From: an uncultured Verrucomicrobiae bacterium | Lineage (GTDB): Bacteria > Verrucomicrobiota > Verrucomicrobiia > Chthoniobacterales > Chthoniobacteraceae | Assembly: GCA_963756185.1 (NCBI GenBank) | Contig: CAVWMS010000001.1 | Location: 11,038 to 75,037 of the forward strand | Reading direction: 5' to 3' | Length of the DNA stretch: 64,000 nucleotides | Shown here: positions 1 through 64,000 of the stretch, piece by piece | Layout of the letters: every line of letters starts with the position of its first letter | How positions within the stretch are numbered: the stretch's first letter is position 1 | The notes under the pieces: model-generated | What the model saw: only the letters and a program-made list of their open reading frames with translations | Databases searched by the model: none | What the model was told of the DNA's origin: nothing | Translations under genes and position numbers: made by a program

Positions 1-425
1 TTGATGGTATCCTCGTCAAATTCGAGCGTCGCCTTTTCCCCGCCTTTCGAGACATCCACGGTGCTCTTGCCCATTTCATCCGACCATTTGATGCGCTCGA
101 CCTTCATTCCATCCACGGTGCTCGAGCCCACGGCCAGGAAAAGGGTCGGCTTGTCCTGGTCGCGCGACTTGATCGCCACATAATCCGTGTCCGCGATGCG
201 CGCAATGCCATCGACGTAAAGCTGCGCCGCGAAGCCCGGCGTCGGCGCCGCGGTGGTTGTGGTGGCCGTGGCCACCGCGAACGGCGATTTCTGGCTCATC
301 TGGCGGTAGCGCGCCTCCGGGAACGGCGTCGGCAGCGGTTGCGGGGAGTCCGCGCGCGCAGCCGCCGGCCCCATCACGCCGGCGCCCAGCGCCAGCAATC
401 CGGCCAATGGAAAACGACTCTTCAT
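1..425 (-). CDS. Partial (runs off window start) secreted hypothetical protein. Its N-terminus MKSRFPLAGLLALGAGVMGPAAARA is a signal peptide.
   Basis: I translated the minus strand from the ATG at 425..423 and found no stop codon down to position 1. It has a clear signal peptide. This ORF is absent from the six-frame track because it is open-ended. Confidence 0.5.
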   Translation of the reverse strand, partial: MKSRFPLAGLLALGAGVMGPAAARADSPQPLPTPFPEARYRQMSQKSPFAVATATTTTAAPTPGFAAQLYVDGIARIADTDYVAIKSRDQDKPTLFLAVGSSTVDGMKVERIKWSDEMGKSTVDVSKGGEKATLEFDEDTI

Positions 426-459
426 TGCGCGGAAATTTTAGCCCGATACCGGCCCACAT

Positions 460-711
460 TCAATGATACTTCACCCAGGAATCGCGGACGATGTGCCCGA
501 TCCTGCCGCCCTCGAAATCCACGCGAATCGCGACGCCGATCAGCTTCTCCCAGCACGGCATGTCCAGCTCCGTCAGCAGGTCGAACACCGCCTCCGGCGC
601 AAAGCGCGCGATCAGCAGCCGATCCTGCGAATGCCGGATGTAAAGGGCCGCCTCGGCCTTGCACTTTTCATTGTATCCCAATCGGGTGGCGATGATCGTC
701 GCGGTATCCAT
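460..711 (-). CDS. Small hypothetical protein (83 aa).
   Basis: ORF in the same orientation, immediately upstream of the secreted-protein gene. No recognisable motif. Confidence 0.3.
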   Translation of the reverse strand: MDTATIIATRLGYNEKCKAEAALYIRHSQDRLLIARFAPEAVFDLLTELDMPCWEKLIGVAIRVDFEGGRIGHIVRDSWVKYH

Positions 712-722
712 GGCCGCCCATG

Positions 723-1958
723 TTACTGCGGCGCCGCCAGCCGTCCCATGAATAAAAACGCGCCCGTTTTATCGTCGCGAATCACGAAGAGAAACGGGTG
801 ATCCGCGCGAAACTCCGGCGGCGGTCCCTCAGGCCGCGCCATGGCCATCGCCATCACCACGCCGGTTGCCGCCGCGGCCTCGGTGCCCTGCTCGTTCACG
901 TCGACGAAGGCCTTGTGAATCACGTTGGAGATTGACAAGTCCTTGTTGCCGGTCATGCCGGAAAAATCCGCGCTGCCGCCGAAGGCATCGGTCATTCCCA
1001 GCGCTTGCAGTTCCGGCCCGAGCTCGAATTCTTCGGTTAACTGAAACTTCGGAATGGTGACGACGACCCTTTGGCGGTCCATGCCCTCCAGCGCGCCGGG
1101 CAGCTTTGCGATTTCCTTTTCCATCGCCGCCAGCCCATCCACGGCCTTGGGCAGCACGATGATCATTGATAGATCGTTGCCCGCGTAAGGCAGTTCCAAT
1201 GCCTGGAAGTTCTGGTCTTCCGTGTAACCAAATTCATCCGTCTGATGCATCATCGGCATGTTCTTCTGCTGGGTCGCGGTCATGTGGAACGGCTCGTCAT
1301 GGGTCGCCTTCTTACTAAACTGCGACGCCCATGTGCCCTTGAAGTAAATGGCATTGGTCAGCACCATTCGCGTCATCGATGTAAGTACTCCGGGGCCGAT
1401 CAAATTCTTGATCTTATCATTAGTCTGCTTTTCCACCCAGGAGTTGATTTTGTCGCGCGCGCCCGCCGCGTCATTTTTGAAATCGACATTCTCAACTCCC
1501 GCGCCGTAATTCGTCTTCAAGGCGTCGAGGAAGGCGGGCAGGAAAGTGTAGCTCTGCTCCGCCCACAGCGCATTGGCTATCGATAACTGGTAGCCGCGCG
1601 GCTGGCCCTCCGAGTCATTCGGCGCATTGAGCGCCGCGAGAAAGCTGCCGAAGTCCGCGGACACCGTTTTGCTTCCCGCGGGCAGGTGGAGCACCGCGGC
1701 CATTTGCGAGGCGGTGTCGCCGCTCGCGCCGGCCCAGGTCATCGCCAGCGCGGTTTCGATGCTGGCCGGTGAGAAAAAGAGATTCCCCTGGTCCTGGGCG
1801 GCCAGCTTTCCGTACAGGTCCGCGGCGAATGCGTTATTTGCATTGCCGATCCAAGCCGGCGCGTCGTTTGCCGTGGCGGTCATCGGTATCGCTCCGCAGT
1901 AGATATATCCCAATACGACTAAACTTAGCTTCCAGCGATGCGAAAGTCTATTTTTCAT
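723..1958 (-). CDS. Serpin (serine protease inhibitor family) with an N-terminal signal/anchor.
   Basis: Contains the serpin motifs FSPASIETALAMTWAGA, NAIYFKGTW(A)SQF and C-terminal PFLFVIRDDKTGAFLFMGRL. Start placed at the internal Met (MKNRLSHRWKLSLVVLGYIY). Confidence 0.85.
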   Translation of the reverse strand: MKNRLSHRWKLSLVVLGYIYCGAIPMTATANDAPAWIGNANNAFAADLYGKLAAQDQGNLFFSPASIETALAMTWAGASGDTASQMAAVLHLPAGSKTVSADFGSFLAALNAPNDSEGQPRGYQLSIANALWAEQSYTFLPAFLDALKTNYGAGVENVDFKNDAAGARDKINSWVEKQTNDKIKNLIGPGVLTSMTRMVLTNAIYFKGTWASQFSKKATHDEPFHMTATQQKNMPMMHQTDEFGYTEDQNFQALELPYAGNDLSMIIVLPKAVDGLAAMEKEIAKLPGALEGMDRQRVVVTIPKFQLTEEFELGPELQALGMTDAFGGSADFSGMTGNKDLSISNVIHKAFVDVNEQGTEAAAATGVVMAMAMARPEGPPPEFRADHPFLFVIRDDKTGAFLFMGRLAAPQ

Positions 1959-2037
1959 ACGTAATTCTCCGATCTCCAATGCTTGACACGCGTGAAGTTA
2001 TATCCCACCCTCCTCGACTCGAATCAAGAGAATCACT

Positions 2038-2877
2038 ATGAAACTCACCGGACGTCTCATACTCGTGTCGATCATTTTCACGACGGCCGCGGCGGTCTGG
2101 GCCGCCAGCGACGACAACGATCCGCTTTTTCCAAACGGACCCGGCATTTCCGTCGGCGGCGAAGCCGGGCAGGGGAACATCGATTCCCAGCCGACGCAAA
2201 CCACGGTGTACACGACCAACACCGTCACCACCAGTGTCGCGGCTCCTGCGACGCCGACACCCAGGCCCACAGGCAGTCCCACGGGCAGCCCCACCGGCAG
2301 TCCCACAGGCAGCCCGAGTGGAGATCCGGATACGGTTCTGAAGGGCAAGGCGGTAAAGGCGGTAAAACACGCGCTGGTGCTCACCGGTCCCAAGGTCGAG
2401 GATCCCACGGTGACGAAGACCTTTAGGACCAAGCATTTCGTTTCGGTGGATCGTCTCCAGCACAATGCGGGCGGCGGCGCCATCGCGGCCGCTTATTTCT
2501 TCACGCGCAATGTGGGCGTCTCCCTGGAAGGGGACTTCCTCGGCGGCAGCCAATATAACACGAACCTCACCGGCAACGTCATTCTCCGGTATCCGTTTGA
2601 GTTCGGCGAAAAATCTGTCTCTTCGGGCTATTCGAAGGATGGCAAGGATGACGGCAAGACGGTCATGTCCGGGCCCACCTGGGGCATTGCTCCCTATGTC
2701 CTCTTCGGCGGTGGCGGCCAGTGGGATGGAAGGGCCGAGGGCATCGGCGACGTGGGCGGCGGCCTCGAGTTTAAGTTCCAGCCGCATTGGGGCGTCTTCG
2801 TCGAAGGCCGCTGGGTCGTCCACGACTCCCGCGAAAGTTACGCCGCTGAGTCGGCCGGTTTGATGCTCGATTTCTAG
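2038..2877 (+). CDS. Outer-membrane beta-barrel protein with signal peptide and a (PTGS)4 linker repeat.
   Basis: Signal peptide MKLTGRLILVSIIFTTAAAVWA. G/Y/F-rich strands and a C-terminal ...AGLMLDF with terminal Phe, typical of OMP beta-barrels. 12-nt tandem repeat at about 2270-2320. Confidence 0.65.
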   Translation: MKLTGRLILVSIIFTTAAAVWAASDDNDPLFPNGPGISVGGEAGQGNIDSQPTQTTVYTTNTVTTSVAAPATPTPRPTGSPTGSPTGSPTGSPSGDPDTVLKGKAVKAVKHALVLTGPKVEDPTVTKTFRTKHFVSVDRLQHNAGGGAIAAAYFFTRNVGVSLEGDFLGGSQYNTNLTGNVILRYPFEFGEKSVSSGYSKDGKDDGKTVMSGPTWGIAPYVLFGGGGQWDGRAEGIGDVGGGLEFKFQPHWGVFVEGRWVVHDSRESYAAESAGLMLDF

Positions 2878-2905
2878 AAAATCGGCGAACGAGCAGACCA
2901 CGCGC

Positions 2906-3655
2906 TCATGGATGGCCAGGGGCGAGAGCGCCTTGCTGGCGCCATGCGTCGAGCAATTGCTCGATATCGGCGATCACGAGGTCCGGCGCCGGGTAATCCC
3001 GGGGAAATTCCTCATTGCCATTCCTCACCCAGGCCGCGGCGCAGCCGCAGTTCTTCGCCCCGGCGATATCGCGCAGCGGATGGTCCCCCACCAGGAGCGC
3101 GCGGGCGGGCTCGATGCCGAAGAGATCGAAGGCGCGACGGAACGATTTTGGCGAAGGCTTGATGCAGCGGGTCTCGGACGACCAGACAATGTGCTCGAAA
3201 CAGCCAAGGATGCCCGCGTTCGCCAGGTTTCGCTCGAAGACCTCCTTGCGCGCCCAGATATTTGAAATGACTCCCAGCCGATGCGTGGCCGCCATGCGGC
3301 GAATGGCATCCGCATGGCGCAGCGAGATGGAGCCAACCTCATGGAGCGCAACCAATTCATCAATCAATCGAGCCTCTTCGGCATCGAGGAACCTGCCTTC
3401 CGGCAAGTCCCGGAGCGCCTCAGAAACCGATGGAAATGAATCGTACCAACCCGGATCGCGGCCCAACTCGCTCAATCGTCTCACAAGGCCGCTCATCATG
3501 CCGTGCAGGCGTTCGCTCGAAAGATGCGCGCCACCGAGCCCGCGGTAAGTCGCAAAATAATCTTCCATGGGACCAAACCGGTCATTCGCAAACATGAAGG
3601 TCCGTCCCTGATCAAGGAAGATGACATCATACCTGTCGATAAAGCGGTCTATCAT
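2906..3655 (-). CDS. HAD-superfamily hydrolase.
   Basis: Motif I-like VIFLDQG and motif IV LVGDHPLRDIAGA (GDxxxD), with HAD-like spacing. Confidence 0.7.
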   Translation of the reverse strand: MIDRFIDRYDVIFLDQGRTFMFANDRFGPMEDYFATYRGLGGAHLSSERLHGMMSGLVRRLSELGRDPGWYDSFPSVSEALRDLPEGRFLDAEEARLIDELVALHEVGSISLRHADAIRRMAATHRLGVISNIWARKEVFERNLANAGILGCFEHIVWSSETRCIKPSPKSFRRAFDLFGIEPARALLVGDHPLRDIAGAKNCGCAAAWVRNGNEEFPRDYPAPDLVIADIEQLLDAWRQQGALAPGHP

Positions 3656-3673
3656 ATTCTTGCAGCCGGCCTG

Positions 3674-4087
3674 TTATCCGGAGAAATCGAAATCCAGGGC
3701 ATTGAAAACAATCCAATAGAGAAGCAAAGGAAGGATCATTGCAATGGTGCCGGCCAGGAGAATAACCCAAAAAAAACGGCCAAAGAAGAGCGACCAGGGG
3801 ATGAGATAGACAAAGAGCAATGGAAGAAGGAACAGGAACTGAAAGAACCACCGGAAGGGCCACTTATAAGTGAATAAGTAATCCGCGATCGATGCGACCG
3901 GAGTCACCACCAGCAGGCAAAGCATGGCGACAAACATGGCATTGATCAGCCAACCTGCCGCGAGAGCGCTCTCCGGATGAGCGGCAGCCTGATCCAACTG
4001 GATCGCAAACCCATGGAGCGACCCGGTCCCCGTAAAAATCCCCACGCACGCACAAAGCGCAATAAAATGCCGGACCAGCCGTTTCAT
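3674..4087 (-). CDS. Hypothetical integral membrane protein.
   Basis: 3-4 hydrophobic helices (FIALCACVGIF..., LLFVYLIPWSLFF..., VILLAGTIAMILPLLLYWIV). Start taken at the internal MKRLV; the longer ORF extends to 4156. Confidence 0.45.
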   Translation of the reverse strand: MKRLVRHFIALCACVGIFTGTGSLHGFAIQLDQAAAHPESALAAGWLINAMFVAMLCLLVVTPVASIADYLFTYKWPFRWFFQFLFLLPLLFVYLIPWSLFFGRFFWVILLAGTIAMILPLLLYWIVFNALDFDFSG

Positions 4088-4118
4088 CTTTCCATCTCCC
4101 TGTAACGCGTTTTCACCG

Positions 4119-4523
4119 CTACGCGTAAAGCAGTGTTTTGAATCCTGCCTGCTCAAAATGACGGTCGGCAGTCAATGCCTCAGCCAGCCCTTCGCGGTCC
4201 ATCACGACAAAGGAAATGCAGTCAGTCAGTGACCATTCCTTGTCTGGACGTGAGATGTAGAAATTGCAGCCGCGTTCGAACAAATCCGAATCCGGCGCGA
4301 CGATTTTTGCGTCGGACTGGTTGCGCAAAGCCGTGAGCACAAGTTCGAAGTTCTTCCGGCCATGGCTTGCTGAGACCGCGTTTGCAAACTCCAACAGAAC
4401 CCACGCAGTTGTCACCAGGGGTATCTTCAACTGGGTGTTCAATTCCATGGCGGATCGGTGATACTGATCGCGTGGATTGACCAGCGCTAGGAAGAACGCC
4501 GTATCGGCAAAGACCGGCTTCAT
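4119..4523 (-). CDS. vapC: PIN-domain toxin (VapC-like).
   Basis: N-terminus MKPVFADTAFFLAL... with a conserved acidic residue pattern and size about 134 aa. Overlaps the upstream small antitoxin-like ORF by 4 nt. Confidence 0.7.
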   Translation of the reverse strand: MKPVFADTAFFLALVNPRDQYHRSAMELNTQLKIPLVTTAWVLLEFANAVSASHGRKNFELVLTALRNQSDAKIVAPDSDLFERGCNFYISRPDKEWSLTDCISFVVMDREGLAEALTADRHFEQAGFKTLLYA

Positions 4524-4741
4524 CCGCGCTTGGGCGTCCCGTATAGGTAGTGATCGTGATTGAGCGAGAGGTCAGGGGGTAGATCATCGGCAGTGCCGGC
4601 AATTTCAAGCAATGCGGCGCCCCATCCGGTCCGGGGCTTTTCCGGCGCGGCAGCTTCCAGTTCGGCCAGCTTCTGCTTCACCAGCCGTAGGTCGGCAGGA
4701 TTCAGCTTTGGCAGTTCGGCGATGATCTCTTGGGTGCTCAT
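4520..4741 (-). CDS. Putative antitoxin / addiction-module component, partner of VapC.
   Basis: About 74 aa, MSTQEIIAELPKLNPADLRLVKQKLAELE, resembling 'putative addiction module component' proteins. Translationally coupled to the PIN gene. Confidence 0.55.
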   Translation of the reverse strand: MSTQEIIAELPKLNPADLRLVKQKLAELEAAAPEKPRTGWGAALLEIAGTADDLPPDLSLNHDHYLYGTPKRG

Positions 4742-4834
4742 TGAGCTCTCTCCGCTGGAATCAATGTGCGGCAACCGCATCTTGCTGTCAATGAAGCCGA
4801 AACCGTGTCTTTCGAGGACACGGCTGTGACCCCA

Positions 4835-5047
4835 TTACTCTCCCAAGCTGTCTGCGCAGGGAGAAGGCTTCGCCCCGCTGATCACGAGTTCCATCTCCAC
4901 AAAGCGCCCGGCCTTCGCATCGGCCATGCCTTGCTTGAACTCCTCCGGAATCCAGGAATCGTCATGTTCGACGACATACTTGGTCACTACGGCCCGCTCC
5001 TCGGGGGGCAGAGCCTTGAATTGCTCAATGATTTCAGCGGCGCTCAT
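4835..5047 (-). CDS. Small addiction-module-component-like protein.
   Basis: MSAAEIIEQFKALPPEERAVV..., the same family flavour as the 4520..4741 ORF. Confidence 0.45.
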   Translation of the reverse strand: MSAAEIIEQFKALPPEERAVVTKYVVEHDDSWIPEEFKQGMADAKAGRFVEMELVISGAKPSPCADSLGE

Positions 5048-5070
5048 GCCGGAATAACGCGTTTTTGAGG

Positions 5071-5325
5071 CTACGCCACCTTCTTGGGGAAGGCGCAGTG
5101 TTCGTCGAGCCACTTAGCCGTCTCATCCAGGCTGAGAATCTTTCCGATTTCGCACCATGCCCGCAGGGTGCCGGGCGAAAAGTCGAGGTCATCATCCACC
5201 CACACGGGTACTCCGTGAATATCGACGGTTGCCTTGTCCGACCGGTCAAAAGGGCGAAGGGGATTAATTCGAGGAGTGCCGACAAGATTTATAGGGAGCT
5301 CGTGATTACAGCGGCAGAATGACAT
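5071..5325 (-). CDS. Small hypothetical protein (84 aa), possible partner of the 4835..5047 ORF.
   Basis: ORF only. The start overlaps the stop of a start-less upstream fragment at 5306..5520. Confidence 0.35.
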   Translation of the reverse strand: MSFCRCNHELPINLVGTPRINPLRPFDRSDKATVDIHGVPVWVDDDLDFSPGTLRAWCEIGKILSLDETAKWLDEHCAFPKKVA

Positions 5326-5706
5326 CTCGAGCGCCGCGCTTCTTGAGCTTGCGGCGCGCGGCCTGGAGGATCATTTCGCGGAAACGGCCCTCGGCCTCGA
5401 GCGTGGCGCCTTTATCGTGAAGGTCGACAATCTTTCCGGTGAGATCGCGGCCTAGGCGGAATTGGCCCAGCCATTTGCCCGCCTCTTCCTGGGCCTGCTT
5501 CCAACTCAGCTATCCATGGGCGGGTCCTCCGGGCGTAAAGATTGCACGCGAACGAAATAGCTGGGCCACCCAGAAGGTGCAAGGGATGAAGCAAAATGAA
5601 GCATCTTTTTGCGCATTACCGCGCAGTCATCATCCGCCGAAAACTTCTCAATCCTCGCGTTTCCCTGGGGAAAGCAGCCCATGAATGGTTGATAGTGTCG
5701 CCAGCG

Positions 5707-5733
5707 ATGCTGCCTCGCTAGGACTCGAACCTA
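5707..5733. repeat. attR-like partial copy of the tRNA-Gln 3' end (27-bp direct repeat).
   Basis: Identical to 8166..8192. The upstream sequence does not fold into a tRNA. Confidence 0.7.
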
Positions 5734-5885
5734 TCGGAGTTAGGAGGCCTGGAGCACTAGCGGGCGGCTACGGGACATTTTGCTCAGGGGTTGGGACTGG
5801 CCGAGGAGAATTGCATGCGCGATGGGTGCGCGGTAATGGGCAAAAATTTGCTCCATTTTGCTCCGCGGGTTGGAGCGCTTCCGGT

Positions 5886-7250
5886 TCAGAAGGAAAATTC
5901 GATCTGGGGATCTTCGCCATCGTGGGGAGGGAAGAGGGCGAACCATTCCTGGGCGAGTTTCTTCGTTACGGGCTCGCCGGTGACCGTGTGGACGTTTTTG
6001 TATTCGCCGAGGACTTCTTTTGCGCTGGTGTTGCAGTCACGGGCGACGGCGGCGGCGTCGCCGGTTTGGGCGAAACGGTACCCGATGAAGCTGGAGCGGA
6101 GAGCGTTTTTGCGCCAGGGCATTACGGTCCAACGGGAGAGGCTGGCGGTGAAGGTCGAGAGTTGATCCTTGCCGCCGGGAGCGACGTTGCCGCGAGCGCC
6201 GGAGTTGCGCAAGTCGGTCAGCCAGGCGGCGAGGACCTCGGGAATCGGCGCGAGATAGCGGCGGCTGATCTTGCTCTGTTTCTTGTCGACCTCGATGGTC
6301 GACTCGGTCCAATCGAAGGCCTGCCAGTCCAATCGAAGGATGGCGGCGGTGCGCATTCCCGTGAAGGCGCCGATGGCGAGCCAGGGGAGCCATTCGGGCG
6401 CGCGGCGGCGAGTGGCCTTGAGATATGCGAGGAGCTGCGCGGGCGAGTAGATGGGATTGCCGCCCGTGACGACTTTGATTTCCTCGATTCCCTCGGCCGA
6501 GGTGGGAAGGTTTGGCAGAAGCCGCTTCGCGCGGGCCCACCGAAAGAGCGTGACCAGGCTGTCGCGGACCTGCTGCCGGCGGCGCGGGCTGGATTTTACA
6601 AAGCGGAGATTCTTCGGGTCTTTCTTTTTCTTCCTTGGATCGATCCTGAGATTGCGTCCGAGCCCGGCGATATAGAGGTCGAGGTCGGCGGGCGAGATGT
6701 CGGAGAGTTCGCGATTGGCGAAATGGCCGGCGGCGCGGGTCAGATCGTCTTCCATCTGGGCGAGATAGGCGTCCGAGAGGCCCTTGAGCTGCTTGGCCGC
6801 GAGGAAATCCTTCACGGTGTCGGTGAAGGTTTTTCCATGGGTGATGAGAGCGCCGGACGCGATGGCGTAGCGGGTGTAGAAATCGGCAAGCTGGCCGAGG
6901 CTGGCGCCCTTGCACTTTTCCAGGGCGGCGGCGTATTCGCGGCAGGCAACGTCGACCTGGATGCCGAGGGGCTGGAGGGCCTGGCGCGCGGCGAGATAGG
7001 AGCGATGGTCGGAGCCCTCGAGTTCTTCGAGGCGCCCGCTGAGGATTTTGTTGGAGACTTCCTGGAGGCGCCTGCGAAGGGATTCGATGGTGGAGGCCGA
7101 GGCCTGCCGGCGGATGGTGCCGTCCATCCACCAGGTCCGGAGGCGGCCGCCGGCGACGCGGATGAGGGGAAAAGTGACGCGGCCGACGCGCAACTCGGAG
7201 CGTTCGGGCCTTGCGCGATCGAGGAGACGGAGCGGCTGGGGAGACTTCAT
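5886..7250 (-). CDS. int: Tyrosine-type site-specific recombinase / phage integrase.
   Basis: 454 aa. The C-terminal catalytic region has ...GMRTAAILRLDW... (Arg-I box), ...LRSSF... and a Tyr near the C-terminus (VLGEYKNV). Sits next to the tRNA-derived repeat. Confidence 0.75.
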   Translation of the reverse strand: MKSPQPLRLLDRARPERSELRVGRVTFPLIRVAGGRLRTWWMDGTIRRQASASTIESLRRRLQEVSNKILSGRLEELEGSDHRSYLAARQALQPLGIQVDVACREYAAALEKCKGASLGQLADFYTRYAIASGALITHGKTFTDTVKDFLAAKQLKGLSDAYLAQMEDDLTRAAGHFANRELSDISPADLDLYIAGLGRNLRIDPRKKKKDPKNLRFVKSSPRRRQQVRDSLVTLFRWARAKRLLPNLPTSAEGIEEIKVVTGGNPIYSPAQLLAYLKATRRRAPEWLPWLAIGAFTGMRTAAILRLDWQAFDWTESTIEVDKKQSKISRRYLAPIPEVLAAWLTDLRNSGARGNVAPGGKDQLSTFTASLSRWTVMPWRKNALRSSFIGYRFAQTGDAAAVARDCNTSAKEVLGEYKNVHTVTGEPVTKKLAQEWFALFPPHDGEDPQIEFSF

Positions 7251-7579
7251 CCGTGGGCGATGATGGCGCTGTTGATGGCGTCGACGAGGGCGGCGACGGC
7301 GTGCTTGTTGAAGCTGGTCCAGGCCGCGGTTTCGCCGGCGGAGGTGCGGACAATGGCGGTCCAGGAGGGCACGCGGATGAGCAATGCGGCGGCGAGAAGG
7401 AAGCAGGCAATGGCCACGAAGCGGGCAACGTCGCTGCCAAAGAGGCAGGCGGCGCCGATCGCCATGGCAAGGAGGCCGGCCCTGGCGCTGGGATTTTTTT
7501 TCCTGGCGAGCTCGACGGAGCCGATGGAGGCGATGGCGACGGTTTTGCGGCCGGCAACGAGACGGCAGTCGGTGACCAT
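7247..7579 (-). CDS. Small hydrophobic protein between the RHH gene and the integrase.
   Basis: Only the C-terminal part of ORF 7247..7966 looks like real membrane sequence (LLAMAIGAACLF..., FVAIACFLLAAALLI). Start placed at the internal MVTDCRL. Confidence 0.35.
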   Translation of the reverse strand: MVTDCRLVAGRKTVAIASIGSVELARKKNPSARAGLLAMAIGAACLFGSDVARFVAIACFLLAAALLIRVPSWTAIVRTSAGETAAWTSFNKHAVAALVDAINSAIIAHG

Positions 7580-7623
7580 GACGCCCGGGGCGCGGAAGAG
7601 GACGGTCTCGGAGAATTGCTGAT

Positions 7624-7944
7624 TCACGGCTTTCGTTTTCGAAGGGCTTCCCGAATTCGAGAGGGAGTGGCGCGCGGGGTCGGGCCGGGATCGGCAGAGG
7701 GTTCGTTGAGGCGCTGGGCCTCTTCGGAGAGGGGAGCAGTTAAGCGAGAAGGGGCCGCGATAACCGGTTTTTTTTCGCTGATCTTTTGGGCGACGATTTT
7801 GCGGAGTTCGCGGACGACCCATTTTGACCGGGAGCGGTCGTCCTGGGCGGCGAGCTGATCGATTTTGGCCAGCAATTCCCTGGAAAGGGAAATGGTCATG
7901 GTGGTCTGGGTTTCGGCCCTGCTGTGACTCTTCTCGTTTGCCAT
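7624..7944 (-). CDS. Ribbon-helix-helix (CopG/Arc-like) DNA-binding protein, candidate excisionase or regulator.
   Basis: MTISLSRELLAKIDQLAAQDDRSRSKWVVRELRKIV fits the beta-strand plus two-helix RHH pattern. Confidence 0.55.
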   Translation of the reverse strand: MANEKSHSRAETQTTMTISLSRELLAKIDQLAAQDDRSRSKWVVRELRKIVAQKISEKKPVIAAPSRLTAPLSEEAQRLNEPSADPGPTPRATPSRIREALRKRKP

Positions 7945-8168
7945 GGCAACGGGGAGGGTTCAACAAATTTTGTTGTTGGTCAATAATTATTGTTGACTGA
8001 CCGTAAGACGGCTGCTTACGGTGTGGTCATGGCAAATTCCTCTGTTCAAATTTGCGGCGCTCGAGGTGTTTGCGCTGAGGCTGGCTGGCGCGGCGCCGGA
8101 GGCGTAGCTGATTGCTCCAAATTGCTCCACGGAAGGGCGGAGCAGGTGCAAACCCTGATAAATACATG

Positions 8169-8240
8169 CTGCCTCGCTAGGACTCGAACCTAGACAAGCA
8201 GAGTCAGAATCTGCTGTGCTGCCAATTACACCACGAGGCA
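8169..8240 (-). tRNA. tRNA-Gln (anticodon CTG).
   Basis: Reverse complement is TGCCTCG-TG-GTGTAATTGGCAGCAC-A-GCAGATTCTGACTCTGC-TTGTC-TAGGTTCGAGTCCTA-CGAGGCA-G. It has a 7-bp acceptor stem (U1:A72), GTTCGAGTC T-loop and anticodon loop TTCTGAC. CCA is not encoded. Confidence 0.8.
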
Positions 8241-8453
8241 ATCGAGCCCGGGACGTTAAAACGAGGGGGGCGGGGCGTCCACTTCTTTTTGGATTTGGGA
8301 AACCGCTCCCCGGCAGCGGCTTGGGCGGCCGGGACGCGCGCCATCCTTCCCTCTCACCGGCCAGGACCGTGGTTGCGGTCAGGGAAAATCGTGCGGGCGC
8401 AACGGGGCAAATTTAGCATTCCTTTTTCGGTGGGAGTCTTGTGGGATGGAGGC

Positions 8454-10028
8454 ATGTCGGAACAGTCACTTTGGCAACGGTACCAGACCCACCTGGTGCG
8501 TTATCACGGTCTGGGCATCTGGCTGGATATCAGCAGGATACGCTTTGGCGACGGATTTTTCGAAGCAATGACCGCGAAGGCGGAGGAGGCCTTCGCGCGG
8601 ATGAAGGAGCTCGAGGCGGGAGCGATCGCCAACCCGGACGAGGGGAGAATGGTGGGGCATTATTGGCTGCGGAATCCGGCACTGGCGCCCACGGCGCAAA
8701 TCCGCGACGAGATCGAGACGACCCGCGAGCTCATCCTCGGGTTCGCCTCGCAGGCGCACGCGGGGACCATCGCCGGCAGCGGCGGGAAATTCACCGATCT
8801 GTTGCTGATCGGCATCGGCGGCTCGGCGTTGGGGCCGCAGTTCATCTCCGAGGCGCTCGGGACCACGCAGGACAAGATGCGCGTCCATTTCCTGGACAAC
8901 ACGGACCCGGATGGATTCGACCGGGTATTCGAAAAGCTCGGCGGCCTGGAGACGACGCTGACCGTGGTGATTTCGAAATCCGGCGGCACAAAGGAAACGC
9001 GCAACGGCATGCTGGAGACGCAGGCGCGGTACGAGGCGCAGGGGCTCACGTTCGGCAAGCACGCGGTCGCCGTCACCGGCGCGGGGAGCGAGCTGGACAA
9101 GGTGGCGGAAAAAGGGTCGTGGCTGCGCCGGTTCCCGATGTGGGATTGGGTGGGCGGGCGCACGTCGGTGATGAGCGCGGTGGGTCTTGTGCCAATGGCG
9201 CTGCAAGGGCTGGATATCGAGCAATTCCTGGCCGGCGCCGCGGCCATGGACGCGAAGACGCGCGTGGGCAAGATCGAGGAGAACGCCTCGATGCTGCTGG
9301 CGCTGATGTGGTATTTCGCCGGAAACGGCAAGGGGGCGAAGGACATGGTGATCCTGCCGTACAAGGACCGGCTCGTTTTGTTTTCAAAGTATTTGCAGCA
9401 ACTGGTGATGGAATCGCTGGGCAAGGAAAAGGACCTGGCCGGAAACGTCGTGCACCAGGGCATCGCGGTATATGGGAACAAAGGCTCGACCGACCAGCAC
9501 GCCTACGTGCAGCAATTGCGCGACGGCGTGCCGAATTTTTTCGCCACCTTCATCGAAGTGCGCAAGGACCGCGACAGCGCGGCATTCGATGTCGAGCCGG
9601 GCGTGACCAGCGGCGATTACCTGCAAGGATTTCTCCGCGGCACCCGCGCGGCGCTCTATGAAAACGGGCGCGACTCGATCACCATCTCGGTGTCGCACGT
9701 CGATGCCTTCACCGTGGGCGCGATGATCGCGCTGTACGAGCGGTCGGTCGGCTATTACGGTTCGCTGGTCAATATCAACGCGTATCATCAGCCCGGAGTC
9801 GAAGCCGGGAAGAAGGCGGCCGCGCGGATCCTCGCATTGCAGGGGAAAGTGCGCGCGGCGCTGGAGGCGGCCAGCGGCAGGCCGAGGACGGCGGAGCAAT
9901 TGGCCGCGGAGACCGCCTCCGACCCCGAGGACGTATTTCACGTTTTGAATCATCTCGCGGCGAACGCGTCAAATATTGCCGCCCAGGACGCGGATGCCCC
10001 CGGCCAGCAGACGTTTACATTGCGATAA
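8454..10028 (+). CDS. pgi: Glucose-6-phosphate isomerase.
   Basis: [21 protein letters not shown] and other PGI signatures. Start at [11 protein letters not shown]. The in-window ORF 8441..9661 is an alternate-frame artefact. Confidence 0.9.
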
Positions 10029-10034
10029 ATCTAA

Positions 10035-10752
10035 ATGAGCGATACCCCCGCAAGTTTCCAGAACGGGCCCGGCATTCCACTGCCGCGGCTGGTGAATTTT
10101 GTAAAGCAGGTCACGCACGACGTGCGCAATGGCCTCAATGCCATCGATTTGCAAGCCGCCTATATCGGCGAGCTGGCGGGCGACAGCGAAATCGGCCAGG
10201 AAGTGGGAAAATTGAGGCGAATGATCACGCACGTCACGCTCGGGATGCAGGAGCTCTCCGGGCGGTTTGGGGAGTTGAAGGCGTTGAAGGTGGTCTATCC
10301 CGTACAGGAGTTGCTCCAGGGGCTGAAGGAGACAGTCGAGCCGCGAATTCGAGACGCAGGCGAAGCGTGTGGTGTGGGAGATCAAGTTCGAGGATGAGGA
10401 ACTGGAGATGGATTACACCATGCTCACCAACGCGCTGGTCGAGCTGGTGCGCAACGCGATTTATTTTCGTGAGGGCGACCAGGCGATCCGTTTCACCGCG
10501 TGGGACGAGGGGGACAACGCGGTGTTCGAGGTGCGGCAGGCGCGCTCGCAGCCGGCGGGCGATCCGGCGCAATGGGGGCGCGCCCCGCTGATGTCGAGCC
10601 GCCGTGGCGGGTACGGATTGGGATTGTTTTACGTTCGCCGGATTTTGGATACACTAGGTGGCACGCTGGACCCGCGATACAACGCGGAGTCCGGCGAATT
10701 GAGCGTGCGGCTGTCTCTGCCTCTGAAAGGGGCGGGGCCGGCGCGGCTCTAA
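10035..10752 (+). pseudogene. Cytoplasmic histidine kinase (NtrB-like: HisKA + HATPase_c, no sensor domain) interrupted by a +1 frameshift near 10345-10370.
   Basis: H-box THDVRNGLNAIDLQA is in frame 0. The N/G boxes (LVELVRNAIYF..., GGYGLGLFYVRRI) are in frame +1. Frames join at ...EPRI/FETQAKRVVWEIKF. Confidence 0.6.
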
Positions 10753-10755
10753 AGA

Positions 10756-12143
10756 ATGAAGAAAATAGTTGTCATCGACGATGAGCGGCCGGTGTTGGCC
10801 GACGCTGCAGGCGCTGCTCGAGCGGCATGGGTATTCCGTGCAACTGGCCGGGACTGCGAGCGCGGGCCTCGGGCTCATCGAGAAGACGCAGCCGGAGCTG
10901 GTGCTCCTGGACCTGGGGCTGCCGGATGCGGCCGGGCCTCGAGACGCTGGCCAGGATCAGGCAGGACCATCCGGACATCGCGGTCATCATCATCACGGCG
11001 CAGGACTCGCTCAGCAATGCCATCGAGTCGATCAAGCTGGGCGCGTTCCATTTCATCTCGAAGCCCTACGCGCCCGAGGAATTGCTCAACGTCATCGTGC
11101 GCGCGCTCGAGCAGCGCGACCTGGTAAAGGACCGGGACCAACTGATGGCGAAGACGGCGGAGCTGGCGCGCCAGCTCGAGGAGGCGCAGATGCAGCTCGC
11201 GCCGACGGTCACCAGCCGGCGCATGCGCGAAATCCACGAACTGGTGGCGCGCGTCGCGCCGAGCGACGCAAATGTGCTCATTACCGGCGAGAGCGGCGTG
11301 GGCAAGGAAGTGGTGGCGAACCAGATTCACCGGCTCAGCACCCGGCAGGCCGGCCTGATGGTGAAGTTGAATTGCGCGGCCTTTCCGCAGAACATGATCG
11401 AGAGCGAGTTGTTCGGCTATGTGAAAGGGGCGTTCACGGGCGCGGCGAATGATTTTCCGGGGATGATCCACGAGGCCGCGGGCGGCACGCTCTTCCTGGA
11501 CGAGATCGCGGAGATGCCGCCGGATTTGCAGACCCGATTCCTGCGGGTGCTGCAGGACCGCGAGTATCGCTCTCTCGGCAGCACGAAAACGGTGAAGGCC
11601 GATTTCCGGCTCGTCGCGGCCACCAACCGGCCCGTCCAGGCGGCGCTGGCCGGCGGCGCGCTGCGGCAGGATTTGTATTACCGGCTCAAGACGTTCGAAA
11701 TGGAGATACCCCCGCTGCGGGAGCGGCGCGAGGATATTCCCGCGCTGGCGCTGCAATTCGCGCGCCGGTTCGCCGCGCAGATGAACAAAGGCGAGCCGCG
11801 CTTTTCGCCGGAGGCGTTCCGGGTGTTGATGGATTACAATTGGCCTGGCAACGTGCGCGAGCTGCAAAACGCGGTCGAGCACAGCATCGTGCTGTGCGAA
11901 AGCGGCTCGGTAATGCCGAAACATCTCCCACGCGAGCTGCGCCTGCCGGCGATCCTGCAGGAGGCCGCGGTGCAATCGATCAACGGCGGGGGGAACCTGA
12001 AGCTGGACGTGCGGGAACGCGAGGCGATCCTGCAAGCCCTGGCGCAATGCCACGGCAATAAAAAGAAGGCGGCGGCCGTGCTCGGCATCCACCGTCCGAC
12101 CTTGTACTCGAAAATGAAACGGTACGGGATCGAATTGAAGTGA
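10756..12143 (+). pseudogene. Sigma-54-dependent response regulator (NtrC family: REC + AAA+ + Fis-type HTH) with two +1 frameshifts in the receiver domain, at about 10795 and about 10925.
   Basis: MKKIVVIDDERPVL is in frame 1. TLQALLERHGYSV...LVLLDLGLPD is in frame 2. GLETLARIRQDHPDIAVIIITAQDS and onward is in frame 0. Downstream it is intact: GESGVGKEVVA, GAFTGA, ESELFGY, NWPGNVRELQN and a C-terminal HTH. Confidence 0.6.
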
Positions 12144-14966
12144 GCAGAAAGTTGCAGGCAGCGTCCCGGGCGGCGGCGGTCGATCAAACCGCGAAGACGG
12201 ATGCCCTTTCGCGGCACCGTGAGAAAGTGCTCGAGCACGCGGAGGCGCAACTGGCGCTGCAAGGCAAGGAAAGCCCGGCGGAGCTGCTGGCGCTTTACAA
12301 GCGGTTCCTGAAAATCGAGAACCACCGGCTGCGGCTCAAGCACAACGCGGGGGAAGGCGGGCGGGAAATCGCGCATCAGCGGGCCAGCCTGGTCGATATC
12401 GTACTGCGGCATTTGTTTGACGGCGCGGCGGCAAAGGCCGGGAGACGTCGATTTGCGCGAACTGTCGCTCGTGGCGATCGGCGGTTACGGGCGGGACGAG
12501 CTGAATCCTTACAGCGACGTGGATATCATGTTCCTCACTCGGCAAAGGGAAAGGAAGTGCCGTCGGAGTTGAACGAGGTCATCCAGATGATCCTCTACAT
12601 GTTATGGGACATCGGATTCAAGGTGGGTCATTCCACGCGGTCGATCCCCGGGGCGATCAAGCAGGCCAACATCGACATGCTTTCGAAGACGTCGCTGCTC
12701 GAGTCGCGCCACGTGGCGGGCAGCCGGGAGTTATTCGACGATTTCCGGCGGGAATTCGTGAAGCGCTGCGTGCACGGCTACGAGAAGGAATACATCCTGC
12801 AGCGGTTCGAGAACCAGACGGAGCGGCACGCGAAGTTTGGCGAGACGGTCTATATGCAGGAGCCAAACGTGAAGAACGGATGCGGCGGGCTGCGGGATTA
12901 CCAGAACCTGCTGTGGATCGCATTTTTCCGCGAGGAGATTGCCACCACGGCGGAGCTGGTGCAGCGGAAACTGCTTTCGGACATCGAGCGGCGCAGGCTG
13001 GATCGCGCCTACGACTTCCTGCTGCGGGTGCGCACGGAGCTTCACTATCTGAACAAGCGCGGCACGGACGTACTCAGTCTCGGTTTCCAGGGACAGGTGG
13101 CCAATAACTTCCGTTACCCGCAGAAGAACATCCTCAGGCGCACCGAGGCGTTCATGCGGGAGTATTACTGGCACGCGCGGGACCTCTATAACATCACCGA
13201 GATGGTGGTCGAGCGGCTGGGACATGGGATCGTCGACGCGAAGCCGGCGGGCCTGCTGCACTTGTTCGGCAACGGCAAGAAGCAGAGTGGAGTATTTTGA
13301 CGGATTTTATTCCGAGGGTGGATTTGATTTACGCGGAATCGCGCGACGTGTTCACCCAGGATCCCTACCGGATGATGCGCGTTTTCCAGCACGCGCAGCA
13401 GCGGCATCTGCGGCTTTCGTCGGAGCTGCAGCAGTTGATCCGGCGCAAGCTGCCGCATGGTGGGCCGGACATTCCAATACTCGCGGGCGGCGCGCGAGAC
13501 ATTCCAGGCCATCCTGTCGCGCAAAGGGGAGGTGGGGCGGGTGCTGCGGATGATGCACCAGGTCGATTTTCTGGGGAGATACATTCCGGAGTTCGGCGAC
13601 CTGACCTGCCTGGTGCAGCACGAGTTTTTCCACCGGTACACGGCGGATGAGCACACGCTGGTGTGCATCGACAAGCTGGACTCGCTGATCGATACCACCA
13701 ATCCCAAGCTGCAGGATTACCGGATATCTGTTCCAGAAGCTGGAGGACCCGTACGTGCTCTATCTCGCGCTGCTGCTGCACGACACGGGCAAGGCGACCG
13801 GGGCCCGGTATCACGCGGAGGCGAGCGCGCTTTACGCGCAGCGGGTGGCGGCGCGGCTGCAACTTAGCTCGGAGCGCCGAAAGGCGCTGATCCTGCTGGT
13901 GGACAATCACATGACGCTTTCGAACGTCGCGCAGCGGCGCAACCTGGACGACGCCGCCACGATCCAGGAGTTCGCGGACGTGGTGAAGACGCAATCGAAC
14001 CTCGACGCGCTGATGCTGCTGACTTTGGCCGACGGGCAGGGGACAGGGGACGAGAATTGGTCGGACTGGAAGGAATCGCTCGTCTGGCAGTTGTACCGCT
14101 CGACCACGCAGTTTCTCGAGGATGGCGCTTCGTTTTTCCGCCAGCGCCGCATCGAGCGCGAGGAGCTGCGCAAGCGGGTCGGCGCGCTTTTGCCGAAGGA
14201 TTTCGAGGAGGAGGTCGAGGCGCATTTTCAATACATGCCGGATTACTATTTCCAGACCAATCCGGCGAACGACATCGCGGCGCACGTCCGGCTCTTCCGC
14301 GCATTCCTCGAGCGGGAATCGAAGGGGCTCGAGAACGCGCTCACGCCCGTGGTCAAGTGGGTGCCGCATGCCGACCAGGGGCATACGGAAATGTGGATAT
14401 GCACCTGGGACCGCAAGGCGCTGCTCACGCGCATCGCCGGCTCCCTCTCCGTGGCGCACCTGAACATCCTGAGCGCGGATATCTTCACGCGCGGGGACAG
14501 CCTGGCGCTGGATTTCTTCCGCGTGTGCGACACGAAATTCCAGGCGGTGACGGACCAGCGGGACATCGCGGCGGTCGAGAAGATGCTCAAGCAGGCGCTC
14601 TCGCAGGAGGATTTCGATTTTCATCCGCTGCTGCAAAAGGCGAAGAAGCGCCCGGGATTTCATTTGTCGCAGGAGCTCGATTTTCCGACACGGATATGGA
14701 TCGATAACGGCGCGCACCCGGTATACACATTGGTGGACATCCAGACGCCGGACCGGTTGGGGTTGCTGTATGACTTGCTCAGGGCATTCGCGGATTCGCG
14801 GGTGAACATCGTCCTTTCGCGCATCACCACGGAGAAAGGCGCGGCGATAGACAGCTTCTATGTCACCGACGTGGATGGCAGAAAGATCCGCGACCAGGAA
14901 CATATTACGGAGATACAAAAGGCATTGAAGCAGGCCGCCCCCGGCGTGCCGCTGAAGGAAAGCTGA
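12140..14966 (+). pseudogene. glnD: [Protein-PII] uridylyltransferase / uridylyl-removing enzyme GlnD, interrupted by at least 5 frameshifts at about 12420, 12540, 13290-13330, 13480 and 13740.
   Basis: The nucleotidyltransferase motif ELSLVAIGGYGRDELNPYSDVDIMFL sits in a different frame from its flanks. The HD-domain ([19 protein letters not shown]...[13 protein letters not shown]) and C-terminal ACT segments lie in three different frames. Five ORF pieces tile the gene. Confidence 0.6.
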
Positions 14967-14973
14967 GTCTGTC

Positions 14974-16548
14974 TTAGTTATTTGGCGTGCCGGTTTTTAC
15001 CTCGATGATGTCGTGGGGGGCGGATTCCTTCTGGCCGGCGGGGGTGATTCGGGCGAAGCGGGCGCGGCGGCGCAGCTCGACCAGGTTCGGGGCGCCCAGA
15101 TAGCCCATGCCGGATTGGACGCCGCCGACGAGTTGGGTCATCACGGCATCGAGCGACGGGGAAACCTCCTTCAAGGCCTCGACCCCTTCGGCGGCCACCT
15201 TGCGCGTGGCATCCTTTGTATGGCCGTAGCGCGCGGCGGAGCCCGCCTTCATGGCGGCCGGGCTGCCCATGCCGCGGTATTGTTTATAGGGCTTGCCGTT
15301 GATCTCGATGATCTGGCCCGGGGCTTCCGGGCATCCGGCCAGCAGGCCGCCGCAGATCACCGCGTGCGAGAGCGTGAGCGCCTTTACGATGTCGCCGCTC
15401 TTGGCGATGCCGCCGTCGGCGATGATGCTCACGCCGGCCTCTTGCGCGGCCTTGCCGCAGACGTAGAGCGCGGTCAATTGCGGAATACCGACGCCGGCGA
15501 CAATGCGCGTGGTGCAAATCGATCCCGGCCCCTGTCCCACCTTGATCGCGTCGGCGCCGCAGCGGGCGAGGTACTCGACAGCGGAGGCGCTGGTCACGTT
15601 GCCCGCGATGATCGGCAACTCCGGGAACGCGGCGCGAATGAGCCGCACGGTGTCGCCGACGCCCTTGCTGAAGCCGTGCGCGGTGGAAATCGCGACCGCA
15701 TCGACACCGCGGTCCACCAGCGCGCCGACGTGCTGGACGATGCGATTCTGGTCGAGTTCGCCGGTCGAGTTGCGGGTCGCGGAGACTGCCGCGCCGCAGA
15801 TGAGCCGGAAATTCGCGTCGCGGGCCGGCTTGAGCGGCGCGGCCTTTTCCTGGCTGATGCGCTCGATGTCGCTGAGGGTAAAGAGCCCGCGCAGCCGGTC
15901 CTGGTCATCGACCACCAGCAGCTTGTGGATGCCGATGTGCTCGTTGAAAAACTTGTCCGCGCGGGCGATGGGGTCGGGCTGCAATTCCCTTTCGGCGATG
16001 GTCTGGACCTGCTCGCGCGGCATCATCGCGTCGCTGACCTTGCGCGCGGCGTAGCGCGGGCGCACCACGTGGCCCGGCAGCAGGCCGAGCAATTTCCCGT
16101 GATCGTCCACGATGGGAAAGGTGCTGAAGGCAAAACGCCGTTCATCGATGAGCGCCAGCACGTCGCCGATGAATTGATCGGGCGACACCTTGATCGGCTC
16201 CTGGATGAGGCCATGGACGTGATATTTTACCCGGGTCAGCTCGGAGAGCTGCTGCCGGTCGGACATATTGTAATGGATGAGCCCGAGGCCGCCGTTGAGC
16301 GCCATGGCGATGGCCATGCGCGATTCGGTGACGGTGTCCATGTCCGCCGAGATGATGGGGATTTGGAGATGGAGCCGTTCGGCGAGCGCGGTTTCGAGGT
16401 TTGAGTCGCGTGGGAGAATTTCCGAGTACTGCGTGGCGAGCGTCACGTCGTCGTAGGTGAGCGCCACGCCCTGCTGCGCGGGAAAAAAGGAATCCGCCGG
16501 CTGATAGAAGGCGTCGTCAACAGCGGCGCATCGAGAGGAGTCTGCCAT
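14974..16548 (-). CDS. guaB: Inosine-5'-monophosphate dehydrogenase.
   Basis: CBS pair plus catalytic loop IIAGNV...[16 protein letters not shown]...GSICTTR, at 524 aa. Confidence 0.9.
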
Positions 16549-16637
16549 GGTTTATCTTGGGGAAGCGGGGGGCCGGTGGCAAGGCCCAAAAGCCGCCTTG
16601 AACGGTCTCGCGGCAGGAGAAAAGGGGGTGAAAGTGG

Positions 16638-16707
16638 CTTGATTCACCTTGATTGACCTTGATTGACCTTGATTGACCTTGATTGACCTTGATTGACCTT
16701 GATTCTG
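16638..16707. repeat. Tandem 10-bp repeat (CCTTGATTGA)x7 in the divergent guaB / subtilase-operon intergenic region.
   Basis: The sequence reads gcttgattca ccttgattga x5 ccttgattct. It is a perfect head-to-tail array with no spacers. Confidence 0.85.
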
Positions 16708-16713
16708 AATAGG

Positions 16714-16734
16714 TGCCATATGGCGCATATGGCA
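16714..16734. promoter_or_regulatory. Double palindrome TGCCATATGGCGCATATGGCA (two CCATATGG half-sites). Candidate operator upstream of the subtilase / cysteine-rich protein operon.
   Basis: The symmetry is read directly. It lies 7 bp after the tandem repeats and about 230 bp upstream of the 16961 start. Confidence 0.4.
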
Positions 16735-16960
16735 TGCAGTTGCCCTTCGCTTTCTGCCGTTTGGGCGGCGGTAATTATCGCGTCTGGCGCTTTCATTTGT
16801 GCCGGGGCTTTTCCTCACCTTAGCAAATTCAGTGTCGCGTGGGTTAGAGGTTTTCGGCGGGGCCTCAGGAGGTGAGACATTTTGTCCTGGTGGTTTTTGC
16901 CTATTTCAATTTTTTCAGGGGAAAAGCATTGTTGAGAATCGACGTTAAACTTTATGGGCT

Positions 16961-17854
16961 ATGAGGACTTCCCTCGACTTGAGCGGCTTGACTTCGCTGA
17001 TGAGGCGAACGGCTGGCCGCAGGGGGGTCATCATCGGGCTCGTGGATGGGCCTGTGGATATGGGAAATCCGAATTTCGCAACTGAGGCGATTCGCGAAAT
17101 GGCCATGCATTCGCCAGGTCAGACGGGCGCCTGTAATTTTCCCCAGAGTAATTCGTGCCGGCACGGCACATTCGTGGCTGGCATTCTCGCCGCCAAGCGC
17201 GGCTCCGATGCGCCCGCGATATGTCCCGGATGCACTGTGCTGTTGCGCCCGATCTTTTCGGAGGAAGAATCATCGGATTCAATGCCCGCAGCTTCTCCGC
17301 GCGAACTTGCCGACGCCATCGTGGAGGTAGTGCAGGCAGGAGCCAATATTGTGAATCTCAGTTGTCAACTGCCGCGTGGTTCGGCAGGTGCGGAACGAGA
17401 CCTCGACGACGCCTTCAATTACGCCGCATCGCGCGGCGCAATTTGCGTAGCCGCGGCGGGCAACGAAGGATCGCTCGGAAGTTCCGCCATCACAAGGCAT
17501 CAATGGGTGATTCCGGTGGCCGCCTGTGACCGAACCGGCCATCCTACGGAAGGATCGAACCTGGGACATTCGATAGGCCGCCGCGGGTTGCTTGCTCCCG
17601 GCGACAGCATTCGCAGCCTCGGGGCCGAGCACGAAGACTATCCCGTGAGCGGCACCAGCGCGGCTGCGCCCTTTGTTGCCGGCGCGGCGGCGTTGCTTTG
17701 GTCGGAATTTCCCGAAGCAAAAGCGGTGGATGTCTGGCAGGCTCTCAACCTGATCCAAGTTTTGCGGCGCACCAGTGTGGTGCCGCCCCTGCTTGATGCA
17801 TGGCGATCGTATCAATGGCTGAATTCGCATTTTGGCAGGACACAAACCCTATGA
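16961..17854 (+). CDS. Subtilisin-like serine protease (peptidase S8) consisting of the catalytic domain only, with no signal peptide.
   Basis: Asp-box GVIIGLVDGPVD, His-box HGTFVAGILAA and Ser-box GTSAAAPFVAGAAALL. The N-terminus is hydrophilic. Confidence 0.8.
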   Translation: MRTSLDLSGLTSLMRRTAGRRGVIIGLVDGPVDMGNPNFATEAIREMAMHSPGQTGACNFPQSNSCRHGTFVAGILAAKRGSDAPAICPGCTVLLRPIFSEEESSDSMPAASPRELADAIVEVVQAGANIVNLSCQLPRGSAGAERDLDDAFNYAASRGAICVAAAGNEGSLGSSAITRHQWVIPVAACDRTGHPTEGSNLGHSIGRRGLLAPGDSIRSLGAEHEDYPVSGTSAAAPFVAGAAALLWSEFPEAKAVDVWQALNLIQVLRRTSVVPPLLDAWRSYQWLNSHFGRTQTL

Positions 17855-18069
17855 AAAAGGGAGGCAGAGCAACTGTATCCGAGCCCAGCAGTCCTCAGCC
17901 GCACGTCGTTCGCCTGCCTGGCTGGATCGTGAAGGAGGAGGTTGGACTCGGAGACGTCATCAAACGGGTCACCCGCGCGATTGGGATTCCGACCTGCCCG
18001 GGCTGCCAGCGTCGCGCCGACACACTTAACCGCTGGGTAAAAATCACCCCTGGCGACCACAAAACATAA
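17851..18069 (+). CDS. Small protein (73 aa) translationally coupled to the subtilase through an ATGA overlap.
   Basis: MKKGGRATVSEPSS...IPTCPGCQRRADTLNRWVKITPGDHKT. No recognisable domain. Confidence 0.45.
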   Translation: MKKGGRATVSEPSSPQPHVVRLPGWIVKEEVGLGDVIKRVTRAIGIPTCPGCQRRADTLNRWVKITPGDHKT

Positions 18070-18101
18070 ACACCAAAAATAATAACAAGAAAACCGACAT
18101 C

Positions 18102-19031
18102 ATGACAACAGCCACCGAGACCAATGAACCCGCCGACGCCGTCCAGGCAGCCAGCGACTCCAACCCGGTTACAGCCGCCGCGCCGGCAACTGCGCTTCCA
18201 AGAGCAGTTTCGCCCCCGGGCTCGTGTCCAACCTGCGCCACGGCGCCGGCTGGCGCCCGGGCAAATTCCTACGTCTGGGCAATTGGAAAGATCGAGCCAC
18301 AATTCATGGGCATTGCGGAGGAGAAGGAATACGCGCAGGTCGTCGGTGGTATTGAAACGGAGGGTCTTACCAAGCGCCAGGTCTTCTCCAAGGTGCTCAA
18401 AAATCCAAATTATCATTATTTAATGCGGGATGGTCTCGCTTGGATCATGAGAATTGGCGGGCAGGAGGTCTATGAGTTAAAGCCGCGCTACGAAAGCGAT
18501 TTTCATCTCCTCGTAGAGTCGTTTCAACCTGAGGTCGACTCAAACGCGCTTGACGCCGTTATTGGGACGAACGTCGGGATGCCGCGTCAAGGGCTACGCG
18601 GCGCACCGTTGCTGCCCGTCGTGAGAGTCCACCAGATTTATACCTTTACTAAAGAACATTTGATTAAGGGAATTCCAGGCGATAAAAAATCCCATACAAA
18701 AGAGTTCAACGCCTCTGCCCACGAGGTGCTCAATCGGATTCTGGCCTTTACGGAAAATCTCGGCAACACCGATTGCGACCGCGCGAAGAACTGGATCGCG
18801 TTGCGCAGTCCGTACCTTTACAAAATCGTGGCGGAATGTCATGGACGCGACTTGGAGTTGGCCAGGATAGAGTGCCGCCCCCACCCGCTTTCCGGAGCCC
18901 GCAACCTTGTCGACCTATTGCTCCGATTTGAGTCGCGAGGAAAGGAGTTTGGCGAGAAATATCGCGTTATTCTGGACATGACTGACGCCCTCCCGTTCCA
19001 AGTTTCCCCATTTGAGCGTTACTACGCTTAA
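18102..19031 (+). CDS. Hypothetical protein (309 aa) in the subtilase / cysteine-rich protein operon.
   Basis: Long ORF with lower GC. Ala/Pro-rich N-terminus with CPTC. No recognisable domain. Confidence 0.55.
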   Translation: MTTATETNEPADAVQAASDSNPVTAAAPATALPRAVSPPGSCPTCATAPAGARANSYVWAIGKIEPQFMGIAEEKEYAQVVGGIETEGLTKRQVFSKVLKNPNYHYLMRDGLAWIMRIGGQEVYELKPRYESDFHLLVESFQPEVDSNALDAVIGTNVGMPRQGLRGAPLLPVVRVHQIYTFTKEHLIKGIPGDKKSHTKEFNASAHEVLNRILAFTENLGNTDCDRAKNWIALRSPYLYKIVAECHGRDLELARIECRPHPLSGARNLVDLLLRFESRGKEFGEKYRVILDMTDALPFQVSPFERYYA

Positions 19032-19035
19032 TAAT

Positions 19036-20247
19036 ATGAACATGAGAATACCGCAATTCACCGCTGAACTGGCGCTGTCTTCCCCACGAAACTGGACTAA
19101 AGGGTTCGAAGTCGCCGAGTACGGCCCCAAAAGATCGACCATGCACTATCGCGCCGCTGGCTTTCGGAAGGCAGGGCAAGGCTCGCGGGGGGTCGTGCCG
19201 GCGCAGGACGGATGTGTTACATTGGGTGGGCAGATTTATTGCCCGGTGGTAGTAGGAAACCCGACGGCGTGTCCTCCCGGCACTTTCGGAATACCCCCAA
19301 ATTGCCAGTCCCTGCCCGCTTTTCCGCATTGTCCAATCGGGCAAACGAATTGTAATCCATTTGGAATACTACCTACGATGTGTACGAACCTTCAGACGGA
19401 TTCGAACAATTGCGGAAGCTGTGGAAACCAATGTAAGAACGGCCAGACGTGCCAAGACGGAGCTTGCGCCTGTCCAGGCGGGAAACCCCTCAATAGCTTG
19501 CAGAATTGCGGAACCTGCGGGCGCACCTGCACCGCCCCCTCGGGTGGGACCGCTTCCTGTGCTAACGGAAGCTGTAACTGGGTCTGCAACAGTGGCAGCG
19601 GCTACAGTAACTGCACCGGCCACAGCTGTACGAATACACAATCTGACCGGAACAACTGCGGCTCCTGTGGGTACATCTGTTCACAACACGTACCACAGAA
19701 TTCGACCGCGACGGGATGTACTAACGGACATTGCAACTGGCAGTGCAACAGCGGGTACACGGACCAAAGTGGGAAATGCATTCAAACGTGTCCGCAAGGC
19801 GATACCAGTTGCGGCGGGGCCTGCGTGAATCTTCAAACTGACCGGAACAACTGCGGCTCCTGTGGGTATAACTGTTCACAACACGTCCCGCAGAATTCGA
19901 CCGCGACGGGATGTACAAAGGGGCATTGCAACTGGCAGTGTAACAGCGGCTTTGTGGACCAAAACGGAAAGTGCGTTCGATCGTCAGGAGGCTGCGCTCA
20001 GGGTTACGAGAGCTGCGGAAGCGGTTGTTGTCCTGACGGAACGTGCTGTGACACCGTCTGCATGACATCTTCCGACGATACATGCTGCGGCAATGGGAAT
20101 GTTGCCACCGGGGATCAAATCTGCTGCGGCGGTGCCGGCTGTTCGACTGACGGTTGCTGCCAGACCGAGCTTGGATATACGTGCTGTGATCCCTGGGTGT
20201 GCTGCGGTGACGGCACTTGCGCTCCTGATAGCGATTCATGCGATTAA
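19036..20247 (+). CDS. Cysteine-rich protein with multiple Stig1-like D-x-x-N-C-G-x-C-G-x-x-C repeats. Paralog 1.
   Basis: LQTDSNNCGSCGNQC, TQSDRNNCGSCGYIC and LQTDRNNCGSCGYNC. N-terminal MNMRIPQFTAELAL with no Sec signal. About 17% Cys. Confidence 0.65.
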   Translation: MNMRIPQFTAELALSSPRNWTKGFEVAEYGPKRSTMHYRAAGFRKAGQGSRGVVPAQDGCVTLGGQIYCPVVVGNPTACPPGTFGIPPNCQSLPAFPHCPIGQTNCNPFGILPTMCTNLQTDSNNCGSCGNQCKNGQTCQDGACACPGGKPLNSLQNCGTCGRTCTAPSGGTASCANGSCNWVCNSGSGYSNCTGHSCTNTQSDRNNCGSCGYICSQHVPQNSTATGCTNGHCNWQCNSGYTDQSGKCIQTCPQGDTSCGGACVNLQTDRNNCGSCGYNCSQHVPQNSTATGCTKGHCNWQCNSGFVDQNGKCVRSSGGCAQGYESCGSGCCPDGTCCDTVCMTSSDDTCCGNGNVATGDQICCGGAGCSTDGCCQTELGYTCCDPWVCCGDGTCAPDSDSCD

Positions 20248-20277
20248 CAAAAATAGCTCCTTACTACTCCCGTTGAT

Positions 20278-22098
20278 ATGAAGATGACGGTCCCTGGATT
20301 TTTTGCCGAGTACGGTCTCGAGGGTGCCACCCGCCATTACCTGACGCTTGGCTCGGAGGAAACAGGGGGTCCCGGTTGGGATCTTGCTATGGCGACGAAC
20401 GTCTACCGAACGATGGCCGGCATTTCTGAGGCCGGCAATGTCTACGATCCCACGAGGCCAGCCGTGCGCCGCGATGGTCGTGGTTCGGGCTGCGTCGGCG
20501 GACCACCCTATATGCCATGCCTCAAGCAGGGAAGTCAGCCGGTATGCGCCGATGGGATTTGGGGAGGTGCCGGTGCTCCGCAGGGAACCCTCTGCTGGTC
20601 GCAATATCCGGAGATGGGCTACCAGGGGATTTGCAGTGGTGGCGGCGCGCCCGGAGGGAGAGGCGGCCTACCTCCCTCCCCTGGGTATTGCGACCCGTGC
20701 CCAACGGGGACAACTCTTTGCATCTCCGGAAACACCGGAGTTTGCTGCCCGGGCGTAGCGGAGTGTGAGAGAGGGAACTGCCACTGCCCCAATGGGGAGG
20801 TATTCTGCAACTCACAGTGTGTAGACACCCAGACCGACCCGAGGAACTGCGGGTTCTGCGACAAAGCGTGCCAGGCTGGACAGGTCTGCTGCAGCGGTTC
20901 TTGCACTGACATCAGCAGTGATAGTAACAACTGCGGAGCTTGCGGTAGCACATGTCAGCAGGGGGACGGAACGTGCTGCGGCGGTCGATGCTGTCCGGAG
21001 CGTTACGGGACCTGTTGTAACGGCCAGTGCTGCCCGGACCCCTTCTTTTGCTGCGGTAGTTCCTGCTGTTCCAACGGAGAGCTCGGCGGTGAGCCGCAAG
21101 CCTGCTGCAACGGCAGCTGCCAGCCCCAGGACGAGCAGCACTGCGGTTTTTCCTGCCAATCGTGCACAGGAGGCCAAACCTGCCAGCTTGATCCCTCGCA
21201 GGGCTATCACGGTTATGCATGCCTTTGCTCAAGTGGGGAAACACTCAGCAATGGTCTGTGTTGCCCATCAGGGCAGACAAACTGCAACGGCAATTGCGTA
21301 GCCCCGCCGGGCGCCGGCGCTCTTAGTAGCAACAGCAATTTCATGCTCTCGAACAATTGCGTGAGTATAGCGGGTCCGAATGGCAGTCTGAAAGTATCAT
21401 TGCTGGCTGGAACGGAGGATTTGGTTTCAGAAAATGGATTCTCGTTTCAGCTGAACGGGTTTCCTCCACCGCTGACGCCTACGTCACCGAATGGGTGCCC
21501 TTCCTCTGCTGATTTTTGCTGCATGGCTCCAACTGGAGTTTGCATAATGCAATATATTATCCGAGTTAGTGGGAACAATGTTTCTCCTTGGATTCAATAC
21601 TTTCAAAACAGCGGAGTGGAAAATCCGAACAACGACCCGTTTGCCACGCTGCCTGCCGGGAAGGCGAACACCCTTCCTGCCGGGTGGGCTCTCGAAATCA
21701 CATTGGAAAACGACGAGAATGGGAATGTCGATGGGATAATCCTTAGCGTCATAGACAACACCGGGCACACGGTTGGCTGCGCTGACCAAGGGCAGACAGG
21801 TTCCTGCCAACAAATGCCGATGCCGGTGGATCCCAATTCTGGCCTGCCACTCTTGTTCGCAAATCTAGCTTTTTCGGCAGTCGCGGTCGCTCTCCCGGGG
21901 AGTAGCGAGGCTAAGTTCACGTCTGGGGGCGGATGCATCACCTACGAAGTTTCAGAGGGGCAATTATGTGAGACGCAGGATAATTGCACGAACTTCGATG
22001 CGGGTACAACTGAGCAGTCAAACGCTTCCTACGGTGCCTTGAGCGCCACGTGTGGCTCCTCCTTGAGTCAATCCGTAACCACTTCGGATGCGTCCTAG
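20278..22098 (+). CDS. Cysteine-rich Stig1-like repeat protein with a C-terminal domain shared with the 22395 gene. Paralog 2.
   Basis: TQTDPRNCGFCDKAC and ISSDSNNCGACGSTC. The C-terminal ...GFSFQLNGF...ITYEVSEGQLC...YGALSATCGSSLSQSV aligns with the C-terminus of paralog 3. N-terminal MKMTVPGFFAEYGL. Confidence 0.65.
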   Translation: MKMTVPGFFAEYGLEGATRHYLTLGSEETGGPGWDLAMATNVYRTMAGISEAGNVYDPTRPAVRRDGRGSGCVGGPPYMPCLKQGSQPVCADGIWGGAGAPQGTLCWSQYPEMGYQGICSGGGAPGGRGGLPPSPGYCDPCPTGTTLCISGNTGVCCPGVAECERGNCHCPNGEVFCNSQCVDTQTDPRNCGFCDKACQAGQVCCSGSCTDISSDSNNCGACGSTCQQGDGTCCGGRCCPERYGTCCNGQCCPDPFFCCGSSCCSNGELGGEPQACCNGSCQPQDEQHCGFSCQSCTGGQTCQLDPSQGYHGYACLCSSGETLSNGLCCPSGQTNCNGNCVAPPGAGALSSNSNFMLSNNCVSIAGPNGSLKVSLLAGTEDLVSENGFSFQLNGFPPPLTPTSPNGCPSSADFCCMAPTGVCIMQYIIRVSGNNVSPWIQYFQNSGVENPNNDPFATLPAGKANTLPAGWALEITLENDENGNVDGIILSVIDNTGHTVGCADQGQTGSCQQMPMPVDPNSGLPLLFANLAFSAVAVALPGSSEAKFTSGGGCITYEVSEGQLCETQDNCTNFDAGTTEQSNASYGALSATCGSSLSQSVTTSDAS

Positions 22099-22394
22099 AA
22101 TTCTACAAGCCAGTTTTGGCGTGCCTATGTTGGGCTTCGAAATCGCCCCCTATTGCAGCATTAAAAAAGGAATAAACCGTGTTCAATCCACTTGCTCCCG
22201 TCTGGCGAGACACCGCCATTGGTCACTACACGTATTTTACGAATGGAGAGGAAAATGCCTCCCCTATTTGAAGGATGCCCAATTGCACGAAAACAAAGGT
22301 TACTATGACAATTACCGCGGAGAACAATGAACTGACAAGCGCCCTCCAGTCGGACGCCAAAATCACACACTAAGACGACCATTAGAACAATTAT

Positions 22395-23570
22395 ATGAAC
22401 CTGCCCCAATTTACGGCCGAGTTTGCGCTTTACCGGTCAAAGAATGTCTACCGGGAAAATGGCGCTGCCGCCGAAATGACGGATTGGGACCCGCAAATAC
22501 TACCGGCGGGACCGTCGCAGCATCCTGGTGGCGGTTTTGGTGGCGGTCCTCAGGTCCATTGTGTGGCACCCTATTCACAATGTGGAAATGTCTGCAAGGA
22601 TCTGAGTACGGATGCCGCTAACTGCCATGAGTGCGGCAATGTTTGCGCAGATGATATGTGCTGCATAGGGGGTAGATGCACGACGGTTGACACCAATTAT
22701 GATAGTAATAACTGTGGAGACTGTAATAGCAAATGCCCTTTGATTGCGCCATTTTGCTGTAGCGGTGAATGCCTCACCATCGAAATGGCTGAAAAGTGCC
22801 AGAATTGTGGCACCAATTGCCCGACCGGGTATTACTGCGGTGGCGATGGCTACACATGCATCGCATGCCCGGCGGGACCAGATCCCATACAATCGCCGGG
22901 AAGCAATGTTAATTATATAATGTACAACTCATGCTCGCCCATTGACCAGCTGAGTTATTCTATGTATGTCAATAAGGATCTCGTCTCGGGATCGGGCGGT
23001 TTTTCTCTGCAATTCAATAATTATACAAAGGCGACGGGTTACGAAAATACGGTCATTCAGCTTATTTTCCACGTAAGCGACCAAATTTTGGCCCATATAC
23101 AATATCCGGGAGGCACCCCTGATGGAATTGATCATGATTGGCAGAAGAGCTTTTCAAAAATTACATTGGAGAACGATACGTTGCCCGCTCATTACACATT
23201 GGGGGTTGCTCTCAGTAATGATGGCAACGGGAATATTAATGGAGCTGCCTTTACGGTTGAAGATAATAATGGGAAGAGTTACACAATCTCTGCCCCTGCT
23301 TCTGCCTTTCCTTCCGGGAAGTATCTGTATCCCATTTCCGAATTCCAAGCGAATCTTGTCGGGTATGGCGGGGGCGCGACCGCGAGCTTTTCTCCCGGAG
23401 GAAAGGCAACAATAACTTACTCCTCGGAGGGACAACTATGCGTAGAAGGGGCTAATCCAAATTGTACAGGCAGTGATCTTATAACGGATGAAAAAGCGAA
23501 TACCGGATATGGAGAATTGAGCAGTTGCTGTGGTGGGTCTTTAACGCAGCCGGTATTTATTACTTCTTGA
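22395..23570 (+). CDS. Cysteine-rich Stig1-like repeat protein, paralog 3. Lower GC.
   Basis: MNLPQFTAEFAL N-terminus, LSTDAANCHECGNVC and YDSNNCGDCNSKC. The C-terminal ...GFSLQFNNY...ITYSSEGQLC...YGELSSCCGGSLTQPV is paralogous to the 20278 protein. Confidence 0.65.
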   Translation: MNLPQFTAEFALYRSKNVYRENGAAAEMTDWDPQILPAGPSQHPGGGFGGGPQVHCVAPYSQCGNVCKDLSTDAANCHECGNVCADDMCCIGGRCTTVDTNYDSNNCGDCNSKCPLIAPFCCSGECLTIEMAEKCQNCGTNCPTGYYCGGDGYTCIACPAGPDPIQSPGSNVNYIMYNSCSPIDQLSYSMYVNKDLVSGSGGFSLQFNNYTKATGYENTVIQLIFHVSDQILAHIQYPGGTPDGIDHDWQKSFSKITLENDTLPAHYTLGVALSNDGNGNINGAAFTVEDNNGKSYTISAPASAFPSGKYLYPISEFQANLVGYGGGATASFSPGGKATITYSSEGQLCVEGANPNCTGSDLITDEKANTGYGELSSCCGGSLTQPVFITS

Positions 23571-23709
23571 TTTCAAAACGGAAGATATCGAGGATGTCGT
23601 GAATTCCGGGGGGCAAGGGGGGTTCATGAGAAAGTTGAAGAGTAAGTGCGAGTACACGCTGGCGCGCGGGTGGGCAGACTTCAATTCGAAACGCTTTGGG
23701 AGGGCTGGC

Positions 23710-23949
23710 TTACAGGCGGCGGAAGGGGGTTCGCTCGTTGAGGCTGCCGCAGCGGGGGCAGCGGGCGAGGAGGTCGGTGGAGGGGTCTTCGAATTCGAAG
23801 GAGCAGAGGGCGCAGCGGAGGCGGTGGCGGAAGGCTTGGCGTTCGCGGCGGAGGCGCCCGATGTTCCAGACGATCCAGTTGCCGAAGATGAGGGTGAGGA
23901 AGATGCCTAGATAAACGAAGACCAGGGTTGTGAGGGAGACCTGGATCAT
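23710..23949 (-). CDS. Small membrane protein with a C-terminal zinc-ribbon (CxxC...CxxC).
   Basis: One TM helix (LVFVYLGIFLTLIFGNWIVW) followed by CALCSFEF...CPRCGSL. Overlaps the upstream TonB-like gene stop. Confidence 0.45.
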   Translation of the reverse strand: MIQVSLTTLVFVYLGIFLTLIFGNWIVWNIGRLRRERQAFRHRLRCALCSFEFEDPSTDLLARCPRCGSLNERTPFRRL

Positions 23950-24713
23950 GGAGCCGAGGCTGTGGGTTGGGCGTAGACGGCGGCGCCCCAGTAGAAGGTG
24001 GCGAAGCCCCAGGTCATGGCGGTTGTCGAGGGATGGAAGCGGACTTGCTCGAGGAGGCGGCCGGCGTCGGCGTCGAGGGTTTTGTCGCCGGAGGAATCCT
24101 GGAGGAAGACGAATTGGACTTCGCCCTGGGCGGAGACGCCGAGGAGGTAGCGGGCGGGTTGGATTTGGACGTCGCCGACGTCTTCCTGGCGCAGGGCGTC
24201 AAGCGAGGGCGTGGAGTCGATGGGGGCGCTCTCAAGGGGGCCGGTGAAGCTGAGGACTGTTGAGACGGGTGGGGCGGGGGAAGCGGCGGGTGTGGGATGG
24301 GCGGCGGCCATTTGGACGAGGTCGAGGCCGCTGACGCCGGCTGGGTACGGGACGGGCTGTTCGGTGACGGCGGGAATGACCGGTTTGGCGTGGACGGTGG
24401 AGTAGGAGGGATTGTAGGGCAGGCTCATGAGGCCCGGGGACGGGTATGCCTTGGTGGGCTGGGCGGCGCGGGCGGGGTCCTCGGAATCGATCCAGCGGAG
24501 GATGGCGTCGGCCTCTGGTGTGCCGGGAGTGATCAGGCCGACCTGGACGGGGGGCGGGCCGACGTGCGCGGCGGGTGGATAGATGGTTTGAAAGATGTAA
24601 AAGCCGAAGGCGTGGACGCAGGCGGAGAGGAGGATGAAACCGAGCAGCGCCCAGGGAATGCGACCGGCATCACGCCCGGGAAAGACGAGGTTCGCCTCGG
24701 CTTGCGGGCTCAT
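23946..24713 (-). CDS. TonB-like energy-transducer (N-terminal TM anchor, Pro-rich spacer, C-terminal domain).
   Basis: The TM helix is LLGFILLSACVHAFGFYIF and the Pro-rich segment is PPVQ...PAASPAPPV. It is directly downstream of exbD with a 4-nt overlap. Confidence 0.5.
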   Translation of the reverse strand: MSPQAEANLVFPGRDAGRIPWALLGFILLSACVHAFGFYIFQTIYPPAAHVGPPPVQVGLITPGTPEADAILRWIDSEDPARAAQPTKAYPSPGLMSLPYNPSYSTVHAKPVIPAVTEQPVPYPAGVSGLDLVQMAAAHPTPAASPAPPVSTVLSFTGPLESAPIDSTPSLDALRQEDVGDVQIQPARYLLGVSAQGEVQFVFLQDSSGDKTLDADAGRLLEQVRFHPSTTAMTWGFATFYWGAAVYAQPTASAP

Positions 24714-25114
24714 GACCGCTCCGGGGCGGTGGCGAGGACGACGGGCAGGCCGGCGCGCAGCCCTTCGTCCACGACGCGCATGACGAGGGCGTAAGGGGTG
24801 GAGCTGTCTGCGCGGACGATGAGGGTGTGATCTTTCAGGTCAGGCGAAGAGAGAGCCTGGCCGATTTGATCGAGCTCCCAGCGGCGGTCGCGGAAGAAGA
24901 TGGCCGGGGCGGAGCCGCCGGTGATGGTGAGGATCTGGGGATTTTTCTGCGGGCCGAGAGTCCAGGAGGAAAAAGGGAGGGTAATGGCGATGCCGGGCTG
25001 GAGCAGGAAGCGGGAGCTGACGGAAAAGAAGAGGACGACCAGGAACAGGACGTTGATGATCGGGATGAGGCCAAAGAGCGCCGGATGAAATTTGACGGTC
25101 CGGGTGAGATTCAT
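24710..25114 (-). CDS. exbD: ExbD/TolR family biopolymer transport protein.
   Basis: About 134 aa, with a single TM helix (PIINVLFLVVLFF) and a periplasmic domain ...HTLIVRADSSTPYALVMRVVD. Confidence 0.75.
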   Translation of the reverse strand: MNLTRTVKFHPALFGLIPIINVLFLVVLFFSVSSRFLLQPGIAITLPFSSWTLGPQKNPQILTITGGSAPAIFFRDRRWELDQIGQALSSPDLKDHTLIVRADSSTPYALVMRVVDEGLRAGLPVVLATAPERS

Positions 25115-25159
25115 CTTTCGGACATGGGCCGCGGGCTCGGGCGGTTACGGAGAGCTTGT

Positions 25160-25840
25160 TTACTCGGCGGTGCGGGCGCGGCGTGGCGACTTGAAATCGA
25201 TGATCTGGGCGGCGGCGTCCTCGGGGTCGCGAGCGCCGGTGATGAGGCTGACGACTTCGATGCCGCCGCGCTCCATGTCGCGCATGAGGGTATTGACGCG
25301 GGAGGAGAGATAGCTGTAGGCGGCGAAGGAGGGGATGGCGACGACGAGGCCGGCGGCGGTGGTGAGGAGGCTCTGGTAGATGCCGCCGGAGAGATCGGTG
25401 GTGCTGGCGAGGCCGCTGTGGCTGGAGATGGTGACGAAGGTTTCGATGAGGCCGGTGACGGTGCCGAGGAGGCCGATGAGGGGGGCGATGAGGGCGATGG
25501 TGCCGAGGAGGCCGAGGTTGCGTTCGAGGTTGGCCATTTCGAGCTGGCCGGCTTCCTGGACGATTTCCTTGAGTTCATCGCGCGGGGCCTCGTGGCGGAT
25601 GATGGCGGCGTGGATGACGCGTGCGACAGGTCCCGGCGTACCTGCGCATTCATGCAGAGCCTCGGCGAAATTGCGGCGCTGAATGAGGTTGGCGAGGCCG
25701 CGGAGGAATTCTCCGACGCGAATGCTTGCCCGGTAGTAATAAGTGACGCGCTCGGCAAAAATGGCCGCGGCGATCACGCTGCAGACGAGGATGAGCCACA
25801 TGAGCGGCCCACCTTTTTGCATGTAGTCCAGCATGGAGGG
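25160..25840 (-). CDS. exbB: MotA/TolQ/ExbB proton-channel protein.
   Basis: LMWLILVCSVIAAAIFAERV..., ...LGTIALIAPLIGLLGTVTGLI... Start at MLDYMQKGG. The upstream (NL)n segment comes from the hexamer repeat and is noncoding. Confidence 0.75.
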   Translation of the reverse strand, partial: PSMLDYMQKGGPLMWLILVCSVIAAAIFAERVTYYYRASIRVGEFLRGLANLIQRRNFAEALHECAGTPGPVARVIHAAIIRHEAPRDELKEIVQEAGQLEMANLERNLGLLGTIALIAPLIGLLGTVTGLIETFVTISSHSGLASTTDLSGGIYQSLLTTAAGLVVAIPSFAAYSYLSSRVNTLMRDMERGGIEVVSLITGARDPEDAAAQIIDFKSPRRARTAE

Positions 25841-25912
25841 GAGGTTATAGGGCAAGTCGGGGGGGAAGCAAGGGGGAAGGCAGCCCTGATTTCGGGGGCT
25901 AGGGGAGGCTGA

Positions 25913-25960
25913 GTTCAGGTTCAGGTTTAAGTTCAAGTTCAAGTTCAGGTTCAGGTTCAA
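25913..25960. repeat. Tandem hexamer (GTTCAR)x8 flanked by about 34-bp direct repeats (AAGGGGGAAGGC..CCCTGATTTYGGGGGCTAGG), lying within the operon between the Pro-rich gene and exbB.
   Basis: The sequence is gttcag gttcag gtttaa gttcaa gttcaa gttcag gttcag gttcaa. The direct-repeat copies are at 25870..25903 and 25959..25994. Confidence 0.8.
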
Positions 25961-25989
25961 GGGGGAAGGCGACCCCCTGATTTTGGGGG

Positions 25990-27780
25990 CTAGGCGACGG
26001 TCGAGAGGTCGTCGGCGGCGGCGATTAGGGCGTCGTGGGCGACCGATCCGAGGAGGCGGTCGTAATGGAGGGCGACGACGAAGTGGGTGTCGCGGACGAC
26101 CGTGGTGGCGTGAAACTGGTCGCAGTCGATGGTGACGATGCGGTTCCAGCCGAGGCGCTGGCCGCTCTCCTTTGCGTGATCGACAAAGGAGCCGATGAAA
26201 TCGCGCAGGGCATCGAGGTCGGGCTTGCGGGGAAAATCGGCGCTTGCGAAGACGGCGCCTTTGACGAAGGCGGCGGCGGCGAAAATGCCGGGCTGATTGG
26301 CGAGGAAATCGGCGGTGCGCCTGGCCTCGGGCATGGAGGCAGTGTCGGCGGAGGAATCGGGTTCGGATGGATTTTCGGCGAGCGCGGGTTCAGGGCGCAG
26401 AAGAATGGGAGGAGGGACCTGGAAGCCGTGCATCCATGGGACGCGCTGAAGCGGGGGCGGTTCGGGTGTGGGCTGGGGCTCAGGCTCGGAAAATTGCGCG
26501 GCAGGCGGTTCCGGTTTTTGGGCGGCGGAAGGTTCGGGCGCGGGCTCCGGAGCTGCTTGCGCGGTGGGGGGTTCGGGTGCGGACTCGGTGTTGGCTTCGG
26601 CGGCTGGAGGCTCTGGTTCGGGGGTGTTGGGATCGGCCGGTGGTGTTTGGGCTGCTTCAGGGGTCGCTTCGGATGGTTTGGGCTCGTCGACTTTTTTGGG
26701 AGTGGGCTCGGAGGTTGGAGGCTCGATGATGGTGGTGGTGGAGTCGCCGAAGGGCGGCATGTAAAATGGATGATCGAGCGGGAGGCTTTGGAAAATCTCG
26801 TCGAGCGGAATCCAGACGCGGGCGTGTGGAAGCGGGTTGAGCATCGGGCGCAAATCCTCGGGCAGCGCCTTGATGAAATCGTTGATGGGGATTTCGACGT
26901 GGCCCTCGGCGAGCTGGGTTTCGATGGCGGCGAGCGGGAAAGCCGCGAGCGCGGCTTTTGAAGGAAGCGGACCCGGACGGAGGATCTTGGTTGGGAGCAG
27001 GCGGAAAATGGGAAGGAGGCGCAGGGAGATGGTCGGGGTGGGTTGGGCTGCCGGTTCGGGCGTGGTGGTTTCGGGAGGAGGGGTTGGCGCGTCGGCGGCC
27101 GGTTGCGGAGAAGGGGGTTCGACGTTGGCAGGAGGTTCGATTTTCGCGGACGCTCCTTCCTTTGGCGGTGTGACAGGTTCTTTTTCTTCGGCGATTGGTT
27201 TTTCGGGCGGCTTCGGCTCATCGGAGCGGCCGAAGAGGCCGAGGACGGAGGAGATCGCCTTGGAGATCAACGGTTGCGCGGTGGAATCGGCGGGATCCTT
27301 GCGGGCGGGCTCGGGCTCGATTGGAGCGGCGGGTGCGGGCGGCGGATTGACGACCCGTGTGGTTGCGGCCTCGATGATGACGCTGGCCTTCGCGCGAGCC
27401 CTGGCGGCATGTTCGAACGGGACGCCGTTGGGTGCGGGGGCCTTGCGCGCAACGAGGCCGACTTGCTCGAGTAATTTTTGAAGGGGAAGCTGGACTTCGC
27501 GTTCATCGGGCGAGGCCGACTCGGGCCGGAAGACGCCGGGGCATGCGGCAGTGAGCCGATCAAGTGGGACCGTGACGCGCCCACGGGCGATTTTTACCGC
27601 CAACTCGTCCACGACGAAACGGACCTGGGAGGAGTTGTCGTGAGGGCCCGGCTTGATGAGGTGCGAGGGCACTCGCGGCAGAATGTCGCCGAGCCGAAGG
27701 ACGATCTCCTGAGCCTCGTTTTGCGGCTCGGGCTTGGTTTCGAGATCGCTGGGGGCGCTCATTGGGCGTGATGGTAGCAA
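25990..27780 (-). CDS. Proline-rich protein with an internally duplicated N-terminal module and a C-terminal roadblock/LC7-like domain.
   Basis: The duplicated module appears as ILPRVPSHLIKPGPHD...VTVPLDRL... and again as LLPTKILRPGPLPS...VEIPINDF... Many PEPxP-type repeats. The C-terminus ...FHATTVVRDTHFVVALHYDRLLGSVAHDALIAAADDL resembles an MglB/roadblock fold. Confidence 0.55.
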   Translation of the reverse strand: MLPSRPMSAPSDLETKPEPQNEAQEIVLRLGDILPRVPSHLIKPGPHDNSSQVRFVVDELAVKIARGRVTVPLDRLTAACPGVFRPESASPDEREVQLPLQKLLEQVGLVARKAPAPNGVPFEHAARARAKASVIIEAATTRVVNPPPAPAAPIEPEPARKDPADSTAQPLISKAISSVLGLFGRSDEPKPPEKPIAEEKEPVTPPKEGASAKIEPPANVEPPSPQPAADAPTPPPETTTPEPAAQPTPTISLRLLPIFRLLPTKILRPGPLPSKAALAAFPLAAIETQLAEGHVEIPINDFIKALPEDLRPMLNPLPHARVWIPLDEIFQSLPLDHPFYMPPFGDSTTTIIEPPTSEPTPKKVDEPKPSEATPEAAQTPPADPNTPEPEPPAAEANTESAPEPPTAQAAPEPAPEPSAAQKPEPPAAQFSEPEPQPTPEPPPLQRVPWMHGFQVPPPILLRPEPALAENPSEPDSSADTASMPEARRTADFLANQPGIFAAAAFVKGAVFASADFPRKPDLDALRDFIGSFVDHAKESGQRLGWNRIVTIDCDQFHATTVVRDTHFVVALHYDRLLGSVAHDALIAAADDLSTVA

Positions 27781-27863
27781 AAGCAGCGGCGCTTGACACT
27801 ACTGATTAGCGGCCTGCCGATTTAGCCTGAAAGTTTCACGCGCCGGCGCGAAAAAAATCCGGG

Positions 27864-29573
27864 TTAGTGATCCTCGGAAGTCACGCGGCCGACTTCTTCG
27901 AGTGTGGTGACGCCTTCGCGGGCCTTGTCGATGCCGACGACGCGCAGGCTCTTCATGCCTTCGGCAATGGCCTGGGCCTTGATGACGGCGGCGGAGGCGC
28001 GTTTGATGATGAGGCGGCGGATGGATTCGCTGACGGCGAGGACTTCGAGGATGGCGGCGCGGCCCAGGTAGCCGCGGCGTTTGCAACGGTCGCAGCCGGC
28101 GCCCTTGTAGAAAGAGGTCTCCGGGTCATCGATCTCGAGTTTATCGAGCATCTCGGGTTCCGGCTTGTATTCCTCGCGGCAATTGGGGCAGATGCGGCGC
28201 ACGAGACGTTGTGCGCAGGAGAGGATGACGGAGGTGGAAATGAGGAAGGGCTCGATGCCCATGTCATCGAGACGGGTGATGGCGCCCGCAGCGTCGTTGG
28301 TGTGAAGGGTCGAGAGCACCTGGTGGCCGGTGAGGGCGGCCTTGACGGCGATGTCGGCGGTTTCGTTGTCACGAATTTCACCGATCATCACGATGTCGGG
28401 GTCCTGGCGCAGGATGGAGCGGAGCGCGCCGGCGAAGTCGAGGCCGATCTCGCTCTTGACGGCGACCTGGTTGATGCCGGCGAGCTGGTATTCAATCGGA
28501 TCCTCGACGGTGACGATATTGTACTCCGGGTTGTTGAGTTCCTGGAGGACGGTGTAGAGGGTCGTGGTTTTACCGGAGCCGGTGGGGCCGGTGACGAGGA
28601 TCATGCCGTGCGGGGCGTCGATGGCCTTCTTGAAGCAGCCGAGGGTGTGTTCGTCCATGCCCATGTTGTCGATGGAGCCGGAGAGGGCGCTCTTGTCGAG
28701 GAGACGGATGACGATTTTTTCGCCGTGAACAGTGGGGAGGACGGAAATACGAAGATCGACTTCCTTGCCCGAGACGCGGATGCGGAAACGACCGTCCTGC
28801 GGGAGGCGGCGCTCGGCGATGTCGAGGCCGGCGAGAATCTTGATGCGGGAGGCGATGGGCAACTGGAGGGCCTTGGGCGGGGAGCTGGCCTCGACCAGGG
28901 CGCCGTCAACGCGGTAGCGGAGCTTGAGGGTCTTTTCGAAGGGCTCGATGTGAATATCGGAGGCTTTTTCCTTGAGGGCCTGGACGAGGATGAGGTTGAC
29001 GATCTTGATGACCGGGGCGTCCTCGCTTTCGTGGGCGAGCTTGTCCAGGTCGATTTCCTCGCGCTTCTGGGTGACGACCTCGGCTTCGCTGGCTTCCTTG
29101 GAGACCTCCTGGATCATCTGCTCCATCTGCTGGCCGGCGCTGTTGACGCCGCTCAGGGCCTCCATGACGGCACGCTCGGTGGTGATCATGGGGACGATCT
29201 CCATCTTGGTGCGCTGGCGCAGGTCGTCGAGGGCCAGGACGTTGAGGGGATCGGCCATCGCGACGAAGAGCTTGTTGGCGAGGCGGCAGATGGGGGCCAG
29301 CTTGTAGGCGCGGGCCATGTCCTTGGGCACCAGTTCGAGCACGTCCTCGGGGACGCGGACACGGGAGAGATTGATGGGAGGCGTATCGAGGCAGCGGCCC
29401 ATGGAGATGACCATGTCCTGCTCGGTCACGAAATTGCGGTCGGTGAGGATTTTCAGCAGGCGTCCGCCCTGCTTTTTCTGGATATCAGTGGCCTCATCGA
29501 GCTGGCTGGCCAGCAGCAGCCCGTCCTCGATGAGGACATCCGCGATGCGTTCGCCGAAAGATTTGATGCTCAT
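27864..29573 (-). CDS. GspE/PilB-family secretion/pilus ATPase with an N-terminal GspE_N (MshEN-like) domain.
   Basis: Walker A GPTGSGKTT, tetracysteine CPNC...CDRC, and an N-terminal RIADVLIEDGLLLASQLDEA motif. Confidence 0.85.
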   Translation of the reverse strand: MSIKSFGERIADVLIEDGLLLASQLDEATDIQKKQGGRLLKILTDRNFVTEQDMVISMGRCLDTPPINLSRVRVPEDVLELVPKDMARAYKLAPICRLANKLFVAMADPLNVLALDDLRQRTKMEIVPMITTERAVMEALSGVNSAGQQMEQMIQEVSKEASEAEVVTQKREEIDLDKLAHESEDAPVIKIVNLILVQALKEKASDIHIEPFEKTLKLRYRVDGALVEASSPPKALQLPIASRIKILAGLDIAERRLPQDGRFRIRVSGKEVDLRISVLPTVHGEKIVIRLLDKSALSGSIDNMGMDEHTLGCFKKAIDAPHGMILVTGPTGSGKTTTLYTVLQELNNPEYNIVTVEDPIEYQLAGINQVAVKSEIGLDFAGALRSILRQDPDIVMIGEIRDNETADIAVKAALTGHQVLSTLHTNDAAGAITRLDDMGIEPFLISTSVILSCAQRLVRRICPNCREEYKPEPEMLDKLEIDDPETSFYKGAGCDRCKRRGYLGRAAILEVLAVSESIRRLIIKRASAAVIKAQAIAEGMKSLRVVGIDKAREGVTTLEEVGRVTSEDH

Positions 29574-29597
29574 GGGATGCTCTGGAGTGGGAAAGGG

Positions 29598-30524
29598 TTA
29601 TTCGCGGCCATCGAGGCGATAGGCATCGCGCAGCGCCTTGGCGATGGCGGCGGGAGCGGCGACGTGCCACTGGATGTTGTAATCGAGAAGCTGCTGGACG
29701 GCCTCCTTGCCCTGGGCGTCGAATGGATTGGCCGTGGCGATCATGATGGTGCGGCTGATGAGGTCGAAAGGAACGATGAGGCGGCCGAGGGTGAGCTGCT
29801 CGGGCAGCATGCGAACGACCTGGCGGTCCACCTCGTAGCAATCGAGGGGGATGTAGGCGAACTTCGAGCGTTCGAGGATGCCGCAAAGGAGGGTTTCGAG
29901 GCTCGACATGCCGCTCTTGGCGATGTCATCGATGAGCGAGGAGGCGAGCGCTTGCGGCCCGGCGTTCTTGTTGATCTTCGTCACGCGCTCGAGGGAGGTG
30001 CGCACGGTCTCCTCGGGGGCGAGCCTGTGCTGGATGAGGAATTTGGCGAGGGCCTCGTTGCCGTCGTTTTCCAGCTTCAATTCCACGCCGGCGCCTTCGG
30101 GCTTGATGGTGGCGCTGGTGGTGATGAGGGTGGGGTCTTCGGCGATGATCGAGCCGAAATCCATCGAGATGGGGGAATCGGCCGGCTGGATCGATTTTTC
30201 CGAGGGCTTGCCGTTGACGGGGTGAAGCTTTGTCTCGACCTCGGCCAGCATCTTGGTCACTTCGGCGTTGTTCGGCTCCTTTTGGAGGATGCCTTCGTAC
30301 TCGAGGAGGGCGGAAGAATACTGGCCGAGGGAGTAATAGGCGTCCGCGAGCTTGCGGGTGATGGCCAGGGCGTCGCTCTGGCGGTTGAGCTTCCAGTAGG
30401 CCTCCTTGAGGATCTCCATCGACTGGCAATCCTGGGCGTTCGACTGCAGAATGACCTCGAACATCTCGATGGTCTGTAATATCTGGTCGAGTTCCTCGTT
30501 AGTGACGCTCTGCGCGGTGGTCAT
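29598..30524 (-). CDS. TPR-repeat protein with a C-terminal GspE_N (T2SSE_N) domain.
   Basis: The N-terminus is TPR-like (ADAYYSLGQYSSALLEYEGILQKEPNNAEV). The C-terminus ...LPEQLTLGRLIVPFDLISRTIMIATANPFD is typical of GspE_N. Confidence 0.65.
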   Translation of the reverse strand: MTTAQSVTNEELDQILQTIEMFEVILQSNAQDCQSMEILKEAYWKLNRQSDALAITRKLADAYYSLGQYSSALLEYEGILQKEPNNAEVTKMLAEVETKLHPVNGKPSEKSIQPADSPISMDFGSIIAEDPTLITTSATIKPEGAGVELKLENDGNEALAKFLIQHRLAPEETVRTSLERVTKINKNAGPQALASSLIDDIAKSGMSSLETLLCGILERSKFAYIPLDCYEVDRQVVRMLPEQLTLGRLIVPFDLISRTIMIATANPFDAQGKEAVQQLLDYNIQWHVAAPAAIAKALRDAYRLDGRE

Positions 30525-30917
30525 GGGCTGATCGACCCTGAGATAGCTAGAAACGTGCCCCTGCGCAGGAGGCGTTCAATTTTGAGACTCGGTCCTACAA
30601 CCGACTTTTCATGCCACTTTGGGCTAAATTCGGCAGGCTTCCCAATTCGCATTGAAATGGGGGTTTGGCGGCGGGAAAATCGTCAGCAGGTGATCCATAT
30701 GACTAGCAACTCAACCGCGGTCGGAACATGGGATTTCCTTCGTTTGAATCCCACGGCTTACCCGTGACCCCCTAAATACCAAGGCCTTGCAACCGCGCTG
30801 GCGGGGTGCAGTCGACAGTATGCCGTCTAGCGCAGGAACGAGGCCAAAGCCTCAACCCTTTTCGCGCCCCGAGCGGGCGCCCTGCATCCCTCAAAGAAAC
30901 CCAAACCTAGGAATAAT

Positions 30918-33065
30918 ATGACTCAACAATTAACCATGGTGGCGATCTGGGCATTCATCATTGTCATCGCCCTGCCGCTGGCGATATGGCTGGCCTGCCG
31001 GCTGCTCGGGGTAAGATATATCCCGCACAGCTCGGTGGGCATCATCGAGAAATACTGGTCGCTGCGGGGATCGCTCCGAGAGGGGCGGATCGTGGCGGGA
31101 AGCGGAGAAGCGGGATTCCAGACGCGGCTGCTGCGTGGCGGCCTGCACCTTGGATTATTCCCGTGGCAATACCGGGTGCACCGGCAGGCGCTGGTGGCGG
31201 TGTCGGAAGGGAAGATTGGCTACGTCTACGCGCGCGACGGCAGCCCGCTGCAACCGGTGCAGACGCTGGGCCAGGTGGTCGAGTGCAACCACTTCCAGGA
31301 CGCGCAGGCGTTCCTGGTCAATGGCGGGCAGCGGGGCCGGCAACGGCTGATCCTGCGCGAGGGTGTTTATGCGATCAACCTGGCGCTGTTCGTGGTAATT
31401 ACCGAGAGCAACGTGTTCTCCGGGCCGGTTCGGGAACGGGAGCAGACGAAGTATGGGGATTGGCAGCGAGAGCTGGGGATGCTGCGGGCGTTTGACCCGG
31501 TGGTTATTGGCTACGGGAGCCAGGAGTATCCGAAGGATGCCGGCGACCGGAACGACCTGCCCGACGTGCAGGGGATGGAACTGCTGCCGAGCGACAACAT
31601 CGGCGTGGTGAGCGTGCAGGATGGGCCGACGATCGGAGCGGGGGAGATCATTGCGCCGGAACTGCCGAAGCGGGAAGACGGCCTGGATCATAAATATTTC
31701 CAGGATCCCGAGGCGTTCCTGGAGCTGGGGGGACGGCGCGGGAAGCAGTTGCAGGTGCTGACGGATGGGACGTTCTTCATCAACCGCTGGTTTGCGACGG
31801 TGGAGATCAAGCCGAAGACGGTGATCCCAATCGGCTACGTGGGCGTGGTGGTCTCCTATTACGGCGGCCAGGGCGAAGATCTGACGGGAACCGGGTTCCG
31901 GTACGGGGAACAGGTGGAACCGGGGCACCGCGGCGTGTGGAAGCAGGCGCTGCCGCCCGGGAAGTTCGCGCTGAACCCGTATGCGCTGAAGGTGGAGCTG
32001 GTACCGACGGTGAACTTCGTGCTGCGGTGGATTACCGGGCAGACGGAGGCGCACCAGTACGACGCGGAGTTGTGCAGCATCGAGCTGGTGACGGCGGACG
32101 GATACGAGCCGCTGCTGCCGCTATCGCTGATCCTGCACATCGATTACCAGAAGGCGTCGCGCGTGGTGCAGCGGTTCGGCGATGTGAAGCGGCTGATCTC
32201 GCAGACGCTGGACCCGATGCTGACATCGTATTTCCGCGACGTGGCGCAGAGCTCGCACATGCTGGACCTGCTGACCAAGCGCGAAGAAATCCAGGAAAAG
32301 GCCACGGAGGAATTGGGCCGGCGTTTCCAGGGTTATGACATCGAGTGCGTGGCGGTGCTGATCGGGCGGCCCGAGCCGAAAATCGACGCGGCGCGCCCAG
32401 ATTACAATCCGATCGAGCAACTGTTCAACCAATTGCGGATGCGGCGCCTGGCCGAGGAGCAGAAGGAGACCTTCTCCAAGCAGGAGGAGGCGGCGGTAAG
32501 GCAGAAGGAATTGAACCACGCCTTCGCCGCGGCGGAGAAGCAGAAAGAACTCACGGAGACGCGCATCGGCATCGAGCTGGCCGCAAACCGCGGCGAGGCG
32601 CAACTGGCGGAAGCGCAAGGGCTGGCCAAGCGCGACGTGGCGCGGGCCGAGGGTGAATCGCGCTCGAAGGAGCTGCTGGGCAAGGGCGAGGCGGCGCGGA
32701 TCGCGCAGATCGGGTTGAGCGAGGCGGCGGTGCAGTTGCAAAAAATCCGCGCGTATGGCGACCCGAGGCTGTTCGCGCTGAACCTGGTGTCCGAGCATTT
32801 TGCCAACAGCACGCAACCGCTGGTGCCCGAGCGCCTGCTGGTGATGGGCGAGCAGGGACACAACGGCAACGGCGAAGGCGAGAAGGCCCCGCAAATGGCC
32901 GGCGGCCAGGCGTTCGGCATGGTGGGCCAGTTGCTCACGCTGCTGCTGAGCGAACGCTCCGGGGTGAACATCGCCGGGAACCAGCCCGGGACGGAAGACC
33001 TGGAGAAGTTTGCGCGGGATATCGTCCAGCAGAAGGAGACCGCGGCGACCGCGGCGAAGAGCTGA
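30918..33065 (+). CDS. Flotillin / SPFH (band-7) domain protein with a long coiled-coil C-terminus.
   Basis: N-terminal TM helix, an SPFH region, and an AEA/EA-rich coiled coil (AAAEKQKELTETRIGIELAANRGEAQLAEAQG...). Confidence 0.8.
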   Translation: MTQQLTMVAIWAFIIVIALPLAIWLACRLLGVRYIPHSSVGIIEKYWSLRGSLREGRIVAGSGEAGFQTRLLRGGLHLGLFPWQYRVHRQALVAVSEGKIGYVYARDGSPLQPVQTLGQVVECNHFQDAQAFLVNGGQRGRQRLILREGVYAINLALFVVITESNVFSGPVREREQTKYGDWQRELGMLRAFDPVVIGYGSQEYPKDAGDRNDLPDVQGMELLPSDNIGVVSVQDGPTIGAGEIIAPELPKREDGLDHKYFQDPEAFLELGGRRGKQLQVLTDGTFFINRWFATVEIKPKTVIPIGYVGVVVSYYGGQGEDLTGTGFRYGEQVEPGHRGVWKQALPPGKFALNPYALKVELVPTVNFVLRWITGQTEAHQYDAELCSIELVTADGYEPLLPLSLILHIDYQKASRVVQRFGDVKRLISQTLDPMLTSYFRDVAQSSHMLDLLTKREEIQEKATEELGRRFQGYDIECVAVLIGRPEPKIDAARPDYNPIEQLFNQLRMRRLAEEQKETFSKQEEAAVRQKELNHAFAAAEKQKELTETRIGIELAANRGEAQLAEAQGLAKRDVARAEGESRSKELLGKGEAARIAQIGLSEAAVQLQKIRAYGDPRLFALNLVSEHFANSTQPLVPERLLVMGEQGHNGNGEGEKAPQMAGGQAFGMVGQLLTLLLSERSGVNIAGNQPGTEDLEKFARDIVQQKETAATAAKS

Positions 33066-33165
33066 AGCCCCGCCTCTGGCGGGAGCGCGTTATCAATTCC
33101 CGCCCGGTGTTAAGCCGGGCGGGATTCTTGGTTGTTGCGCAGGAAAGACGGTGCAGATTGTGCGC

Positions 33166-33564
33166 ATGGTTCGAATCACCCCATTTAACGCATACAAAGC
33201 AAGATTCATCGCGGTTTTCGATGAGGCGATTGTTCGCCTTAGCAATGAATTCCCGAATGTGAAATTCGGCCGGTGCGTTGAAGAATATCAGGTGTATCTT
33301 TCCGCGTTGATTTTAGATGCGGCCATCGATGCTCCCGACCTTGTCGAGTTGGTGATTGGCATTGCTGCTTCGGATGATGGCAAAACGTCTCTTGAAGCGG
33401 ATCTGATTTGGGGCCACCCATCGGGAAATGTGGAGAGCAGCTTCGCGCCGGGGCCAGTCGATGCAAACGAGGAAAATCTTCAGAAGCTATATCTTGACCT
33501 GCCGCGATTGCTCGATGGGTTAAGGAGTGCGGTGATGAGGGCGCGACCCAAATCCACAAACTAA
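33166..33564 (+). CDS. Hypothetical protein in a lower-GC segment.
   Basis: Start taken at MVRITPFNAYKARF; the longer ORF from 33010 overlaps the flotillin gene and is Arg-rich junk. No recognisable domain. Confidence 0.45.
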   Translation: MVRITPFNAYKARFIAVFDEAIVRLSNEFPNVKFGRCVEEYQVYLSALILDAAIDAPDLVELVIGIAASDDGKTSLEADLIWGHPSGNVESSFAPGPVDANEENLQKLYLDLPRLLDGLRSAVMRARPKSTN

Positions 33565-33573
33565 AAAGAGCTA

Positions 33574-34164
33574 ATGGAGACCGATAGCTTCTTAAAACGG
33601 CAGGCTGCTCTGGGATCGTCAGATGCGAGTTTTCGGATGGGTTATCGCTTCGCTTTTGGGCGCGGCAGAAAGAGAGACTGGAGCCAGGTAGTCCGGTATT
33701 GGAAAAGGGCCGCAAATGCTGGCCATGTTCGTGCGGCATTTTACTTGGGAACTGTTTACGACTTTGGGAAAGGCGTCAAAACGAATCGGCGCCGTGCCAT
33801 GTTTTGGTACGGCAAGGCAGCTAAATCTGGTCATCCTCAGGCGCAGTATAATCTGGCTCTCGGCTACGCCAATGGCGACGGCGTCCCGCGCGATCTGAAA
33901 AAGTACTTATACTGGCTACGCAAAGCCGACAAATCCGGTGAATCCGAGGCGTCATTGAATCTGGGCGTTTGTTATTACGAGGGTCGCGGAGTTAAAAGGA
34001 ACTTAAAGCGAGCAGTGCAATTTTATTTGAAGGCGGCTACCGCCGGGGAGAAAAAGGCGCAATGGAATTTGAGTCTTTGTTATCTGTACGGCGAGGGTGT
34101 GGCAAAAAATCTCCGACTTGCAAAAAAATGGTTGAGATTGTCCGGACGGACTCGGAAAATCTAG
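33574..34164 (+). CDS. Sel1-like repeat (SLR) protein.
   Basis: Four repeats of the A..G...A...LG..Y..G.GV..D...A..W..KAA pattern. Confidence 0.7.
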   Translation: METDSFLKRQAALGSSDASFRMGYRFAFGRGRKRDWSQVVRYWKRAANAGHVRAAFYLGTVYDFGKGVKTNRRRAMFWYGKAAKSGHPQAQYNLALGYANGDGVPRDLKKYLYWLRKADKSGESEASLNLGVCYYEGRGVKRNLKRAVQFYLKAATAGEKKAQWNLSLCYLYGEGVAKNLRLAKKWLRLSGRTRKI

Positions 34165-34659
34165 ATGGAGTTTCTATTAATCCCGAATTCCGAAGTTGAT
34201 CGGGGCGATCTGGCGCAATCTGCTGGCCGCGAGTGCCATTCGTCGGGCCTCACCGTATCTTTCAGATACGCTTCGGTCCTCCTCATGTCATCGCGACTCA
34301 GCATCTTGCACCATCTCATCCCCTCCAACATCGGAGTTCGGGTTAATTTGTCGGATTTTGGTTGGAAGCGGAGGAGGATGGGCATCGAAATGCGCTGCGC
34401 TGTTTCGATGCGGGCACGGCGGCTATTTGGCAGCGATGTGCGGACTCATTTTCTGCGGGCCGGTGTGATGGGAATTTTTAGGCCGCCGTGCCTGTTTTTG
34501 AAGGGCGGGGCGTCGCCCCGCGCCCCACTCAGGGGACAGCGGTCCCCTGAGAACCCCATGCGGTCGCTGGCGCGACAGATTGAAGCGAAAGTGCACTACT
34601 GTCTGGCAGTCCCTTCGGGACAACGTCGCGGCTGCGACTTTTTTAAGACGGGCTTAATT

Positions 34660-35436
34660 TTAGCCCAGTGCGGTTTTCACTTCCGCCTTTATGAATTCGC
34701 GGTTGAGCTTTGTGATGAAGAGGGCGGAGATTTCGGCGGGGCAGACGGCTTCGCATTCGTAATGGTTGCGGCAATTGCCGAAGCCTTCCTCGTCGTGTTT
34801 GGCGAGCATTTTCATCACACGCTCGGTGCGCTCGGGCTGGCCCTGGGGGAGGAGGGCGAGGTGCGAGACGCGGGCGGAGAGGAAGAGCATGGCGCTCGCG
34901 TTCGGGCAGGCGGCGACGCAGGCGCCGCAGCCGATGCAGGCGGCGGCGTCCATGGCGCGGTCGGCGACGGGCTTGGAAATGGGAATGCCGTTGGCGTCCT
35001 GCGGGGAGCCGGTGCGGACGGAGATGAAACCGCCGGCCTGCTGGATGCGGTCGAAGGCGGAGCGGTCGACGATGAGGTCGCGCAGAAGGGGGAAGGCGCG
35101 GGCGCGGAAGGGCTCGATGACAATGGTCTGGCCGTCGGGAAAATGGCGCATGTAAAGCTGGCAGGTGGTGGTGGCGCGGTTGGGGCCGTGGGCGGTGCCG
35201 TTGATGACCAGCGAGCACATGCCGCAAATGCCCTCGCGGCAATCGTGATCGAACGCGATCGGATCCTCGTTTCGGGCGATCAATGTCTCGTTCACGATGT
35301 CGAGCATCTCGAGGAACGAGGCGTCGGCGGGGATTTCGCGCGCTTCGTATTCCACGAAGCGGCCCTGCGTTTGGGCGTTTTTCTGACGCCAGACGCGCAG
35401 CTTGTAGTTCCGTTTGGCTGGGCCTTGCGCGGTCAT
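34660..35436 (-). CDS. sdhB: Succinate dehydrogenase/fumarate reductase iron-sulfur subunit.
   Basis: Cys clusters [21 protein letters not shown] and CEAVCP. Confidence 0.85.
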
Positions 35437-37349
35437 TTGTAGCTCCGAACTGCGAGGTGGACGTTATCGAACTCGAGCGGCTCCTTGTGCAATTGCGGCG
35501 GGCCGTCGCCGACATATTCCCACGCGGAGACGTAGGAATATTCCGCGTCGTTGCGCTTCGCCTCTCCGTCGGGGGTCTGGAATTCTTCGCGGAAATGGGC
35601 GCCGCACGACTCGCGCCGGTTGAGCGCGTCGTAGCAGAGCAACTCGGCGAATTGCAGAAAATCAGCGACGCGCCCGGCTTTTTCGAGCGATTGGTTCAGC
35701 TCGTCGCCGTCGCCGAGGACGTTGACATCCTCCCAGAATTCCTCGCGCAACTGCGGGATGCGTTTCAGCGCCTCGCGCAGGCCGGCTTCGTTGCGGGCCA
35801 TGCCGCATTTTTCCCACATCAGCAGGCCGAGTTCGCGGTGGAAATGATCGACCGACTTTTTTCCGCGGATGCCGAGGAGCCGCCGGGTGCGGTTGCGCAC
35901 GTCTTCCTCGGCCTGTTTGAATGGCGGCGAGTCGGCACTTGGTTTTTTGCCGACCTGCCCGGCGAGGTAATTGCCGATGGTGCCCGGCAGGACGAAGTAG
36001 CCGTCGGCGAGCCCCTGCATGAGGGCGCTGGCGCCGAGGCGGTTGGCGCCGTGGTCGGAGAAATTGGCCTCACCGAGGACGTGGAGACCCGGGAGGTTGC
36101 TCATGAGGTTATAGTCGACCCAGAGGCCGCCCATGGTGTAATGGACGGCGGGAAAGATGCGCATCGGGGTCTTGTAAGCATCCTCGTTGGTGATCTTGTC
36201 ATACATGTCGAAGAGGTTGCCGTAGCGTTCGCGGATGGCGCCCTCGCCGAGGCGCTTGATGGCGTCGGCGAAATCGAGATAGACGCCGAGGCCGGTGTCG
36301 CCGACGCCGCGGCCTTCGTCGCAGACTGCCTTCGCGGCGCGCGATGAAACGTCGCGCGCGGCGAGGTTGCCGAAGCTGGGATACTTGCGCTCGAGATAGT
36401 AATCGCGCTCGGCTTCGGGGATCTGGTTCGGGGGGCGCTTGTCGCCGGCTTTCTTCGGCACCCAGACGCGGCCATCGTTGCGCAGCGACTCGGACATGAG
36501 CGTCAGCTTCGATTGGTAAGGGCCGGTGACGGGGATGCAGGTCGGGTGAATCTGGGTGAAACAGGGATTGGCGAAGTAGGCGCCTTTCTTATAGGCGCGG
36601 AAGGCGGCGGTGACATTGCAACCCTTGGCGTTGGTCGAGAGGTAATAGACGTTGCCGTAGCCGCCGGTGGCAAGCACCACGGTATCGGCGGCGTGGGAGG
36701 AGATTGCGCCGGTTACCATGTCGCGGACGACGATGCCTTTCGCGTGTCCGTCGACCACGACGAGGTCGAGCATCTCCGTGCGCGGGAACATCTCGACGGC
36801 GCCGGCGGCGATTTGCCGGCAAAGCGCGCCGTAGGCGCCGATGAGCAATTGCTGCCCGGTCTGGCCGCGCGCGTAAAAGGTGCGGGAGACCTGGGCGCCG
36901 CCGAAGGAGCGATTGGCCAGCAGCCCGCCGTACTCGCGGGCGAAGGGGACGCCCTGGGCGACGCATTGGTCAATGATGGCGGTGCTGACCTGGGCGAGGC
37001 GGTAAACGTTCGCCTCGCGCGAGCGGAAATCGCCTCCTTTGACCGTGTCGTAAAAGAGCCGGTAAACGCTGTCGTTGTCGTTCTGGTAATTTTTCGCCGC
37101 GTTGATGCCGCCCTGCGCGGCGATGGAATGCGCGCGGCGCGGGGAATCCTGGTAGCAGAAGCATTTTACGCGGTAGCCGAGTTCGCCGAGGGTGGCGGCG
37201 GCGGAGGCGCCGGCGAGGCCCGAGCCGACGACGATGATCTCGAATTTGCGGCGGTTGGCCGGGTTGATGAGCCGCGACTGGAACTTGTGGAGGTCCCATT
37301 TTTTCTCGATGGGTCCCTCGGGGATGTGGGCATCGAGGCCGTTGGTCAT
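35433..37349 (-). CDS. sdhA: Succinate dehydrogenase/fumarate reductase flavoprotein subunit.
   Basis: FAD-binding [14 protein letters not shown] and the covalent-FAD region [13 protein letters not shown]. Start trimmed to [12 protein letters not shown] to abut sdhC. Confidence 0.85.
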
Positions 37350-38041
37350 AGGTGGAGGAACCCGGTCATCACGGCGATGGGGATGGCGATGTAACCGAGA
37401 CAAATGACGATGGCCAGGACGCGCCCGCCATTGACGAGCCAGGGGGCGAGCTTGGAGGAATTGAGGCCGAGGGTCTGGACAAAGCTGCCGAAGCCGTGGC
37501 TCAAGTGCATGCAAAGGAGAATCATTCCCACGATGTAAAAGCAGCTTGCGGCCGGCTGCTGGAAGCCCTCGACGACCATGCGGTAGATGTCGGGCTCCTC
37601 GGTGCCATTGGGGAGGGTCTGGTGGAGATTGGCGAAGTCAGGCCGGATGGTGTGGGTGGTGAAATGGAGGATGTGGAAAACGACGAAGCAGAGGACGATG
37701 AGGCCGCTGACGATCATCGAGCGGCTGGCCCAGTCAGACTTGCGGTAATGCGGGGCTTCGTAGCGGTCTGGCCGGGCGCGGCGGTTCTCGATGGCGAGCT
37801 GGATGGTGACGACGATGTGAGTGACGAAGCAGGCGAACAGGAAGGCGCGGATGACCCAAAGCAGCGGCCCGAGGCTGTGAAGGAATGCGCCGTAGGCATT
37901 GATGCGGCCCTTGTTGGGCAGGAAAATCTGGAGATTGCCGACCAGATGGCCGAGCACGTAGGCAACGAGGACCAGTCCCGTGAGGGCGACGATCCACTTT
38001 TTGCCGATGGAAGAGCGGCAGAAGCGGGTGAAATTACTCAT
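37346..38041 (-). CDS. sdhC: Succinate dehydrogenase cytochrome b558-type membrane subunit.
   Basis: Five TM helices with conserved His residues. N-terminus [37 protein letters not shown]. Confidence 0.75.
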
Positions 38042-38305
38042 TCTGCGCGACGTTCCGGAAGGGGAGGCAGGCGGGCGCTGGATGGTGAACCATGTTATTT
38101 TCGGAGGCGGGAACCGGCTTTCGAGGGCCGGCGAATGAATTACCTACTATGAGTTTGAATTTCGCTCAAGAGGTATGAAAGGGGGTGGAATTGGCGTCCA
38201 GGAGGAGGGTGTTCCGAAATTGATTTTGCGCTACAGAATAAAAGGCCAGAAAAATCGGTTTCGCGCCGAAAGGGTGGGTAGGTACTTGCGCTCGCCTCTG
38301 GACAA

Positions 38306-38382
38306 CTTTGCGTCTTTGCGCCTTTGCGTGAGTCCCTCATCCAGAAGGGATTAGCCTCACGCAAAGGCGCAAAGGCGCAAAG
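38306..38382. promoter_or_regulatory. Long imperfect hairpin (27-bp arms, one mismatch, 23-nt loop) built from three CTTTGCG(C/T) units, in the divergent sdhC / 38582 intergenic region.
   Basis: The left arm is ctttgcgtctttgcgcctttgcgtgag. The loop is tccctcatccagaagggattagc, with its own tccc/ggga mini-stem. The right arm is ctcacgcaaaggcgcaaaggcgcaaag. Confidence 0.6.
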
Positions 38383-38581
38383 AAAATCAGAACAGGCGAC
38401 TCACGAAAAACCGCGGGATCGGAGGTCAAAACGCAACCCTACTGGTTTTCGGAGCAGTTATTTCCAATCCAAATACTTACTCCGAATTTCGGAACAGCCT
38501 CGGGAGGGGCGCACCACATGGAGATGGACGAAGCCGGGCTTGCCCGCGCCTGATTACGGCATACCGTATCGAGGAATCAGT

Positions 38582-38812
38582 ATGATAAAGGAACACGATT
38601 GCGTTGTCTTGACCGTCGATCTGGCTGCCGAAGGGCTGGCCGCGGGCGATATCGGCACCGTCGTGCACGTCCACAAGGGCGGCGAAGGATACGAGGTTGA
38701 ATTCATGACGCTGGATGGCCAGACGGTGGCCGTTTCAACTCTGCTGGCCAACCAAGTGCGTCCTATTGCCCGGCGAGAAATCGCCCATGTCCGATCCCTT
38801 GCGGCAGCGTAA
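38582..38812 (+). CDS. Small DUF4926-like protein.
   Basis: MIKEHDCVVLTVDLAAEGLAAGDIGTVVHVHKGGEGYEVEF, about 77 aa. Start at the internal Met of the longer ORF. Confidence 0.5.
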   Translation: MIKEHDCVVLTVDLAAEGLAAGDIGTVVHVHKGGEGYEVEFMTLDGQTVAVSTLLANQVRPIARREIAHVRSLAAA

Positions 38813-38934
38813 GAGGCGCACGGAGTGCAATCGGAAGACGCTCCAAACGGCTAAGAATCGTTCCTGCCGCCTTTGGCGTTGATAAGGCGTTCGGCGGCGG
38901 TTAGGTTGGCGGTTTTGAACAGGGAAAAAAACTT

Positions 38935-40087
38935 ATGAGAATCGCTTCCGTCGCGCCGTTTCTTGGGATGCTGGCCGTGGGATTGCTGTCCGGCTGCAAC
39001 CAGTCCTCGACAAGCACCAACTCGACGCCGGCGCCGGATACCTGGAAGGTGGGCGAGTTTGCGTCGCTGACGGGAGGAAACGCCAGCTTCGGGCAGTCGT
39101 CGGACAAGGGGACGCGGATGGCCATCGACGAGATCAACGCGTCGGGCGGGGCGGGGGAAGAATATCGAGTTGATTACCGAGGACGACCGCTCGACGGCGG
39201 GCGAGCCCTCGACCATCATGCACAAGTTCATCTCGGAGGATCACGTCGTTGCGGTGCTGGGCGAGGTCGCTTCCTCGAAGTCGCTCGAGGCGGCGCCGAT
39301 CTGCCAGGAAAACCACATCCCGATGATCTCGCCGGCCTCGACCAACGCGAAAGTGACGCAGGTGGGCGATTACATTTTCCGGGTCTGCTTCATCGATCCC
39401 TTCCAGGGGAAGGTGATGGCGAAGTTCGCGCTGTCGAAGGGTTGGACCAAGGTCGCGATCCTGAGGGACGTGAAGCAGGACTACAGCGTGGGGCTGGCCG
39501 ATGCGTTTGAGAAATCGTTCACGGCCGGCGGAGGGACGATTGTGGCGAAGGAAGACTACAGCACGGGCGACAAGGATTTTCGGGCGCAACTGACGGCGAT
39601 CCAGGCGGCGAACCCGCAGGCGATCTTCGTGCCGGGCTATTATGCGGAAGTGGCGCTGATCGCGCGGCAGGCGCGGGAACTCGGCATCAAGGGGCCGCTG
39701 CTGGGCGGCGACGGATGGGTGGGCGAGTCGCTGCTGAAAGTGGCGGGCAACGCGCTGGACGGCAGCTTTTTCTCGAACCATTACTCGCAGGACGATCCGT
39801 CGCCGATCATCCAGAATTTTGTGAAGGCCTATCAAGCGAAGTATGGCGAAAAACCGGATGCGATGGCGGCGCTGGGGTATGACTCGGCGAAACTGCTGGC
39901 GGACGCCATCAGCCGGGCGGGGACGGCGGACGAACCGAAGCTGCGCAACGCGCTGGCTGAGACGCATGATTTCAAGGGCGTGACCGGCGACATCACGCTG
40001 GATGCGGACCGAAACGCCACGAAGGCGGCCGTGATCCTGACGATCGGCAACGGCGGCTTCCAATTCGTCCAACGCGTCGAGCCTTAA
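38935..40087 (+). pseudogene. livK: Branched-chain amino acid ABC transporter substrate-binding protein (LivK/LivJ-like) with one frameshift in a G-rich run near 39150-39165.
   Basis: A lipoprotein signal plus GEFASLTGGNASFGQ...AIDEINASGG is in frame 1. ...KNIELITEDDRSTAGEPSTIMHKFISEDHVVAVLGEV and onward is in frame 2. The junction falls in gggcggggcggggg. Confidence 0.6.
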
Positions 40088-40105
40088 AAGCCATCCGCGC
40101 AATCC

Positions 40106-41056
40106 GTGGCCGAATTCATCACGTTCCTCCAGCAGCTCATCAACGGCCTCTCGCTGGGGGCCATCTATGCGCTCATCGCGCTGGGGTACACGATGGTGTA
40201 TGGGGTGCTGCGGTTCATCAATTTCGCGCACGGGGACGTGTTCATGATCGGCGCGTTTACCGGGCTGTATGTCGCGCCGGTGGTGTTGAAGTTTTCCAAC
40301 GGCGGGCCGTCGTGGTACGGGGCGTTTGTGATTTTGATCACGGCGATGGTGGCATGCGCGATCCTGGGAATCGTGATCGAAAAGCTGGCCTACCGGCCGC
40401 TGCGCAACCGGCCGCGGCTGACGGTGCTCATTACCGCGATCGGCGTGTCGCTTTTTCTCGAGAATTTCGGGCAGTATATTTTCGGAGTCGACCCGCAGTA
40501 TTTTCCGGACCTGATCGGCGACCACGCGGTTGCGCTGCCGGCGTGGCTGGGGCCGCTGAACCACCTGGTCGTCATGGAGAGCCAGGTATTGGTCTTCGGC
40601 GTCACGCTGGCGCTGCTGGTGGTGCTGCGCTTCATCGTGATGAAGACGAAGCTGGGCACGGCGATGCGCGCGCTCTCGGTGAACCCGGTGGCCACGTCGC
40701 TGATGGGAGTGAACAATGACGTGGTCATATCGTTTACATTTGGGCTGGGCTCCGCGCTGGCGGGCGCGGCGGGGATTTTGATTTCGATCCAGCAGCCGTC
40801 CATCGATCCGCTGATGGGCTTGCAGCCGGGGATCAAGGCGTTCGTGGCCGCGGTGCTGGGCGGGATCGGGAACATCCCGGGCGCGGCGCTGGGCGGGATC
40901 CTGCTGGGGGTGATCGAGACGCTGGTGGTCGGGTACAGCGACCGGCTTCACATTCCCTCCGGTTACCGCGATGCGGTTGCTTTCCTGCTGCTGATCCTGA
41001 TCCTGCTCTTCAAGCCGAACGGCTTGCTGGGCCGCGTGGTGCGGGAGAAAGTTTGA
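40106..41056 (+). CDS. livH: Branched-chain amino acid ABC transporter permease.
   Basis: Typical LivH topology, ...GYTMVYGVLRFINFAHGDVFMIGAF... Confidence 0.85.
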   Translation: MAEFITFLQQLINGLSLGAIYALIALGYTMVYGVLRFINFAHGDVFMIGAFTGLYVAPVVLKFSNGGPSWYGAFVILITAMVACAILGIVIEKLAYRPLRNRPRLTVLITAIGVSLFLENFGQYIFGVDPQYFPDLIGDHAVALPAWLGPLNHLVVMESQVLVFGVTLALLVVLRFIVMKTKLGTAMRALSVNPVATSLMGVNNDVVISFTFGLGSALAGAAGILISIQQPSIDPLMGLQPGIKAFVAAVLGGIGNIPGAALGGILLGVIETLVVGYSDRLHIPSGYRDAVAFLLLILILLFKPNGLLGRVVREKV

Positions 41057-41057
41057 T

Positions 41058-42044
41058 ATGTTCGAGCGGCACAAGATCACGCTTCTGGCCGCGCTGGCCG
41101 CCATCTTCGCGATCTCGCGATTTTCGGGCCGGATTGACCCTTATTATTACCAGATCATTCTTTATATCGGGATCAATATCACCCTCGCAACAAGCCTTAA
41201 CCTGGTAAACGGGTATACGGGACAGTTTTCGCTCGGCCACGCCGGGTTCATGTCGGTGGGCGCTTATGCGGCGGCGTCGTTCAGCCTGTACGCCGCGGAG
41301 CCGTTGTTCGGGTTGATGAAGCCGCTCGGCCCGTTCGTTTCCTCGAGCGTTTTCTTCGGCATCGCATTGCTGCTGGGCGGGATCGCCGCGGGCATTACGG
41401 GGCTGCTCGTGGGCATTCCGTCGCTGCGGCTGAAAGGGGATTATCTTGCGATTGTGACGCTCGGGTTCGGCGAGATTATCAAGGTCGTGATTCAAAACGT
41501 TGACGCCCTGGGCGCGTCGCGCGGATTGTCGGTCGACTATGCATTTACCGATTTATTCTGGGTCTATGCCACCGCCGCGATCACGATTTACGTGGTGTTG
41601 AACCTGGTCAATTCAACTTATGGGCGCGGTTTCCTGATGGTGCGCGACGATGAGGTGGCGGCGGAGGCGATGGGCATCAACACGACCAAGTACAAGGTGC
41701 TGGCCTTTACGCTGGCGGCTTTCTTCGCGGGGATCGCCGGCGGCCTTTTCGCCTATCTCACGCAATTCATTACTCCGGACGGATTCAATTTTCTCAAATC
41801 GGTGGATATTGTGACGATGGTCATCCTGGGGGGAATGGGAAGCACGTGGGGCGTGGTGGTGGCGGCGATCCTGCTCACGATTCTTCCGGAATGGCTGCGC
41901 TGGGTTTCCGAGCGGCCCTTCCTGCCGCATTGGCTCGCGGGGCTGCTCGAAAACCGCATGATCCCCTATTCGCTGCTGCTGATCCTGCTGATGCTGCTGC
42001 GGCCGCAGGGGCTTTTTGGCGGCATCAGAAGGAAAACCGCATGA
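41058..42044 (+). CDS. livM: Branched-chain amino acid ABC transporter permease.
   Basis: ...NLVNGYTGQFSLGHAGFMSVGAY... Confidence 0.85.
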   Translation: MFERHKITLLAALAAIFAISRFSGRIDPYYYQIILYIGINITLATSLNLVNGYTGQFSLGHAGFMSVGAYAAASFSLYAAEPLFGLMKPLGPFVSSSVFFGIALLLGGIAAGITGLLVGIPSLRLKGDYLAIVTLGFGEIIKVVIQNVDALGASRGLSVDYAFTDLFWVYATAAITIYVVLNLVNSTYGRGFLMVRDDEVAAEAMGINTTKYKVLAFTLAAFFAGIAGGLFAYLTQFITPDGFNFLKSVDIVTMVILGGMGSTWGVVVAAILLTILPEWLRWVSERPFLPHWLAGLLENRMIPYSLLLILLMLLRPQGLFGGIRRKTA

Positions 42045-42826
42045 GCGAACCGGAACCGCTGCTCGATTTGCGCGACGTGACGGTCCGCTTCGGCGGCCTG
42101 AAGGCGGTGTCCGATTTCAATTTTTGCATCCGTCATCGCGAGCTGGTGGGGCTGATCGGGCCGAATGGCGCGGGCAAGACGACCATATTCAACCTGATCA
42201 CCGGTGTTTATCGTCCGACCGGCGGGTCGATCCTGTTCGAAGGCAAACCGGTGGCGGGAAAGAAGCCGTATCTCATCACCAAGCGGGGAATCGCGCGGAC
42301 GTTCCAGAACATCCGGCTGTTCTGTTCGATGTCGGTTTTCGACAATGTGCGCGCGGCGTGCAACATGCATTTGAAGCACGGAATCTCGCACGCGCTGTGG
42401 CGCGGGAAGGGCCTGGCGTCGGAGGAGGCGCGCATCGAGCAGGAGGCGAGGGAGTTGCTCGAGATCTTCCACCTGGACAAGGTCCGCGACGCCGCGTGCA
42501 CGAGCCTGCCGTACGGCGGGCAGCGGCGGCTGGAGATCGTGCGGGCGCTGGCCACGCGGCCGAAGTTGATATTGCTCGACGAGCCGGCCGCCGGGATGAA
42601 CCCGTCTGAGAAGACGGAATTGATGCAGTTGATCCGGTTCGTTCAGGAGAAATTCGAGATCGCGGTGTTATTGGTCGAGCACGACATGCGGGTGGTGATG
42701 GGGATATGCCAGCGGATCGCGGCGGTGGACTACGGAGTGAAAATCGCGGAGGGAAGCCCGGCGGAAATCAAGGCGAACCCGGCGGTGATTCGTGCGTATC
42801 TGGGGGTGGAGGAGGGTTGCGCATGA
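42041..42826 (+). CDS. livG: Branched-chain amino acid ABC transporter ATP-binding protein.
   Basis: Walker A GPNGAGKTT, LSYGGQRRLEI and Walker B LLDEPAAG. Start at MSEPEPLLDL. Confidence 0.85.
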   Translation: MSEPEPLLDLRDVTVRFGGLKAVSDFNFCIRHRELVGLIGPNGAGKTTIFNLITGVYRPTGGSILFEGKPVAGKKPYLITKRGIARTFQNIRLFCSMSVFDNVRAACNMHLKHGISHALWRGKGLASEEARIEQEARELLEIFHLDKVRDAACTSLPYGGQRRLEIVRALATRPKLILLDEPAAGMNPSEKTELMQLIRFVQEKFEIAVLLVEHDMRVVMGICQRIAAVDYGVKIAEGSPAEIKANPAVIRAYLGVEEGCA

Positions 42827-42894
42827 AGCCCTGCCCAATCTCAAGATTGGCATGCTTCCCGGATTCAGAGTAATCGAAGCTGGCGGCATGCCTG

Positions 42895-43365
42895 CACTTG
42901 CACTTTAACTTTCACTTGAACTCCCATGAACAAAGATCTGATTTTATTCGACCACGAGAAGCTGACGGTTTACGGGAAATCCTTGGAATTTGCCGCCTGG
43001 GTAACCGATATTCTCGAACTCATTCCCAATTCGCTCTCCGTCCGGGACCAATTGGACCGAGCGTCCACCTCGATGCCATTGAACATCGCGGAGGGCACTG
43101 GAAAATTCACCGTTCGGGACAAGTGCAGGTACTATGACTCGGCTCGAGGGTCCGCTCTCGAATGTGCCGCGTGCCTTGACGTTTTGGTTGTGAAGAAGAT
43201 CGTGGCTCCGGACCGTATTGGGCCTGGCAAGGAGCTCTTGCGTCCGATTGTTGCGATGCTTGTGGGTCTTATTAAGTCGATTTCACCGCGGAGGGTTTTC
43301 GGCAGTCCCGTGCGCCGGAGCAGCGAAGAGAAGTTCAAGTGAAAGTTAAGGAGTAAGCACAAGTG
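42895..43365 (+). mobile_element. IVS-like cassette: a four-helix-bundle (23S rRNA intervening-sequence protein family) gene bracketed by imperfect terminal inverted repeats, inserted between livG and livF.
   Basis: The left inverted repeat is CACTTGCACTTTAACTTTCACTTGAAC at 42895..42921. Its reverse complement matches GTTCAAGTGAAAGTTAAGGAGTAAGCACAAGTG at 43333..43365 (17/17 core identity). The CDS start and stop lie inside the inverted repeats. Confidence 0.4.
42926..43342 (+). CDS. Four-helix-bundle protein (23S rRNA IVS protein family).
   Basis: 138 aa. ...EFAAWVTDILELIPN...DQLDRASTSMPLNIAEGTGKFT...YYDSARGSALECAACLDVLV... is typical of this family. Confidence 0.65.
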   Translation: MNKDLILFDHEKLTVYGKSLEFAAWVTDILELIPNSLSVRDQLDRASTSMPLNIAEGTGKFTVRDKCRYYDSARGSALECAACLDVLVVKKIVAPDRIGPGKELLRPIVAMLVGLIKSISPRRVFGSPVRRSSEEKFK

Positions 43366-43376
43366 TAGCCGCGCCG

Positions 43377-44068
<692 letters not shown>

Positions 44069-44087
<19 letters not shown>

Positions 44088-45757
44088 GCGCCCGCGGCGG
44101 GCTGCGCCCGATGGCCGCAAAGGGAACCGGAGATTTGCCGCAGCGTGCCGCGCAGTTCATTCACATCGATCGGTTTCACGAGGTGCGCGGTGAAGCCGGC
44201 TTCCCTCGAGCGGCGAAGGTCCTCGTCCATTCCGTAGCCGCTGAGGGCGATGCCGCGCAAATGCTCGTGGATGGCGCGCAAATCCCTCATCAATTCGAGG
44301 CCGGTGCCATCGGGCAGGCCGAGGTCGGAAATGACAACGTCGAAATGGTCTGCCGCGGCGATTTCCCGGGCTTCGGCAACGGTCGCGGCATCGGTCACCG
44401 CATGCCCGGCGCGGATGAGCAGCCGGGTGAGCACCTGGCGCGTGGGGGTGTGATCCTCGACCACCAGCAGGCGCATCGGGCGGGCGGGGCGCGGCTGGAT
44501 GTTCAGTTCGCCGGCGACCGAGCCGTCGATGATGACGCCCTCGGGCGCCGGGCAGGCGGGGAGTTCCACCGTGAAAATCGAGCCGCGGCCCGGGCCGTCG
44601 CTTTTGGCGCCGATTGCGCCGCCGTGCATGTCGACGATGGCGCGCGCGATGGCGAGCCCCAGGCCGAGGCCGCCGCGCTGCGAGGTCTCGCGCGCCACAC
44701 CTTGCTCGAACGGCTCGAAGATTTTCCCGCTCACCGCCGCGTCGAACCCGGCGCCGTCGTCTTCCACGGCGATGCGGATGCGCCCCTGGCCGGGGGATAG
44801 GGCGCCCACGCAATCCTGCGAGCAAATGCAAATGTGGCCTCCCTCGGGGGTAAATTTCACGGCGTTGTGCAACAGGTTCCAGAACGCCTGCTGCAAACGG
44901 ACCGGATCGCCGAGGACACGGGTACGGAGCGCGGCGAGCTTGAGGGTAATGGTGATTTTCTTTTCGCGCGCCTCGTCGCGGACGATTTCGACCACCATGC
45001 CGATAATCGAGTGGGCGTCGCAGGGCTCCGAATGCAGGGTCAGCTTGCCGTGGGTGATGCGGGTGAGGTCGAGCAGATCGTCAATGAGGCGCGCTTCGAG
45101 CAGGACGTTGCGCTTGATCATTTCCAGCTCCGCCTTCACATCGGCTGGCAGGCGGTCGTCCTCGCGCAGCGCCGCCGCGGTCATCAATACCGGGGTGAGC
45201 GGGGTGCGCAGCTCATGGGAGAGCGCGGCGAGAAAGTTATCCTTCGCGCGGGAAGCGGCTTCCGCCTGCTCCTTGGCGTGACGCAGGTTCTCGTCGGCGC
45301 AGCGCTTCTCGGTGATGTCCCGGGCGATTTTCGACGCTCCGATGAGAGCCCCTTCGCTGTCGCGGACGGGCGAGACTGTGAGGGAGATCGGCACGCGGGC
45401 GCCATCCTTCCGCACGCGGATGGTTTCGTAATGGGAAATGCGCTCGCCGCTCTTGAGCTTTGAGAGGATGAGGGCTTCCTCATCCTTCAATTCCACCGGG
45501 ATCAATTTGAGGACCGGCTGGCCGATCATTTCGGCCGCCGAGTAACCGAAGATGCGCTGGGCGCCTTCATTCCAACTGGTGACGATCCCCTCGAGCGTCT
45601 TGCTGATGATCGCGTCATCGGAGGAGGCGACGATGGCGGCGAGATGCGCCTGCGCTTCGAGGAGGCGCCTGATGGTTTCCGGAGGCGCGCAGTTCGTGAG
45701 GGCGGGAGACACGTTCACGCGAACGTTTTCGGCGGGGGGTGGCGGATTGGACGCCAT
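44069..45757 (-). CDS. Hybrid sensor histidine kinase (PAS - HisKA - HATPase_c - REC).
   Basis: The PAS region is IISKTLEGIVTSWNEGAQRIFGY, the H-box is LSHELRTPLTPV, HATPase_c contains GGLGLGLAIAR, and the C-terminal REC region is LLVVEDH...DVVISDLGLPDGTG. Confidence 0.8.
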
Positions 45758-45855
45758 CCCAGGAGAATTTCTTGTCCGCGGCTGGGCGCGCGTACGAAGA
45801 ATTTTCGAAATTTTCCCACTTTGTCCGCCGGGCGAGCCGGGTTACATTCGGGGCC

Positions 45856-46266
45856 ATGGAGTTGATAAAGAAAAGATTCACGCTCGAGTACTGGCCGGAG
45901 AGCGGCTGGTTCGAGGGGCGCCTGCGCGAAATCCCGGAGGTGCTGAGCCAGGGACAGACCCGTGATGAACTGGAGGAGCACGTGCGCGAGGATTGCGCCG
46001 ACCTGTTGCTGGACGAGGAGTACGCACACGCGCACGGGTACGCCCACCTGGATGCGGCGGACATTCACAACGCCGAATTCAATTACGTAAAGCTGAACCG
46101 GTACCAGGCCGCGTGCGCGCAATTGCAGGCGCTTTCGCCGGATCGCGCCGAGAAAGTTTTTGCATACATCGAGGACCTCGTCGACCTCGAGGCGCTCGAG
46201 CGTCGCGCCGACGCCGAGGACGCGGCGCGCCGCAACGAGGAGCCGAGCGGCGAGGAAGAGTGGTAG
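45856..46266 (+). CDS. HicB-like (UPF0150) antitoxin-family protein. No adjacent HicA is evident.
   Basis: FTLEYWPESGWFEGRLREIPEVLSQGQTRDELEEHVREDCADLL followed by an acidic C-terminal tail. It ends 8 bp before the helicase start. Confidence 0.5.
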   Translation: MELIKKRFTLEYWPESGWFEGRLREIPEVLSQGQTRDELEEHVREDCADLLLDEEYAHAHGYAHLDAADIHNAEFNYVKLNRYQAACAQLQALSPDRAEKVFAYIEDLVDLEALERRADAEDAARRNEEPSGEEEW

Positions 46267-46273
46267 GCGGGCG

Positions 46274-48289
46274 ATGAGCCGCGAGTACACGCTGCACCGG
46301 CCGGCTGGCCCGGCGTTGCACATCGATTACGCCGGGCAGCTCAATCCGCAACAATACGAGGCCGTCACGGCGCCGCCGGGCCCGGCGCTGGTCATCGCCG
46401 GGGCGGGCAGCGGCAAGACGCGGACGCTGACCTACCGCGTGGCCTATCTCATCGAGAATGGCGTCAGCCCATCGAGTATCCTGCTGCTCACGTTTACCAA
46501 CAAGGCGGCGCGCGAGATGATCGAGCGCGTGACGAATTTGCTGCCGCATGACCTGGCGGGGCTCTGGAGCGGCACCTTCCATTCCGTGGGCAATCGCATT
46601 TTGCGCGCGCATTCGCAGGCGGCCGGGTTCCGGCCCGGGTTCTCGATCATGGACCGCGAGGACCAGGAGGACATGATCGAGGCGGTCATTGCCGCCGCCG
46701 GCATCGACACGAAGGACAAGCGTTTTCCCAAAGGCGGAGTGCTGGGGGATGTTTTTTCCTATGCGGTAAACACGAGCCAGCCGGTGGGCGAGGTGCTGGC
46801 GGAAAAATATCCCTACTTTGTCATGCTCGAATCGGAGATCGACTCGATGCGGCAAAAATACGAGCAGCGGAAACACTCGGCCAATTCGCTCGATTTCGAC
46901 GACCTGCTGGTGAAACCACTGCGGATGCTCGAGAGCACGCCGGCGGTCGCGGAGCATTACCAGAACAAGTTCCAGTTCATCCTGGTGGATGAGTACCAGG
47001 ACACGAACCGGATCCAGGCGGAGTTCATCGATATCCTGGCGGCGCGGCATCGAAACGTGATGGTGGTGGGAGACGACGCGCAGGCGATCTACTCCTGGCG
47101 CGGGGCCAATTTTCAAAACATCCTCGATTTTCCGAAGCGCTATCCCGGCGCGGTGGTGCACAAGATCGAAACCAACTACCGGAGCGTGCCCGAGGTGCTC
47201 GATGTCGCCAATGCGGCGATTGCCGGCAATGTGCGGCAGTTCCACAAGGAGCTGCGGGCATCGCGCGGGGGCGGGCACGTGAAGCCCGGGCTGGTGCCGC
47301 TGGCCGATGCGAACCAGCAGGCGCAATTCATCACGCAGCGCATCCTGGAATTGCGCGACGAAGGAATGGACCTCAACGAAATCGCCGTACTCTACCGCGC
47401 GCACTATCACTCGATGGAATTGCAGATGGAGTTGACGCGGCACGGCATTCCCTTTGCCATCACCAGCGGCCTGCGGTTTTTCGAGCAGGCGCACATCAAG
47501 GACGTGGCGGCGTTCCTGAAATTTGCCGTCAACCCGCGCGACGAGGTCGCATTCAAGCGGATGGCCCGGCTTTTGCCGGGCATCGGGGCGCGCTCGGCGG
47601 AGGATATTTGGGCAGCGGTCTTCGCGAAGCTGGGCGACGATCCCGCGCCGGAGGATGGGCCGCCGAGCTTCGAGTCCTTCCACAAATTGCTCTTCGAGCA
47701 GAAGACGCCGGCAAAGAGCCGCAAGGCGTGGCAGCAGCTCGTTTACACGCTGGATGAAATCGCGCCCGGCGGGCGGCCGCAACCGCCGGCGGAGATGATC
47801 GGCTCGGTCATCGAGGCCGCGTATGACGAGTATCTCAAGGCGAAATTTCCCAACTACGAGCAGCGGCGCGAGGACTTGCAGGTATTGCAAAACTACGCGC
47901 GCCAATATCGGAACGCCGCGGAGTTTCTGGACCAACTGGCGCTCGTCACGTCGCTCGAGAGCGAGGGGGAGCTGGGCACGCGCGACGAGGAGGATGAGAT
48001 GGTGAATTTGTCAACCGTCCACCAGGCGAAGGGCCTGGAATGGAAGGCGGTGTTCGTGATCTGGATGACGGAGGGGATGTTTCCCAGCTCGCGGTCGCTC
48101 GAGAGCAACGAGGCCATCGAAGAGGAGCGGCGGCTGTTCTACGTTGCGATCACCCGGGCGAAGGATGAACTCTATCTGACCTATCCGCTGATGAAATCGA
48201 ACGCGGGTTACGGTGAGATGTTTCAACGGCCCTCGCGTTTCCTGGGCGAGGTGCCGGCGGCGCTGATCGAGGAGTGGACGGTGAGGTAG
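46274..48289 (+). CDS. UvrD/PcrA/Rep-family ATP-dependent DNA helicase.
   Basis: Walker A AGAGSGKTRTL, VDEYQDTN, the QNYRS-like motif TNYRS and the C-terminal VHQAKGLEW. Confidence 0.85.
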   Translation: MSREYTLHRPAGPALHIDYAGQLNPQQYEAVTAPPGPALVIAGAGSGKTRTLTYRVAYLIENGVSPSSILLLTFTNKAAREMIERVTNLLPHDLAGLWSGTFHSVGNRILRAHSQAAGFRPGFSIMDREDQEDMIEAVIAAAGIDTKDKRFPKGGVLGDVFSYAVNTSQPVGEVLAEKYPYFVMLESEIDSMRQKYEQRKHSANSLDFDDLLVKPLRMLESTPAVAEHYQNKFQFILVDEYQDTNRIQAEFIDILAARHRNVMVVGDDAQAIYSWRGANFQNILDFPKRYPGAVVHKIETNYRSVPEVLDVANAAIAGNVRQFHKELRASRGGGHVKPGLVPLADANQQAQFITQRILELRDEGMDLNEIAVLYRAHYHSMELQMELTRHGIPFAITSGLRFFEQAHIKDVAAFLKFAVNPRDEVAFKRMARLLPGIGARSAEDIWAAVFAKLGDDPAPEDGPPSFESFHKLLFEQKTPAKSRKAWQQLVYTLDEIAPGGRPQPPAEMIGSVIEAAYDEYLKAKFPNYEQRREDLQVLQNYARQYRNAAEFLDQLALVTSLESEGELGTRDEEDEMVNLSTVHQAKGLEWKAVFVIWMTEGMFPSSRSLESNEAIEEERRLFYVAITRAKDELYLTYPLMKSNAGYGEMFQRPSRFLGEVPAALIEEWTVR

Positions 48290-48297
48290 CGGGCCGG

Positions 48298-49352
48298 CTA
48301 CTGGGTTGTTTCCCTGCCAGATTTCGGGCCCGAATCCACGAGGCCGGAGCGGGAGAAACCTTGAGGGGCAATCGAGGAGGTGAGCTTGTCCGGCTCCGAG
48401 CCCGGCAGATTCGCCATCAGAATGCTGCCCTTCATCAGGCGCCAGGCCTCGGAGCTGCCATGATCGGTTTCCTCGGCTATCGGCGGCGGGTTGATCGAAT
48501 GGGAGACGAGTTCCTCAGGCGCCTTCTCGAGCACGGGGGCGGTCCTGGCGAGGGTTGGCTCGATTTTCGCCGGCGCGGCACTTGCCAGCATGGCGGGGGC
48601 AGGGGACTCCGGCGCCGGCGATTGCGCGGGCTGCGGCGGCGCCAGGTTCTCTGGCGCGGGCGGCTCGTACCTGTGCATGTGGGGCAGCCTGTCCGGGATG
48701 ATGGAAACCACCGTGCCAATGGGCACGTCGTCGAAAACCTTGATGACATCCTTCGACCGCATGCGGATGCAGCCGTAGCTGACCGGCGTGCCGATGGTGC
48801 GCTCCTCCGGCGTGCCGTGGATATAAATGCCGCGGCTGCGCGCGTTCTGGTTTTGCGGTTCGAGGCCCTCGAGCCAGATCAGGCGGGTCACAATCGGGTC
48901 GCGTCCCGGGGCGTTCACGGGCAGGACCTCGCCGGTCGCGGAGCGATGACGGATCACGGCGCCCGGGCTCAGGTCCGCGCCGATCTTGTCGCACACGCGC
49001 AACTGGCCGAGCGGCGTCTTGAAGCTTCCATAATTGTCGCCGGTCCCGAATTTCAACGTCGAGACCGGGAAGCGCGCCACCAGTTCGCCGTCGCAGACGA
49101 TTGCCAGGCGTTGCTCGGGCACGCTGATGAGCACCTGGCATGGCGGGTCGGCGGGGGCGGGCAGCGGCGCGGGCGCATCCGCCGCGCCGGCCAGCGGCGC
49201 GAGAGCCAGCCATGCGCTCGCCAATGCGACCAGGGATTTGATCCAGTTTCGCCTCACGGGGGCCGCATTTAACCAAAAAACGCGGCCATGACAACCAAGA
49301 AGACGCTCGAAATATCGGGCCGTTTGCGCACATTGTGGCCGGAGATTCATCG

Positions 49353-49359
<7 letters not shown>
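48298..49359 (-). CDS. L,D-transpeptidase (YkuD domain) with an N-terminal signal and a Pro-rich linker.
   Basis: The catalytic region is ...GIYIHGTPEERTIGTPVSYGCIRMRSKDVIKVF... Signal region LVALASAWLALAPLAGAADA. The exact start is uncertain. Confidence 0.65.
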
Positions 49360-50269
<910 letters not shown>

Positions 50270-50273
<4 letters not shown>

Positions 50274-51619
50274 AAGGGTTGCTCGCTCACCTGTTGCTGA
50301 CGCTGCGGCTCAACTTCCGGGCCCGCCAGGCCCTGGTTTACGGCTACCTGGTGCCGGTCTTTTTCCTGCTCGCGTTTGGCAGCGTCTTTCATTCCTCGGT
50401 GCCGCCGCTGCTGCATGAGATGGGGCAACTGGTGACCATTACCATCCTGGGCGGCGCATGTTTCGGGATGCCGACGGCGATGGTGGCGGAGCGGGAGCGC
50501 GGCGTGTGGCGGCGTTACCGGCTGCTGCCGGCTTCGACGGCTGGGCTGATCGTGAGCGCCATGGTGGCCAGGTATCTCATTGTCCTGCTGGCGGTGCTGA
50601 TGCAATTCGGGCTCGCATGGTGCCTCTATCGCACGCCCTTTCCCGCGCACCCGCTTGGGGAACTGGTTGCGTTTACCGCGGTCTGCTTCGCGTTTCTGGG
50701 GATGGGATTGATCATCGCGATGCTGGCGGGCGCGGTGCCTGCGGTGCAGGCGCTCGGGCAGGCGATTTTTCTGCCGATGATCATGATCGGCGGCGTCGGC
50801 GTGCCATTGCGCGTCCTGCCGGCCTGGGCGCAGCGCGTGGCCGGCTATCTGCCCGGGCGTTACGCGGTCGAGGCGCTCGATGCCTCGTATCTTCCCGGCG
50901 GTCCGGGGCTGGCGGGATCGCGGTTCGCGATCGCGGCGCTCCTGGTCATTGGCGTCGCGGCATGCGTGGCCGGCTCGCGGATGTTTCGATGGGATGCCGG
51001 GCAGAAATTGTCACCCGGCGCGAAGCCATGGATCCTCCTCGCGCTCGCCGCATGGGCGGGCGTCGGCATCGTGGCGGACCGCACCGGGCGGCTGGCCGTT
51101 CCCATCGATACCGCGCCGGCGCCCGGCCCCGTCGCCGCCTTCACCTCCGGGCCATGGCAGCAGGTTACCCTGGCTCAAATCGATAGCGTCAGCTTCGAGC
51201 ATTTGCCGCCGGATGAAGACACCATCGCGCCGATCGAGAACCACATGGAACTGCTGTCGCCGGCCTCGAAGGCGCGCGTCGAGGGCATCCGCAAACAGTT
51301 GCCGGACTGGCCGCCCGGCCGGCAGGGCGACATCGTCCGGCGAGTGCACAACTATCTCTATGCCGCGTCCGTGTTCGATATCCTGGAGGACCCCGACGAA
51401 GGAGCGGCGGCCCGGGTTATCCTGGATTACATCCGCCAGTTGGCGCCGGATACCGACCTCGAGAAGATTTTGACTTACATCATCGAGCACCCGTCGGAAG
51501 GGCCGGCTATTGTCCAGGTCCCGGAATTGGGCGCGAAGGGAGAGATAACCGAAGACGCTGCGCGCGACCGGTCCGCGATGTACGCCACCAAGCTGCTGAA
51601 GCGAATCCTTGGCAAATAA
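50270..51619 (+). CDS. ABC-2 family permease with an about 180-aa C-terminal soluble extension.
   Basis: Six TM helices in the first about 260 aa. The C-terminal ...VSFEHLPPDEDTIAPIENHMELLSPASKARVEGIRKQLPDWPPG... is hydrophilic. Confidence 0.65.
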
Positions 51620-51676
51620 CGAAGCCGGAATCCGGGGGCCGATTTTCTTGCGCGGGGCTCCTTTTGGGCGCATAGT

Positions 51677-52222
51677 TTGCGCATGCGCGGCTCCCTCCTT
51701 ATTGCCTTGTTTTGCGCTCTGCTTCCGGTGCTTGCGTTTGCGGACCCGGATGTGCCGGCCTTGATGAACCAGGCGCAGCGCGCCTACCTCGCGGGGGATT
51801 ACCCGACGGCGACCGATCTATTCAACCAGGTCCTTGAAGCGGACCCTAACAATACGCTGGCGACCCAGTATCTTCGCAAGATCAAGCTGGCCGACGCGGG
51901 GGTGCCGCAGGACAAGAAAAAGAGCGCGATCGAGGGGGTCATGATTCCCAAGATCGAGTTCAAGCAGGCGTCGTTTTCGAGCGCACTCGATTTTCTCAAG
52001 CAGCAGGCCGCGGCGCAGTCGGTGGCGGTGTCGTTCGTGTCGGAATTGCCGCCGGCGCAATCGCAGCAACAGATTACACTGAGCCTGACTGAAATCCCGT
52101 TCCTGGAAGCGCTGAAGTATCTATGCCAGTTGGACGGGGCGACTTACAAGGTCGAGCAATACGCGATCGTCATTACTCCCGCGCCCGCCCCCGGCACGTC
52201 CGAAGCCGCGGCATCTCCATAA
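51677..52222 (+). CDS. Secreted protein with a TPR-like N-terminus and a secretin/TonB N-terminal (STN)-like C-terminal domain.
   Basis: The signal peptide is MRMRGSLLIALFCALLPVLAFA. The C-terminus has ...IEFKQASFSSALDFLKQQAAAQSVAVSF...ITLSLTEIPFLEALKYLCQLDGATYKV. Confidence 0.5.
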   Translation: MRMRGSLLIALFCALLPVLAFADPDVPALMNQAQRAYLAGDYPTATDLFNQVLEADPNNTLATQYLRKIKLADAGVPQDKKKSAIEGVMIPKIEFKQASFSSALDFLKQQAAAQSVAVSFVSELPPAQSQQQITLSLTEIPFLEALKYLCQLDGATYKVEQYAIVITPAPAPGTSEAAASP

Positions 52223-52242
52223 GTGGCAGCGGCCAAAGGATG

Positions 52243-52335
52243 ATCCGCAGATGAACGCAGATTTGCGCAGATTTTTGGATTAGTAAGTCAAAGGTCTCCG
52301 AAAAAATCTGTGTAAATCTGCGTTCATCTGCGGAT
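52243..52335. terminator. Long hairpin (about 34-bp arms, 24-nt loop) with U-runs on both strands, between the convergent 51677..52222 and truA genes. Probable bidirectional terminator.
   Basis: The left arm atccgcagatgaacgcagatttgcgcagattttt pairs with the right arm aaaaaatctgtgtaaatctgcgttcatctgcggat, with two mismatches. Confidence 0.5.
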
Positions 52336-52347
52336 ATAAATGATTTC

Positions 52348-53073
52348 TCAATAAATCACCCGGACGAGATACAATCCTTCGGCGGGGGCGGCGAAAGGAC
52401 ATTTGGTTGAGCCGGCGAGATAAGTTTCAATGCTCGATGCGGGGGCGGCGCCCTGGGCGGTTTTGATTAGTGCGCCGGTCATCAGGCGGACCATCTTATA
52501 TAGGAAGCCATTGCCTTGAAACCGGATGGTTATCAACGGGCCTTTCTTCCGGATGGCCACCTTGTAAATGGTCCGCACGGTATCATGCTCCGGTTTGCCG
52601 CGGTTGGCGGCGAAAGCCTTGAAATCATGCGCGCCCTCGAAGGCGCGCGCCGCGCGGCGCATGGCCTCGATGTCCAGCGCCATGGGCAAATGCCAGGCGC
52701 GGCGCAATTCAAACGGCGACAGCACGGGGCCGTTCCAAATCCGGTAATCGTAAATCTTCCCTTTGGCCGAATAGCGCGCGTGAAAATCGGCGCGGGCCGG
52801 GGCGCAACGCAGGACGCGGATTTCGCGTGGCAGATTCGCGTTGAGTGCGGCAGTCCAATCGATTCCCTGCCTGCGGGGCACGTCTGCATGGGCGCACTGG
52901 GCCAGGGCGTGCACGCCGGCGTCCGTGCGGCCCGCGCCGTGCACGGTTACGGGCTCGCCGCACAGTTTGGCGAAAGCCGCCTCGAGATGGTCCTGCACGG
53001 CGCCGCCTCCCTTCTGGCTTTGCCAGCCGCGGAAGCCGCTGCCGTCGTACGCGATGACGAGGCGCAGCCGCAT
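52348..53073 (-). CDS. truA: tRNA pseudouridine(38-40) synthase.
   Basis: MRLRLVIAYDGSGFRGWQSQ and ...VHGAGRTDAGVHA... with the catalytic Asp. Start trimmed to abut ruvX. Confidence 0.8.
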   Translation of the reverse strand: MRLRLVIAYDGSGFRGWQSQKGGGAVQDHLEAAFAKLCGEPVTVHGAGRTDAGVHALAQCAHADVPRRQGIDWTAALNANLPREIRVLRCAPARADFHARYSAKGKIYDYRIWNGPVLSPFELRRAWHLPMALDIEAMRRAARAFEGAHDFKAFAANRGKPEHDTVRTIYKVAIRKKGPLITIRFQGNGFLYKMVRLMTGALIKTAQGAAPASSIETYLAGSTKCPFAAPAEGLYLVRVIY

Positions 53074-53501
53074 CACCCGTTGCGCATCGCCTCCGAGTCC
53101 AGGTAGCCCTGCAGGATCATCTGCGCGGCCACCTGGTCGATCACCGGGCGGCTCTTCTTCACGTTCAACCCCATCTCGTGGAGCGCCTTTTGCGCCGCCA
53201 CGGAAGTCATCCGCTCGTCCCAATATCGCACTTCGCAACCCGGCGCCGCGGCGCGCAATTTCTCGCCGAATTCCTTCGCCTTGGCCGCGGCGGGGCCGTG
53301 GGAGCCATCCATGTTGCGCGGCAATCCGACCACGGTGGTGTCAACTTTCTCCCGCTCGATGATCCGCGTGATATGCTCGAGGAGGGCGCCCAAGCTCTTC
53401 ACCTTCACCGTCTCGAGCGGATGCGCCAGCATCCCGAGATCGTCCGAGAGCGCCAGCCCAACGCGCGCCGCGCCCAGATCGATTCCCAGCGCCTTCATCA
53501 T
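53073..53501 (-). CDS. ruvX: Holliday-junction resolvase-like nuclease RuvX/YqgF.
   Basis: MKALGIDLGAARVGLALSDDLGMLAHPLETV...VVGLPRNMDGS... Start at MMKALG. Confidence 0.75.
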   Translation of the reverse strand: MMKALGIDLGAARVGLALSDDLGMLAHPLETVKVKSLGALLEHITRIIEREKVDTTVVGLPRNMDGSHGPAAAKAKEFGEKLRAAAPGCEVRYWDERMTSVAAQKALHEMGLNVKKSRPVIDQVAAQMILQGYLDSEAMRNG

Positions 53502-53509
53502 AGGGCGGA

Positions 53510-54649
53510 TTACTGCAACTCCGGCGGCACCTTTCCCACCAGTTGCTTGATCTTTTCCGCCACGCTGCGATGGGCCACCAGCAGCGCGTCGTCGGTTTGC
53601 ACCACGATCAAATCGCGCACGCCCATCAGCGCCACCTGTCCCGGCCGCGTCGTGTAAACAATGTTGCCCGCGGCGTCGAGGGTCGAAAGGCGCTCGGTAT
53701 TCGCGGCGTTCTGGTCCGCGTCCTGCCGCAGGTATTTCGCGATCGCCGTCCAGCTTCCGACGTCGTCCCAATCAAAACCGGCCTCGACCACCAGGACGCG
53801 CCCGGCTTTCTCCATGATCGCGTAATCGATGGAAATCTTCGGCAATTGATGGAACCGTTCAGCGATGATCGCCGCGGCGTCGCTCCCTGCGTGCAACGCC
53901 GAGACGAACGTGGCCATCGGCTCGGCGTGAGTCTCGAAGGCGGCCAAAATCGCGGAGATCGGCCAGACGAACATCCCGGCGTTCCACCGAAAATGGCCTT
54001 GCTTGAGGAATTGCTCAGCCAGTTCGGCATTCGGTTTTTCGCGGAAACGGACGACCTCGTGAACGGCCTGTCCGCCCGCGTCGTCCGCCAGTTTTACCGG
54101 CTTGCCCATCTCGATGTAACCGAAACCGGGGCAGGGCCAGGTGGGCTTGATGCCGATGGTCACCAGCTCGCCTGTCTCCCGCGCGGCGGCCACGGCGGTG
54201 CGCAGCGTCCGCTGGAAGGCCTCGCGATCCTGGATCAAATGGTCCGCCGGCAGCACGATCATGGTCGCCCTCGAGTCGCGCAGCGAGATGAGGCCGGCGC
54301 CTAGGGCGATTGCCGCCGCCGTGTCGCGCTTGGCCGGCTCGGCGACGATGTTTTCCGGCGGCAGCCCCGGGGCCAGCGCGCGGACCGCGGCCTCCTGCTC
54401 GACATTGGTCAAAATGAGCACGTGATCCGGCGCCGTGAGCCCCTCGAGCCGGGCCAGCGTCTCCTCGAGCAGGCTGGCCCCGGAGAAGAGGGAAAGGAGC
54501 TGTTTTGGGCGGCTTTTCCTCGAGAGCGGCCAGAAGCGTTCCCCGCTGCCGCCGGCCAGAATGAGCACATAAATGGAAGAAGTCGTGGTCACCGTGTATG
54601 GATTATGCTTAATTACAGCCGCACGAGGGAATTGAAGACCCGCGAGCAC
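53510..54649 (-). CDS. manC: Mannose-1-phosphate guanylyltransferase.
   Basis: Nucleotidyltransferase signature ILAGGSGERFWPLSRKSRPKQLL, ...GIKPTWPCPGFGYIE... The true start may be slightly downstream of 54649. Confidence 0.75.
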   Translation of the reverse strand: MLAGLQFPRAAVIKHNPYTVTTTSSIYVLILAGGSGERFWPLSRKSRPKQLLSLFSGASLLEETLARLEGLTAPDHVLILTNVEQEAAVRALAPGLPPENIVAEPAKRDTAAAIALGAGLISLRDSRATMIVLPADHLIQDREAFQRTLRTAVAAARETGELVTIGIKPTWPCPGFGYIEMGKPVKLADDAGGQAVHEVVRFREKPNAELAEQFLKQGHFRWNAGMFVWPISAILAAFETHAEPMATFVSALHAGSDAAAIIAERFHQLPKISIDYAIMEKAGRVLVVEAGFDWDDVGSWTAIAKYLRQDADQNAANTERLSTLDAAGNIVYTTRPGQVALMGVRDLIVVQTDDALLVAHRSVAEKIKQLVGKVPPELQ

Positions 54650-54693
54650 CCGCTTTCGAGTTTATTTTCACCCGTCGCCCCGAAAAAGAACCT

Positions 54694-54981
54694 ATGCCCG
54701 CGACACGTCCAAAGCAGATAGAAGTAACCAGCCTGGTAGCCGTCACGCAGGCCGCCGTTGGCTGCGGCATCGGCCTGCTGCTGGCCAATCGACTCAAGGA
54801 GACCTCCCGCAAGGTGACGGGCTGGGTCATGGTCTCGCTGGGAGTGGCCTCGGTGACGCCGCTGCTGGTGGGATTTTTTGCGCGGAACGCCAATCACCCG
54901 GGCTCGGCGCGCGCGATGCGGCGCCGGCTCGATTCCATCCGGCAGGACTCGGGCTTTTCCGAGAGCGCGGATGTTTTTTGA
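54694..54981 (+). CDS. Small hypothetical membrane protein.
   Basis: Two hydrophobic helices (LVAVTQAAVGCGIGLLLA, VMVSLGVASVTPLLVGFFA). Confidence 0.35.
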   Translation: MPATRPKQIEVTSLVAVTQAAVGCGIGLLLANRLKETSRKVTGWVMVSLGVASVTPLLVGFFARNANHPGSARAMRRRLDSIRQDSGFSESADVF

Positions 54982-55067
54982 GGGGCCTGTCGGGCTTCCA
55001 GTGATTTTCGCGGCAGGCGGCCCGCGCGCAGCTTGAATCTCCGGGGCCAAGCGTTACTATCGTCCCA

Positions 55068-57476
<2,409 letters not shown>

Positions 57477-57571
57477 GAAGCGCCTTCCTCTTGATCCCCG
57501 TATGAAACGCACGCCGCTCCACCACTTCTTCTCGAGATATCCGTCCGCGGGGCGTGCCTCAAGGTAGCCCA

Positions 57572-58609
57572 ATGGTCAATTCCGTAGGCAAAAGGCTTCA
57601 GCAAGCGCGTCTCGGCAAGCAACTGTCGGTGGAAGAGGCGGCCCGGGTCACGCGCATCCGGCCGGACAAGCTGATCGACCTCGAGGAGGATAATTATTCG
57701 AACTTCCCGAGCATGTCCTACGCGAAGGGCTTCCTGCTTCTCTATGCCCGGTTCCTGGGAGTGGATGTCCGCGATTTTGCCGATACGCTGCACGCGCCGA
57801 ACCCGGTCAGCAGCGACGATTATGAGTACTTGAACGCGGCGTCCCACCTGCCTCCGCCCGCGCCCACCCGCCGTCCCTATACTCCGACACCGGAGCGCAA
57901 GCGCACCATCCTGCCCGTGATCGTTTTCGCGGTGATCGTTTCGGGCATCGTTTACGTTTTGTACCTCTTCATTTCGTTTCAGAGGATCGTAACCAAGCCG
58001 GGCGGCCAGGAAGCGGCTTCGCCGACGGAATCGCCGGCGATTTCCACAATCGCTTCAACCGGCGAGTCCGCGCCCGCGGCGGCGACGCCGGCGCCACCCG
58101 CCGTGGCCGTCGAGGTCACGCCGGCCATTGTCGCCGCCACCCCGGTTGCGTCCACGCCTCCGCCGGTGCCCTCGCCATCCCCGGAGACCGCCGCCGCTTC
58201 TCCCGCGGCCGCCGAGTCGCCGTTTGCCTCGCCCGCGCCCGCCGGCACGTTCGATCCCACGCGCGAGGTGCGCCGGGCCGAGCCGGTAAATCCGACGCCG
58301 CCCGACAACACCGACGCCTCTCCCGCTCCGAACGGCTCCGGCCCGGAGCTTGCGGCAATCGCGCCCGCGTCAACTCCCGGCGACCTGAAGCAGGTTGCGA
58401 TCGTGCCGATCCGAAAAACCAAGGTGACAATTCGCCGGGATACGCCAGATTCCTCTCCCATTTTTGAAGACTGGCTCTATCCCGGAGACGGCCCGCTGAA
58501 GTTGACCGGACACAAATTCTGGATTCAGGTCTCGGACCCGAATTCGATCCAGGTCACGCAGGACGGCCAGCCGCTCCCGCCCGGGCAGAGCGACATCCAA
58601 ATCGAATGA
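57572..58609 (+). CDS. rodZ: RodZ-like cytoskeleton protein (N-terminal HTH, TM helix, Pro/Ala-rich spacer, C-terminal DUF4115-like domain).
   Basis: The HTH is VGKRLQQARLGKQLSVEEAARVTRIRPDKLIDLEED and the TM helix is ILPVIVFAVIVSGIVYVLYLFI. The C-terminus has ...LKLTGHKFWIQVSDPNSIQVTQDGQPL. Confidence 0.6.
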   Translation: MVNSVGKRLQQARLGKQLSVEEAARVTRIRPDKLIDLEEDNYSNFPSMSYAKGFLLLYARFLGVDVRDFADTLHAPNPVSSDDYEYLNAASHLPPPAPTRRPYTPTPERKRTILPVIVFAVIVSGIVYVLYLFISFQRIVTKPGGQEAASPTESPAISTIASTGESAPAAATPAPPAVAVEVTPAIVAATPVASTPPPVPSPSPETAAASPAAAESPFASPAPAGTFDPTREVRRAEPVNPTPPDNTDASPAPNGSGPELAAIAPASTPGDLKQVAIVPIRKTKVTIRRDTPDSSPIFEDWLYPGDGPLKLTGHKFWIQVSDPNSIQVTQDGQPLPPGQSDIQIE

Positions 58610-60012
58610 CCGCACTTTCCAAGGACGCGCCCGTGAAGATCGGAATGATCTCGCTCGGTTGCGCGAAGAATCTCGTCGACGCCGAGGTGATGCTGGGCGC
58701 CGCCGCGCGCCGCGGCATGCACGTGACCGCCGACGCGGGCGAGGCCGACGTGCTGGTGGTCAATACCTGCGCGTTCATCGATTCCGCCAAGGAGGAATCG
58801 GTTGACGCGATCCTCGACGCGCATCGCCGGCGGGGCCTGCGGAGAAAGCCGGGCCAGAAGCTGATCGTGAGCGGCTGCATGGCGCAGCGGTTCTCGAAGG
58901 AACTGGCCTCCGAATTGCCGGAGGTGGATGCGTTCATCGGGCTGGACCAGATTGGTCAATTGGGCGAGATCGCCGAGGGACTGCTCGCGGCGCCCTCGCC
59001 GGTGCACGATGACGAATGGCGCCCGCTCGATCTCGTGACGCGCAATTCCGTTTTCATTCCCGATTTCGACACGCCGCGCTTCCGGCTCACCGCTTCGCAC
59101 ACCGCCTACGTCAAGATCGCGGAGGGATGCAACCATCCCTGTTCCTTTTGCGTGATCCCCCGGATGCGCGGCCGGCATCGCAGCCGGACGATCGCCTCGG
59201 TTGCCGCCGAGGTTCGCAACCTGGTCGCGGAGGGGGTGCGGGAAATCAATCTCATCAGCCAGGACACGACTTACTTTGGGATGGACCTGTGGGAGCAGCG
59301 GGCAAACCCGACGCAGCCGGTCGATTCCTCGCGCGGGCCGACGCTGTCGGCGCTGCTGCGGGAGATCGAGAAGATCGAGGGCGACTTCTGGATCCGGCTC
59401 CTCTACACGCATCCGGCGCATTGGAGCGACGAGCTGATCCGTACCATCGCCGAGTGCCCGAAGGTGGCCCGGTACATCGACATGCCGCTTCAGCACATTC
59501 ACGACGCGATGCTCGGCGGGATGCGGCGCGAGACCTCGCGGCGGCACATCGAGGATTTGATCGCGCGGCTGCGCGCGGGCATTCCGGGGCTGGCGCTGCG
59601 GACCACGTTCATCGTCGGGTTTCCTGGCGAGACGGAGGAACATTTCGAGTCGCTGCTCGATTTCATGGCCGCGGTGCGCTTCGAGCGGCTCGGTGTTTTC
59701 ACTTACTCGCGCGAGGAGGGCTCGCGCGCGGCGAAAATGGCGGGGCAAATCCCCGCGAAGGTGAAACAGGCGCGCTTCAAGAAGGCGATGCGGCTTCAGC
59801 AGAAGATCGCGCGGGAAATCGCGGCGGGGCAGATCGGCAGGAAGCTGCGGGTGCTCGTCGAGAAGCCGCGGGCGGGCCGGACCGAGGCCGACGCGCCGGA
59901 CGTCGATACGCAGGTGGTGTTGAGCGCGCCGGCGCCGGTGGGGGAATTTGTCGATGTCCAGATCACGGGGTCGAATGTGTATGATTTGGTCGGGGAGCCG
60001 ATCATTGCCTGA
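58606..60012 (+). CDS. rimO: Ribosomal protein S12 methylthiotransferase RimO (radical SAM MTTase with TRAM domain).
   Basis: The MTTase N-domain IGMISLGCAKNLVDAEVM, the radical-SAM CNHPCSFC box and a C-terminal TRAM domain. Confidence 0.85.
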   Translation: MTALSKDAPVKIGMISLGCAKNLVDAEVMLGAAARRGMHVTADAGEADVLVVNTCAFIDSAKEESVDAILDAHRRRGLRRKPGQKLIVSGCMAQRFSKELASELPEVDAFIGLDQIGQLGEIAEGLLAAPSPVHDDEWRPLDLVTRNSVFIPDFDTPRFRLTASHTAYVKIAEGCNHPCSFCVIPRMRGRHRSRTIASVAAEVRNLVAEGVREINLISQDTTYFGMDLWEQRANPTQPVDSSRGPTLSALLREIEKIEGDFWIRLLYTHPAHWSDELIRTIAECPKVARYIDMPLQHIHDAMLGGMRRETSRRHIEDLIARLRAGIPGLALRTTFIVGFPGETEEHFESLLDFMAAVRFERLGVFTYSREEGSRAAKMAGQIPAKVKQARFKKAMRLQQKIAREIAAGQIGRKLRVLVEKPRAGRTEADAPDVDTQVVLSAPAPVGEFVDVQITGSNVYDLVGEPIIA

Positions 60013-60022
60013 TTTGCAGATG

Positions 60023-60055
60023 CGAAATTCGAAATTCGAAAATCGAAATTCGAAG
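60023..60055. repeat. Short tandem heptamer (CGAAATT)x4.5 upstream of murJ.
   Basis: The sequence is cgaaatt cgaaatt cgaaaat cgaaatt cgaag. Confidence 0.7.
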
Positions 60056-60157
60056 GAATGGGCGCGCCGGCGGCGCGCTTCCGATTGAACGAGACAAATC
60101 CTTGAGCGTTTTGTAATTCCGCCGCTCTCCCTTCCCGGTTATCAAACCGGGATTCCC

Positions 60158-61816
60158 GTGACCAGCAATCCGCCTCAACCCGCCCGCCGCGCCCGCGCCT
60201 CCGCCCTGATGGTGGGCGCGGGGATTTTTTTGAGCCGGATCGCGGGGTTGGTGCGCGAGATGATCTTTGCGCATTTTTTCGGCAGCTCGAACGCCGCGGG
60301 GGCGTTCAAGGCGGCGATCAGGATTCCAAATTTTCTCCAGAACCTGCTGGGCGAGGGAGTGCTCTCGGCCTCGTTCATTCCTGTTTATTCGAAGCTCCTG
60401 GCGCAGGAGGAAAACGATCTGGCGGGGCGGGTCGCGGGGATTGTCGGCAGCCTGCTGGCGCTGGTCGTCAGCATTATCGTGCTGCTGGGGGTGATCTCCG
60501 CGCCGTTCCTGGTGGATTATGTTTATGCGCCCGGGTTTCACCAGTATCCCGAAGTTCGGCAACTGACGGTGCGTTTGGTGCAGGTGATGTTTCCGGGGGT
60601 CGGGCTCTTCGTGATGTCCGCGTGGTGCCTGGGAATCCTGAACAGCCACCGGCTTTTCTTCATCTCCTATGTCGCGCCGGTTTTCTGGAACCTGGCGATG
60701 ATCGGCACGCTGCTGGGTTTTGGCGGCACGCGCGACCAGGATTCCTTCGCGGTCATCGTGGCCTGGGGATCGGTGGTCGGGGCGTTCCTCCAGTTTGCCG
60801 TCCAGGTTCCGTTCATTTACGGGCGTAAGACGGCGGATGGCCGCACGATTGGCTCGCACATTGTCTTTGGGCTCAACACCACGCTGACGCACGTACGCCA
60901 GGTGTTTCGCAGCCTCGGTCCCATCGTCATCAGCAGGGGCGTGGTTCAATTGAGCGCGATCATCGACGGCGTGATCGCGAGCTGGCTTGGGGCCAATGCC
61001 GTGGCGGACCTCAGTTACGCGCAGATTTTGTACCTCATGCCCATCAGCCTCTTCGGCATGGCGGTCGCCGCGGCGGAACTGCCCGAGATGTCGCGCTCGA
61101 AGGGGACGAAGGATGAAATCCACGCGCAGCTTCGGGTCCGGCTGATTGCCGGCAAACGGAATATCGCCTTTTATGTGATTCCGAGCGTCGCGGGGTTTTT
61201 GATTTTGGGCCGGCATATCGTCGGCGGTATTTTTCAGTCGGGCCATTTCAGCCCGCAGGATACGCTCTACGTCTGGTACATCCTGATGGGCTCGACGGTT
61301 GGATTGCTGGCGGCGACGTGGGGGCGGCTCTATTCCAACGCCTTTTACGCGCTCTTCGACACGCGCACCCCGCTCTATTTTGCCACCGTGCGGGTTACGC
61401 TCACAGCCGGCCTTGGCCTGCTCTTCGCGTTTCCCTTGCGGCCATACATCAGTTCCGTATTGCTTCACGCGTTGCACCTGCCCAAGCCTTCCCTGCCGGG
61501 CATCGACCTGGGCCTGGGCGCGGTGGGTCTGACGTTCTCCGCGGGGCTCTCCGGCTGGGTCGAGTTCCTGCTCCTGCGCCGGGCGCTCCAGGCGCGGATC
61601 GGCAACACCTCCCTGCCGGATCATTTTCCATCCAAGATCTGGGCCGCCGCGCTGGCCGCGGCTGCCGCCGGGTGGGGCGCCGGACATTTTGTGCACCTTG
61701 GTTTCCGCTGGGCGAATCTCGGCGCCATCCTTGCCGTGTTTGGCGTCGTTTACGCCGGCATCACACTGGCCGCCGGCCTGCCCGAAGCGCGCACGCTGCT
61801 GCGCCGCGGGCGGTAG
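60158..61816 (+). CDS. murJ: Lipid II flippase MurJ (MviN).
   Basis: N-terminal GIFLSRIAGLVREMIFAHFFG..AFKAAIRIPNFLQNLLGEGVLSASFIPV, about 14 TM helices. Confidence 0.85.
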   Translation: MTSNPPQPARRARASALMVGAGIFLSRIAGLVREMIFAHFFGSSNAAGAFKAAIRIPNFLQNLLGEGVLSASFIPVYSKLLAQEENDLAGRVAGIVGSLLALVVSIIVLLGVISAPFLVDYVYAPGFHQYPEVRQLTVRLVQVMFPGVGLFVMSAWCLGILNSHRLFFISYVAPVFWNLAMIGTLLGFGGTRDQDSFAVIVAWGSVVGAFLQFAVQVPFIYGRKTADGRTIGSHIVFGLNTTLTHVRQVFRSLGPIVISRGVVQLSAIIDGVIASWLGANAVADLSYAQILYLMPISLFGMAVAAAELPEMSRSKGTKDEIHAQLRVRLIAGKRNIAFYVIPSVAGFLILGRHIVGGIFQSGHFSPQDTLYVWYILMGSTVGLLAATWGRLYSNAFYALFDTRTPLYFATVRVTLTAGLGLLFAFPLRPYISSVLLHALHLPKPSLPGIDLGLGAVGLTFSAGLSGWVEFLLLRRALQARIGNTSLPDHFPSKIWAAALAAAAAGWGAGHFVHLGFRWANLGAILAVFGVVYAGITLAAGLPEARTLLRRGR

Positions 61817-61825
61817 AGATCCGGT

Positions 61826-63646
61826 TCACCTTGGCGCCGTCAGTTGGCGGGCGTGGTCCATGTAGACCGCGCAATCGGGCGTGCCCAGGACGACCTTCAC
61901 CGGGTAGGGGCTCTTGCTCAGGTTCACGGTGCGAACGATGTAAGCCGTCCAATGGCGGTACTCTCCGTTGACCAGGTCGCCGAGCGTATTCTGCGTGCCG
62001 CTGACCGGCGTGAAATAAAGCGCGGCTATCGGGCCGCCGAGCCGCTGGTAATCGCTCAAATCGATCAGCGTCTGCACATCGAACGGCAGCCAGATGCTGC
62101 GGCGGTCCCCGTACCACGCGACCGCCCACGGCATGTCCGAGGCGATGATTTCATTCGGCTGGAACCATTGGTTGAAAAGCCGGATCGCGGGCGGAAAATA
62201 AGGAGGGTATTCGATGGACGAGGTCATCCTGTCCAGCCCCATGCGGCAGAGCAGCGGGATGCCCGTGACCAGGAAGATGACGGTCACCAGCGTCGTGCGC
62301 AGCACGTGATGGGTCCTGCTCCGGTCGCGCCATTGGGGCATGATGAATGCCAGCCCGATGCGCCGGTCCCATTGCACCAGCACGTAGGCCATCCCGTAAC
62401 AAACGAAGAGCGGGACGAAGAGCAGGTAGAATTGGTTCGAGCAGAGCCCGCGCTCCTCCTTCATCCCAAAGATCGCCATGCCGCAAACCGCGGATGCGAA
62501 CATCGCGAACATGAGCCCGCGAAAGACCGCCGTCACCGGCCGGCGAAAGGCGTGCAGCAGGCTCACGAGCGCGAGGGGCGCAACGAAGCTCCAGGCCATG
62601 AATTCGATGAACCGGTCGATCTGCGCCATCAGGTTTACGCGGAAATTCTGGCCGAAATAGTTTCCCGAAACCCCCTGGATATCGACCTCCAGTCTGCGCA
62701 TGTGACCCGACTCCGAGTGAACGATGCCGTCGAGGCCATCCATTCCCGCGATGCCGCGAATGTCGCCGCACACATGGTAATTGCGCACAAGCAACGGCAC
62801 GTAGACAGCGAGGAAAAGCCCGAGCATCAGAAGGCCCCCCAAACCGCGCGGGCGGAAAAAGAAGAACGAAAAGACCAGCACCGGCGCGAAGATGAAAATC
62901 GACAGCGCATGCGTCAGCGCCATGACGCCGAAACCGAGCCCGGCCGCGGCCAGCCATCCCAACTGCTGCTCATTGGAATAGCGGGCGCGCATCGCCCGGA
63001 GGATCGCATAGACGTTCAGGTGGAGCACGAACAGCAGGAACATCTGCGGCAGCCCGGAGATGGCGTAGAGCCACATCGAGTCGCTGATGAGCACCAGCCC
63101 CACGGCGATGCACGCCAGCCGATGGTCAAAGAGTTCGACCGCGATCAGGTAGAGCACCGCCAGCGACGCCAGGAAGAAGAACACACCCATGATGGCGATC
63201 GCTCGGTCTTCGGGAAAAATCGGATGTTCCCGGTCGATCTTCCATCCCTCCTTGATGGGAATTGAGATGGCCGCCGCGTCCAGCAGCGGGGGAATCGGCG
63301 CGTTGTATGTATCCTGCCAGATGGCCGTGCTCACGTCCTTGTTGTGCCGGCGCAGCTCGCCGATCGCCAGCGGGCGGGCAAACTTTGTGGCAAAGCCGTT
63401 GCCGCGGAGGATTTCACGCCCGATCTGCGCCTCGTCCATCGCCTGGGCGATGGGCAGCCCGCGGAAGACGTGGATGAGGTAGTAAGCCCCCAGCCCGACG
63501 GCGACGGCCGCAAAGACGCATCCCCAGATCCATTTCGCCAGCCTGCCCGTGTCGATCGAAGCGACCGTCTGTTGGATTTGTTCTTCGGCAGTGAGCATGA
63601 AATGCGGCGCGCGGCCCGCCCCTGAATCTAAGCCCTTTTCGCGCAC
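61826..63646 (-). CDS. Large polytopic membrane protein, probable GT-C-fold glycosyltransferase (PMT/ArnT-like).
   Basis: 606 aa with more than 10 TM helices, a large C-terminal soluble domain, and an acidic/aromatic loop early in the protein. The assignment rests on architecture only. Confidence 0.5.
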
Positions 63647-63757
63647 CTAGAAGGATTTTGTGAAATCCGCGAATTCATACAGATTGGCGCGGTTTTCGAG
63701 GAGGTTTCCCCGCCTTGCAACCGGTTGTTTCATCTACTAGATTCATCATTCCGCATT

Positions 63758-64000
63758 ATGTCAAAAACAGCAGTCACGATCTACGACACGACGCTCCGGG
63801 ATGGCACCCAGGGCACCGGCATTTCGTTTTCCGTGCTGGATAAGATTCGCGTCGCGGAAAAGCTCGATGCCTTTGGCGTGCATTACATCGAGGGGGGCTG
63901 GCCGGGGTCGAACCCGAAGGACATTGCCTTTTTCCAGGAGGCGGCCCGGCGCACGTGGAAGACCGCGCGGATCACCGCATTTGGCATGACCCGGCGCGGA
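63758..64000 (+). CDS. Citramalate / 2-isopropylmalate synthase family (LeuA/CimA). Partial, continues past the window end.
   Basis: [26 protein letters not shown]...[16 protein letters not shown]. Confidence 0.7.

Follow-up and report, generated by a model that had tools for sequence, protein, structure and literature searches.

A three-gene att-flanked element at tRNA-Gln(CTG) of a Verrucomicrobiota genome, and its possible derivation from a larger temperate-phage-like element

Integration at the 3' end of tRNA genes is known from islands and prophages of the lambda, P4, P2 and HP1 type. In these systems the integrated DNA carries a direct repeat that restores the target gene, the int gene lies beside one att site, repeated arm-type sites are present on both arms, and the integrase joins a small N-terminal beta-sheet domain to a core-binding and a catalytic domain. 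In the lysogeny switch of P2 and 186, a repressor gene is co-transcribed with int, and the divergent gene, cox or apl, encodes a repressor that is also the excisionase. RHH regulators are known from phages as well, the Arc/Mnt pair of P22 being an example. There are also tRNA-associated tyrosine-recombinase elements that have no identifiable hallmark genes beyond their integration module. Finally, the CIME/IME model describes decayed att-flanked elements and their accretion at one att site (Guedon et al. 2017, PMC5704250).

We have analyzed a locus of this general type in a 64-kb stretch of Verrucomicrobiota DNA, referred to here in its entirety as the window. The element at 5707-8192 is of an ordinary kind in an unusually small form. 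It resembles the lambda, P4, P2 and HP1-type systems in its integration at a tRNA 3' end, in the arrangement of int and the arm-type sites, and in the domains of its integrase. Unlike these systems, it is only 2.46 kb long, contains three genes, none of them for a winged-helix or HTH excisionase, and has an integrase from a clade in which HxxR has Asn instead of its His, and GHS is replaced by GNS (here CNTS). It is similar in content to the hallmark-free tRNA elements, but belongs to a different phylum (Verrucomicrobiota; its PGI is Chthoniobacterales-like), and no excisionase was identified in it. The coordinates of its features are collected in Table 1.

The element is bounded by the 27-mer ATGCTGCCTCGCTAGGACTCGAACCTA, which occurs exactly twice in the window even when three mismatches are allowed; no third copy was found in the window with up to 9 mismatches in 27. 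The two copies are separated by 2,432 bp. Each begins at the second base of the T-stem, takes in the T-loop and the 3' strand of the acceptor stem, and ends 2-3 nt past the discriminator. One copy lies inside the intact tRNA-Gln(CTG) gene, which was identified by ARAGORN and also matches the Rfam tRNA family (RF00005) with 61 bits at 8169-8240; an Rfam scan of positions 3000-9000 found this tRNA alone. The integrase gene is flanked on both sides by direct repeats of the tRNA 3' end, one of them within the intact gene. The first-pass annotation of this DNA had reported the exact repeat and the position of its second copy inside the tRNA, and had taken them as the signature of tRNA-targeted integration. 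All of this is borne out by the intact tRNA, the displaced 3' fragment, the tyrosine integrase and the arm-type repeats at both ends. In composition the element (G+C 0.62-0.68) does not stand out from the flanking chromosome (0.60-0.65).

The idea that the repeat is a product of chance or of assembly duplication, and that no integration took place, is already refuted, and we give it practically no weight. None of 100 shuffles matched the 27-bp repeat, it corresponds exactly to the 3' end of a tRNA that lies beside an integrase gene, and the same boundary is seen in another tRNA fragment, in the related contig L002. The distal (attR) junction is reproduced in an independent assembly, Logan contig L001, which is 100% identical to window positions 533-7426. 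No point in support of either kind of duplication was found.

Table 1. Features of the element and its surroundings (window coordinates)
Feature	Position	Strand	Details
Inverted copy of the 42-nt int-proximal arm segment (5821-5862)	5590-5631		Outside the element; 86-89% complementary
attR, distal att core, displaced tRNA 3' fragment	5707-5733		Exact 27-bp repeat; T-loop 5723-5729
Further single candidate arm site GAGCAAAAT	~5778-5787		Int-proximal arm
Tandem candidate arm-type sites GGAGCAAAATGGAGCAA	5848-5864	-	Int-proximal (P') arm; 118 nt from T-loop
Tyrosine integrase, 454 aa	5886-7250	-	PHROG_1 integrase, 1.7e-19
DUF6232 protein, 126 aa	7247-7627	-	GTG start; two hydrophobic segments; Pfam DUF6232, 44 bits; phrog_23009, 4e-10
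RHH (CopG/Arc-like) protein, 106 aa	7624-7944	-	First gene of the operon; Pfam RHH_1, 21.4 bits; Arc-like PHROGs
Switch region	7961-8031		Palindromes, hairpin and ATG; start of the putatively lost divergent operon
Switch palindrome CAACAAATTTTGTTG	7961-7975		
Switch-region sequence TCAATAATTATTG	7980-7992		
Switch-region sequence TTGTTGAC			Listed between TCAATAATTATTG and the hairpin
Switch hairpin ACCGTAAG-N7-CTTACGGT	8000-8022		
Tandem candidate arm-type sites GGAGCAATTTGGAGCAA	8112-8128	-	tRNA-proximal (P) arm; 37 nt from core
attL, tRNA-proximal att core	8166-8192		Exact 27-bp repeat; T-loop 8182-8188
Intact tRNA-Gln(CTG)	8168-8240	-	ARAGORN; integration target, 3' end towards the element

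The motif GGAGCAA-N3-GGAGCAA occurs exactly twice in the 64 kb, on the same strand and once near each end of the element, a placement that would be expected for arm-type sites. Analogous 10-bp tandem repeats directly follow the int stop codon in two relatives, L002 and L089. In L002 a tRNA 3' fragment follows the tandem sites 113 nt on and begins at the T-stem position seen here (TAGG), while in L089 int lies 101 nt from an intact tRNA-Val. The distance between arm sites and T-loop is 114-118 nt in all cases compared, and this constant spacing of ~115 nt across relatives suggests where strand exchange is located. In the mechanism that we propose, a heterobivalent tyrosine integrase would have recombined attP, its core mimicking the T-arm and acceptor end, with the tRNA-Gln gene. 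The crossover probably fell in or beside the 7-nt T-loop, between the inverted halves of the T-stem. In this way the tRNA would have been restored, and its displaced 3' fragment would have come to lie at the opposite end.

At its N-terminus the integrase has a beta-sheet and helix (residues ~18-70) that resemble an arm-binding domain; a core-binding and a catalytic domain follow. Its score against Pfam Phage_integrase (18.8 bits) is under the 27.1 cut-off, and its PDB profile match is to XerA/XerC-like proteins (4e-7). An AlphaFold2 model (pLDDT 79) has the tyrosine recombinase fold with the core-binding domain; Foldseek matched it with probability 1.0 to XerA, Tn1549 Int and lambda Int, which were the top matches, and to XerH and IntI. 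In the Pfam scan the integrase did not match any P4-type N-terminal domain family, and it had no match among cultured phage genomes. Neither left of 5707 nor elsewhere in the window is there a second integrase pseudogene.

Residues R300, K327, N382, R385 and Y417 are invariant in an alignment of 13 family sequences. In the PDB profile alignment, R300, K327, R385 and Y417 align with XerA motifs and supply the catalytic Arg-I, Lys, Arg-II and Tyr nucleophile; Asn382 sits on the His of the XerA HQLRHS motif. The classic R-H-R-Y tetrad, with its HxxR His and GHS His/Trp, is thus not present in full. The first-pass annotation had made the integration reading depend on this tetrad, and in a formal sense the protein falls short of it. 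However, the loss is a poor test, because 135 of 138 representatives of related clusters have Asn here. GNS is found in 125 of 141 related representatives, and the clade as a whole comprises 5,709 clusters at E<=1e-30. Asn382 is the signature of a large clade and not decay or a lesion.

The three genes of the element form one minus-strand operon in the order RHH, DUF6232, integrase. They are coupled by start/stop overlaps, GTGA at the RHH stop and DUF6232 start, and ATGA at the DUF6232 stop and int start. An integrase, an RHH protein and a small membrane ORF are indeed what the first-pass annotation had listed, although the hydrophobic ORF encodes 126 aa and not 110; an identical 126-aa protein is recorded for the source contig. 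A homologue search with this protein returned only itself, and we found no paper that mentions DUF6232. The corresponding middle slot in relatives is filled by an unrelated gene whose product starts with a hydrophobic, signal-peptide-like stretch, and the DUF6232 gene is probably cargo or a moron gene in this variable slot. Among the three ORFs there was no Pfam, NCBIfam or PHROG match to the conjugation functions of an IME, and sequence alone does not reveal an oriT. No replication or transfer function is visible in the element.

Orthologs of the RHH protein are encoded in L002, L089, L175 and L176, with core identities of 43-63%. In all four of these loci the RHH gene faces a divergent operon that begins with a small partner RHH, and in three of them (L002, L089 and L176) the partner is followed by a gene of 106-132 aa. 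One of these products, L089_106, matches HTH_17 with 21 bits, under the Pfam cut-off of 27, and the PHROG excisionase family at 8.7e-5. The other two, L002_132 and L176_130, have no family match of their own but are homologues of L089_106 (25% identity at E 4e-5) and are 57% identical to each other. The three may be called excisionase-like on the strength of weak matches to one protein. Genes further along in L002 match phage protein families, and the RHH operon of L175 is without an integrase of the element's family. More distant relatives are found at the ends of prophage contigs. No complete close relative of the element was recovered.

Nothing of the partner operon beyond its start is recognizable in the window, yet the DNA in front of it is retained. 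The switch region contains a sigma-70-like match on the plus strand (7960-7987) as well as an ATG at 8029 oriented away from the RHH gene. The sequence AATAAT(T)ATTG is common to the window, L089 and L002, and positions 7990-8036 align with the DNA preceding the partner RHH gene in L176 with a score of 45, against 17 +/- 2.4 for shuffles (z ~12). The similarity to L176 covers promoter, hairpin and ATG and then ends, and the window runs on into the att arm. Between 7945 and 8300, protein-level matches to the partner RHH or the excisionase-like gene were not significant, the upstream DNA alone being conserved. A 54-aa ORF at 8029-8193 was considered as a relic of the partner RHH, but its N- and C-terminal resemblance is too weak to support such a claim. 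The relatives are comparable to P2 and 186 in that an operon of regulator and int faces a divergent operon for a small DNA-binding protein and an excisionase-like HTH protein. They differ from P2 and 186 in that the regulators are RHH and not HTH proteins and in having a variable envelope-type gene between regulator and int; in the window, moreover, the whole divergent half is missing.

Because the relatives have the partner operon, and the window keeps its switch DNA without the genes, we interpret 5707-8192, with moderate confidence, as a deletion derivative of a larger temperate-phage-like element that has kept the lysogeny/integration operon and both att sites. In the relatives the operon is one half of a divergent two-RHH switch whose layout resembles the C-int/cox arrangement of P2. 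A small RHH protein is encoded in the other half, usually followed by an HTH_17 or excisionase-like protein and, in L002, by phage-family genes. A deletion would then have removed the partner operon beyond its start codon and spared the switch DNA. The first-pass annotation had offered a decayed remnant and a minimal cassette as alternatives; of the two, the remnant is the better supported.

Judged by gene order alone, the RHH protein is probably an autoregulator of the RHH-X-int operon and probably acts from the palindromic operators. It had been put forward as a candidate excisionase or regulator; the excisionase role would in the relatives fall to a different gene, one absent from the window. 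Since the relatives have a partner RHH, and the switch DNA is retained here as far as the divergent operon's start codon, the protein is best read as a switch regulator. It is also the only candidate for a directionality factor in the element, its orthologues being switch regulators that face a partner RHH, and it may have a dual role.

Such a dual role is central to a second explanation, which we regard as rather unlikely: that the element is naturally minimal and self-sufficient. P2 Cox and 186 Apl each combine repressor and recombination directionality factor in one protein. Here Int, with RHH in both capacities, would suffice for integration and excision, DUF6232 would be the sole cargo, and transfer would take place via helpers, vesicles or transformation. 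The perfect att cores, the exact tandem sites in both arms, the operators 175-230 bp from the attL core, and the three intact, translationally coupled genes are all consistent with this. So are the conservation of the RHH-X-int operon with a variable middle gene in L002 and L089, and the existence of a distant relative that is complete at only 5.5 kb, with 50-bp repeats at tRNA-Thr. A single deletion would need to end within ~80 bp, between the partner start codon at 8029 and the P-arm sites at 8112-8128, and to spare promoter, operators and both arms; this looks neat for a chance event and would suit an element that is compact by nature equally well. Nor does the remainder show decay, its genes being intact, its repeats perfect and its G+C host-like. 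What speaks against a minimal element is that four of four loci with an orthologous RHH have the partner operon, while the window lacks it and yet keeps its promoter, hairpin and ATG, and that the relatives' excisionase-like gene is absent.

The failure to find the element elsewhere also counts against self-sufficiency. No second copy turned up anywhere we searched. Exact-protein look-ups with the integrase and the PIN toxin returned the source genome and one identical Logan contig only, and the integrase and the DUF6232 protein were found in the source genome only. In metagenome contigs the 27-mer was found at one unrelated tRNA-Gln locus only (L088), and in viral contigs not at all. An empty site was looked for by way of the neighbouring PGI gene in one genome per species; the best relatives had only 68-73% PGI identity and lacked a tRNA-Gln ahead of this gene, so that the comparison has no bearing on the question.

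It is improbable, in our view, that the element is a fossil that no longer moves and whose genes now serve the host, with RHH and DUF6232 as a regulator/membrane effector pair (in exclusion, defence or a toxin-antitoxin-like function) and the integrase idle or serving another recombination task. This would be in keeping with the slot after RHH, where each relative has a hydrophobic or signal-peptide-like protein of its own, with the lack of such an integrase in L175, with the match of DUF6232 to phrog_23009, a phage protein family of unknown function, and with weak matches of RHH to antitoxin-type RHH families. However, no defence-system model matched (PADLOC), and RHH is conserved with the integrase and not with the middle gene; we rejected a toxin-antitoxin or defence role for the pair on these grounds. 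The perfect repeats and conserved arm sites also point to a recombination module that is recent or can still be used. Under the deletion reading that we prefer, this module looks intact, and Int-mediated integration, perhaps with inefficient excision, would be possible.

The DNA beyond the distal repeat has features of its own. The inverted copy of the arm segment found there lies at a distance from the T-loop that matches the geometry of L089, and it is probably an arm left behind by a related element that occupied this tRNA earlier. It was also considered as a mirrored element end; this was rejected, since the two spacers flanking the attR core show no homology and the inverted repeat is a discrete 42-nt unit. 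A block of low G+C (0.52-0.59) at ~3250-5750 carries toxin-antitoxin genes. These had been placed immediately outside the distal repeat, but the nearest clear pair (PIN 4119-4523 with 4520-4741) is ~1-1.6 kb away. We take the inverted arm copy and the low-G+C block together as signs of a second, older element by the distal repeat. An att-bounded remnant at a tRNA, with such signs beside it, is reminiscent of CIMEs (PMC5704250). In contrast to CIMEs, which have lost their integrase (PMC5704250), the element keeps an apparently intact one, and no third att copy bounds the older block.

The inverted arm copy also enters into a more speculative proposal, one that we hold to be very unlikely. The element would be a working 'nano-island' that moves between tRNA sites, made up of Int, one RHH protein that both represses the operon and directs excision, and one swappable envelope gene; the inverted arm copy across attR would form a stem in the int mRNA only when the element is integrated. 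If this were true, int expression would sense integration status, as the mirror image of lambda sib retroregulation.

The locus is a cleanly delimited example of a common process, tRNA integration followed by reduction and possibly by accretion, from a poorly sampled lineage of Verrucomicrobiota. Its value is chiefly practical: it provides a compact set of att sites, arm sites and integrase for a large, essentially uncharacterised clade, that with Asn for the HxxR His, and its lysogeny operon has a slot in which the envelope gene can be exchanged. If it should be true that Int and RHH alone excise and reintegrate the element, few autonomous site-specific integrative units would be smaller, and it could serve as a convenient tool.

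The 27-mer ATGCTGCCTCGCTAGGACTCGAACCTA occurs as two exact copies in the 64-kb window, at 5707-5733 (attR, distal) and 8166-8192 (attL). No further copies with 3 or fewer mismatches are present in the window, none of 100 shuffles gave a match, and a search allowing up to 9 mismatches of 27 returned no third att copy. ARAGORN predicts a single tRNA in the window, a tRNA-Gln(CTG) at 8168-8240 on the minus strand, which scores 61 bits with Rfam. In the orientation of the tRNA, the sequence of the repeat is TAGG-TTCGAGT-CCTA-GCGAGGCA-G-CAT; it thus begins at the second T-stem base, takes in T-loop, acceptor strand and discriminator, and stops 2-3 nt past the gene. The distal junction is also crossed by an independent Logan assembly contig (L001), which is 100% identical to window 533-7426. 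These results bear out the first-pass annotation both on the exact direct repeat and on the position of its second copy within an intact tRNA gene; the integration at tRNA-Gln is real. A terminator-like hairpin, CTGGGTGGCCCAG, with a T-rich tail is found at 5561-5573 (minus strand), 134 nt beyond the displaced tRNA end, and could be either the original tRNA terminator or that of the int operon.

In the one-per-species genome collection, the nearest genomes share only 68-73% identity in PGI, the gene neighbouring tRNA-Gln, and have no tRNA-Gln/PGI linkage. Exact-protein look-ups matched the source genome only, and the identical 126-aa DUF6232 product is present in the protein collection. Searches with the 27-mer gave nothing in viral contigs and one locus in metagenomes, on the unrelated contig L088 (WNEZ01127979.1), where a tRNA-Gln(CTG) at 383-456 has the identical 27-nt 3' end. 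This tRNA is followed by ~480 nt of non-coding DNA and then a 276-aa ORF without known function, and it may be another occupied site.

Three genes lie in the 2,432 bp that separate the repeats, all on the minus strand like the tRNA (see table); the G+C content of the element, 0.62-0.68, is like that of the host. The RHH stop overlaps the DUF6232 start (GTGA) and the DUF6232 stop overlaps the int start (ATGA); therefore the three genes form one translationally coupled operon. The earlier gene inventory of integrase, RHH protein and hydrophobic ORF stands, except that the last had been given as 110 aa and is 126 aa from its GTG start.

Features of the element and of the low-G+C block to its left (window positions)
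Feature	Position	Strand	Evidence or location
Hydrophobic protein, 137-160 aa	3674-4156		low-G+C block
PIN toxin	4119-4523		low-G+C block
73-aa PIN partner, upstream of toxin	4520-4741		low-G+C block
70-aa ORF, N-terminus similar to 73-aa partner, no toxin after it	4835-5047		low-G+C block
Short ORF	5071-5205 or 5071-5325		low-G+C block
GGAGCAA-N3-GGAGCAA	5848-5864	int strand	just past int stop
Integrase, 454 aa	5886-7250	-	PHROG_1 integrase, 1.7e-19
DUF6232 protein, 126 aa, GTG start, two hydrophobic segments	7247-7627	-	Pfam, 44 bits; phrog_23009
RHH protein	7624-7944	-	Pfam RHH_1, 21.4 bits; Arc-like PHROG families
GGAGCAA-N3-GGAGCAA	8112-8128	int strand	37 nt from tRNA-proximal core

The integrase scores 18.8 bits against Pfam Phage_integrase, under the cut-off. 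No more than 12 relatives came out of a word-indexed search; those nearest to it (37-47% identity) are from Chthoniobacteraceae-type metagenome bins. A full HMM search recovered 5,709 clusters at E<=1e-30, so the clade is large. In the AlphaFold2 model (pLDDT 79), a four-stranded sheet and a helix at the N-terminus precede helical and catalytic domains; Foldseek matches the model best to XerA, Tn1549 Int, lambda Int and XerH. Residues R300, K327, N382, R385 and Y417 are invariant in the alignment. A PDB profile search aligned KNALRHS of the integrase on HQLRHS of XerA, which places Asn382 in the position of the HxxR histidine. The first-pass annotation had held that absence of the R-H-R-Y tetrad would refute its reading; formally the tetrad is absent, the histidine being replaced, but a dead enzyme is not indicated, because Asn occupies this position (residue 382) in 135 of the 138 top clade representatives (P0024-P0169) and GNS replaces GHS (residues 407-409) in 125 of 141. 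The clade motif is WxxN-x-L-R-H-S with G-N-S, as against HxxR and GHS in other tyrosine recombinases. Occasional substitutions at the HxxR histidine are tolerated in active recombinases; we found no characterisation of the Asn-substituted clade. Many IMG/VR prophage contigs have distant relatives (22-32% identity) at their ends, and cultured phage genomes gave no match to the integrase.

Within the 64 kb, the exact motif GGAGCAA-N3-GGAGCAA is present at two places only, both on the int strand, and the two pairs are good candidates for arm-type sites; conceivably they are bound by the RHH protein instead. In contig L002 the integrase gene (P0002, 45% identity) is followed by the tandem GCGCAACAAA/ACGCAACACC and, 113 nt beyond, by a tRNA 3' fragment, TAGGTTCGAATCCTACCGCTGGAGCCA, that begins at the same T-stem position as the window repeat. 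In L089 (integrase P0005) the gene is followed by GTAGCAGAAT/GTAGCAAGTT and, 101 nt further, by an intact convergent tRNA-Val. Computed from coordinates, the distance from the arm sites to the T-loop is 114-118 nt in all four cases compared, each with tandem 10-bp repeats (window 5848-5864 and 5588-5607, L002 5106-5125, L089 3760-3779), the tRNA-derived core being sense to int in two and antisense in the other two. From this constant spacing we infer that the T-loop, flanked by the inverted T-stem halves, would be the centre of strand exchange. Two exact copies of a 12-nt sequence, AATCGTCCGAAA, enclose the tRNA-Val of L089 in full (3799-3810 and 3945-3956), one of them overlapping the 5' end of the tRNA; the repeat may be due to chance (E about 0.02). 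More distant integrase relatives adjoin tRNA-Thr and tRNA-Pro, the tRNA-Pro locus including a TrbI gene. At tRNA-Thr(TGT), contig L091 has a complete 5.5-kb element whose integrase, P0010, is a distant relative (about 29% identity). Copies of a 50-bp repeat (49/50; 5355-5404 and 10876-10925) form the two ends of this element, which holds some nine small ORFs, including a DUF5681 one.

Orthologues of the RHH gene were found in contigs L002, L089, L175 and L176 (43-63% identity over the RHH core), and at all four loci the gene is divergent from a second small RHH (56-59 aa). A gene for a 106-132-aa protein comes after the small RHH in L002, L089 and L176. The L089 product matches HTH_17 at 21 bits, where the Pfam cut-off is 27, and hits a PHROG excisionase family with an E-value of 8.7e-5. 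Those of L002 and L176 match no family; they share 57% identity and are homologous to the L089 product at 25% identity (E 4e-5). Genes matching phage protein families come next in L002. The relatives' layout is, as predicted from gene order, a divergent two-repressor switch with int inside the regulator's operon. It resembles P2, where C-int faces cox, and the Arc/Mnt pair of P22. The gene between RHH and int differs from element to element, with DUF6232 in the window and unrelated proteins in L002 (3027-3746) and L089 (1855-2454), whose N-termini are hydrophobic and signal-peptide-like; a hydrophobic-segment protein follows RHH in L175 (2654-3307). All of these products share a hydrophobic segment, either N-terminal or internal. 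This slot therefore looks like a swappable moron or cargo position in the lysogeny operon.

The partner-operon genes that face RHH in the relatives are absent from the window, with no relic detectable at the protein level. The sequence AATAAT(T)ATTG is common to the window, L089 and L002. Window 7990-8036 (TTGTTGAC, with a hairpin ACCGTAAG-N7-CTTACGGT and an ATG at 8029) aligns with the DNA upstream of the L176 partner RHH, through its start codon, with a score of 45 against 17 +/- 2.4 for shuffles; the similarity stops past the ATG, and the P-arm (tRNA-proximal) sites start about 80 bp on. Since the switch DNA is kept and the partner operon missing, we read this junction as a deletion scar. 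We lean modestly towards a history of reduction, in which a larger temperate-phage-like element would have been stripped down to its lysogeny/integration operon and both att sites. The first-pass annotation had left open a decayed remnant or a minimal cassette, and the same evidence favours the remnant. That the repeats are perfect, the coupled genes intact and the arms complete would also suit a naturally compact element, with RHH doubling as directionality factor; this reading appears unlikely given the retained switch DNA. If the element is a deletion derivative, the usual excisionase candidate of the relatives would have been lost, and of the two roles that the first-pass annotation had allowed for RHH, excisionase or regulator, that of an autoregulator is the more likely: the excisionase-like candidate of the relatives is a separate gene, absent from the window.

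The hairpin (8000-8022) is also found just upstream of the partner start codon in L176 (about 1655-1690), and other hairpins occupy the matching position in L002 and L089; it is probably an operator of the switch. A 54-aa ORF (8029-8193, plus strand) opens at the relic ATG, crosses the P arm and reaches into the att core. At both termini (MANSSVQI..., ...RAEQVQTLI) it shows a faint resemblance to partner RHH proteins, not significant and too slight to claim it as a remnant of such a gene.

Outside the element, at 5590-5631, lies an inverted copy (86-89% complementary) of 42 nt from the int-proximal arm (5821-5862), so that the inverted repeat straddles the distal att core. The two copies have a 19-mer pattern in common that is absent from the rest of the window. 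On the int transcript the arms pair as a long-range stem (z = -6.2 against shuffles), for which integration is a precondition; one reading, unproven, is that this pairing is functional. In orientation and spacing the outside copy follows L089 (tandem sites, 99 nt, antisense tRNA end); no homology is seen between the spacers that separate the two copies from the attR core, and no integrase relic was found left of the element. Our best idea is that an older, related element once lay to the left, its int end against the tRNA, and that the outside copy is what survives of its int-proximal arm. The present element would then have integrated into the tRNA, an order that fits the accretion model at one att site reviewed in PMC5704250. 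Between a HAD hydrolase gene and the distal repeat, a block at about 3250-5750 has a G+C of 0.52-0.59 and is likely an older island; with its PIN toxin-antitoxin pair it may be what remains of the older related element. The third-copy search (up to 9/27 mismatches) gave no att copy bounding this block.

The element belongs to a known kind, tRNA-integrated and probably of phage-like origin, and its integrase is, by sequence, a member of a large Asn-substituted clade. Of wider use are the constant spacing of arm sites to T-loop in both core orientations, the clade-wide variant of the catalytic site (Asn for His), and the compact set of att sites and int that the element provides.

Follow-up and report, generated by a model that had tools for sequence, protein, structure and literature searches.

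Ten single-base indels in a kinase–regulator–glnD unit of a Verrucomicrobiae bacterium: probable consensus errors confined to one stretch of a long-read assembly

Gene content of the locus

The window (the whole 64-kb stretch of DNA that was analysed) carries on its + strand the gene order pgi–histidine kinase–response regulator–glnD, which is common to Chthoniobacterales and in which kinase, regulator and glnD form a conserved, translationally coupled unit. The upstream neighbour pgi, encoding glucose-6-phosphate isomerase (8454..10028, + strand), gives a single in-frame tblastn HSP with 87% amino acid identity to its orthologue in the nearest relative (L001), free of any frameshift event, and matches NCBIfam NF010696 with 816 bits (cut-off 671) over model positions 1-514 of 528; the downstream neighbour guaB, encoding IMP dehydrogenase (14974..16548, - strand), is a 524-aa ORF matching TIGR01302 over positions 1-449 of 450. 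Both had been considered intact in the preliminary description of this DNA and are so, their NCBIfam models being matched end to end.

The first gene of the coupled unit (10035..10759, + strand) is at present distributed over three frames (10035-10343, 10345-~10734 and ~10736-10759) and codes, when corrected, for a minimal histidine kinase of 240 aa, the length of the L001 orthologue, with which it shares 71% amino acid identity. Its sole Pfam match is HATPase_c; no PAS domain was found, its NCBIfam matches are weak and generic (CreC, VanS, PhoR) with none to an NtrB model, and the combination defining NtrB (PAS, HisKA and HATPase_c together with a match to an NtrB model) is not present. The second gene (10756..12143, + strand) codes for a sigma-54-dependent response regulator of 461 aa after correction, composed of Response_reg, Sigma54_activat and HTH_8 (Pfam) and 88% identical to its L001 counterpart, likewise of 461 aa; its two frameshifts both fall in the receiver domain. 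Against the NtrC models TIGR01818 and NF008176 it reaches 369 bits (cut-off 558.6) and 292 bits (cut-off 620), respectively; it scores better with AtoC and with the PEP-CTERM regulator than with NtrC, and stays under every NCBIfam equivalog cut-off, those of these three included. The names NtrB-like and NtrC-type, initially given to the two proteins, call for correction, the kinase lacking PAS and the regulator lying under the NtrC cut-offs: the "NtrB/NtrC" label is one of architecture and context, not of family membership.

The third gene, glnD, encoding [protein-PII] uridylyltransferase (12140..14966, + strand), begins with a GTG overlapping the stop codon of the regulator (GTGA) and is encoded in the window as seven frame segments. 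The corrected protein of 940 aa passes TIGR01693 (662 bits, cut-off 519.4) and is 91% identical across 100% of its length to an orthologue, also of 940 aa, with matches to NTP_transf_2, GlnD_UR_UTase, HD and ACT (P0001). The broken ORF 12140..13300 is 100% identical to a public protein of 386 aa (P0121).

Number, position and context of the indels

Across 10035-14966 the coding signal switches among the + strand frames, as seen both in the three-frame translation and with a codon-usage HMM (which detected 144 of 150 simulated single indels). When the DNA was aligned with that of L001 (82.8% nt) and L002 (78.7% nt), two relatives in which the genes are intact, ten single-base indels, nine insertions and one deletion, were placed in a patch of ~3.4 kb (10344-13726), two of them in the kinase, two in the regulator and six in glnD. 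Nine of them, all but that at 10731-10738, occupy the same positions against L001 and against L002, and the same nine events were obtained from an independent frameshift-aware protein-to-DNA alignment with the L001 proteins, which gave zero in pgi. The earlier count of at least eight frame changes in about 5 kb is confirmed as a slight underestimate: every junction then listed is real, 13290-13330 contains two, and the figures of two for the regulator and five or more for glnD stand, while the single change attributed to the kinase becomes two.

All ten sites are on the + strand. In the kinase, the insertion at 10344 adds one C or G within CCGCGAA (gaps against L001 and L002, and protein-to-DNA alignment); that at the C-terminus (10731-10738) adds one G to a GGGGCGGGG run, is seen as a gap against L001, and alters just the final residues of the protein, removal of one G changing the tail from PARL-stop to RRGSKE-stop (RRSSKE-stop in L001) and bringing back the TGA/ATG overlap. 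Three further insertions are supported by both relatives and by the protein-to-DNA alignment: a doubled G or C in TTGGCCG at 10797 and a doubled G in GCGGCC at 10930, both in the regulator, and a doubled C in AGGCCGGG at 12438, in glnD. The other glnD sites, with which the protein-to-DNA alignment agrees in each case, are the deletion at 12535/12536, where no G stands between T and C (relatives TTCCTGCA); an A inserted between G and G at 13286 (CAGAGTGG versus CAGGTGG in L001); a T splitting a G5 run at 13319 (GAGGGTGGA versus GAGGGGGA); an A inserted between C and T at 13457 (CCGCATGG versus CCGCTGG); and an additional A or T at 13726 (GGATATCT; GGGTTCT and GGATCCT in the relatives). The final 1.24 kb of glnD is free of indels.

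The bias towards insertions is 9:1 (P=0.011 versus a 1:1 expectation). Half of the ten events lie outside any run. About half consist of an A or T that separates two different bases or splits a G-run, a pattern other than slippage in runs.

Outside the patch, the codon HMM applied to the 64-kb window found one frameshift in ~42 kb of confident coding sequence, a -1 in a gggggaa run (G5A2; ~39150-39158, + strand) of a LivK-like binding-protein gene (38935-40087), where the frame switches 350 nt ahead of the stop of the first frame and the two pieces match Peripla_BP_6 at positions 1-39 and 46-339. This is a classic homopolymer -1, and livK is, as previously noticed, the sole other frameshifted gene, with its lesion in a G-run. 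A suspected frame switch at ~7666 (- strand) is not a frameshift: two small genes, one RHH and one DUF6232, adjoin there. With nine of ten frameshifts within 3.4 kb of ~52 kb (rough bound P ~3e-8), or ten of eleven when the tenth patch indel is included, the clustering is well beyond chance.

State of the corrected genes and comparison with related loci

When the ten indels are reverted, the three ORFs take on the lengths of their L001 orthologues (240, 461 and 940 aa) with zero internal stops, and consecutive genes again overlap at their stop and start codons (ATGA and GTGA); no nonsense codon, multi-base deletion or lost start or stop was found in the three corrected genes. Changes unique to the window are about as numerous as those unique to L001 both inside the patch (52 versus 46 aa; 248 versus 223 nt) and outside it (46 versus 43 aa; 243 versus 216 nt); the substitution excess in the patch is estimated at -3, an excess of at least 30 being rejected with P=0.025 and one of at least 45 with P=0.002. 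The replacement-to-synonymous ratio of the window branch equals that of L001. In GlnD, 211 columns are conserved in 95% or more of 57 orthologues and not one of them is altered, and in the regulator 2 of 183 highly conserved columns deviate, equal to L001 and L002. The relaxed selection of a decaying pseudogene is thus not seen in these three genes by excess substitutions, ratio, conserved residues or nonsense codons, and the elevated dN/dS or additional nonsense changes to be looked for according to the preliminary description are absent. Apart from the indels, the three genes look fully selected. A patch of long-read consensus errors is expected to hold small indels only, in genes otherwise orthologue-perfect, and that is what is observed; with a decaying pseudogene the deposited sequence shares the disruption of the frame, by ten frameshifts.

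Among 67 related Chthoniobacterales loci, 61 have zero frameshifts in pgi, kinase, regulator and glnD, and in none of these 61 clean relatives were the frameshifts of the window found. Four of the six affected loci belong to long-read MAGs, three of which are Nanopore-only; the short-read MAGs are all frameshift-free in these genes save one (L039, one event). Insertions again outnumber deletions in the three Microflora Danica (MFD) Nanopore MAGs (25:3 in L067, 23:4 in L064 and 14:4 in L061) and in L021 (6:0), whose contig name is of long-read style, the pooled figure for the four, over all their genes, being 68 insertions to 11 deletions. In the affected long-read MAGs the housekeeping gene pgi is also frameshifted and, since the Nanopore MAGs carry 4-6 events per kb even there, their indels cannot be biology. 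The spectrum of the window is accordingly that of error-laden long-read relatives and is absent from short-read assemblies, apart from the single event in L039. In the comparison MAGs the errors extend across the entire locus and are not patchy. Error hot spots common to the window and other long-read MAGs were considered because several events lie only a few codons apart (~aa 394 and aa 520-529); the idea was rejected, nucleotide alignment showing that different bases are involved.

The databases searched contain no second, independent assembly of this species, and the source genome is missing from the species-representative collection. The full corrected GlnD as query returned nothing closer than 91%; a fragment between two shift sites retrieved the window's own ORF at 100% and then a sequence at 87%, a fragment across three shift sites retrieved none above 81%, and protein searches of JGI data gave no same-species sequence.

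Origin and significance of the indels

In the organism itself all three genes are almost certainly intact, and the indels would in all likelihood be errors, local in extent, in the consensus of a long-read assembly. It may be proposed that a metagenome contig built from long reads, probably from Nanopore reads only, missed effective polishing over ~3.4 kb (10344-13726), the remainder of the window having presumably been polished well. The public protein corresponding to the broken glnD ORF comes from one contig of 1,069,142 bp, deposited in NCBI and ENA without annotation, and has the same profile as MFD MAG proteins; a single contig of 1.07 Mb suggests a long-read MAG. The MFD-LR MAGs were assembled with metaFlye and given one Medaka round, with no short-read polishing (PMC12313526), and frameshifting indels are reported to persist in Nanopore-only assemblies under ~40x coverage (Sereika et al. 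2022, PMC9262707). Residual errors in R10.4-type data are usually described as homopolymer-associated (PMC9262707); half of the ten indels are not, and this counts against an error, as does their confinement to 3.4 kb with ~42 kb of scorable coding sequence clean around them. Too few usable reads at this place, or reads from competing strains, could account for the errors being local; the patch is involved in no repeat, there is no step in identity to L001 or L002 at its borders, and it shows no anomaly in GC or skew.

Two explanations had been offered from the outset, none being chosen: an error-prone stretch of assembly, which is the one favoured here, and genuine decay of a regulatory cascade, which is disfavoured because the genes look selected and because the indel spectrum, 9:1 with half of the events outside runs, is that of the long-read MAGs (68:11). 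Genuine and very recent pseudogenisation, in which one disabling mutation would have rendered the rest of the operon neutral and further frameshifts followed, is nevertheless the best of the alternatives, unlikely as we consider it. The indels belong to the public sequence itself and do not stem from how it was read, pgi and guaB are clean, and all the indels lie in one conserved translationally coupled three-gene unit, over which their spread is compatible with a uniform one (our estimate for nine points, P ~0.17). The confinement to three coupled genes, stressed in the preliminary description, is real, and as evidence it is weaker than it appears, since any 3.4-kb patch spans two to four neighbours, the three genes make up a single coupled unit, and the indels do not, by the same estimate, occupy a significantly smaller range than these genes do.

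What speaks against pseudogenisation is the company in which the indels are found. In spontaneous bacterial mutation about 10 substitutions arise per indel (E. coli mutation-accumulation data), whereas here ten indels are accompanied by ~0 extra substitutions, that is by fewer than ~3 per indel; there are zero nonsense codons, multi-base deletions or lost starts and stops, and the replacement/synonymous ratio is the same as in L001 with the highly conserved GlnD residues all kept. Bacterial pseudogenes are subject to a deletion bias, of which the 9:1 insertion bias is the reverse, half of the events moreover lying outside runs, while the same spectrum is met in Nanopore MAGs, pgi included; nor was the natural indel spectrum as generally known (biased towards deletions, located in runs or repeats and in part multi-base) found in the patch. 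Were the indels real, the operon of this Chthoniobacteraceae lineage would have to have been silenced only just now, by ten frameshifts, nearly all of them +1, that came in one burst unaccompanied by substitutions, which we regard as quite improbable; such a burst would imply a mutational event that was localised and prone to insertions, e.g., an error-prone repair tract of ~3.4 kb, rather than to gradual decay.

It is very improbable that the patch is a minority-strain or strain-divergent stretch, in which a low-coverage or mixed assembly path gave a poor consensus, the errors being artefactual and the polymorphism real. Such a stretch would account for local errors in an otherwise clean contig, and microdiversity is reported to affect MAG recovery in soils (PMC12313526); however, the lack of an identity step at the borders and the divergence of the window branch, equal inside and outside, indicate that patch and flanks are of one lineage. 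Programmed recoding, by ribosomal frameshifting or transcriptional slippage across the shifts, has nothing in its favour save that the frames can be joined, and is effectively refuted by ten sites of both signs (+1 and -1) that share no motif and are mostly not slippery runs, and by the lack of conservation, 0 of the 61 clean relatives being shifted at any of these places.

If the indels are a consensus artefact, inferences on the nitrogen regulation of the organism should take all three genes as intact, and otherwise clean long-read MAG contigs can bear unpolished patches of kilobase scale that mimic the decay of a pathway. Decay and error are separable without reads from excess substitutions and lost conserved residues, from whether the indels gain or lose bases and in what context they lie, and from a comparison of short-read with long-read relatives. 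If, on the other hand, the indels are real, they would speak both for an insertion-biased burst of mutation at this one place and for a soil verrucomicrobium that has lost the control exerted through PII uridylylation.

As in the enterobacterial GlnD-PII-NtrB/NtrC cascade, a GlnD (TIGR01693) adjoins a two-component pair in the window, whose regulator has the domain architecture of NtrC (receiver, sigma-54 AAA+ and Fis-type HTH); unlike in that cascade, the kinase has 240 aa with HATPase_c only and no PAS, and the regulator falls under the NtrC cut-off. To our knowledge, the translational coupling of glnD to a two-component pair is not the proteobacterial arrangement. Genes for PII, amtB or glnA did not come to notice in the window.

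Clusters of pseudogenes are known from recently host-restricted or niche-shifted bacteria such as Mycobacterium leprae, Shigella and Sodalis, and the window resembles them in showing several frameshifts in adjacent, linked genes whose motifs remain recognisable. Real decay brings with it nonsense mutations and larger deletions, dN/dS is raised and deletions are favoured over insertions; in contrast to such clusters the window has none of these.

Closer is the likeness to Nanopore-only, Medaka-polished MAGs, in which single-base indels fragment the gene calls (of the type detected by IDEEL) in ORFs that are otherwise perfect (PMC9262707, PMC12313526), and to the MFD Nanopore MAGs of the same family (L061, L064, L067), which have the same insertion-biased spectrum. 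The window differs from these MAGs in that its ten clustered indels stay within 3.4 kb of 64 kb, the errors of the MAGs being locus-wide, and from the literature on Nanopore errors, which stresses homopolymers, in that half of its indels lie outside them.

A frame-disrupted unit downstream of pgi

The coding signal of three plus-strand genes at 10035-14966 switches between frames, as seen in three-frame translation and with a codon-usage HMM; by Pfam and NCBIfam matches these genes encode a small histidine kinase, a sigma-54-dependent response regulator (Response_reg, Sigma54_activat and HTH_8 domains) and GlnD. The order pgi-kinase-regulator-glnD is kept across many Chthoniobacterales genomes, including that of Chthoniobacter flavus Ellin428; since the stop codon of the kinase overlaps the start codon of the regulator (ATGA) in the intact nearest relatives, L001 and L002, and a like overlap (GTGA) joins regulator stop and glnD start in the window, the three genes form one translationally coupled unit. 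In these two loci, in L017 and in others of the order, pgi is followed by the minimal histidine kinase, the sigma-54 regulator and then, directly, glnD; proteobacteria are not known to link glnD to a two-component pair in this way.

By its best matches the window falls in Chthoniobacteraceae (Verrucomicrobiota). Among the available genome segments the closest, L001 (from a SPRUCE MAG), shares 82.8% DNA identity with the window over 8403-14959. Alignments to L001 and to L002 open gaps at the same places, with one extra base in the window at 10344, 10797, 10930, 12438, 13286, 13319, 13457 and 13726, and one missing base at 12535/6; these nine events were independently recovered by a frameshift-aware protein-to-DNA aligner written for this analysis and queried with L001 proteins, which found no frameshift in pgi (8454..10028, +). 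The tenth event, an extra G in the run 10731-10738, affects the kinase tail only: its removal changes PARL* into RRGSKE* (RRSSKE* in L001) and restores the ATGA overlap. The junction coordinates of the preliminary description all proved correct, and its minimum of eight frame changes rises to ten, two in the regulator and six in glnD (two and at least five had been claimed) and two, instead of one, in the kinase.

When the ten indels are undone, ORFs of 240, 461 and 940 aa are obtained, equal in length to those of L001 and devoid of internal stops; the corrected GlnD is 91% identical over its full length to P0001, a GlnD orthologue, and scores above the TIGR01693 cut-off. With L002 taken as outgroup, the counts of private changes in the window and in L001 are, respectively, 52 and 46 (amino acids) and 248 and 223 (nucleotides) inside the patch, and 46 and 43, 243 and 216 outside it; the patch has an estimated substitution excess of -3, and excesses of 30 and 45 are rejected at P=0.025 and P=0.002, respectively. 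At columns at least 95% conserved among orthologues, GlnD of the window deviates at 0 of 211 positions and its regulator at 2 of 183, not above L001 or L002. The further nonsense changes and relaxed selection that decay might have left behind were not seen in these comparisons; besides the indels, nothing is wrong with the three genes.

Indel spectrum and confinement

Insertions account for nine of the ten events (P=0.011 against 1:1). Five of them copy an adjacent G/C or lengthen a short run (10731-8, 10797, 10930, 12438 and perhaps 10344), and four place an A or T between unlike bases or within a G5 run (13286, 13319, 13457, 13726); in the lone deletion, a G between T and C is missing. In bacteria, spontaneous indels occur mostly in runs, deletions predominate in pseudogenes, and there are roughly ten substitutions for each indel; on all three counts the patch is the opposite of this natural spectrum.

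Over the whole window, the HMM, which detected 144 of 150 single indels simulated in clean genes, reports one other same-strand frame switch away from a normal gene boundary, at about 39150-39158. There the loss of one base from a gggggaa run splits a LivK-like periplasmic binding-protein gene (38935-40087); this is the sole frameshift found outside the patch and, as already described, one lying in a G-run; it is a classic homopolymer error. Outside the patch this single switch corresponds to about 0.02 frameshifts per kb over some 42 kb that the HMM scores confidently as coding, compared with 3 per kb inside; the regions scored non-coding, notably the low-GC island at 16.9-23.7 kb, lie outside this count and contain long ORFs without interruption.

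The clustering therefore stands as described, but confinement to three coupled genes is a weak argument for biology, because a 3.4-kb patch (here 10344-13726) would span several adjacent genes wherever it fell, and the genes hit here share one operon; the opposite case, for a patch blind to gene borders, is likewise not significant (about P=0.17 by our own estimate). Genuine recent pseudogenisation of the three genes would need ten fixed indels with essentially zero accompanying substitutions, a reversed indel bias and the absence of any other lesion type; three unusual requirements would have to coincide, and this explanation is improbable. Of the two readings offered at the outset, assembly error is the supported one; it fits the intact corrected ORFs, the lack of excess substitutions and an insertion bias like that of long-read MAGs. 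From the sequence comparisons, the indels most likely represent a local, poorly polished consensus patch in a long-read metagenome assembly, and with high probability the cluster is not a real biological feature. A local drop in coverage or mapping quality, for instance through a competing strain path, would be a reasonable cause of its locality; no repeat, divergence step or compositional change was found at its borders.

Other features of the window

A low-GC island on the plus strand (16961-23570; GC 0.50-0.57 against about 0.63) has atypical codon usage and carries an S8 subtilase (16961..17854), an ORF with PatG_D and PatG_C domains (18102..19031) and, after it, three large, cysteine-rich proteins carrying the Stig1-like repeat TDxNNCGSCG (about 19039-20247, 20278-22098 and 22395-23570), the first and third beginning with PQFTAE(L/F)AL and the second with a degenerate PGFFAEYGL; the island may represent a cluster, for secreted Cys-rich proteins or RiPP-like, that includes a PatG-type protease. 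On the minus strand, tRNA-Gln(CTG) (8168-8240) is neighboured by an RHH/CopG-like gene (7624..7944), a DUF6232 gene (7247..7612) and a 454-aa ORF (5886..7250) with a weak, sub-threshold phage-integrase match (E=0.0015), close to which lies a 42-nt inverted repeat (5590-5631/5821-5862); the 5886-8240 region possibly marks the border of an integrated element. Judging the translations by eye, 4122-4834 (-) holds a possible small toxin-antitoxin-like pair; this pair and an isolated 140-aa ORF (42920-43339, +), which stands between the liv-type transporter genes and the operon that follows, lie in stretches scored non-coding by the HMM.

Comparison with long-read assemblies

Among 67 related loci, 61 are free of frameshifts in pgi, kinase, regulator and glnD, and those affected are mainly long-read MAGs with an insertion bias: L067, L064 and L061, all from Microflora Danica Nanopore MAGs, show 25:3, 23:4 and 14:4 insertions to deletions, and L021, whose contig name is in long-read assembler style, 6:0; the short-read MAG locus L039 has a single event. 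Since the housekeeping gene pgi is also hit in the long-read MAGs, at 4-6 events per kb, their frameshifts are errors and not biology. The Microflora Danica long-read MAGs are metaFlye assemblies that received one round of Medaka polishing and no short-read correction (PMC12313526), and in Nanopore-only assemblies frameshifting indels persist below about 40x coverage (PMC9262707). One Nanopore MAG, MFD04580.bin.2.12, has two distinct glnD loci, L029 and L067, each on a contig of its own; one is free of errors and matches the query at 64% identity by tblastn, the other is error-laden and 85% identical, which suggests that the bin mixes two populations of Chthoniobacteraceae whose coverage differs greatly.

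No independent assembly of the same species was found in the databases searched. The broken glnD ORF of the window (12140..13300) equals a public protein, P0121 (386 aa, 100% identity), recorded on one 1,069,142-bp contig in NCBI and ENA, and the indels are therefore present in the deposited record. Because the profile of this record is that of Microflora Danica MAG proteins, such as P0175 on the L067 contig, the source of the window is very probably a long-read MAG; the insertion bias of the patch, in turn, matches that pooled from four long-read loci of related organisms, 68:11.

Follow-up and report, generated by a model that had tools for sequence, protein, structure and literature searches.

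A CTTGATT decamer array upstream of guaB belongs to a dispersed repeat family in Verrucomicrobiota intergenic DNA

Genes and features around guaB

The window analysed here is a stretch of 64,000 nucleotides from an uncultured Verrucomicrobiae bacterium (GCA_963756185.1, CAVWMS010000001.1:11038-75037). The closest relatives of its guaB gene are annotated as Chthoniobacteraceae, and the source is a Chthoniobacteraceae MAG. The guaB gene (14974–16548, minus strand) encodes an IMP dehydrogenase with a CBS domain (Pfam IMPDH, 6.8e-124). To its left, the region of glnD, coding for the PII uridylyltransferase (12140–14966), is divided into two ORFs, 12140–13300 and 13755–14966, with a gap between them, which points to a frameshift, an error in the sequence or a gene that is split. 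To its right, an operon of five genes is found on the plus strand. The first gene encodes an S8 subtilase (16961–17854; Pfam Peptidase_S8, 2.5e-25) and is followed by a gene for a protein with PatG_D and PatG_C domains (18102–19031; Pfam), a member of a rare family that comprises 11 proteins in 5.8 billion. The last three genes (19012–20247, 20278–22098 and 22395–23570, together spanning 19012–23570) encode Stig1-like cysteine-rich proteins. Two of these share the N-terminal motif PQFTAE(L/F)AL, and the third (20278–22098) includes only the related VPGFFAEYGL. The spacer that separates guaB from the S8 gene is 412 bp long, and the divergent intergenic setting described in the original prediction is thereby confirmed. 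Within this spacer lie a tandem array of CTTGATT decamers (16638–16704, plus strand), which begins 89 bp from the start of guaB on the opposite strand and ends 256 bp before the S8 gene, and a dyad (16714–16734).

The array, the dyad and the operon are all part of a segment of about 7.1 kb (16607–23709, defined by synteny, its left edge uncertain by ~30 bp) that is missing from close relatives (L112–L121 and L216–L220). In the relatives, guaB directly follows exbB-exbD, a tonB-like gene and a 79-aa zinc-ribbon gene, with a spacer of 55–120 bp. In the window these genes are found at 23.7–26 kb, so the intervening ~7.1 kb is lineage-specific; homology to the relatives restarts on the right at about 23711. 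The GC3 of the five operon genes is 0.47–0.63, versus 0.79–0.89 in the flanking genes. Together with the absence from close relatives, this low GC3 shows that the operon was horizontally acquired, and the view of it as an acquired operon is borne out.

The order of the S8, PatG-like and Stig1-like genes recurs in two other loci (L123 and L125), and the gene set was observed in Dongiaceae-like and other contigs. Homologous clusters are present in other phyla, one of them adjoining a phage-type integrase; neither a decamer array nor a dyad was found upstream of these clusters. A search for relatives of the PatG-like protein yielded only a 47%-identical locus, which has no array. The island itself includes no integrase, transposase or regulator gene, and no inverted or direct partner array was found at its right edge. 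The S8, PatG-like and Stig1-like proteins may form an uncharacterised system for the processing or secretion of cysteine-rich proteins.

The guaB promoter and insertions upstream of it

A block of the form CTTGCCAC-N17/18-AAGAT(A/G)-N4-ATG is kept in all guaB relatives compared (L112, L115, L116, L213–L216 and L219–L220), and blastn matches window positions 16553–16583 to L115–L121. On the minus strand of the window this conservation marks a putative guaB core promoter (16554–16582), composed of TTGCCA (16577–16582), 17 nt, CAAGAT (16554–16559) and 5 nt before the ATG. The conserved CTTGCCAC block is probably the guaB core promoter, with transcription starting at or near the ATG, and the guaB transcript looks leaderless. 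A consensus scan of 16400–17100 detected no sigma-70-type promoter, which is weak evidence since the scan also misses the conserved guaB block. The array is situated 54 bp upstream of the conserved guaB -35 element, not between the promoter hexamers, and occupies about -90 to -156 from the inferred guaB start.

None of the guaB relatives carries the array. Those whose guaB is 88–91% identical have the same core promoter and no array, which argues that the array is dispensable for guaB expression. Homology to the relatives fades ~30 bp before the array, which may accordingly be native to this region or have come with the island. In L213–L215 (guaB 89% identical), a gene for a Y1-transposase of the IS200/RAYT-like kind, with REP-like hairpins, is inserted in divergent orientation just upstream of the guaB promoter. 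Comparison with window positions 16549–16640 places this insertion at the same spot as the 7-kb island, where a small TTCAAGTTCAAG duplication is also present. Since two lineages carry independent insertions there, the region upstream of guaB is a repeated insertion point.

The array and the adjacent dyad

Sequence reading, TRF and a core count agree that the array consists of seven CTTGATT cores at an exact period of 10 bp, in accord with the seven head-to-tail 10-bp units that had been predicted; the unit given there, CCTTGATTGA, is the same repeat with a shifted register. The sequence reads gtgg, CTTGATTCAC, five copies of CTTGATTGAC, a last CTTGATT and ctgaatagg, and then enters the dyad half TGCCATATG. 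The spacers are CAC after the first core and GAC after each of the next five, and the ctg that follows the seventh core ends the array. GG precedes the first core, and the left flank (...gaaaagggggtgaaagtgg) includes no homopolymer run of 5 or more. TRF reports a period of 10, 6.7 copies, 98% matches and a score of 127, making this the top-scoring tandem repeat of the entire window. CTTGATT occurs 8 times on the plus strand of the window, versus ~1.6 expected, and seven of the eight copies are inside the array. All three frames of the plus strand are stopped by TGA across the array, and the minus-strand ORFs of 50–88 aa that cover it extend into guaB and are implausible as genes.

The five identical GAC units indicate that the guaB-upstream copy was recently lengthened by replication slippage, and hence that its copy number is evolutionarily labile. 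An assembly artefact is unlikely, because similar arrays are present in many independent assemblies. No second copy of the locus was found in sequence collections by exact-protein look-ups (for guaB, for the S8 protease and for P0001, which is 100% identical). The remainder of the spacer (16708–16960) had no match in the fetched array loci, and Rfam covariance models had none at E ≤ 1 in 16400–17100.

The dyad is a perfect inverted repeat, TGCCATATG-gcg-CATATGGCA (16714–16734; 9+3+9 bp), that starts 9 bp past the last core. It had been described as a double CCATATGG palindrome; the perfect 9-bp inverted repeat is there, but CCATATGG is present once only, the second copy being GCATATGG. The 21-bp element has a single occurrence within the window. 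The window holds seven distinct perfect inverted repeats as strong as this one (eight listed entries, two of which overlap), so the dyad alone is not remarkable; a chance placement of such a dyad 9 bp from the array is nevertheless unlikely. As an RNA hairpin it has no extra stability (z about -0.8 versus shuffled controls). Dyads were found beside 3 of 56 other arrays of the family described below, which is the background rate, and the dyad had no match in the metagenome contigs scanned. The dyad was therefore rejected as a feature of the array family, and the proposal that array and dyad form one module is not upheld. Nor can the window define the CCATATGG regulon that a genome search had been expected to reveal, as the motif occurs there once. 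The dyad is a separate, locus-specific element, possibly an operator of the acquired operon.

A family of CTTGATT decamer arrays in Verrucomicrobiota

Species-representative genomes, one per species, were scanned for three CTTGATT cores placed 10 bp apart, whatever the spacer sequence between them. At least 111 loci matched, compared with ~0.3 expected by chance (our own estimate, for 596 Gb, both strands and 21 specified bases). Among the matches listed, 57 of the 111 are in Verrucomicrobiota MAGs, and single Verrucomicrobiota genomes contribute 9, 7, 7, 6, 4 and 4 contigs. We take Verrucomicrobiota to account for no more than a few percent of the species that the searched collection covers.

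The Verrucomicrobial arrays include 3–8 units, and 38 of the 57 mix different spacers around perfect cores, the apparent core conservation being inflated by the requirement of three perfect cores for inclusion. Their spacers follow a rule: 142 of 143 units have A or G at position 9, and 140 of 143 have C or G at position 10. Arrays of other phyla have no such rule and are mostly homogeneous. The two bases that precede the first core, which the search pattern left unconstrained, are R in 52 and S in 51 of 56 arrays, and the ten bases preceding the first core nonetheless form no recognisable unit. As R-S holds both in the spacers and before the first core, the unit is best written [A/G][C/G]-CTTGATT-N. 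Family arrays start sharply on one side and decay gradually on the other. An A/T homopolymer is found at the gene-proximal edge of 17 of 56 arrays (~30%), versus 5 of 56 at the other edge.

The guaB-upstream array is a member of this dispersed ([A/G][C/G]CTTGATTN)n family in Verrucomicrobiota intergenic DNA. It has seven cores at 10 bp, where the family minimum is three, N-R-S spacers and GG before its first core; it is intergenic, and a gene on the opposite strand, guaB, lies to its left at 89 bp, inside the 25–300 bp range of the family. The A/T tract at the left, gene-proximal edge is the only family trait that it lacks. A flanking block (class A) that is conserved in related MAGs is absent from the window (nhmmer), and Rfam gave no match at gathering score in 18 related array loci. 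We found no description of these arrays in the literature on the motif, on decamer repeats or on Verrucomicrobial promoter motifs, and the Verrucomicrobial CTTGATT family is apparently undescribed so far.

Period, position and turnover of the arrays

A period of 10 is the commonest for short arrays in the Verrucomicrobial loci even when CTTGATT arrays are excluded (21 arrays, 5.3 per 100 kb). The non-Verrucomicrobial loci include 4 arrays of period 10 (1.1 per 100 kb) and have no peak at 10. Several other decamers recur across different loci and genomes, and in related MAGs the intergenic DNA is a mosaic of many short arrays.

Arrays of the CTTGATT family are nearly always intergenic. Their orientation was compared with that of neighbouring genes, which were called by a crude ORF and GC3 heuristic and counted as neighbours only at 200 aa or more. 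When the array is read as CTTGATT, its left neighbour is on the opposite strand in 28 cases and on the same strand in 10 (binomial p = 0.005), at a median distance of 141 bp between array and start codon. Right neighbours lie at medians of about 550–600 bp and have no clear orientation bias (8 on the plus and 16 on the minus strand). By this family rule of a divergent gene on the left, the likely partner of the array studied here is guaB and not the acquired operon. The array had originally been linked to the operon as well; the family analogy, and the homologous operons that have neither array nor dyad, point away from that link.

The partner genes are unrelated to one another and include rpsA, ffh, fbaA, a gene for an arginine-pathway enzyme, glycoside hydrolases and an NtrC-like regulator; they therefore constitute no coherent regulon. 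No common neighbouring gene family was found, with only two orthologous pairs among 100 neighbours. The NtrC-like locus is shared by two related MAGs (98% aa identity) that have 3 and 4 units, with the cores kept and the spacers different, in an intergenic region where conserved segments are otherwise interspersed with replaced ones. No array was found upstream of NtrC-like orthologues at 87–94% identity. The differing unit number, and the absence of arrays from these orthologues and from the guaB relatives, indicate that the arrays are evolutionarily short-lived. Two metagenome contigs with a 94%-identical NtrC-like gene (L138 and L139) both begin 330–362 bp upstream of it and cover the same upstream sequence.

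Other decamer arrays and short repeats

In eleven loci from peat and soil Verrucomicrobiota MAGs, a conserved block of ~90 nt (...GTGTAAAT.GTTCATGGAAAGGCACTTGGGTTGATTTGCCGCAAAAATGCGCAAAAG...) was found at a fixed distance after the CTTGATT array. The block is also present in two further loci of such hosts and as a second copy in one of the eleven (L072), and one genome includes at least 6 copies. It has no Rfam match and is absent from the window. The block may represent a non-coding module in dispersed copies that acts either as an sRNA gene or as a mobile cassette with a promoter. In six loci of Chthoniobacter sp. cluster4_bin.57, the array is inside a different dispersed element, with CTTAA decamer repeats on one side and a REP-like, hairpin-rich block (CCGGTGGTGTCGCTGCGCTCAACCACCGG...GGGATGCCTCCGGCATC) on the other.

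Decamers with the same 7-nt core as the guaB-upstream array and a different spacer rule, C-CTTGATT-T[A/C]C, were observed in ~50 viral contigs (among L140–L212) of 85–160 kb and a GC content of about 0.39, mostly from one sample. These arrays of 3–15 decamers (e.g. L190, 2428–2524) are inside long non-coding regions and all end in CCTTGTYTGGAG. Their copy number varies between related contigs, and some of the genomes include two or more arrays. They may serve a phage group as iterons, with a role at the origin, in packaging or in regulation.

Short tandem arrays are typical of the source genome in general. The window includes an inverted pair of arrays in a long intergenic region, (CTTTGCGY)x3 at 38306–38329 and (CGCAAAGG)x3 at 38360–38382, and arrays of the CTTTGCG type recur in two related MAG loci (L003 and L102). 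Eight copies of GTTCAG are found at the annotated 5' end of exbB (25913–25959) and would encode (LN)n if translated. Five TGCACT-like units (42893–42922) stop three bases short of a start codon, and (CGAAATT)x4.6 (60023–60054) lies between two plus-strand genes.

Interpretation of the array

Our best reading of the array, to which we give a probability of roughly 45%, is a helically phased, predicted binding platform for a host protein, with the array recently expanded by slippage. Each 10-bp unit would be the binding site for one subunit of a host DNA-binding protein, which could be a winged-helix or ribbon-helix-helix regulator or a nucleoid-associated protein, and the subunits would line up head-to-tail on one face of the helix. 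The array would thus serve as an upstream platform for the promoter of an opposite-strand gene 25–300 bp away, here guaB, whose transcription it might influence, and the guaB-upstream copy would have been lengthened lately by replication slippage. In favour of a platform, a conserved core with degenerate but rule-bound flanks, strict phasing, polarity and a bias towards the nearby divergent gene are hard to obtain by slippage alone. A classical regulon is argued against by partner genes of unrelated function, by the fast turnover of the arrays and by guaB orthologues that have no array; a nucleoid-associated protein, or a factor acting generally upstream of promoters, is a better fit than a dedicated regulator.

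A serious rival, though somewhat unlikely in our judgement, is that the array is a neutral or selfish repeat, that is, a functionless young product of slippage, at a rearranged spot upstream of guaB, in genomes with a mutational tendency to short intergenic tandem repeats. The five identical units agree with such an origin, and the combination of near-identical units and a missing A/T tract also matches a young neutral slippage product. The mosaics of short arrays in related MAGs and the several others in the window, the gain and loss of arrays between relatives, the dispersed non-coding modules with conserved flanks in which some arrays sit, and the independent insertions upstream of guaB in two lineages are in keeping with it as well. 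Slippage alone, however, does not explain the peak at period 10. It also leaves unexplained the core and N-R-S spacer that are conserved across genomes, the R-S that comes ahead of the first core, and the bias in strand and distance towards the neighbouring gene.

That the array acts as the promoter and operator region of the acquired operon is improbable. TTGAC(C) and TTGATT would then be reiterated -35 boxes for rightward transcription and the dyad a repressor operator. The units do contain TTGACC or TTGATT, the dyad lies 9 bp past the last core, where a -10 element or start site would be expected, and the operon must have a promoter within the 256 bp before the S8 gene. Yet no acceptable -10 element is found at 16–19 bp from any unit, and the GAC spacers that create TTGAC are present in only 6 of 143 family units. 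Family arrays show no bias towards a right-hand gene that runs in their own direction, the homologous operons have neither array nor dyad, and the island includes no regulator gene.

It is very improbable that the array represents arm-type or subterminal sites for a recombinase or transposase at the left end of the 7-kb island. The array is within ~30 bp of the left edge of the segment, and a homologous operon in another phylum adjoins a phage-type integrase; but the island carries no integrase or transposase and no partner array at its right edge, the homologous islands have no arrays, and most family members are found by housekeeping genes with no sign of mobile DNA.

We give hardly any credence to intrinsic curvature, in which the 10-bp phasing would bend the helix and stimulate the adjacent promoter with no specific protein involved: the exact helical period and the site upstream of a promoter would suit it, but CTTGATT decamer arrays are near the median of random decamers in a wedge model (d/L 0.90–0.99), where a phased A-tract control was in the top 1.4%, these values being indicative only. 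A sigma-54 upstream activating sequence was rejected, as -24/-12 promoters (TGGCAC-N5-TTGCW, 70–150 bp downstream) accompany 2 of 56 arrays versus ~1.2 expected, and none is found at the guaB-upstream copy.

The binding platform may also be part of something wider, although we regard this extension as rather doubtful. In such a "decamer code", helically phased 10-bp arrays would be read by oligomerising or DNA-wrapping proteins that organise promoter-upstream DNA genome-wide. Its hosts may include Verrucomicrobiota, perhaps other soil phyla and some large phages, with the guaB array as a freshly expanded site. RS-CTTGATT-N may be the most prominent of several families, others being AGGCACGATT, TTTCACCTGG, CCATCTGCGT and GGTTTGACTG.

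To our knowledge, almost nothing has been reported on transcriptional regulation in Verrucomicrobiota. If the arrays are platforms, they are a common and easily recognised cis-element in a major, poorly studied soil phylum, and a 70-bp perfect array could be used as bait for the binding protein. If they are mere slippage products, they still reveal that this lineage has an unusual preference of its own for repeats with a 10-bp period. Repeats of this kind will break up assemblies and lead gene callers astray. In addition, the locus shows how a housekeeping promoter, that of guaB, and an acquired operon come to share a fast-evolving upstream region.

Comparison with known repeat systems

The original prediction had likened the array to iteron-like or multimeric regulator sites. 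Of these, a multimeric binder is the best reading and is favoured by the family evidence; the iteron part does not hold, given the 10-bp unit, the many chromosomal copies and the missing rep gene. Replication iterons are tandem direct repeats bound by a multimerising protein. They are typically 17–22 bp long and occupy a single locus of the replicon, beside a rep gene and an AT-rich unwinding region or DnaA boxes. None of these traits is seen here, where the unit is 10 bp and its neighbours are guaB and the S8 protease gene.

Contingency loci resemble the array in having a perfectly repeated, slippage-prone tract near a promoter, and the 3 versus 4 units at the NtrC-like locus of the family are reminiscent of them. 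Contingency tracts are usually composed of 1–7 bp units within a reading frame or in the gap that separates the -35 and -10 elements, where a change in length switches expression. The tract here, in contrast, is intergenic and 54 bp upstream of the guaB -35 element, and no promoter spanning it was found. The contingency-style switching that had been suggested is not supported by this geometry, in which 10-bp steps keep the helical phase.

Ribbon-helix-helix arrays such as R1 parC, bound by ParR, and the omega heptads of pSM19035 are contiguous short direct repeats over which small dimeric proteins bind cooperatively as a coat. The omega heptad, WATCACW, is similar to AATCAAG, and in both cases the short repeats are contiguous. 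The parC and omega arrays adjoin their own partition or regulator genes on plasmids, whereas the copies described here are chromosomal and dispersed, and no partition ATPase, adaptor or omega-like gene was found flanking the guaB-upstream array.

A likeness to sites of the OmpR/PhoB family is also apparent. Tor boxes are decamers at 10-bp spacing that are bound head-to-tail by a winged-helix response regulator, and such direct repeats at a period of 10–11 bp upstream of a promoter are matched by the guaB-upstream array with its period of 10. Sites of this family usually comprise 2–5 boxes at one or a few coherent operons, while the arrays here have 3–8 units at many unrelated genes. This functional unrelatedness of the partner genes argues against a narrow OmpR/PhoB-type regulon. 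The binding of tor boxes by TorR is documented (PMC9239176).

The TTTTGAT heptads of the Vibrio cholerae ctxAB promoter are sites for ToxR, ToxT and H-NS and are thus bound by activators and by a nucleoid protein; strains vary in how many heptads they have, which is reported to influence the activity of the promoter (bioRxiv 10.1101/2021.05.14.444153). The ctxAB period is 7 bp and not 10, the heptads belong to a single locus and not to a genome-wide family, and their binders are known. What the two have in common is a set of head-to-tail repeats with a TTGAT-containing core, placed upstream of a promoter, and the ctxAB locus, too, was horizontally acquired.

What the first reader, a model, noticed from the sequence alone, without database searches (positions are those of the whole stretch)
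16961..23570. Six-gene operon: signal-less S8 subtilase, two unknown proteins and three paralogous Stig1-like cysteine-rich proteins that share an N-terminal PQFTAE motif
All six genes are on the plus strand and tightly packed. The subtilase and the next gene overlap by ATGA. The 18102 and 19036 genes overlap. GC content drops visibly, most in 22100-23570, which suggests acquisition. The three large proteins (411, 606 and 391 aa) contain repeated DxxNCGxCGxxC modules, the hallmark of eukaryotic Stig1-type cysteine-rich domains. Two of them share a second C-terminal domain (GFS[FL]Q[LF]N..., ITY..EGQLC, YG.LS..CG.SL.Q.V). None has a Sec or Tat signal, a lipobox, or a PEP-CTERM or T9SS C-terminal tag. 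They instead begin with a short conserved N-terminal motif: MNMRIPQFTAELAL, MNLPQFTAEFAL and MKMTVPGFFAEYGL. The S8 protease encoded at the head of the operon also lacks a signal peptide, which suggests cytoplasmic leader recognition and processing, as with LanP- or PatA-like proteases. I do not recognise this combination as a described system. It may be a family of disulfide-rich secreted or processed proteins with a non-classical N-terminal targeting or processing motif.
Basis: partly seen in the sequence, partly recalled or inferred. Interest (0 to 1): 0.85.

Follow-up and report, generated by a model that had tools for sequence, protein, structure and literature searches.

The report
Leader-guided protease system for cysteine-rich proteins
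The six genes are one copy of a widespread and apparently undescribed bacterial system in which a cyanobactin-type protease, two helper proteins and a shared N-terminal leader accompany highly variable cysteine-rich peptides; in this genome the cargo is whole 390-600 residue proteins.

Summary
One of the two "unknown" proteins is a free-standing PatG DUF (PatG_D + PatG_C). The S8 protease is most similar to the PatA/PagA leader-removing cyanobactin proteases.

In the 80 best of 392 confirmed species-genome loci, spread over many phyla, the order S8 -> ~70-aa CxxC protein -> PatG-DUF protein is conserved. It is followed by 1-7 ORFs that start M..PGFTAEASLY..S..Y.

This is a ~38-aa Cys-free leader. 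It usually ends in [VIL]xP[QA] (105/181 ORFs against 5.5 expected by chance), which resembles a LanP-type cleavage site. A hypervariable core with about 12% Cys follows. Cys counts are mostly even, which points to disulfides.

No transporter or modifying enzyme is conserved in the loci. None of the six proteins has a signal peptide or a TM segment. No Pfam or NCBIfam model and no paper found covers the leader or the small protein.

Best reading: leader-guided proteolytic maturation in the cytoplasm, related to cyanobactin and lanthipeptide leader removal. Cleavage and export are inferred, not shown.

The parts
16961..17854 (+). PatA-like subtilase (S8), 297 aa, with no signal peptide or propeptide. 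Catalytic residues are D29, H68, N168 and S233. Extra conserved cysteines: C58-x8-C67-x-H68 and I-C88-P-G-C91.
   Evidence: Pfam PF00082, 2.5e-25. Best PDB matches are the PagA/PatA N-terminal cyanobactin proteases 4h6w, 4h6v and 3zxx at about 1e-25, aligned colinearly; the PatG macrocyclase 4aks scores only 8e-12.
17851..18069 (+). Small conserved protein of 72 aa. Its start overlaps the S8 stop (ATGA). Conserved core: VRLPGF..EEEIGLGDVIKR.T.A.GIKPCGGCE.RAAALNRWM.F.
   Evidence: Present between the S8 and PatG-DUF genes in 79 of 88 sources. 572 representative clusters in 1.84 billion proteins. No Pfam or NCBIfam family.
18102..19031 (+). Free-standing PatG DUF protein (PatG_D + PatG_C), 309 aa. 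The N-terminal ~55 aa are disordered and carry a conserved C-P-T-C motif.
   Evidence: PF18047 at 1.3e-15 and PF18065 at 1.5e-20. The profile hits only PDB 4uvq, the PatG DUF. AF2 model: residues 1-54 have pLDDT below 50. CxxC is present in 60 of 84 homologues.
19036..20247 (+). Cargo protein 1, 403 aa, 58 Cys. Leader = residues 1-56 (nt 19036-19203), containing IPQFTAELAL and ending VVPA|Q. The rest is Stig1-like Cys-rich repeats. It has no jelly-roll domain.
20278..22098 (+). Cargo protein 2, 606 aa, 60 Cys. It has a divergent leader (VPGFFAEYGL) with a weak candidate cleavage site TRPA62|V at nt 20463. Stig1-like repeats follow, then a C-terminal ConA-like domain (nt 21304-22095).
22395..23570 (+). 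Cargo protein 3, 391 aa, 26 Cys, lowest GC of the six genes (0.486). Leader = residues 1-38 (nt 22395-22508), containing LPQFTAEFALYRSKNVYRE and ending ILPA|G. Stig1-like repeats follow, then a C-terminal ConA-like jelly-roll domain (nt 22878-23567).

Best explanation
The six genes form one instance of a conserved four-part system.

Proposed mechanism:
1. The cargo genes encode precursors with a Cys-free N-terminal leader. The leader has box 1, M..PGFTAEASLY..S..Y (PQFTAE in this window), and usually ends in [VIL]-x-P-[Q/A].
2. A cytoplasmic complex recognises the leader. It consists of the PatA-like S8 protease, the free-standing PatG-DUF protein and the ~70-aa CxxC protein.
3. The S8 protease cuts after the P-[Q/A].
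4. This releases a hypervariable Cys-rich product whose cysteines pair as disulfides.

In most genomes the product is a ~47-aa peptide resembling a bacteriocin or an unmodified RiPP. In this window it is three large proteins made of Stig1-like repeats. Two of them end in a ConA-like jelly-roll domain, which is probably glycan-binding.

Shown: gene content and order, the domain identities, the leader/core architecture, the Cys parity, and the absence of signal peptides and of a conserved exporter.

Inferred: that the S8 cleaves, where it cleaves, which partner binds the leader, and that the products leave the cytoplasm.
For: Domain identities:
- S8 domain with an intact D/H/N/S set.
- Closest solved structures are PagA/PatA at about 1e-25, against 8e-12 for the PatG macrocyclase.
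- PatG_D + PatG_C lie in the third gene.

Conservation of the system:
- The PatG-DUF family was confirmed in 392 species-genome loci. The best 80 span Acidobacteriota, Verrucomicrobiota, Planctomycetota, Nitrospira, Nitrosomonadaceae, Chloroflexota, Actinomycetota and others.
- The S8, small-protein and PatG-DUF genes are present in 80, 79 and 87 of 88 sources, in the same order.
- 201 motif hits in 81 sources lie almost all just downstream on the same strand. Divergent leaders occur in 5 of the 7 remaining loci.

Leader and core architecture:
- The anchored leader consensus is P-G-F-T-A-E-A-S-L-Y..Y.
- [VIL]xP[QA] occurs in 105 of 181 ORFs, against 5.5 expected and a maximum of 13 in 200 shuffles.
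- Cys content is 0.27% in leaders and 11.9% in cores. Median leader is 38 aa and median core 47 aa.
- Leaders form one similarity cluster (180 of 181). Cores form 89 clusters, 70 of them singletons.
- Cys counts are even in 116 and odd in 32 small precursors (p = 2e-12), and even in 27 of 30 large ones. The window proteins have 58, 60 and 26.

Comparison with known cleavage sites:
- The cytoplasmic S8 ElxP recognises (D/E-5)(L/V-4)xx(Q-1), and PatA cuts after G(L/V)E(A/P)S (PMC10885120).
- From my own knowledge, the subtilin leader ends ...ITPQ.

Homologues of the window's large proteins carry the same leader.
Against: - No cleavage has been observed, and the site is inferred from conservation only.
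- 76 of 181 leaders lack a strict [VIL]xP[QA]. The window's 606-aa protein has only a weak TRPA.
- No exporter is conserved in the loci, so the route by which disulfide-rich products reach an oxidising compartment is unexplained.
- The PatG DUF did not bind linear substrates in published work (PMC4663559), so its role as a leader-binding partner is speculative.
- Loci were collected through the PatG-DUF gene. Whether leaders also occur without the trio was not tested.
Confidence: 0.6

Rival explanations
1. The N-terminal leader is mainly a targeting signal for a Sec/Tat-independent export route encoded elsewhere in the genome. The S8 complex acts as its dedicated signal peptidase or gatekeeper and is not a RiPP-style maturation enzyme. 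This overlaps with the best explanation and differs in what the leader is for.
For: - Even Cys counts imply disulfides and hence export.
- There are no Sec/Tat signals or TM segments.
- The ConA-like domain and Stig1-like repeats are typical of extracellular proteins.
- The cargo reaches 600 aa, far larger than RiPP cores.
- No modifying enzyme is present that would need a leader.
Against: - No transporter or membrane protein is conserved in any of the roughly 80 loci.
- All three core proteins appear soluble and cytoplasmic.
- No known secretion system uses such a signal.
Confidence: 0.2
2. The products stay in the cytoplasm as metal-binding or redox-active Cys-rich peptides (metallothionein- or chalkophore-like). 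The CxxC motifs of the three core proteins serve metal or thiol handling.
For: - CxxC motifs are conserved in the S8 (69 of 73), the small protein (69 of 76) and the PatG-DUF N-terminus (60 of 84).
- The small domain is fused to AhpC/TSA-Redoxin modules in other proteins.
- The best 80 loci include several nitrifiers and methanotrophs, which depend on copper.
- No exporter is conserved.
Against: - The strong even-number bias of Cys counts is the signature of disulfide pairing, not metal clusters.
- Cores are hypervariable and show no recurrent metal-binding spacing.
- The large cargo carries a lectin-like jelly-roll domain.
Confidence: 0.08
3. It is a cyanobactin-type pathway: the S8 is a PatG-like macrocyclase that produces head-to-tail cyclic peptides.
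For: - S8 and PatG-DUF homology to cyanobactin enzymes.
- Several precursor genes per locus.
Against: - The S8 matches PatA/PagA far better than PatG-mac and aligns colinearly without the macrocyclase insert.
- There is only one S8 per locus.
- Precursors have no conserved C-terminal follower motif.
- No YcaO heterocyclase is present, and the small protein matches no NCBIfam or Pfam model.
- Cores are 20-600 aa, not 6-8 aa.
Confidence: 0.03
4. There is no functional link: ordinary secreted Stig1-like proteins with mis-called starts happen to lie next to a protease.
For: The Stig1-like repeats on their own are unremarkable in bacteria, given the MXAN_6577-like hits.
Against: - In-frame stops exclude longer N-termini.
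- The same leader and the same gene trio co-occur in about 80 loci across phyla.
Confidence: 0.01

Closest known systems
Cyanobactin N-terminal protease PatA/PagA with its C-terminal DUF (patellamide-type pathways)
   Same: - The S8 catalytic domain is most similar to PatA/PagA.
- The PatG_D/PatG_C DUF is encoded alongside it.
- It is cytoplasmic, with no signal peptide.
- It acts on genetically adjacent precursors with a conserved leader and variable cores, often several precursor genes per locus.
- Pat-type clusters list no exporter among their obligatory genes; an ABC transporter is mentioned only for the cyanothecamide cluster (PMC4663559).
   Different: - Protease and DUF are separate genes with a novel ~70-aa CxxC protein between them.
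- There is no PatG macrocyclase and no YcaO heterocyclase, and the small protein matches no curated family.
- The leader is unrelated to PatE and lacks the G(L/V)E(A/P)S and AYDG sites.
- Cores are 20-600 aa and Cys-rich instead of 6-8 aa cassettes.
- It is found across many phyla, not only in cyanobacteria.
Class I lanthipeptide leader peptidases (LanP; the cytoplasmic ElxP)
   Same: An S8 protease removes an N-terminal leader. The candidate site [VIL](-4)-x-P(-2)-[Q/A](-1) resembles the ElxP motif (D/E-5)(L/V-4)xx(Q-1) (PMC10885120) and, from my own knowledge, the ITPQ end of the subtilin leader.
   Different: There are no LanB/LanC or other modifying enzymes. The leader's box 1 is not an FNLD box. 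The protease is closer to PatA than to the subtilisin or LanP-type chains in PDB.
Unmodified disulfide-containing (class II-like) bacteriocins and double-glycine-leader microcins
   Same: - A short conserved leader.
- Hypervariable Cys-containing cores with even Cys counts.
- Several paralogous precursor genes per locus.
- Carriage on plasmids.
   Different: The leader is not of the double-glycine type. There is no C39 peptidase-ABC exporter, and no conserved immunity gene was found.
Stig1 (PF04885) and MXAN_6577-like cysteine-rich repeats
   Same: DxxNCGxCGxxC modules score above the Pfam Stig1 threshold in all three large proteins.
   Different: Plant Stig1 proteins are small Sec-secreted proteins. 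Here the repeats are the core of leader-bearing proteins without signal peptides. The scores for the NCBIfam MXAN_6577-like model are below its cut-off.

Membership tests
Peptidase S8 (subtilase) | Pfam PF00082 match above the gathering score, with the Asp/His/Ser triad and the oxyanion Asn | tested here: met
   89.8 bits against a 21.8-bit cut-off. D29 (VDGP), H68 (HGT), N168 (GNEG) and S233 (GTSAAAP) are present.
PatA/PatG cyanobactin maturation protease (TIGR03895) | Full-length score at or above the curated cut-off of 421 bits, that is, protease and DUF in one chain | tested here: not met
   The S8 scores 104.8 bits and the PatG-DUF protein 24.1 bits. The two halves are split into separate genes and are divergent.
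Cyanobactin pathway | A second, PatG-type macrocyclase protease | tested here: not met
   There is one S8 per locus; apparent duplicates are fragments of a single gene. The S8 matches PatA/PagA far better than 4aks.
Cyanobactin pathway | A PatE-like precursor with G(L/V)E(A/P)S and AYDG recognition sites flanking 6-8 aa cores | tested here: not met
   The leader consensus is PGFTAEASLY...[VIL]xP[QA]. There is no conserved C-terminal motif, and the median core is 47 aa.
Cyanobactin pathway | PatB/PatC small proteins and, in many clusters, a PatD YcaO heterocyclase | tested here: not met
   The small protein has no NCBIfam or Pfam hit even at E <= 10. No other ORF family is conserved in the loci.
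PatG DUF (PF18047 PatG_D + PF18065 PatG_C) | Both Pfam domains above their gathering scores | tested here: met
   58.3 and 73.8 bits against cut-offs of 27 and 25.9. The profile hits PDB 4uvq at 9e-10.
T7SS mycosin (TIGR03921) | Score at or above the 278.75-bit cut-off, plus a C-terminal membrane anchor | tested here: not met
   128.4 bits. No TM segment.
Stig1 (PF04885) | Pfam match above the gathering score | tested here: met
   31.3, 34.7 and 36.4 bits against a 24.1-bit cut-off. This is a sequence-repeat match only; the plant family's Sec signal is absent.
MXAN_6577-like cysteine-rich protein (NF041328) | Score at or above the 100-bit cut-off | tested here: not met
   66.7, 34.7 and 21.2 bits.
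Sec/Tat/lipoprotein-exported proteins | An N-terminal hydrophobic h-region, a twin-arginine motif or a lipobox | tested here: not met
   The maximum 12-residue Kyte-Doolittle score in the first ~70 residues is 1.15 or less for the three cargo proteins. In-frame stops lie 3-18 codons upstream of their starts. This is a hydropathy check only; no dedicated signal-peptide predictor was available.
Concanavalin A-like lectin/glucanase fold (C-terminal domain of the 606- and 391-aa proteins) | A beta-jelly-roll superimposable on family members | tested here: met
[quoted passage not shown] | A leader/core precursor plus at least one enzyme that modifies the core | tested here: inconclusive
   The leader/core architecture is met. 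No modifying enzyme other than the protease is conserved. Disulfides would be the only modification, and they are inferred from Cys parity.

The most novel reading that the evidence does not exclude
The PGFTAEASLY-type leader, together with the S8 / CxxC-protein / PatG-DUF trio, defines a new Sec- and Tat-independent pathway. This pathway would mature and release disulfide-rich polypeptides ranging from 20-aa peptides to 600-aa multidomain proteins. It would also give the long-orphan PatG/PatA DUF its first function, as the leader-recognition or handling subunit.
Probability: 0.2. Interest if true: 0.9.

Novelty: new variant of a known kind. Interest (0 to 1): 0.72.

Why it matters
If the model is right, four things follow.
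- It defines a large untapped family of genetically encoded, hypervariable, disulfide-rich peptides. The system was confirmed in 392 species-level genome loci; the best 80 alone carry 181 precursor ORFs, whose cores fall into 89 similarity clusters. The carriers include soil Acidobacteriota, nitrifiers, anammox bacteria, rhizobial plasmids and Streptomyces plasmids. These peptides are candidates for bacteriocins or signalling molecules in communities that matter for the nitrogen cycle.
- Cyanobactin-type proteases and the enigmatic PatG DUF are not confined to cyanobacteria. The split architecture offers a simpler setting in which to find out what the DUF does.
- The same leader is attached to whole 400-600 aa proteins. 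This raises the question of how such proteins fold, oxidise and leave the cell without Sec/Tat signals or a dedicated exporter.
- In the two plasmid records examined, the gene tables name only the S8 peptidase and list no gene where the precursor ORFs lie (those tables are incomplete). Annotation and genome-mining pipelines may therefore be missing this class.

Tried and rejected
- Re-calling starts to find signal peptides: rejected, because in-frame stops lie 3-24 codons upstream.
- Mycosin/T7SS reading of the S8: it was the top NCBIfam hit but far below cut-off, with no TM anchor.
- Macrocyclase reading: rejected.
- Conserved exporter, immunity gene or modifying enzyme in the neighbourhood: all-vs-all clustering of ORFs of 120 aa or more from the loci found nothing beyond the trio and the precursor families.
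- Curated families for the leader and the small protein: none in Pfam or NCBIfam at E <= 10.
- Literature: motif strings, PF18065/PF18047 and several keyword combinations returned nothing on this system.
- Phage carriage: no PatG-DUF relative in the viral contigs.
- AF2 model of the PatG-DUF protein: mean pLDDT only 63, so it was not used beyond noting the disordered N-terminus.
- afdb50 fold search: the library was unavailable.
- The idea that PatA's GLEAS site corresponds to FTAEAS: considered, but the window proteins have ELAL, EFAL and EYGL there. The Cys-free/Cys-rich boundary lies at [VIL]xP[QA], so the downstream site is preferred.
- Organism identity: not obtained. The cluster look-up returned no names. 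The closest S8/PatG-DUF relatives are a peat metagenome contig and a Limisphaerales MAG.
Full report
**1. What is in the window**

Six + strand ORFs lie between a minus-strand IMP dehydrogenase gene (14974-16548) and a minus-strand ExbB/ExbD cluster. They are:
- S8 peptidase, 16961-17854.
- A 72-aa protein, 17851-18069. Its start overlaps the S8 stop as ATGA.
- A 309-aa protein, 18102-19031.
- Three Cys-rich proteins at 19036-20247 (403 aa), 20278-22098 (606 aa) and 22395-23570 (391 aa).

The stop is at 19029-19031 and the ATG is at 19036. Only the mechanical TTG-19012 ORF overlaps.

GC content is 0.55-0.61 in the first five genes and 0.486 in the last, against 0.617 for the window. This fits horizontal acquisition into a housekeeping neighbourhood.

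None of the six proteins has an N-terminal hydrophobic region or a TM segment. In-frame stops lie 3-24 codons upstream of each start, so longer N-termini are excluded.

**2. Domain identities**

*S8 protease.*
- It matches Pfam Peptidase_S8 at 2.5e-25.
- It keeps D29, H68, N168 and S233.
- Its closest solved relatives are the N-terminal cyanobactin proteases PagA/PatA (4h6w, 4h6v, 3zxx, 3zxy) at about 1e-25. The alignment is colinear over residues 6-248.
- The PatG macrocyclase domain (4aks) scores only 8e-12.

*The 309-aa protein.*
- This "unknown" protein is PatG_D + PatG_C (PF18047, PF18065).
- A profile of the family hits only PDB 4uvq, the PatG domain of unknown function.
- The operon therefore encodes a PatA-type enzyme split into protease and DUF, with a small gene between them.

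*The small protein.* It has no Pfam or NCBIfam match.

*The three large proteins.*
- They pass the Pfam Stig1 threshold.
- They fall below the cut-off of the NCBIfam MXAN_6577-like model.
- The 606-aa and 391-aa proteins share a C-terminal domain of about 230 aa (BLASTP 5e-27).

**3. The system elsewhere**

*Close homologues.* Homologues of the PatG-DUF protein sit in the same arrangement in metagenomic contigs: S8, a ~70-aa protein, the PatG-DUF protein, then one to three large Stig1-like proteins. In a Bryobacteraceae MAG the large proteins are replaced by several small ORFs.

*Species-level genomes.* A scan with the family alignment confirmed 392 loci. The best 80 come from:
- Acidobacteriota (many), Verrucomicrobiota, Planctomycetota (Brocadia, Gemmataceae);
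- Nitrospira, Nitrosospira, Nitrosovibrio, Nitrosomonas, Nitrotoga, Nitrolancea;
- Methylococcaceae, Chloroflexota, Actinomycetota, a cyanobacterium, Flavobacteriaceae and others.

*Gene content of the loci.*
- S8, small protein and PatG-DUF are present in 80, 79 and 87 of 88 sources, in the same order.
- There is one S8 per locus.
- All-vs-all clustering of the remaining ORFs found no other conserved neighbour. No transporter, immunity protein or modifying enzyme stands out.

*Mobile elements.*
- The family is absent from the viral contig collection.
- It is present on plasmids of cultured Mesorhizobium, Sinorhizobium and Streptomyces.
- In the two records examined (Mesorhizobium, Streptomyces sp. 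NBC_01568) the genes are annotated only as "S8 family serine peptidase" and "hypothetical protein".
- Leader-bearing ORFs lie in the stretch just downstream, where the incomplete PLSDB gene table lists no gene.

**4. The leader**

*Occurrence.*
- A motif scan found 201 hits in 81 sources. Nearly all lie immediately downstream of the PatG-DUF gene on the same strand, 1-7 per locus.
- Five of the seven loci without a hit have slightly divergent versions.

*Consensus and boundary.*
- Anchored on the proline, the consensus is P-G-F-T-A-E-A-S-L-Y-[RK]-T-S-G-[HR]-Y-[RQ]. It lies within 3-9 residues of the start codon.
- A second motif, [VIL]-x-P-[Q/A], follows. Its start lies mostly 29-38 residues from the initiator Met.
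- That motif is present in 105 of 181 ORFs, against 5.5 expected and a maximum of 13 in 200 shuffles.
- It marks a sharp boundary. Cys content is 0.27% upstream and 11.9% downstream. Median leader is 38 aa and median core 47 aa.

*Variability.*
- Leaders form one similarity cluster (180 of 181).
- Cores fall into 89 clusters, 70 of them singletons.
- No conserved C-terminal follower motif exists.

*Cysteine parity.*
- Counts are even in 116 of 148 small precursors that contain Cys (p = 2e-12) and in 27 of 30 large ones.
- The window proteins have 58, 60 and 26.
- This is the pattern expected for disulfide pairing.

*The window's leaders.*
- 403-aa protein: MNMRIPQFTAELAL...GVVPA56|QDGC.
- 391-aa protein: MNLPQFTAEFALYRSKNVYRE...QILPA38|GPSQ.
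- 606-aa protein: a more divergent MKMTVPGFFAEYGL...TRPA62|V.
- Homologues of the large proteins carry the same leader: MATPGFTAECGLYRS, MAMPSYTAGLALYRS, MCIPGFTAQAALY, MRLPGFNASSSLYKTSSHYR.

**5. The cargo in this window**

Most cargo elsewhere is small. Large cargo (200-650 aa) is a minority found in several lineages.

*The shared C-terminal domain.*
- It has 56 homologues.
- Some carry the leader plus Cys-rich repeats.
- Many are free-standing ~230-aa proteins with neither leader nor signal peptide.
- A few are fused to ricin-B or tachylectin lectin domains.

*Structure.*
- An AF2 model of residues 162-391 of the 391-aa protein is confident (pLDDT 88.9, pTM 0.88) and all beta.
- A glycan-binding role, or possibly glycan cleavage, is the most economical guess. 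It is untested.

**6. The helper proteins**

*Small protein.*
- It has a highly conserved ~45-aa core, VRLPGF..EEEIGLGDVIKR.T.A.GIKPCGGCE.RAAALNRWM.F.
- It forms 572 representative clusters in 1.84 billion proteins, almost all 65-100 aa.
- In a few proteins the same domain is fused to AhpC/TSA-Redoxin (thioredoxin-fold) modules.
- One such gene lacks the S8 and PatG-DUF neighbours. It is followed by a Cys-rich protein with a twin-arginine-type signal.

*CxxC motifs across the trio.*
- Small protein: 69 of 76.
- PatG-DUF N-terminus, C[P/A]TC: 60 of 84.
- S8, [IVL]C[PAS]xC (ICPGC in the window): 69 of 73.
- S8, C-x5-12-C-x-HG: 65 of 73.

Whether these are zinc sites that hold a complex together or redox-active pairs cannot be decided here. 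They do tie the machinery thematically to thiol chemistry.

**7. Mechanism**

The best-supported model is leader-guided proteolytic maturation.
- The cytoplasmic PatA-like S8, together with the PatG-DUF and small proteins, recognises box 1.
- It then cuts after P-[Q/A], releasing the Cys-rich product.

The candidate site resembles known S8 leader-peptidase sites.
- ElxP recognises (D/E-5)(L/V-4)xx(Q-1) and is cytoplasmic.
- PatA cuts after G(L/V)E(A/P)S (PMC10885120).
- From my own knowledge, the subtilin leader ends ITPQ.

Shown: the components, their conservation, the leader/core boundary and the Cys parity.

Inferred: cleavage, the exact site, which partner binds the leader, and export.

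The main gap is how disulfide-rich products, up to 600 aa in this window, leave the cytoplasm without a conserved exporter. Pat-type cyanobactin clusters likewise list no exporter among their obligatory genes (PMC4663559). The published finding that the PatG DUF does not bind linear substrates (same source) means its role here is open.

**8. Comparison with known systems, and novelty**

It works like PatA- or LanP-type leader removal, but it is not a cyanobactin pathway.
- There is no second macrocyclase protease and no PatE-type recognition sites.
- There is no YcaO, and the small protein matches no curated family.
- The cores are much longer, and the phylogenetic range is far wider.
- A 2015 review states that cyanobactin clusters had been found only in cyanobacteria (PMC4663559).

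It is also not a lanthipeptide or double-glycine bacteriocin system.

No Pfam or NCBIfam model covers the leader or the small protein. Seven literature searches found no description. The searchable library is incomplete, so prior description cannot be excluded.

I classify it as a new variant of a known kind: leader-dependent peptide maturation by a subtilase. Its unusual features are a split PatA architecture, a new accessory protein, protein-sized cargo and no exporter.

**9. Verdict**

Interest is 0.72.

Noticed in passing
window 16638-16704: A near-perfect 10-bp tandem repeat (CTTGATTGAC x 6.7, 98% matches). It lies in the intergenic region between the divergent IMPDH gene and the S8 operon, about 260 bp upstream of the S8 start. 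It could be a regulatory or phase-variable element, or an insertion scar.
   Followed up: no
window 25913-25959 (minus-strand ExbB-like ORF 25160-25960): A hexanucleotide repeat (GTTCAG x 7.8) encodes an N-terminal MNLNLNLNLNLNLNLN extension on the longest ExbB/MotA-family ORF. Either the real start is downstream or the repeat is a slippage-prone tract.
   Followed up: no
P0106, P0128, P0147, P0195; locus L088 8001-10441: The small-protein domain also occurs fused to one to three AhpC/TSA-Redoxin (thioredoxin-fold) modules. Two of these proteins (P0106, P0195) also have an N-terminal TM helix. In the two loci examined (L088, L090) there is no S8 or PatG-DUF gene nearby. In L088 the fusion gene is followed by a 244-aa Cys-rich repeat protein with a twin-arginine-like signal (SRREAFKRVGGALAG). 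This suggests that the domain generally partners with thiol chemistry on Cys-rich clients.
   Followed up: partly
P0026-P0066 (homologues of window 22878-23567): The ConA-like C-terminal domain forms its own family of ~230-aa proteins that have neither a signal peptide nor the leader (for example MGLSSSNNAILF...). Some members are fused to ricin-B (PF14200/PF00652) or tachylectin (PF14517) domains. The family has no Pfam model.
   Followed up: partly
window 18102-19031 (P0004 against P0015): The public NCBI/ENA gene call for the PatG-DUF protein is 241 aa. It is N-terminally truncated and loses the conserved CPTC motif and the YVWAIGKIEP block. Homologues and the Logan call support the 309-aa start.
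   Followed up: yes
loci L012, L017, L019, L021, L030, L054, L057, L081; and L017, L026, L042, L061, L066, L067, L079, L081: Two small-core families recur across phyla behind the same leader. One is ..VIPAIPxCxNCDxILxRCxxNGWxPRAxCxAC... The other is ..GIYRGKA...MPQxRFQSDPDLGAYLRCRANGGSDLICRFFGGLPPFTIGGLL, which has a hydrophobic tail. They look like horizontally shared, possibly membrane-active products.
   Followed up: partly
L091 5832-6560 and L092 5236-5600 (RefSeq plasmids NZ_CP083955, NZ_CP109351): Leader-bearing precursor ORFs lie in stretches with no listed gene in the plasmid gene tables. Those tables are incomplete, so this needs checking in the original records.
   Followed up: partly
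window 22099-22394: A 296-bp AT-richer spacer separates the 606-aa and 391-aa genes, in contrast to the 4-32 nt gaps elsewhere in the operon. Together with the GC of 0.486 in the last gene, this suggests the last gene may have been added separately or has its own promoter.
   Followed up: no
window 8168-8240: A single tRNA-Gln(CTG) on the minus strand, about 9 kb upstream of the operon. No integrase or direct repeats were looked for.
   Followed up: no
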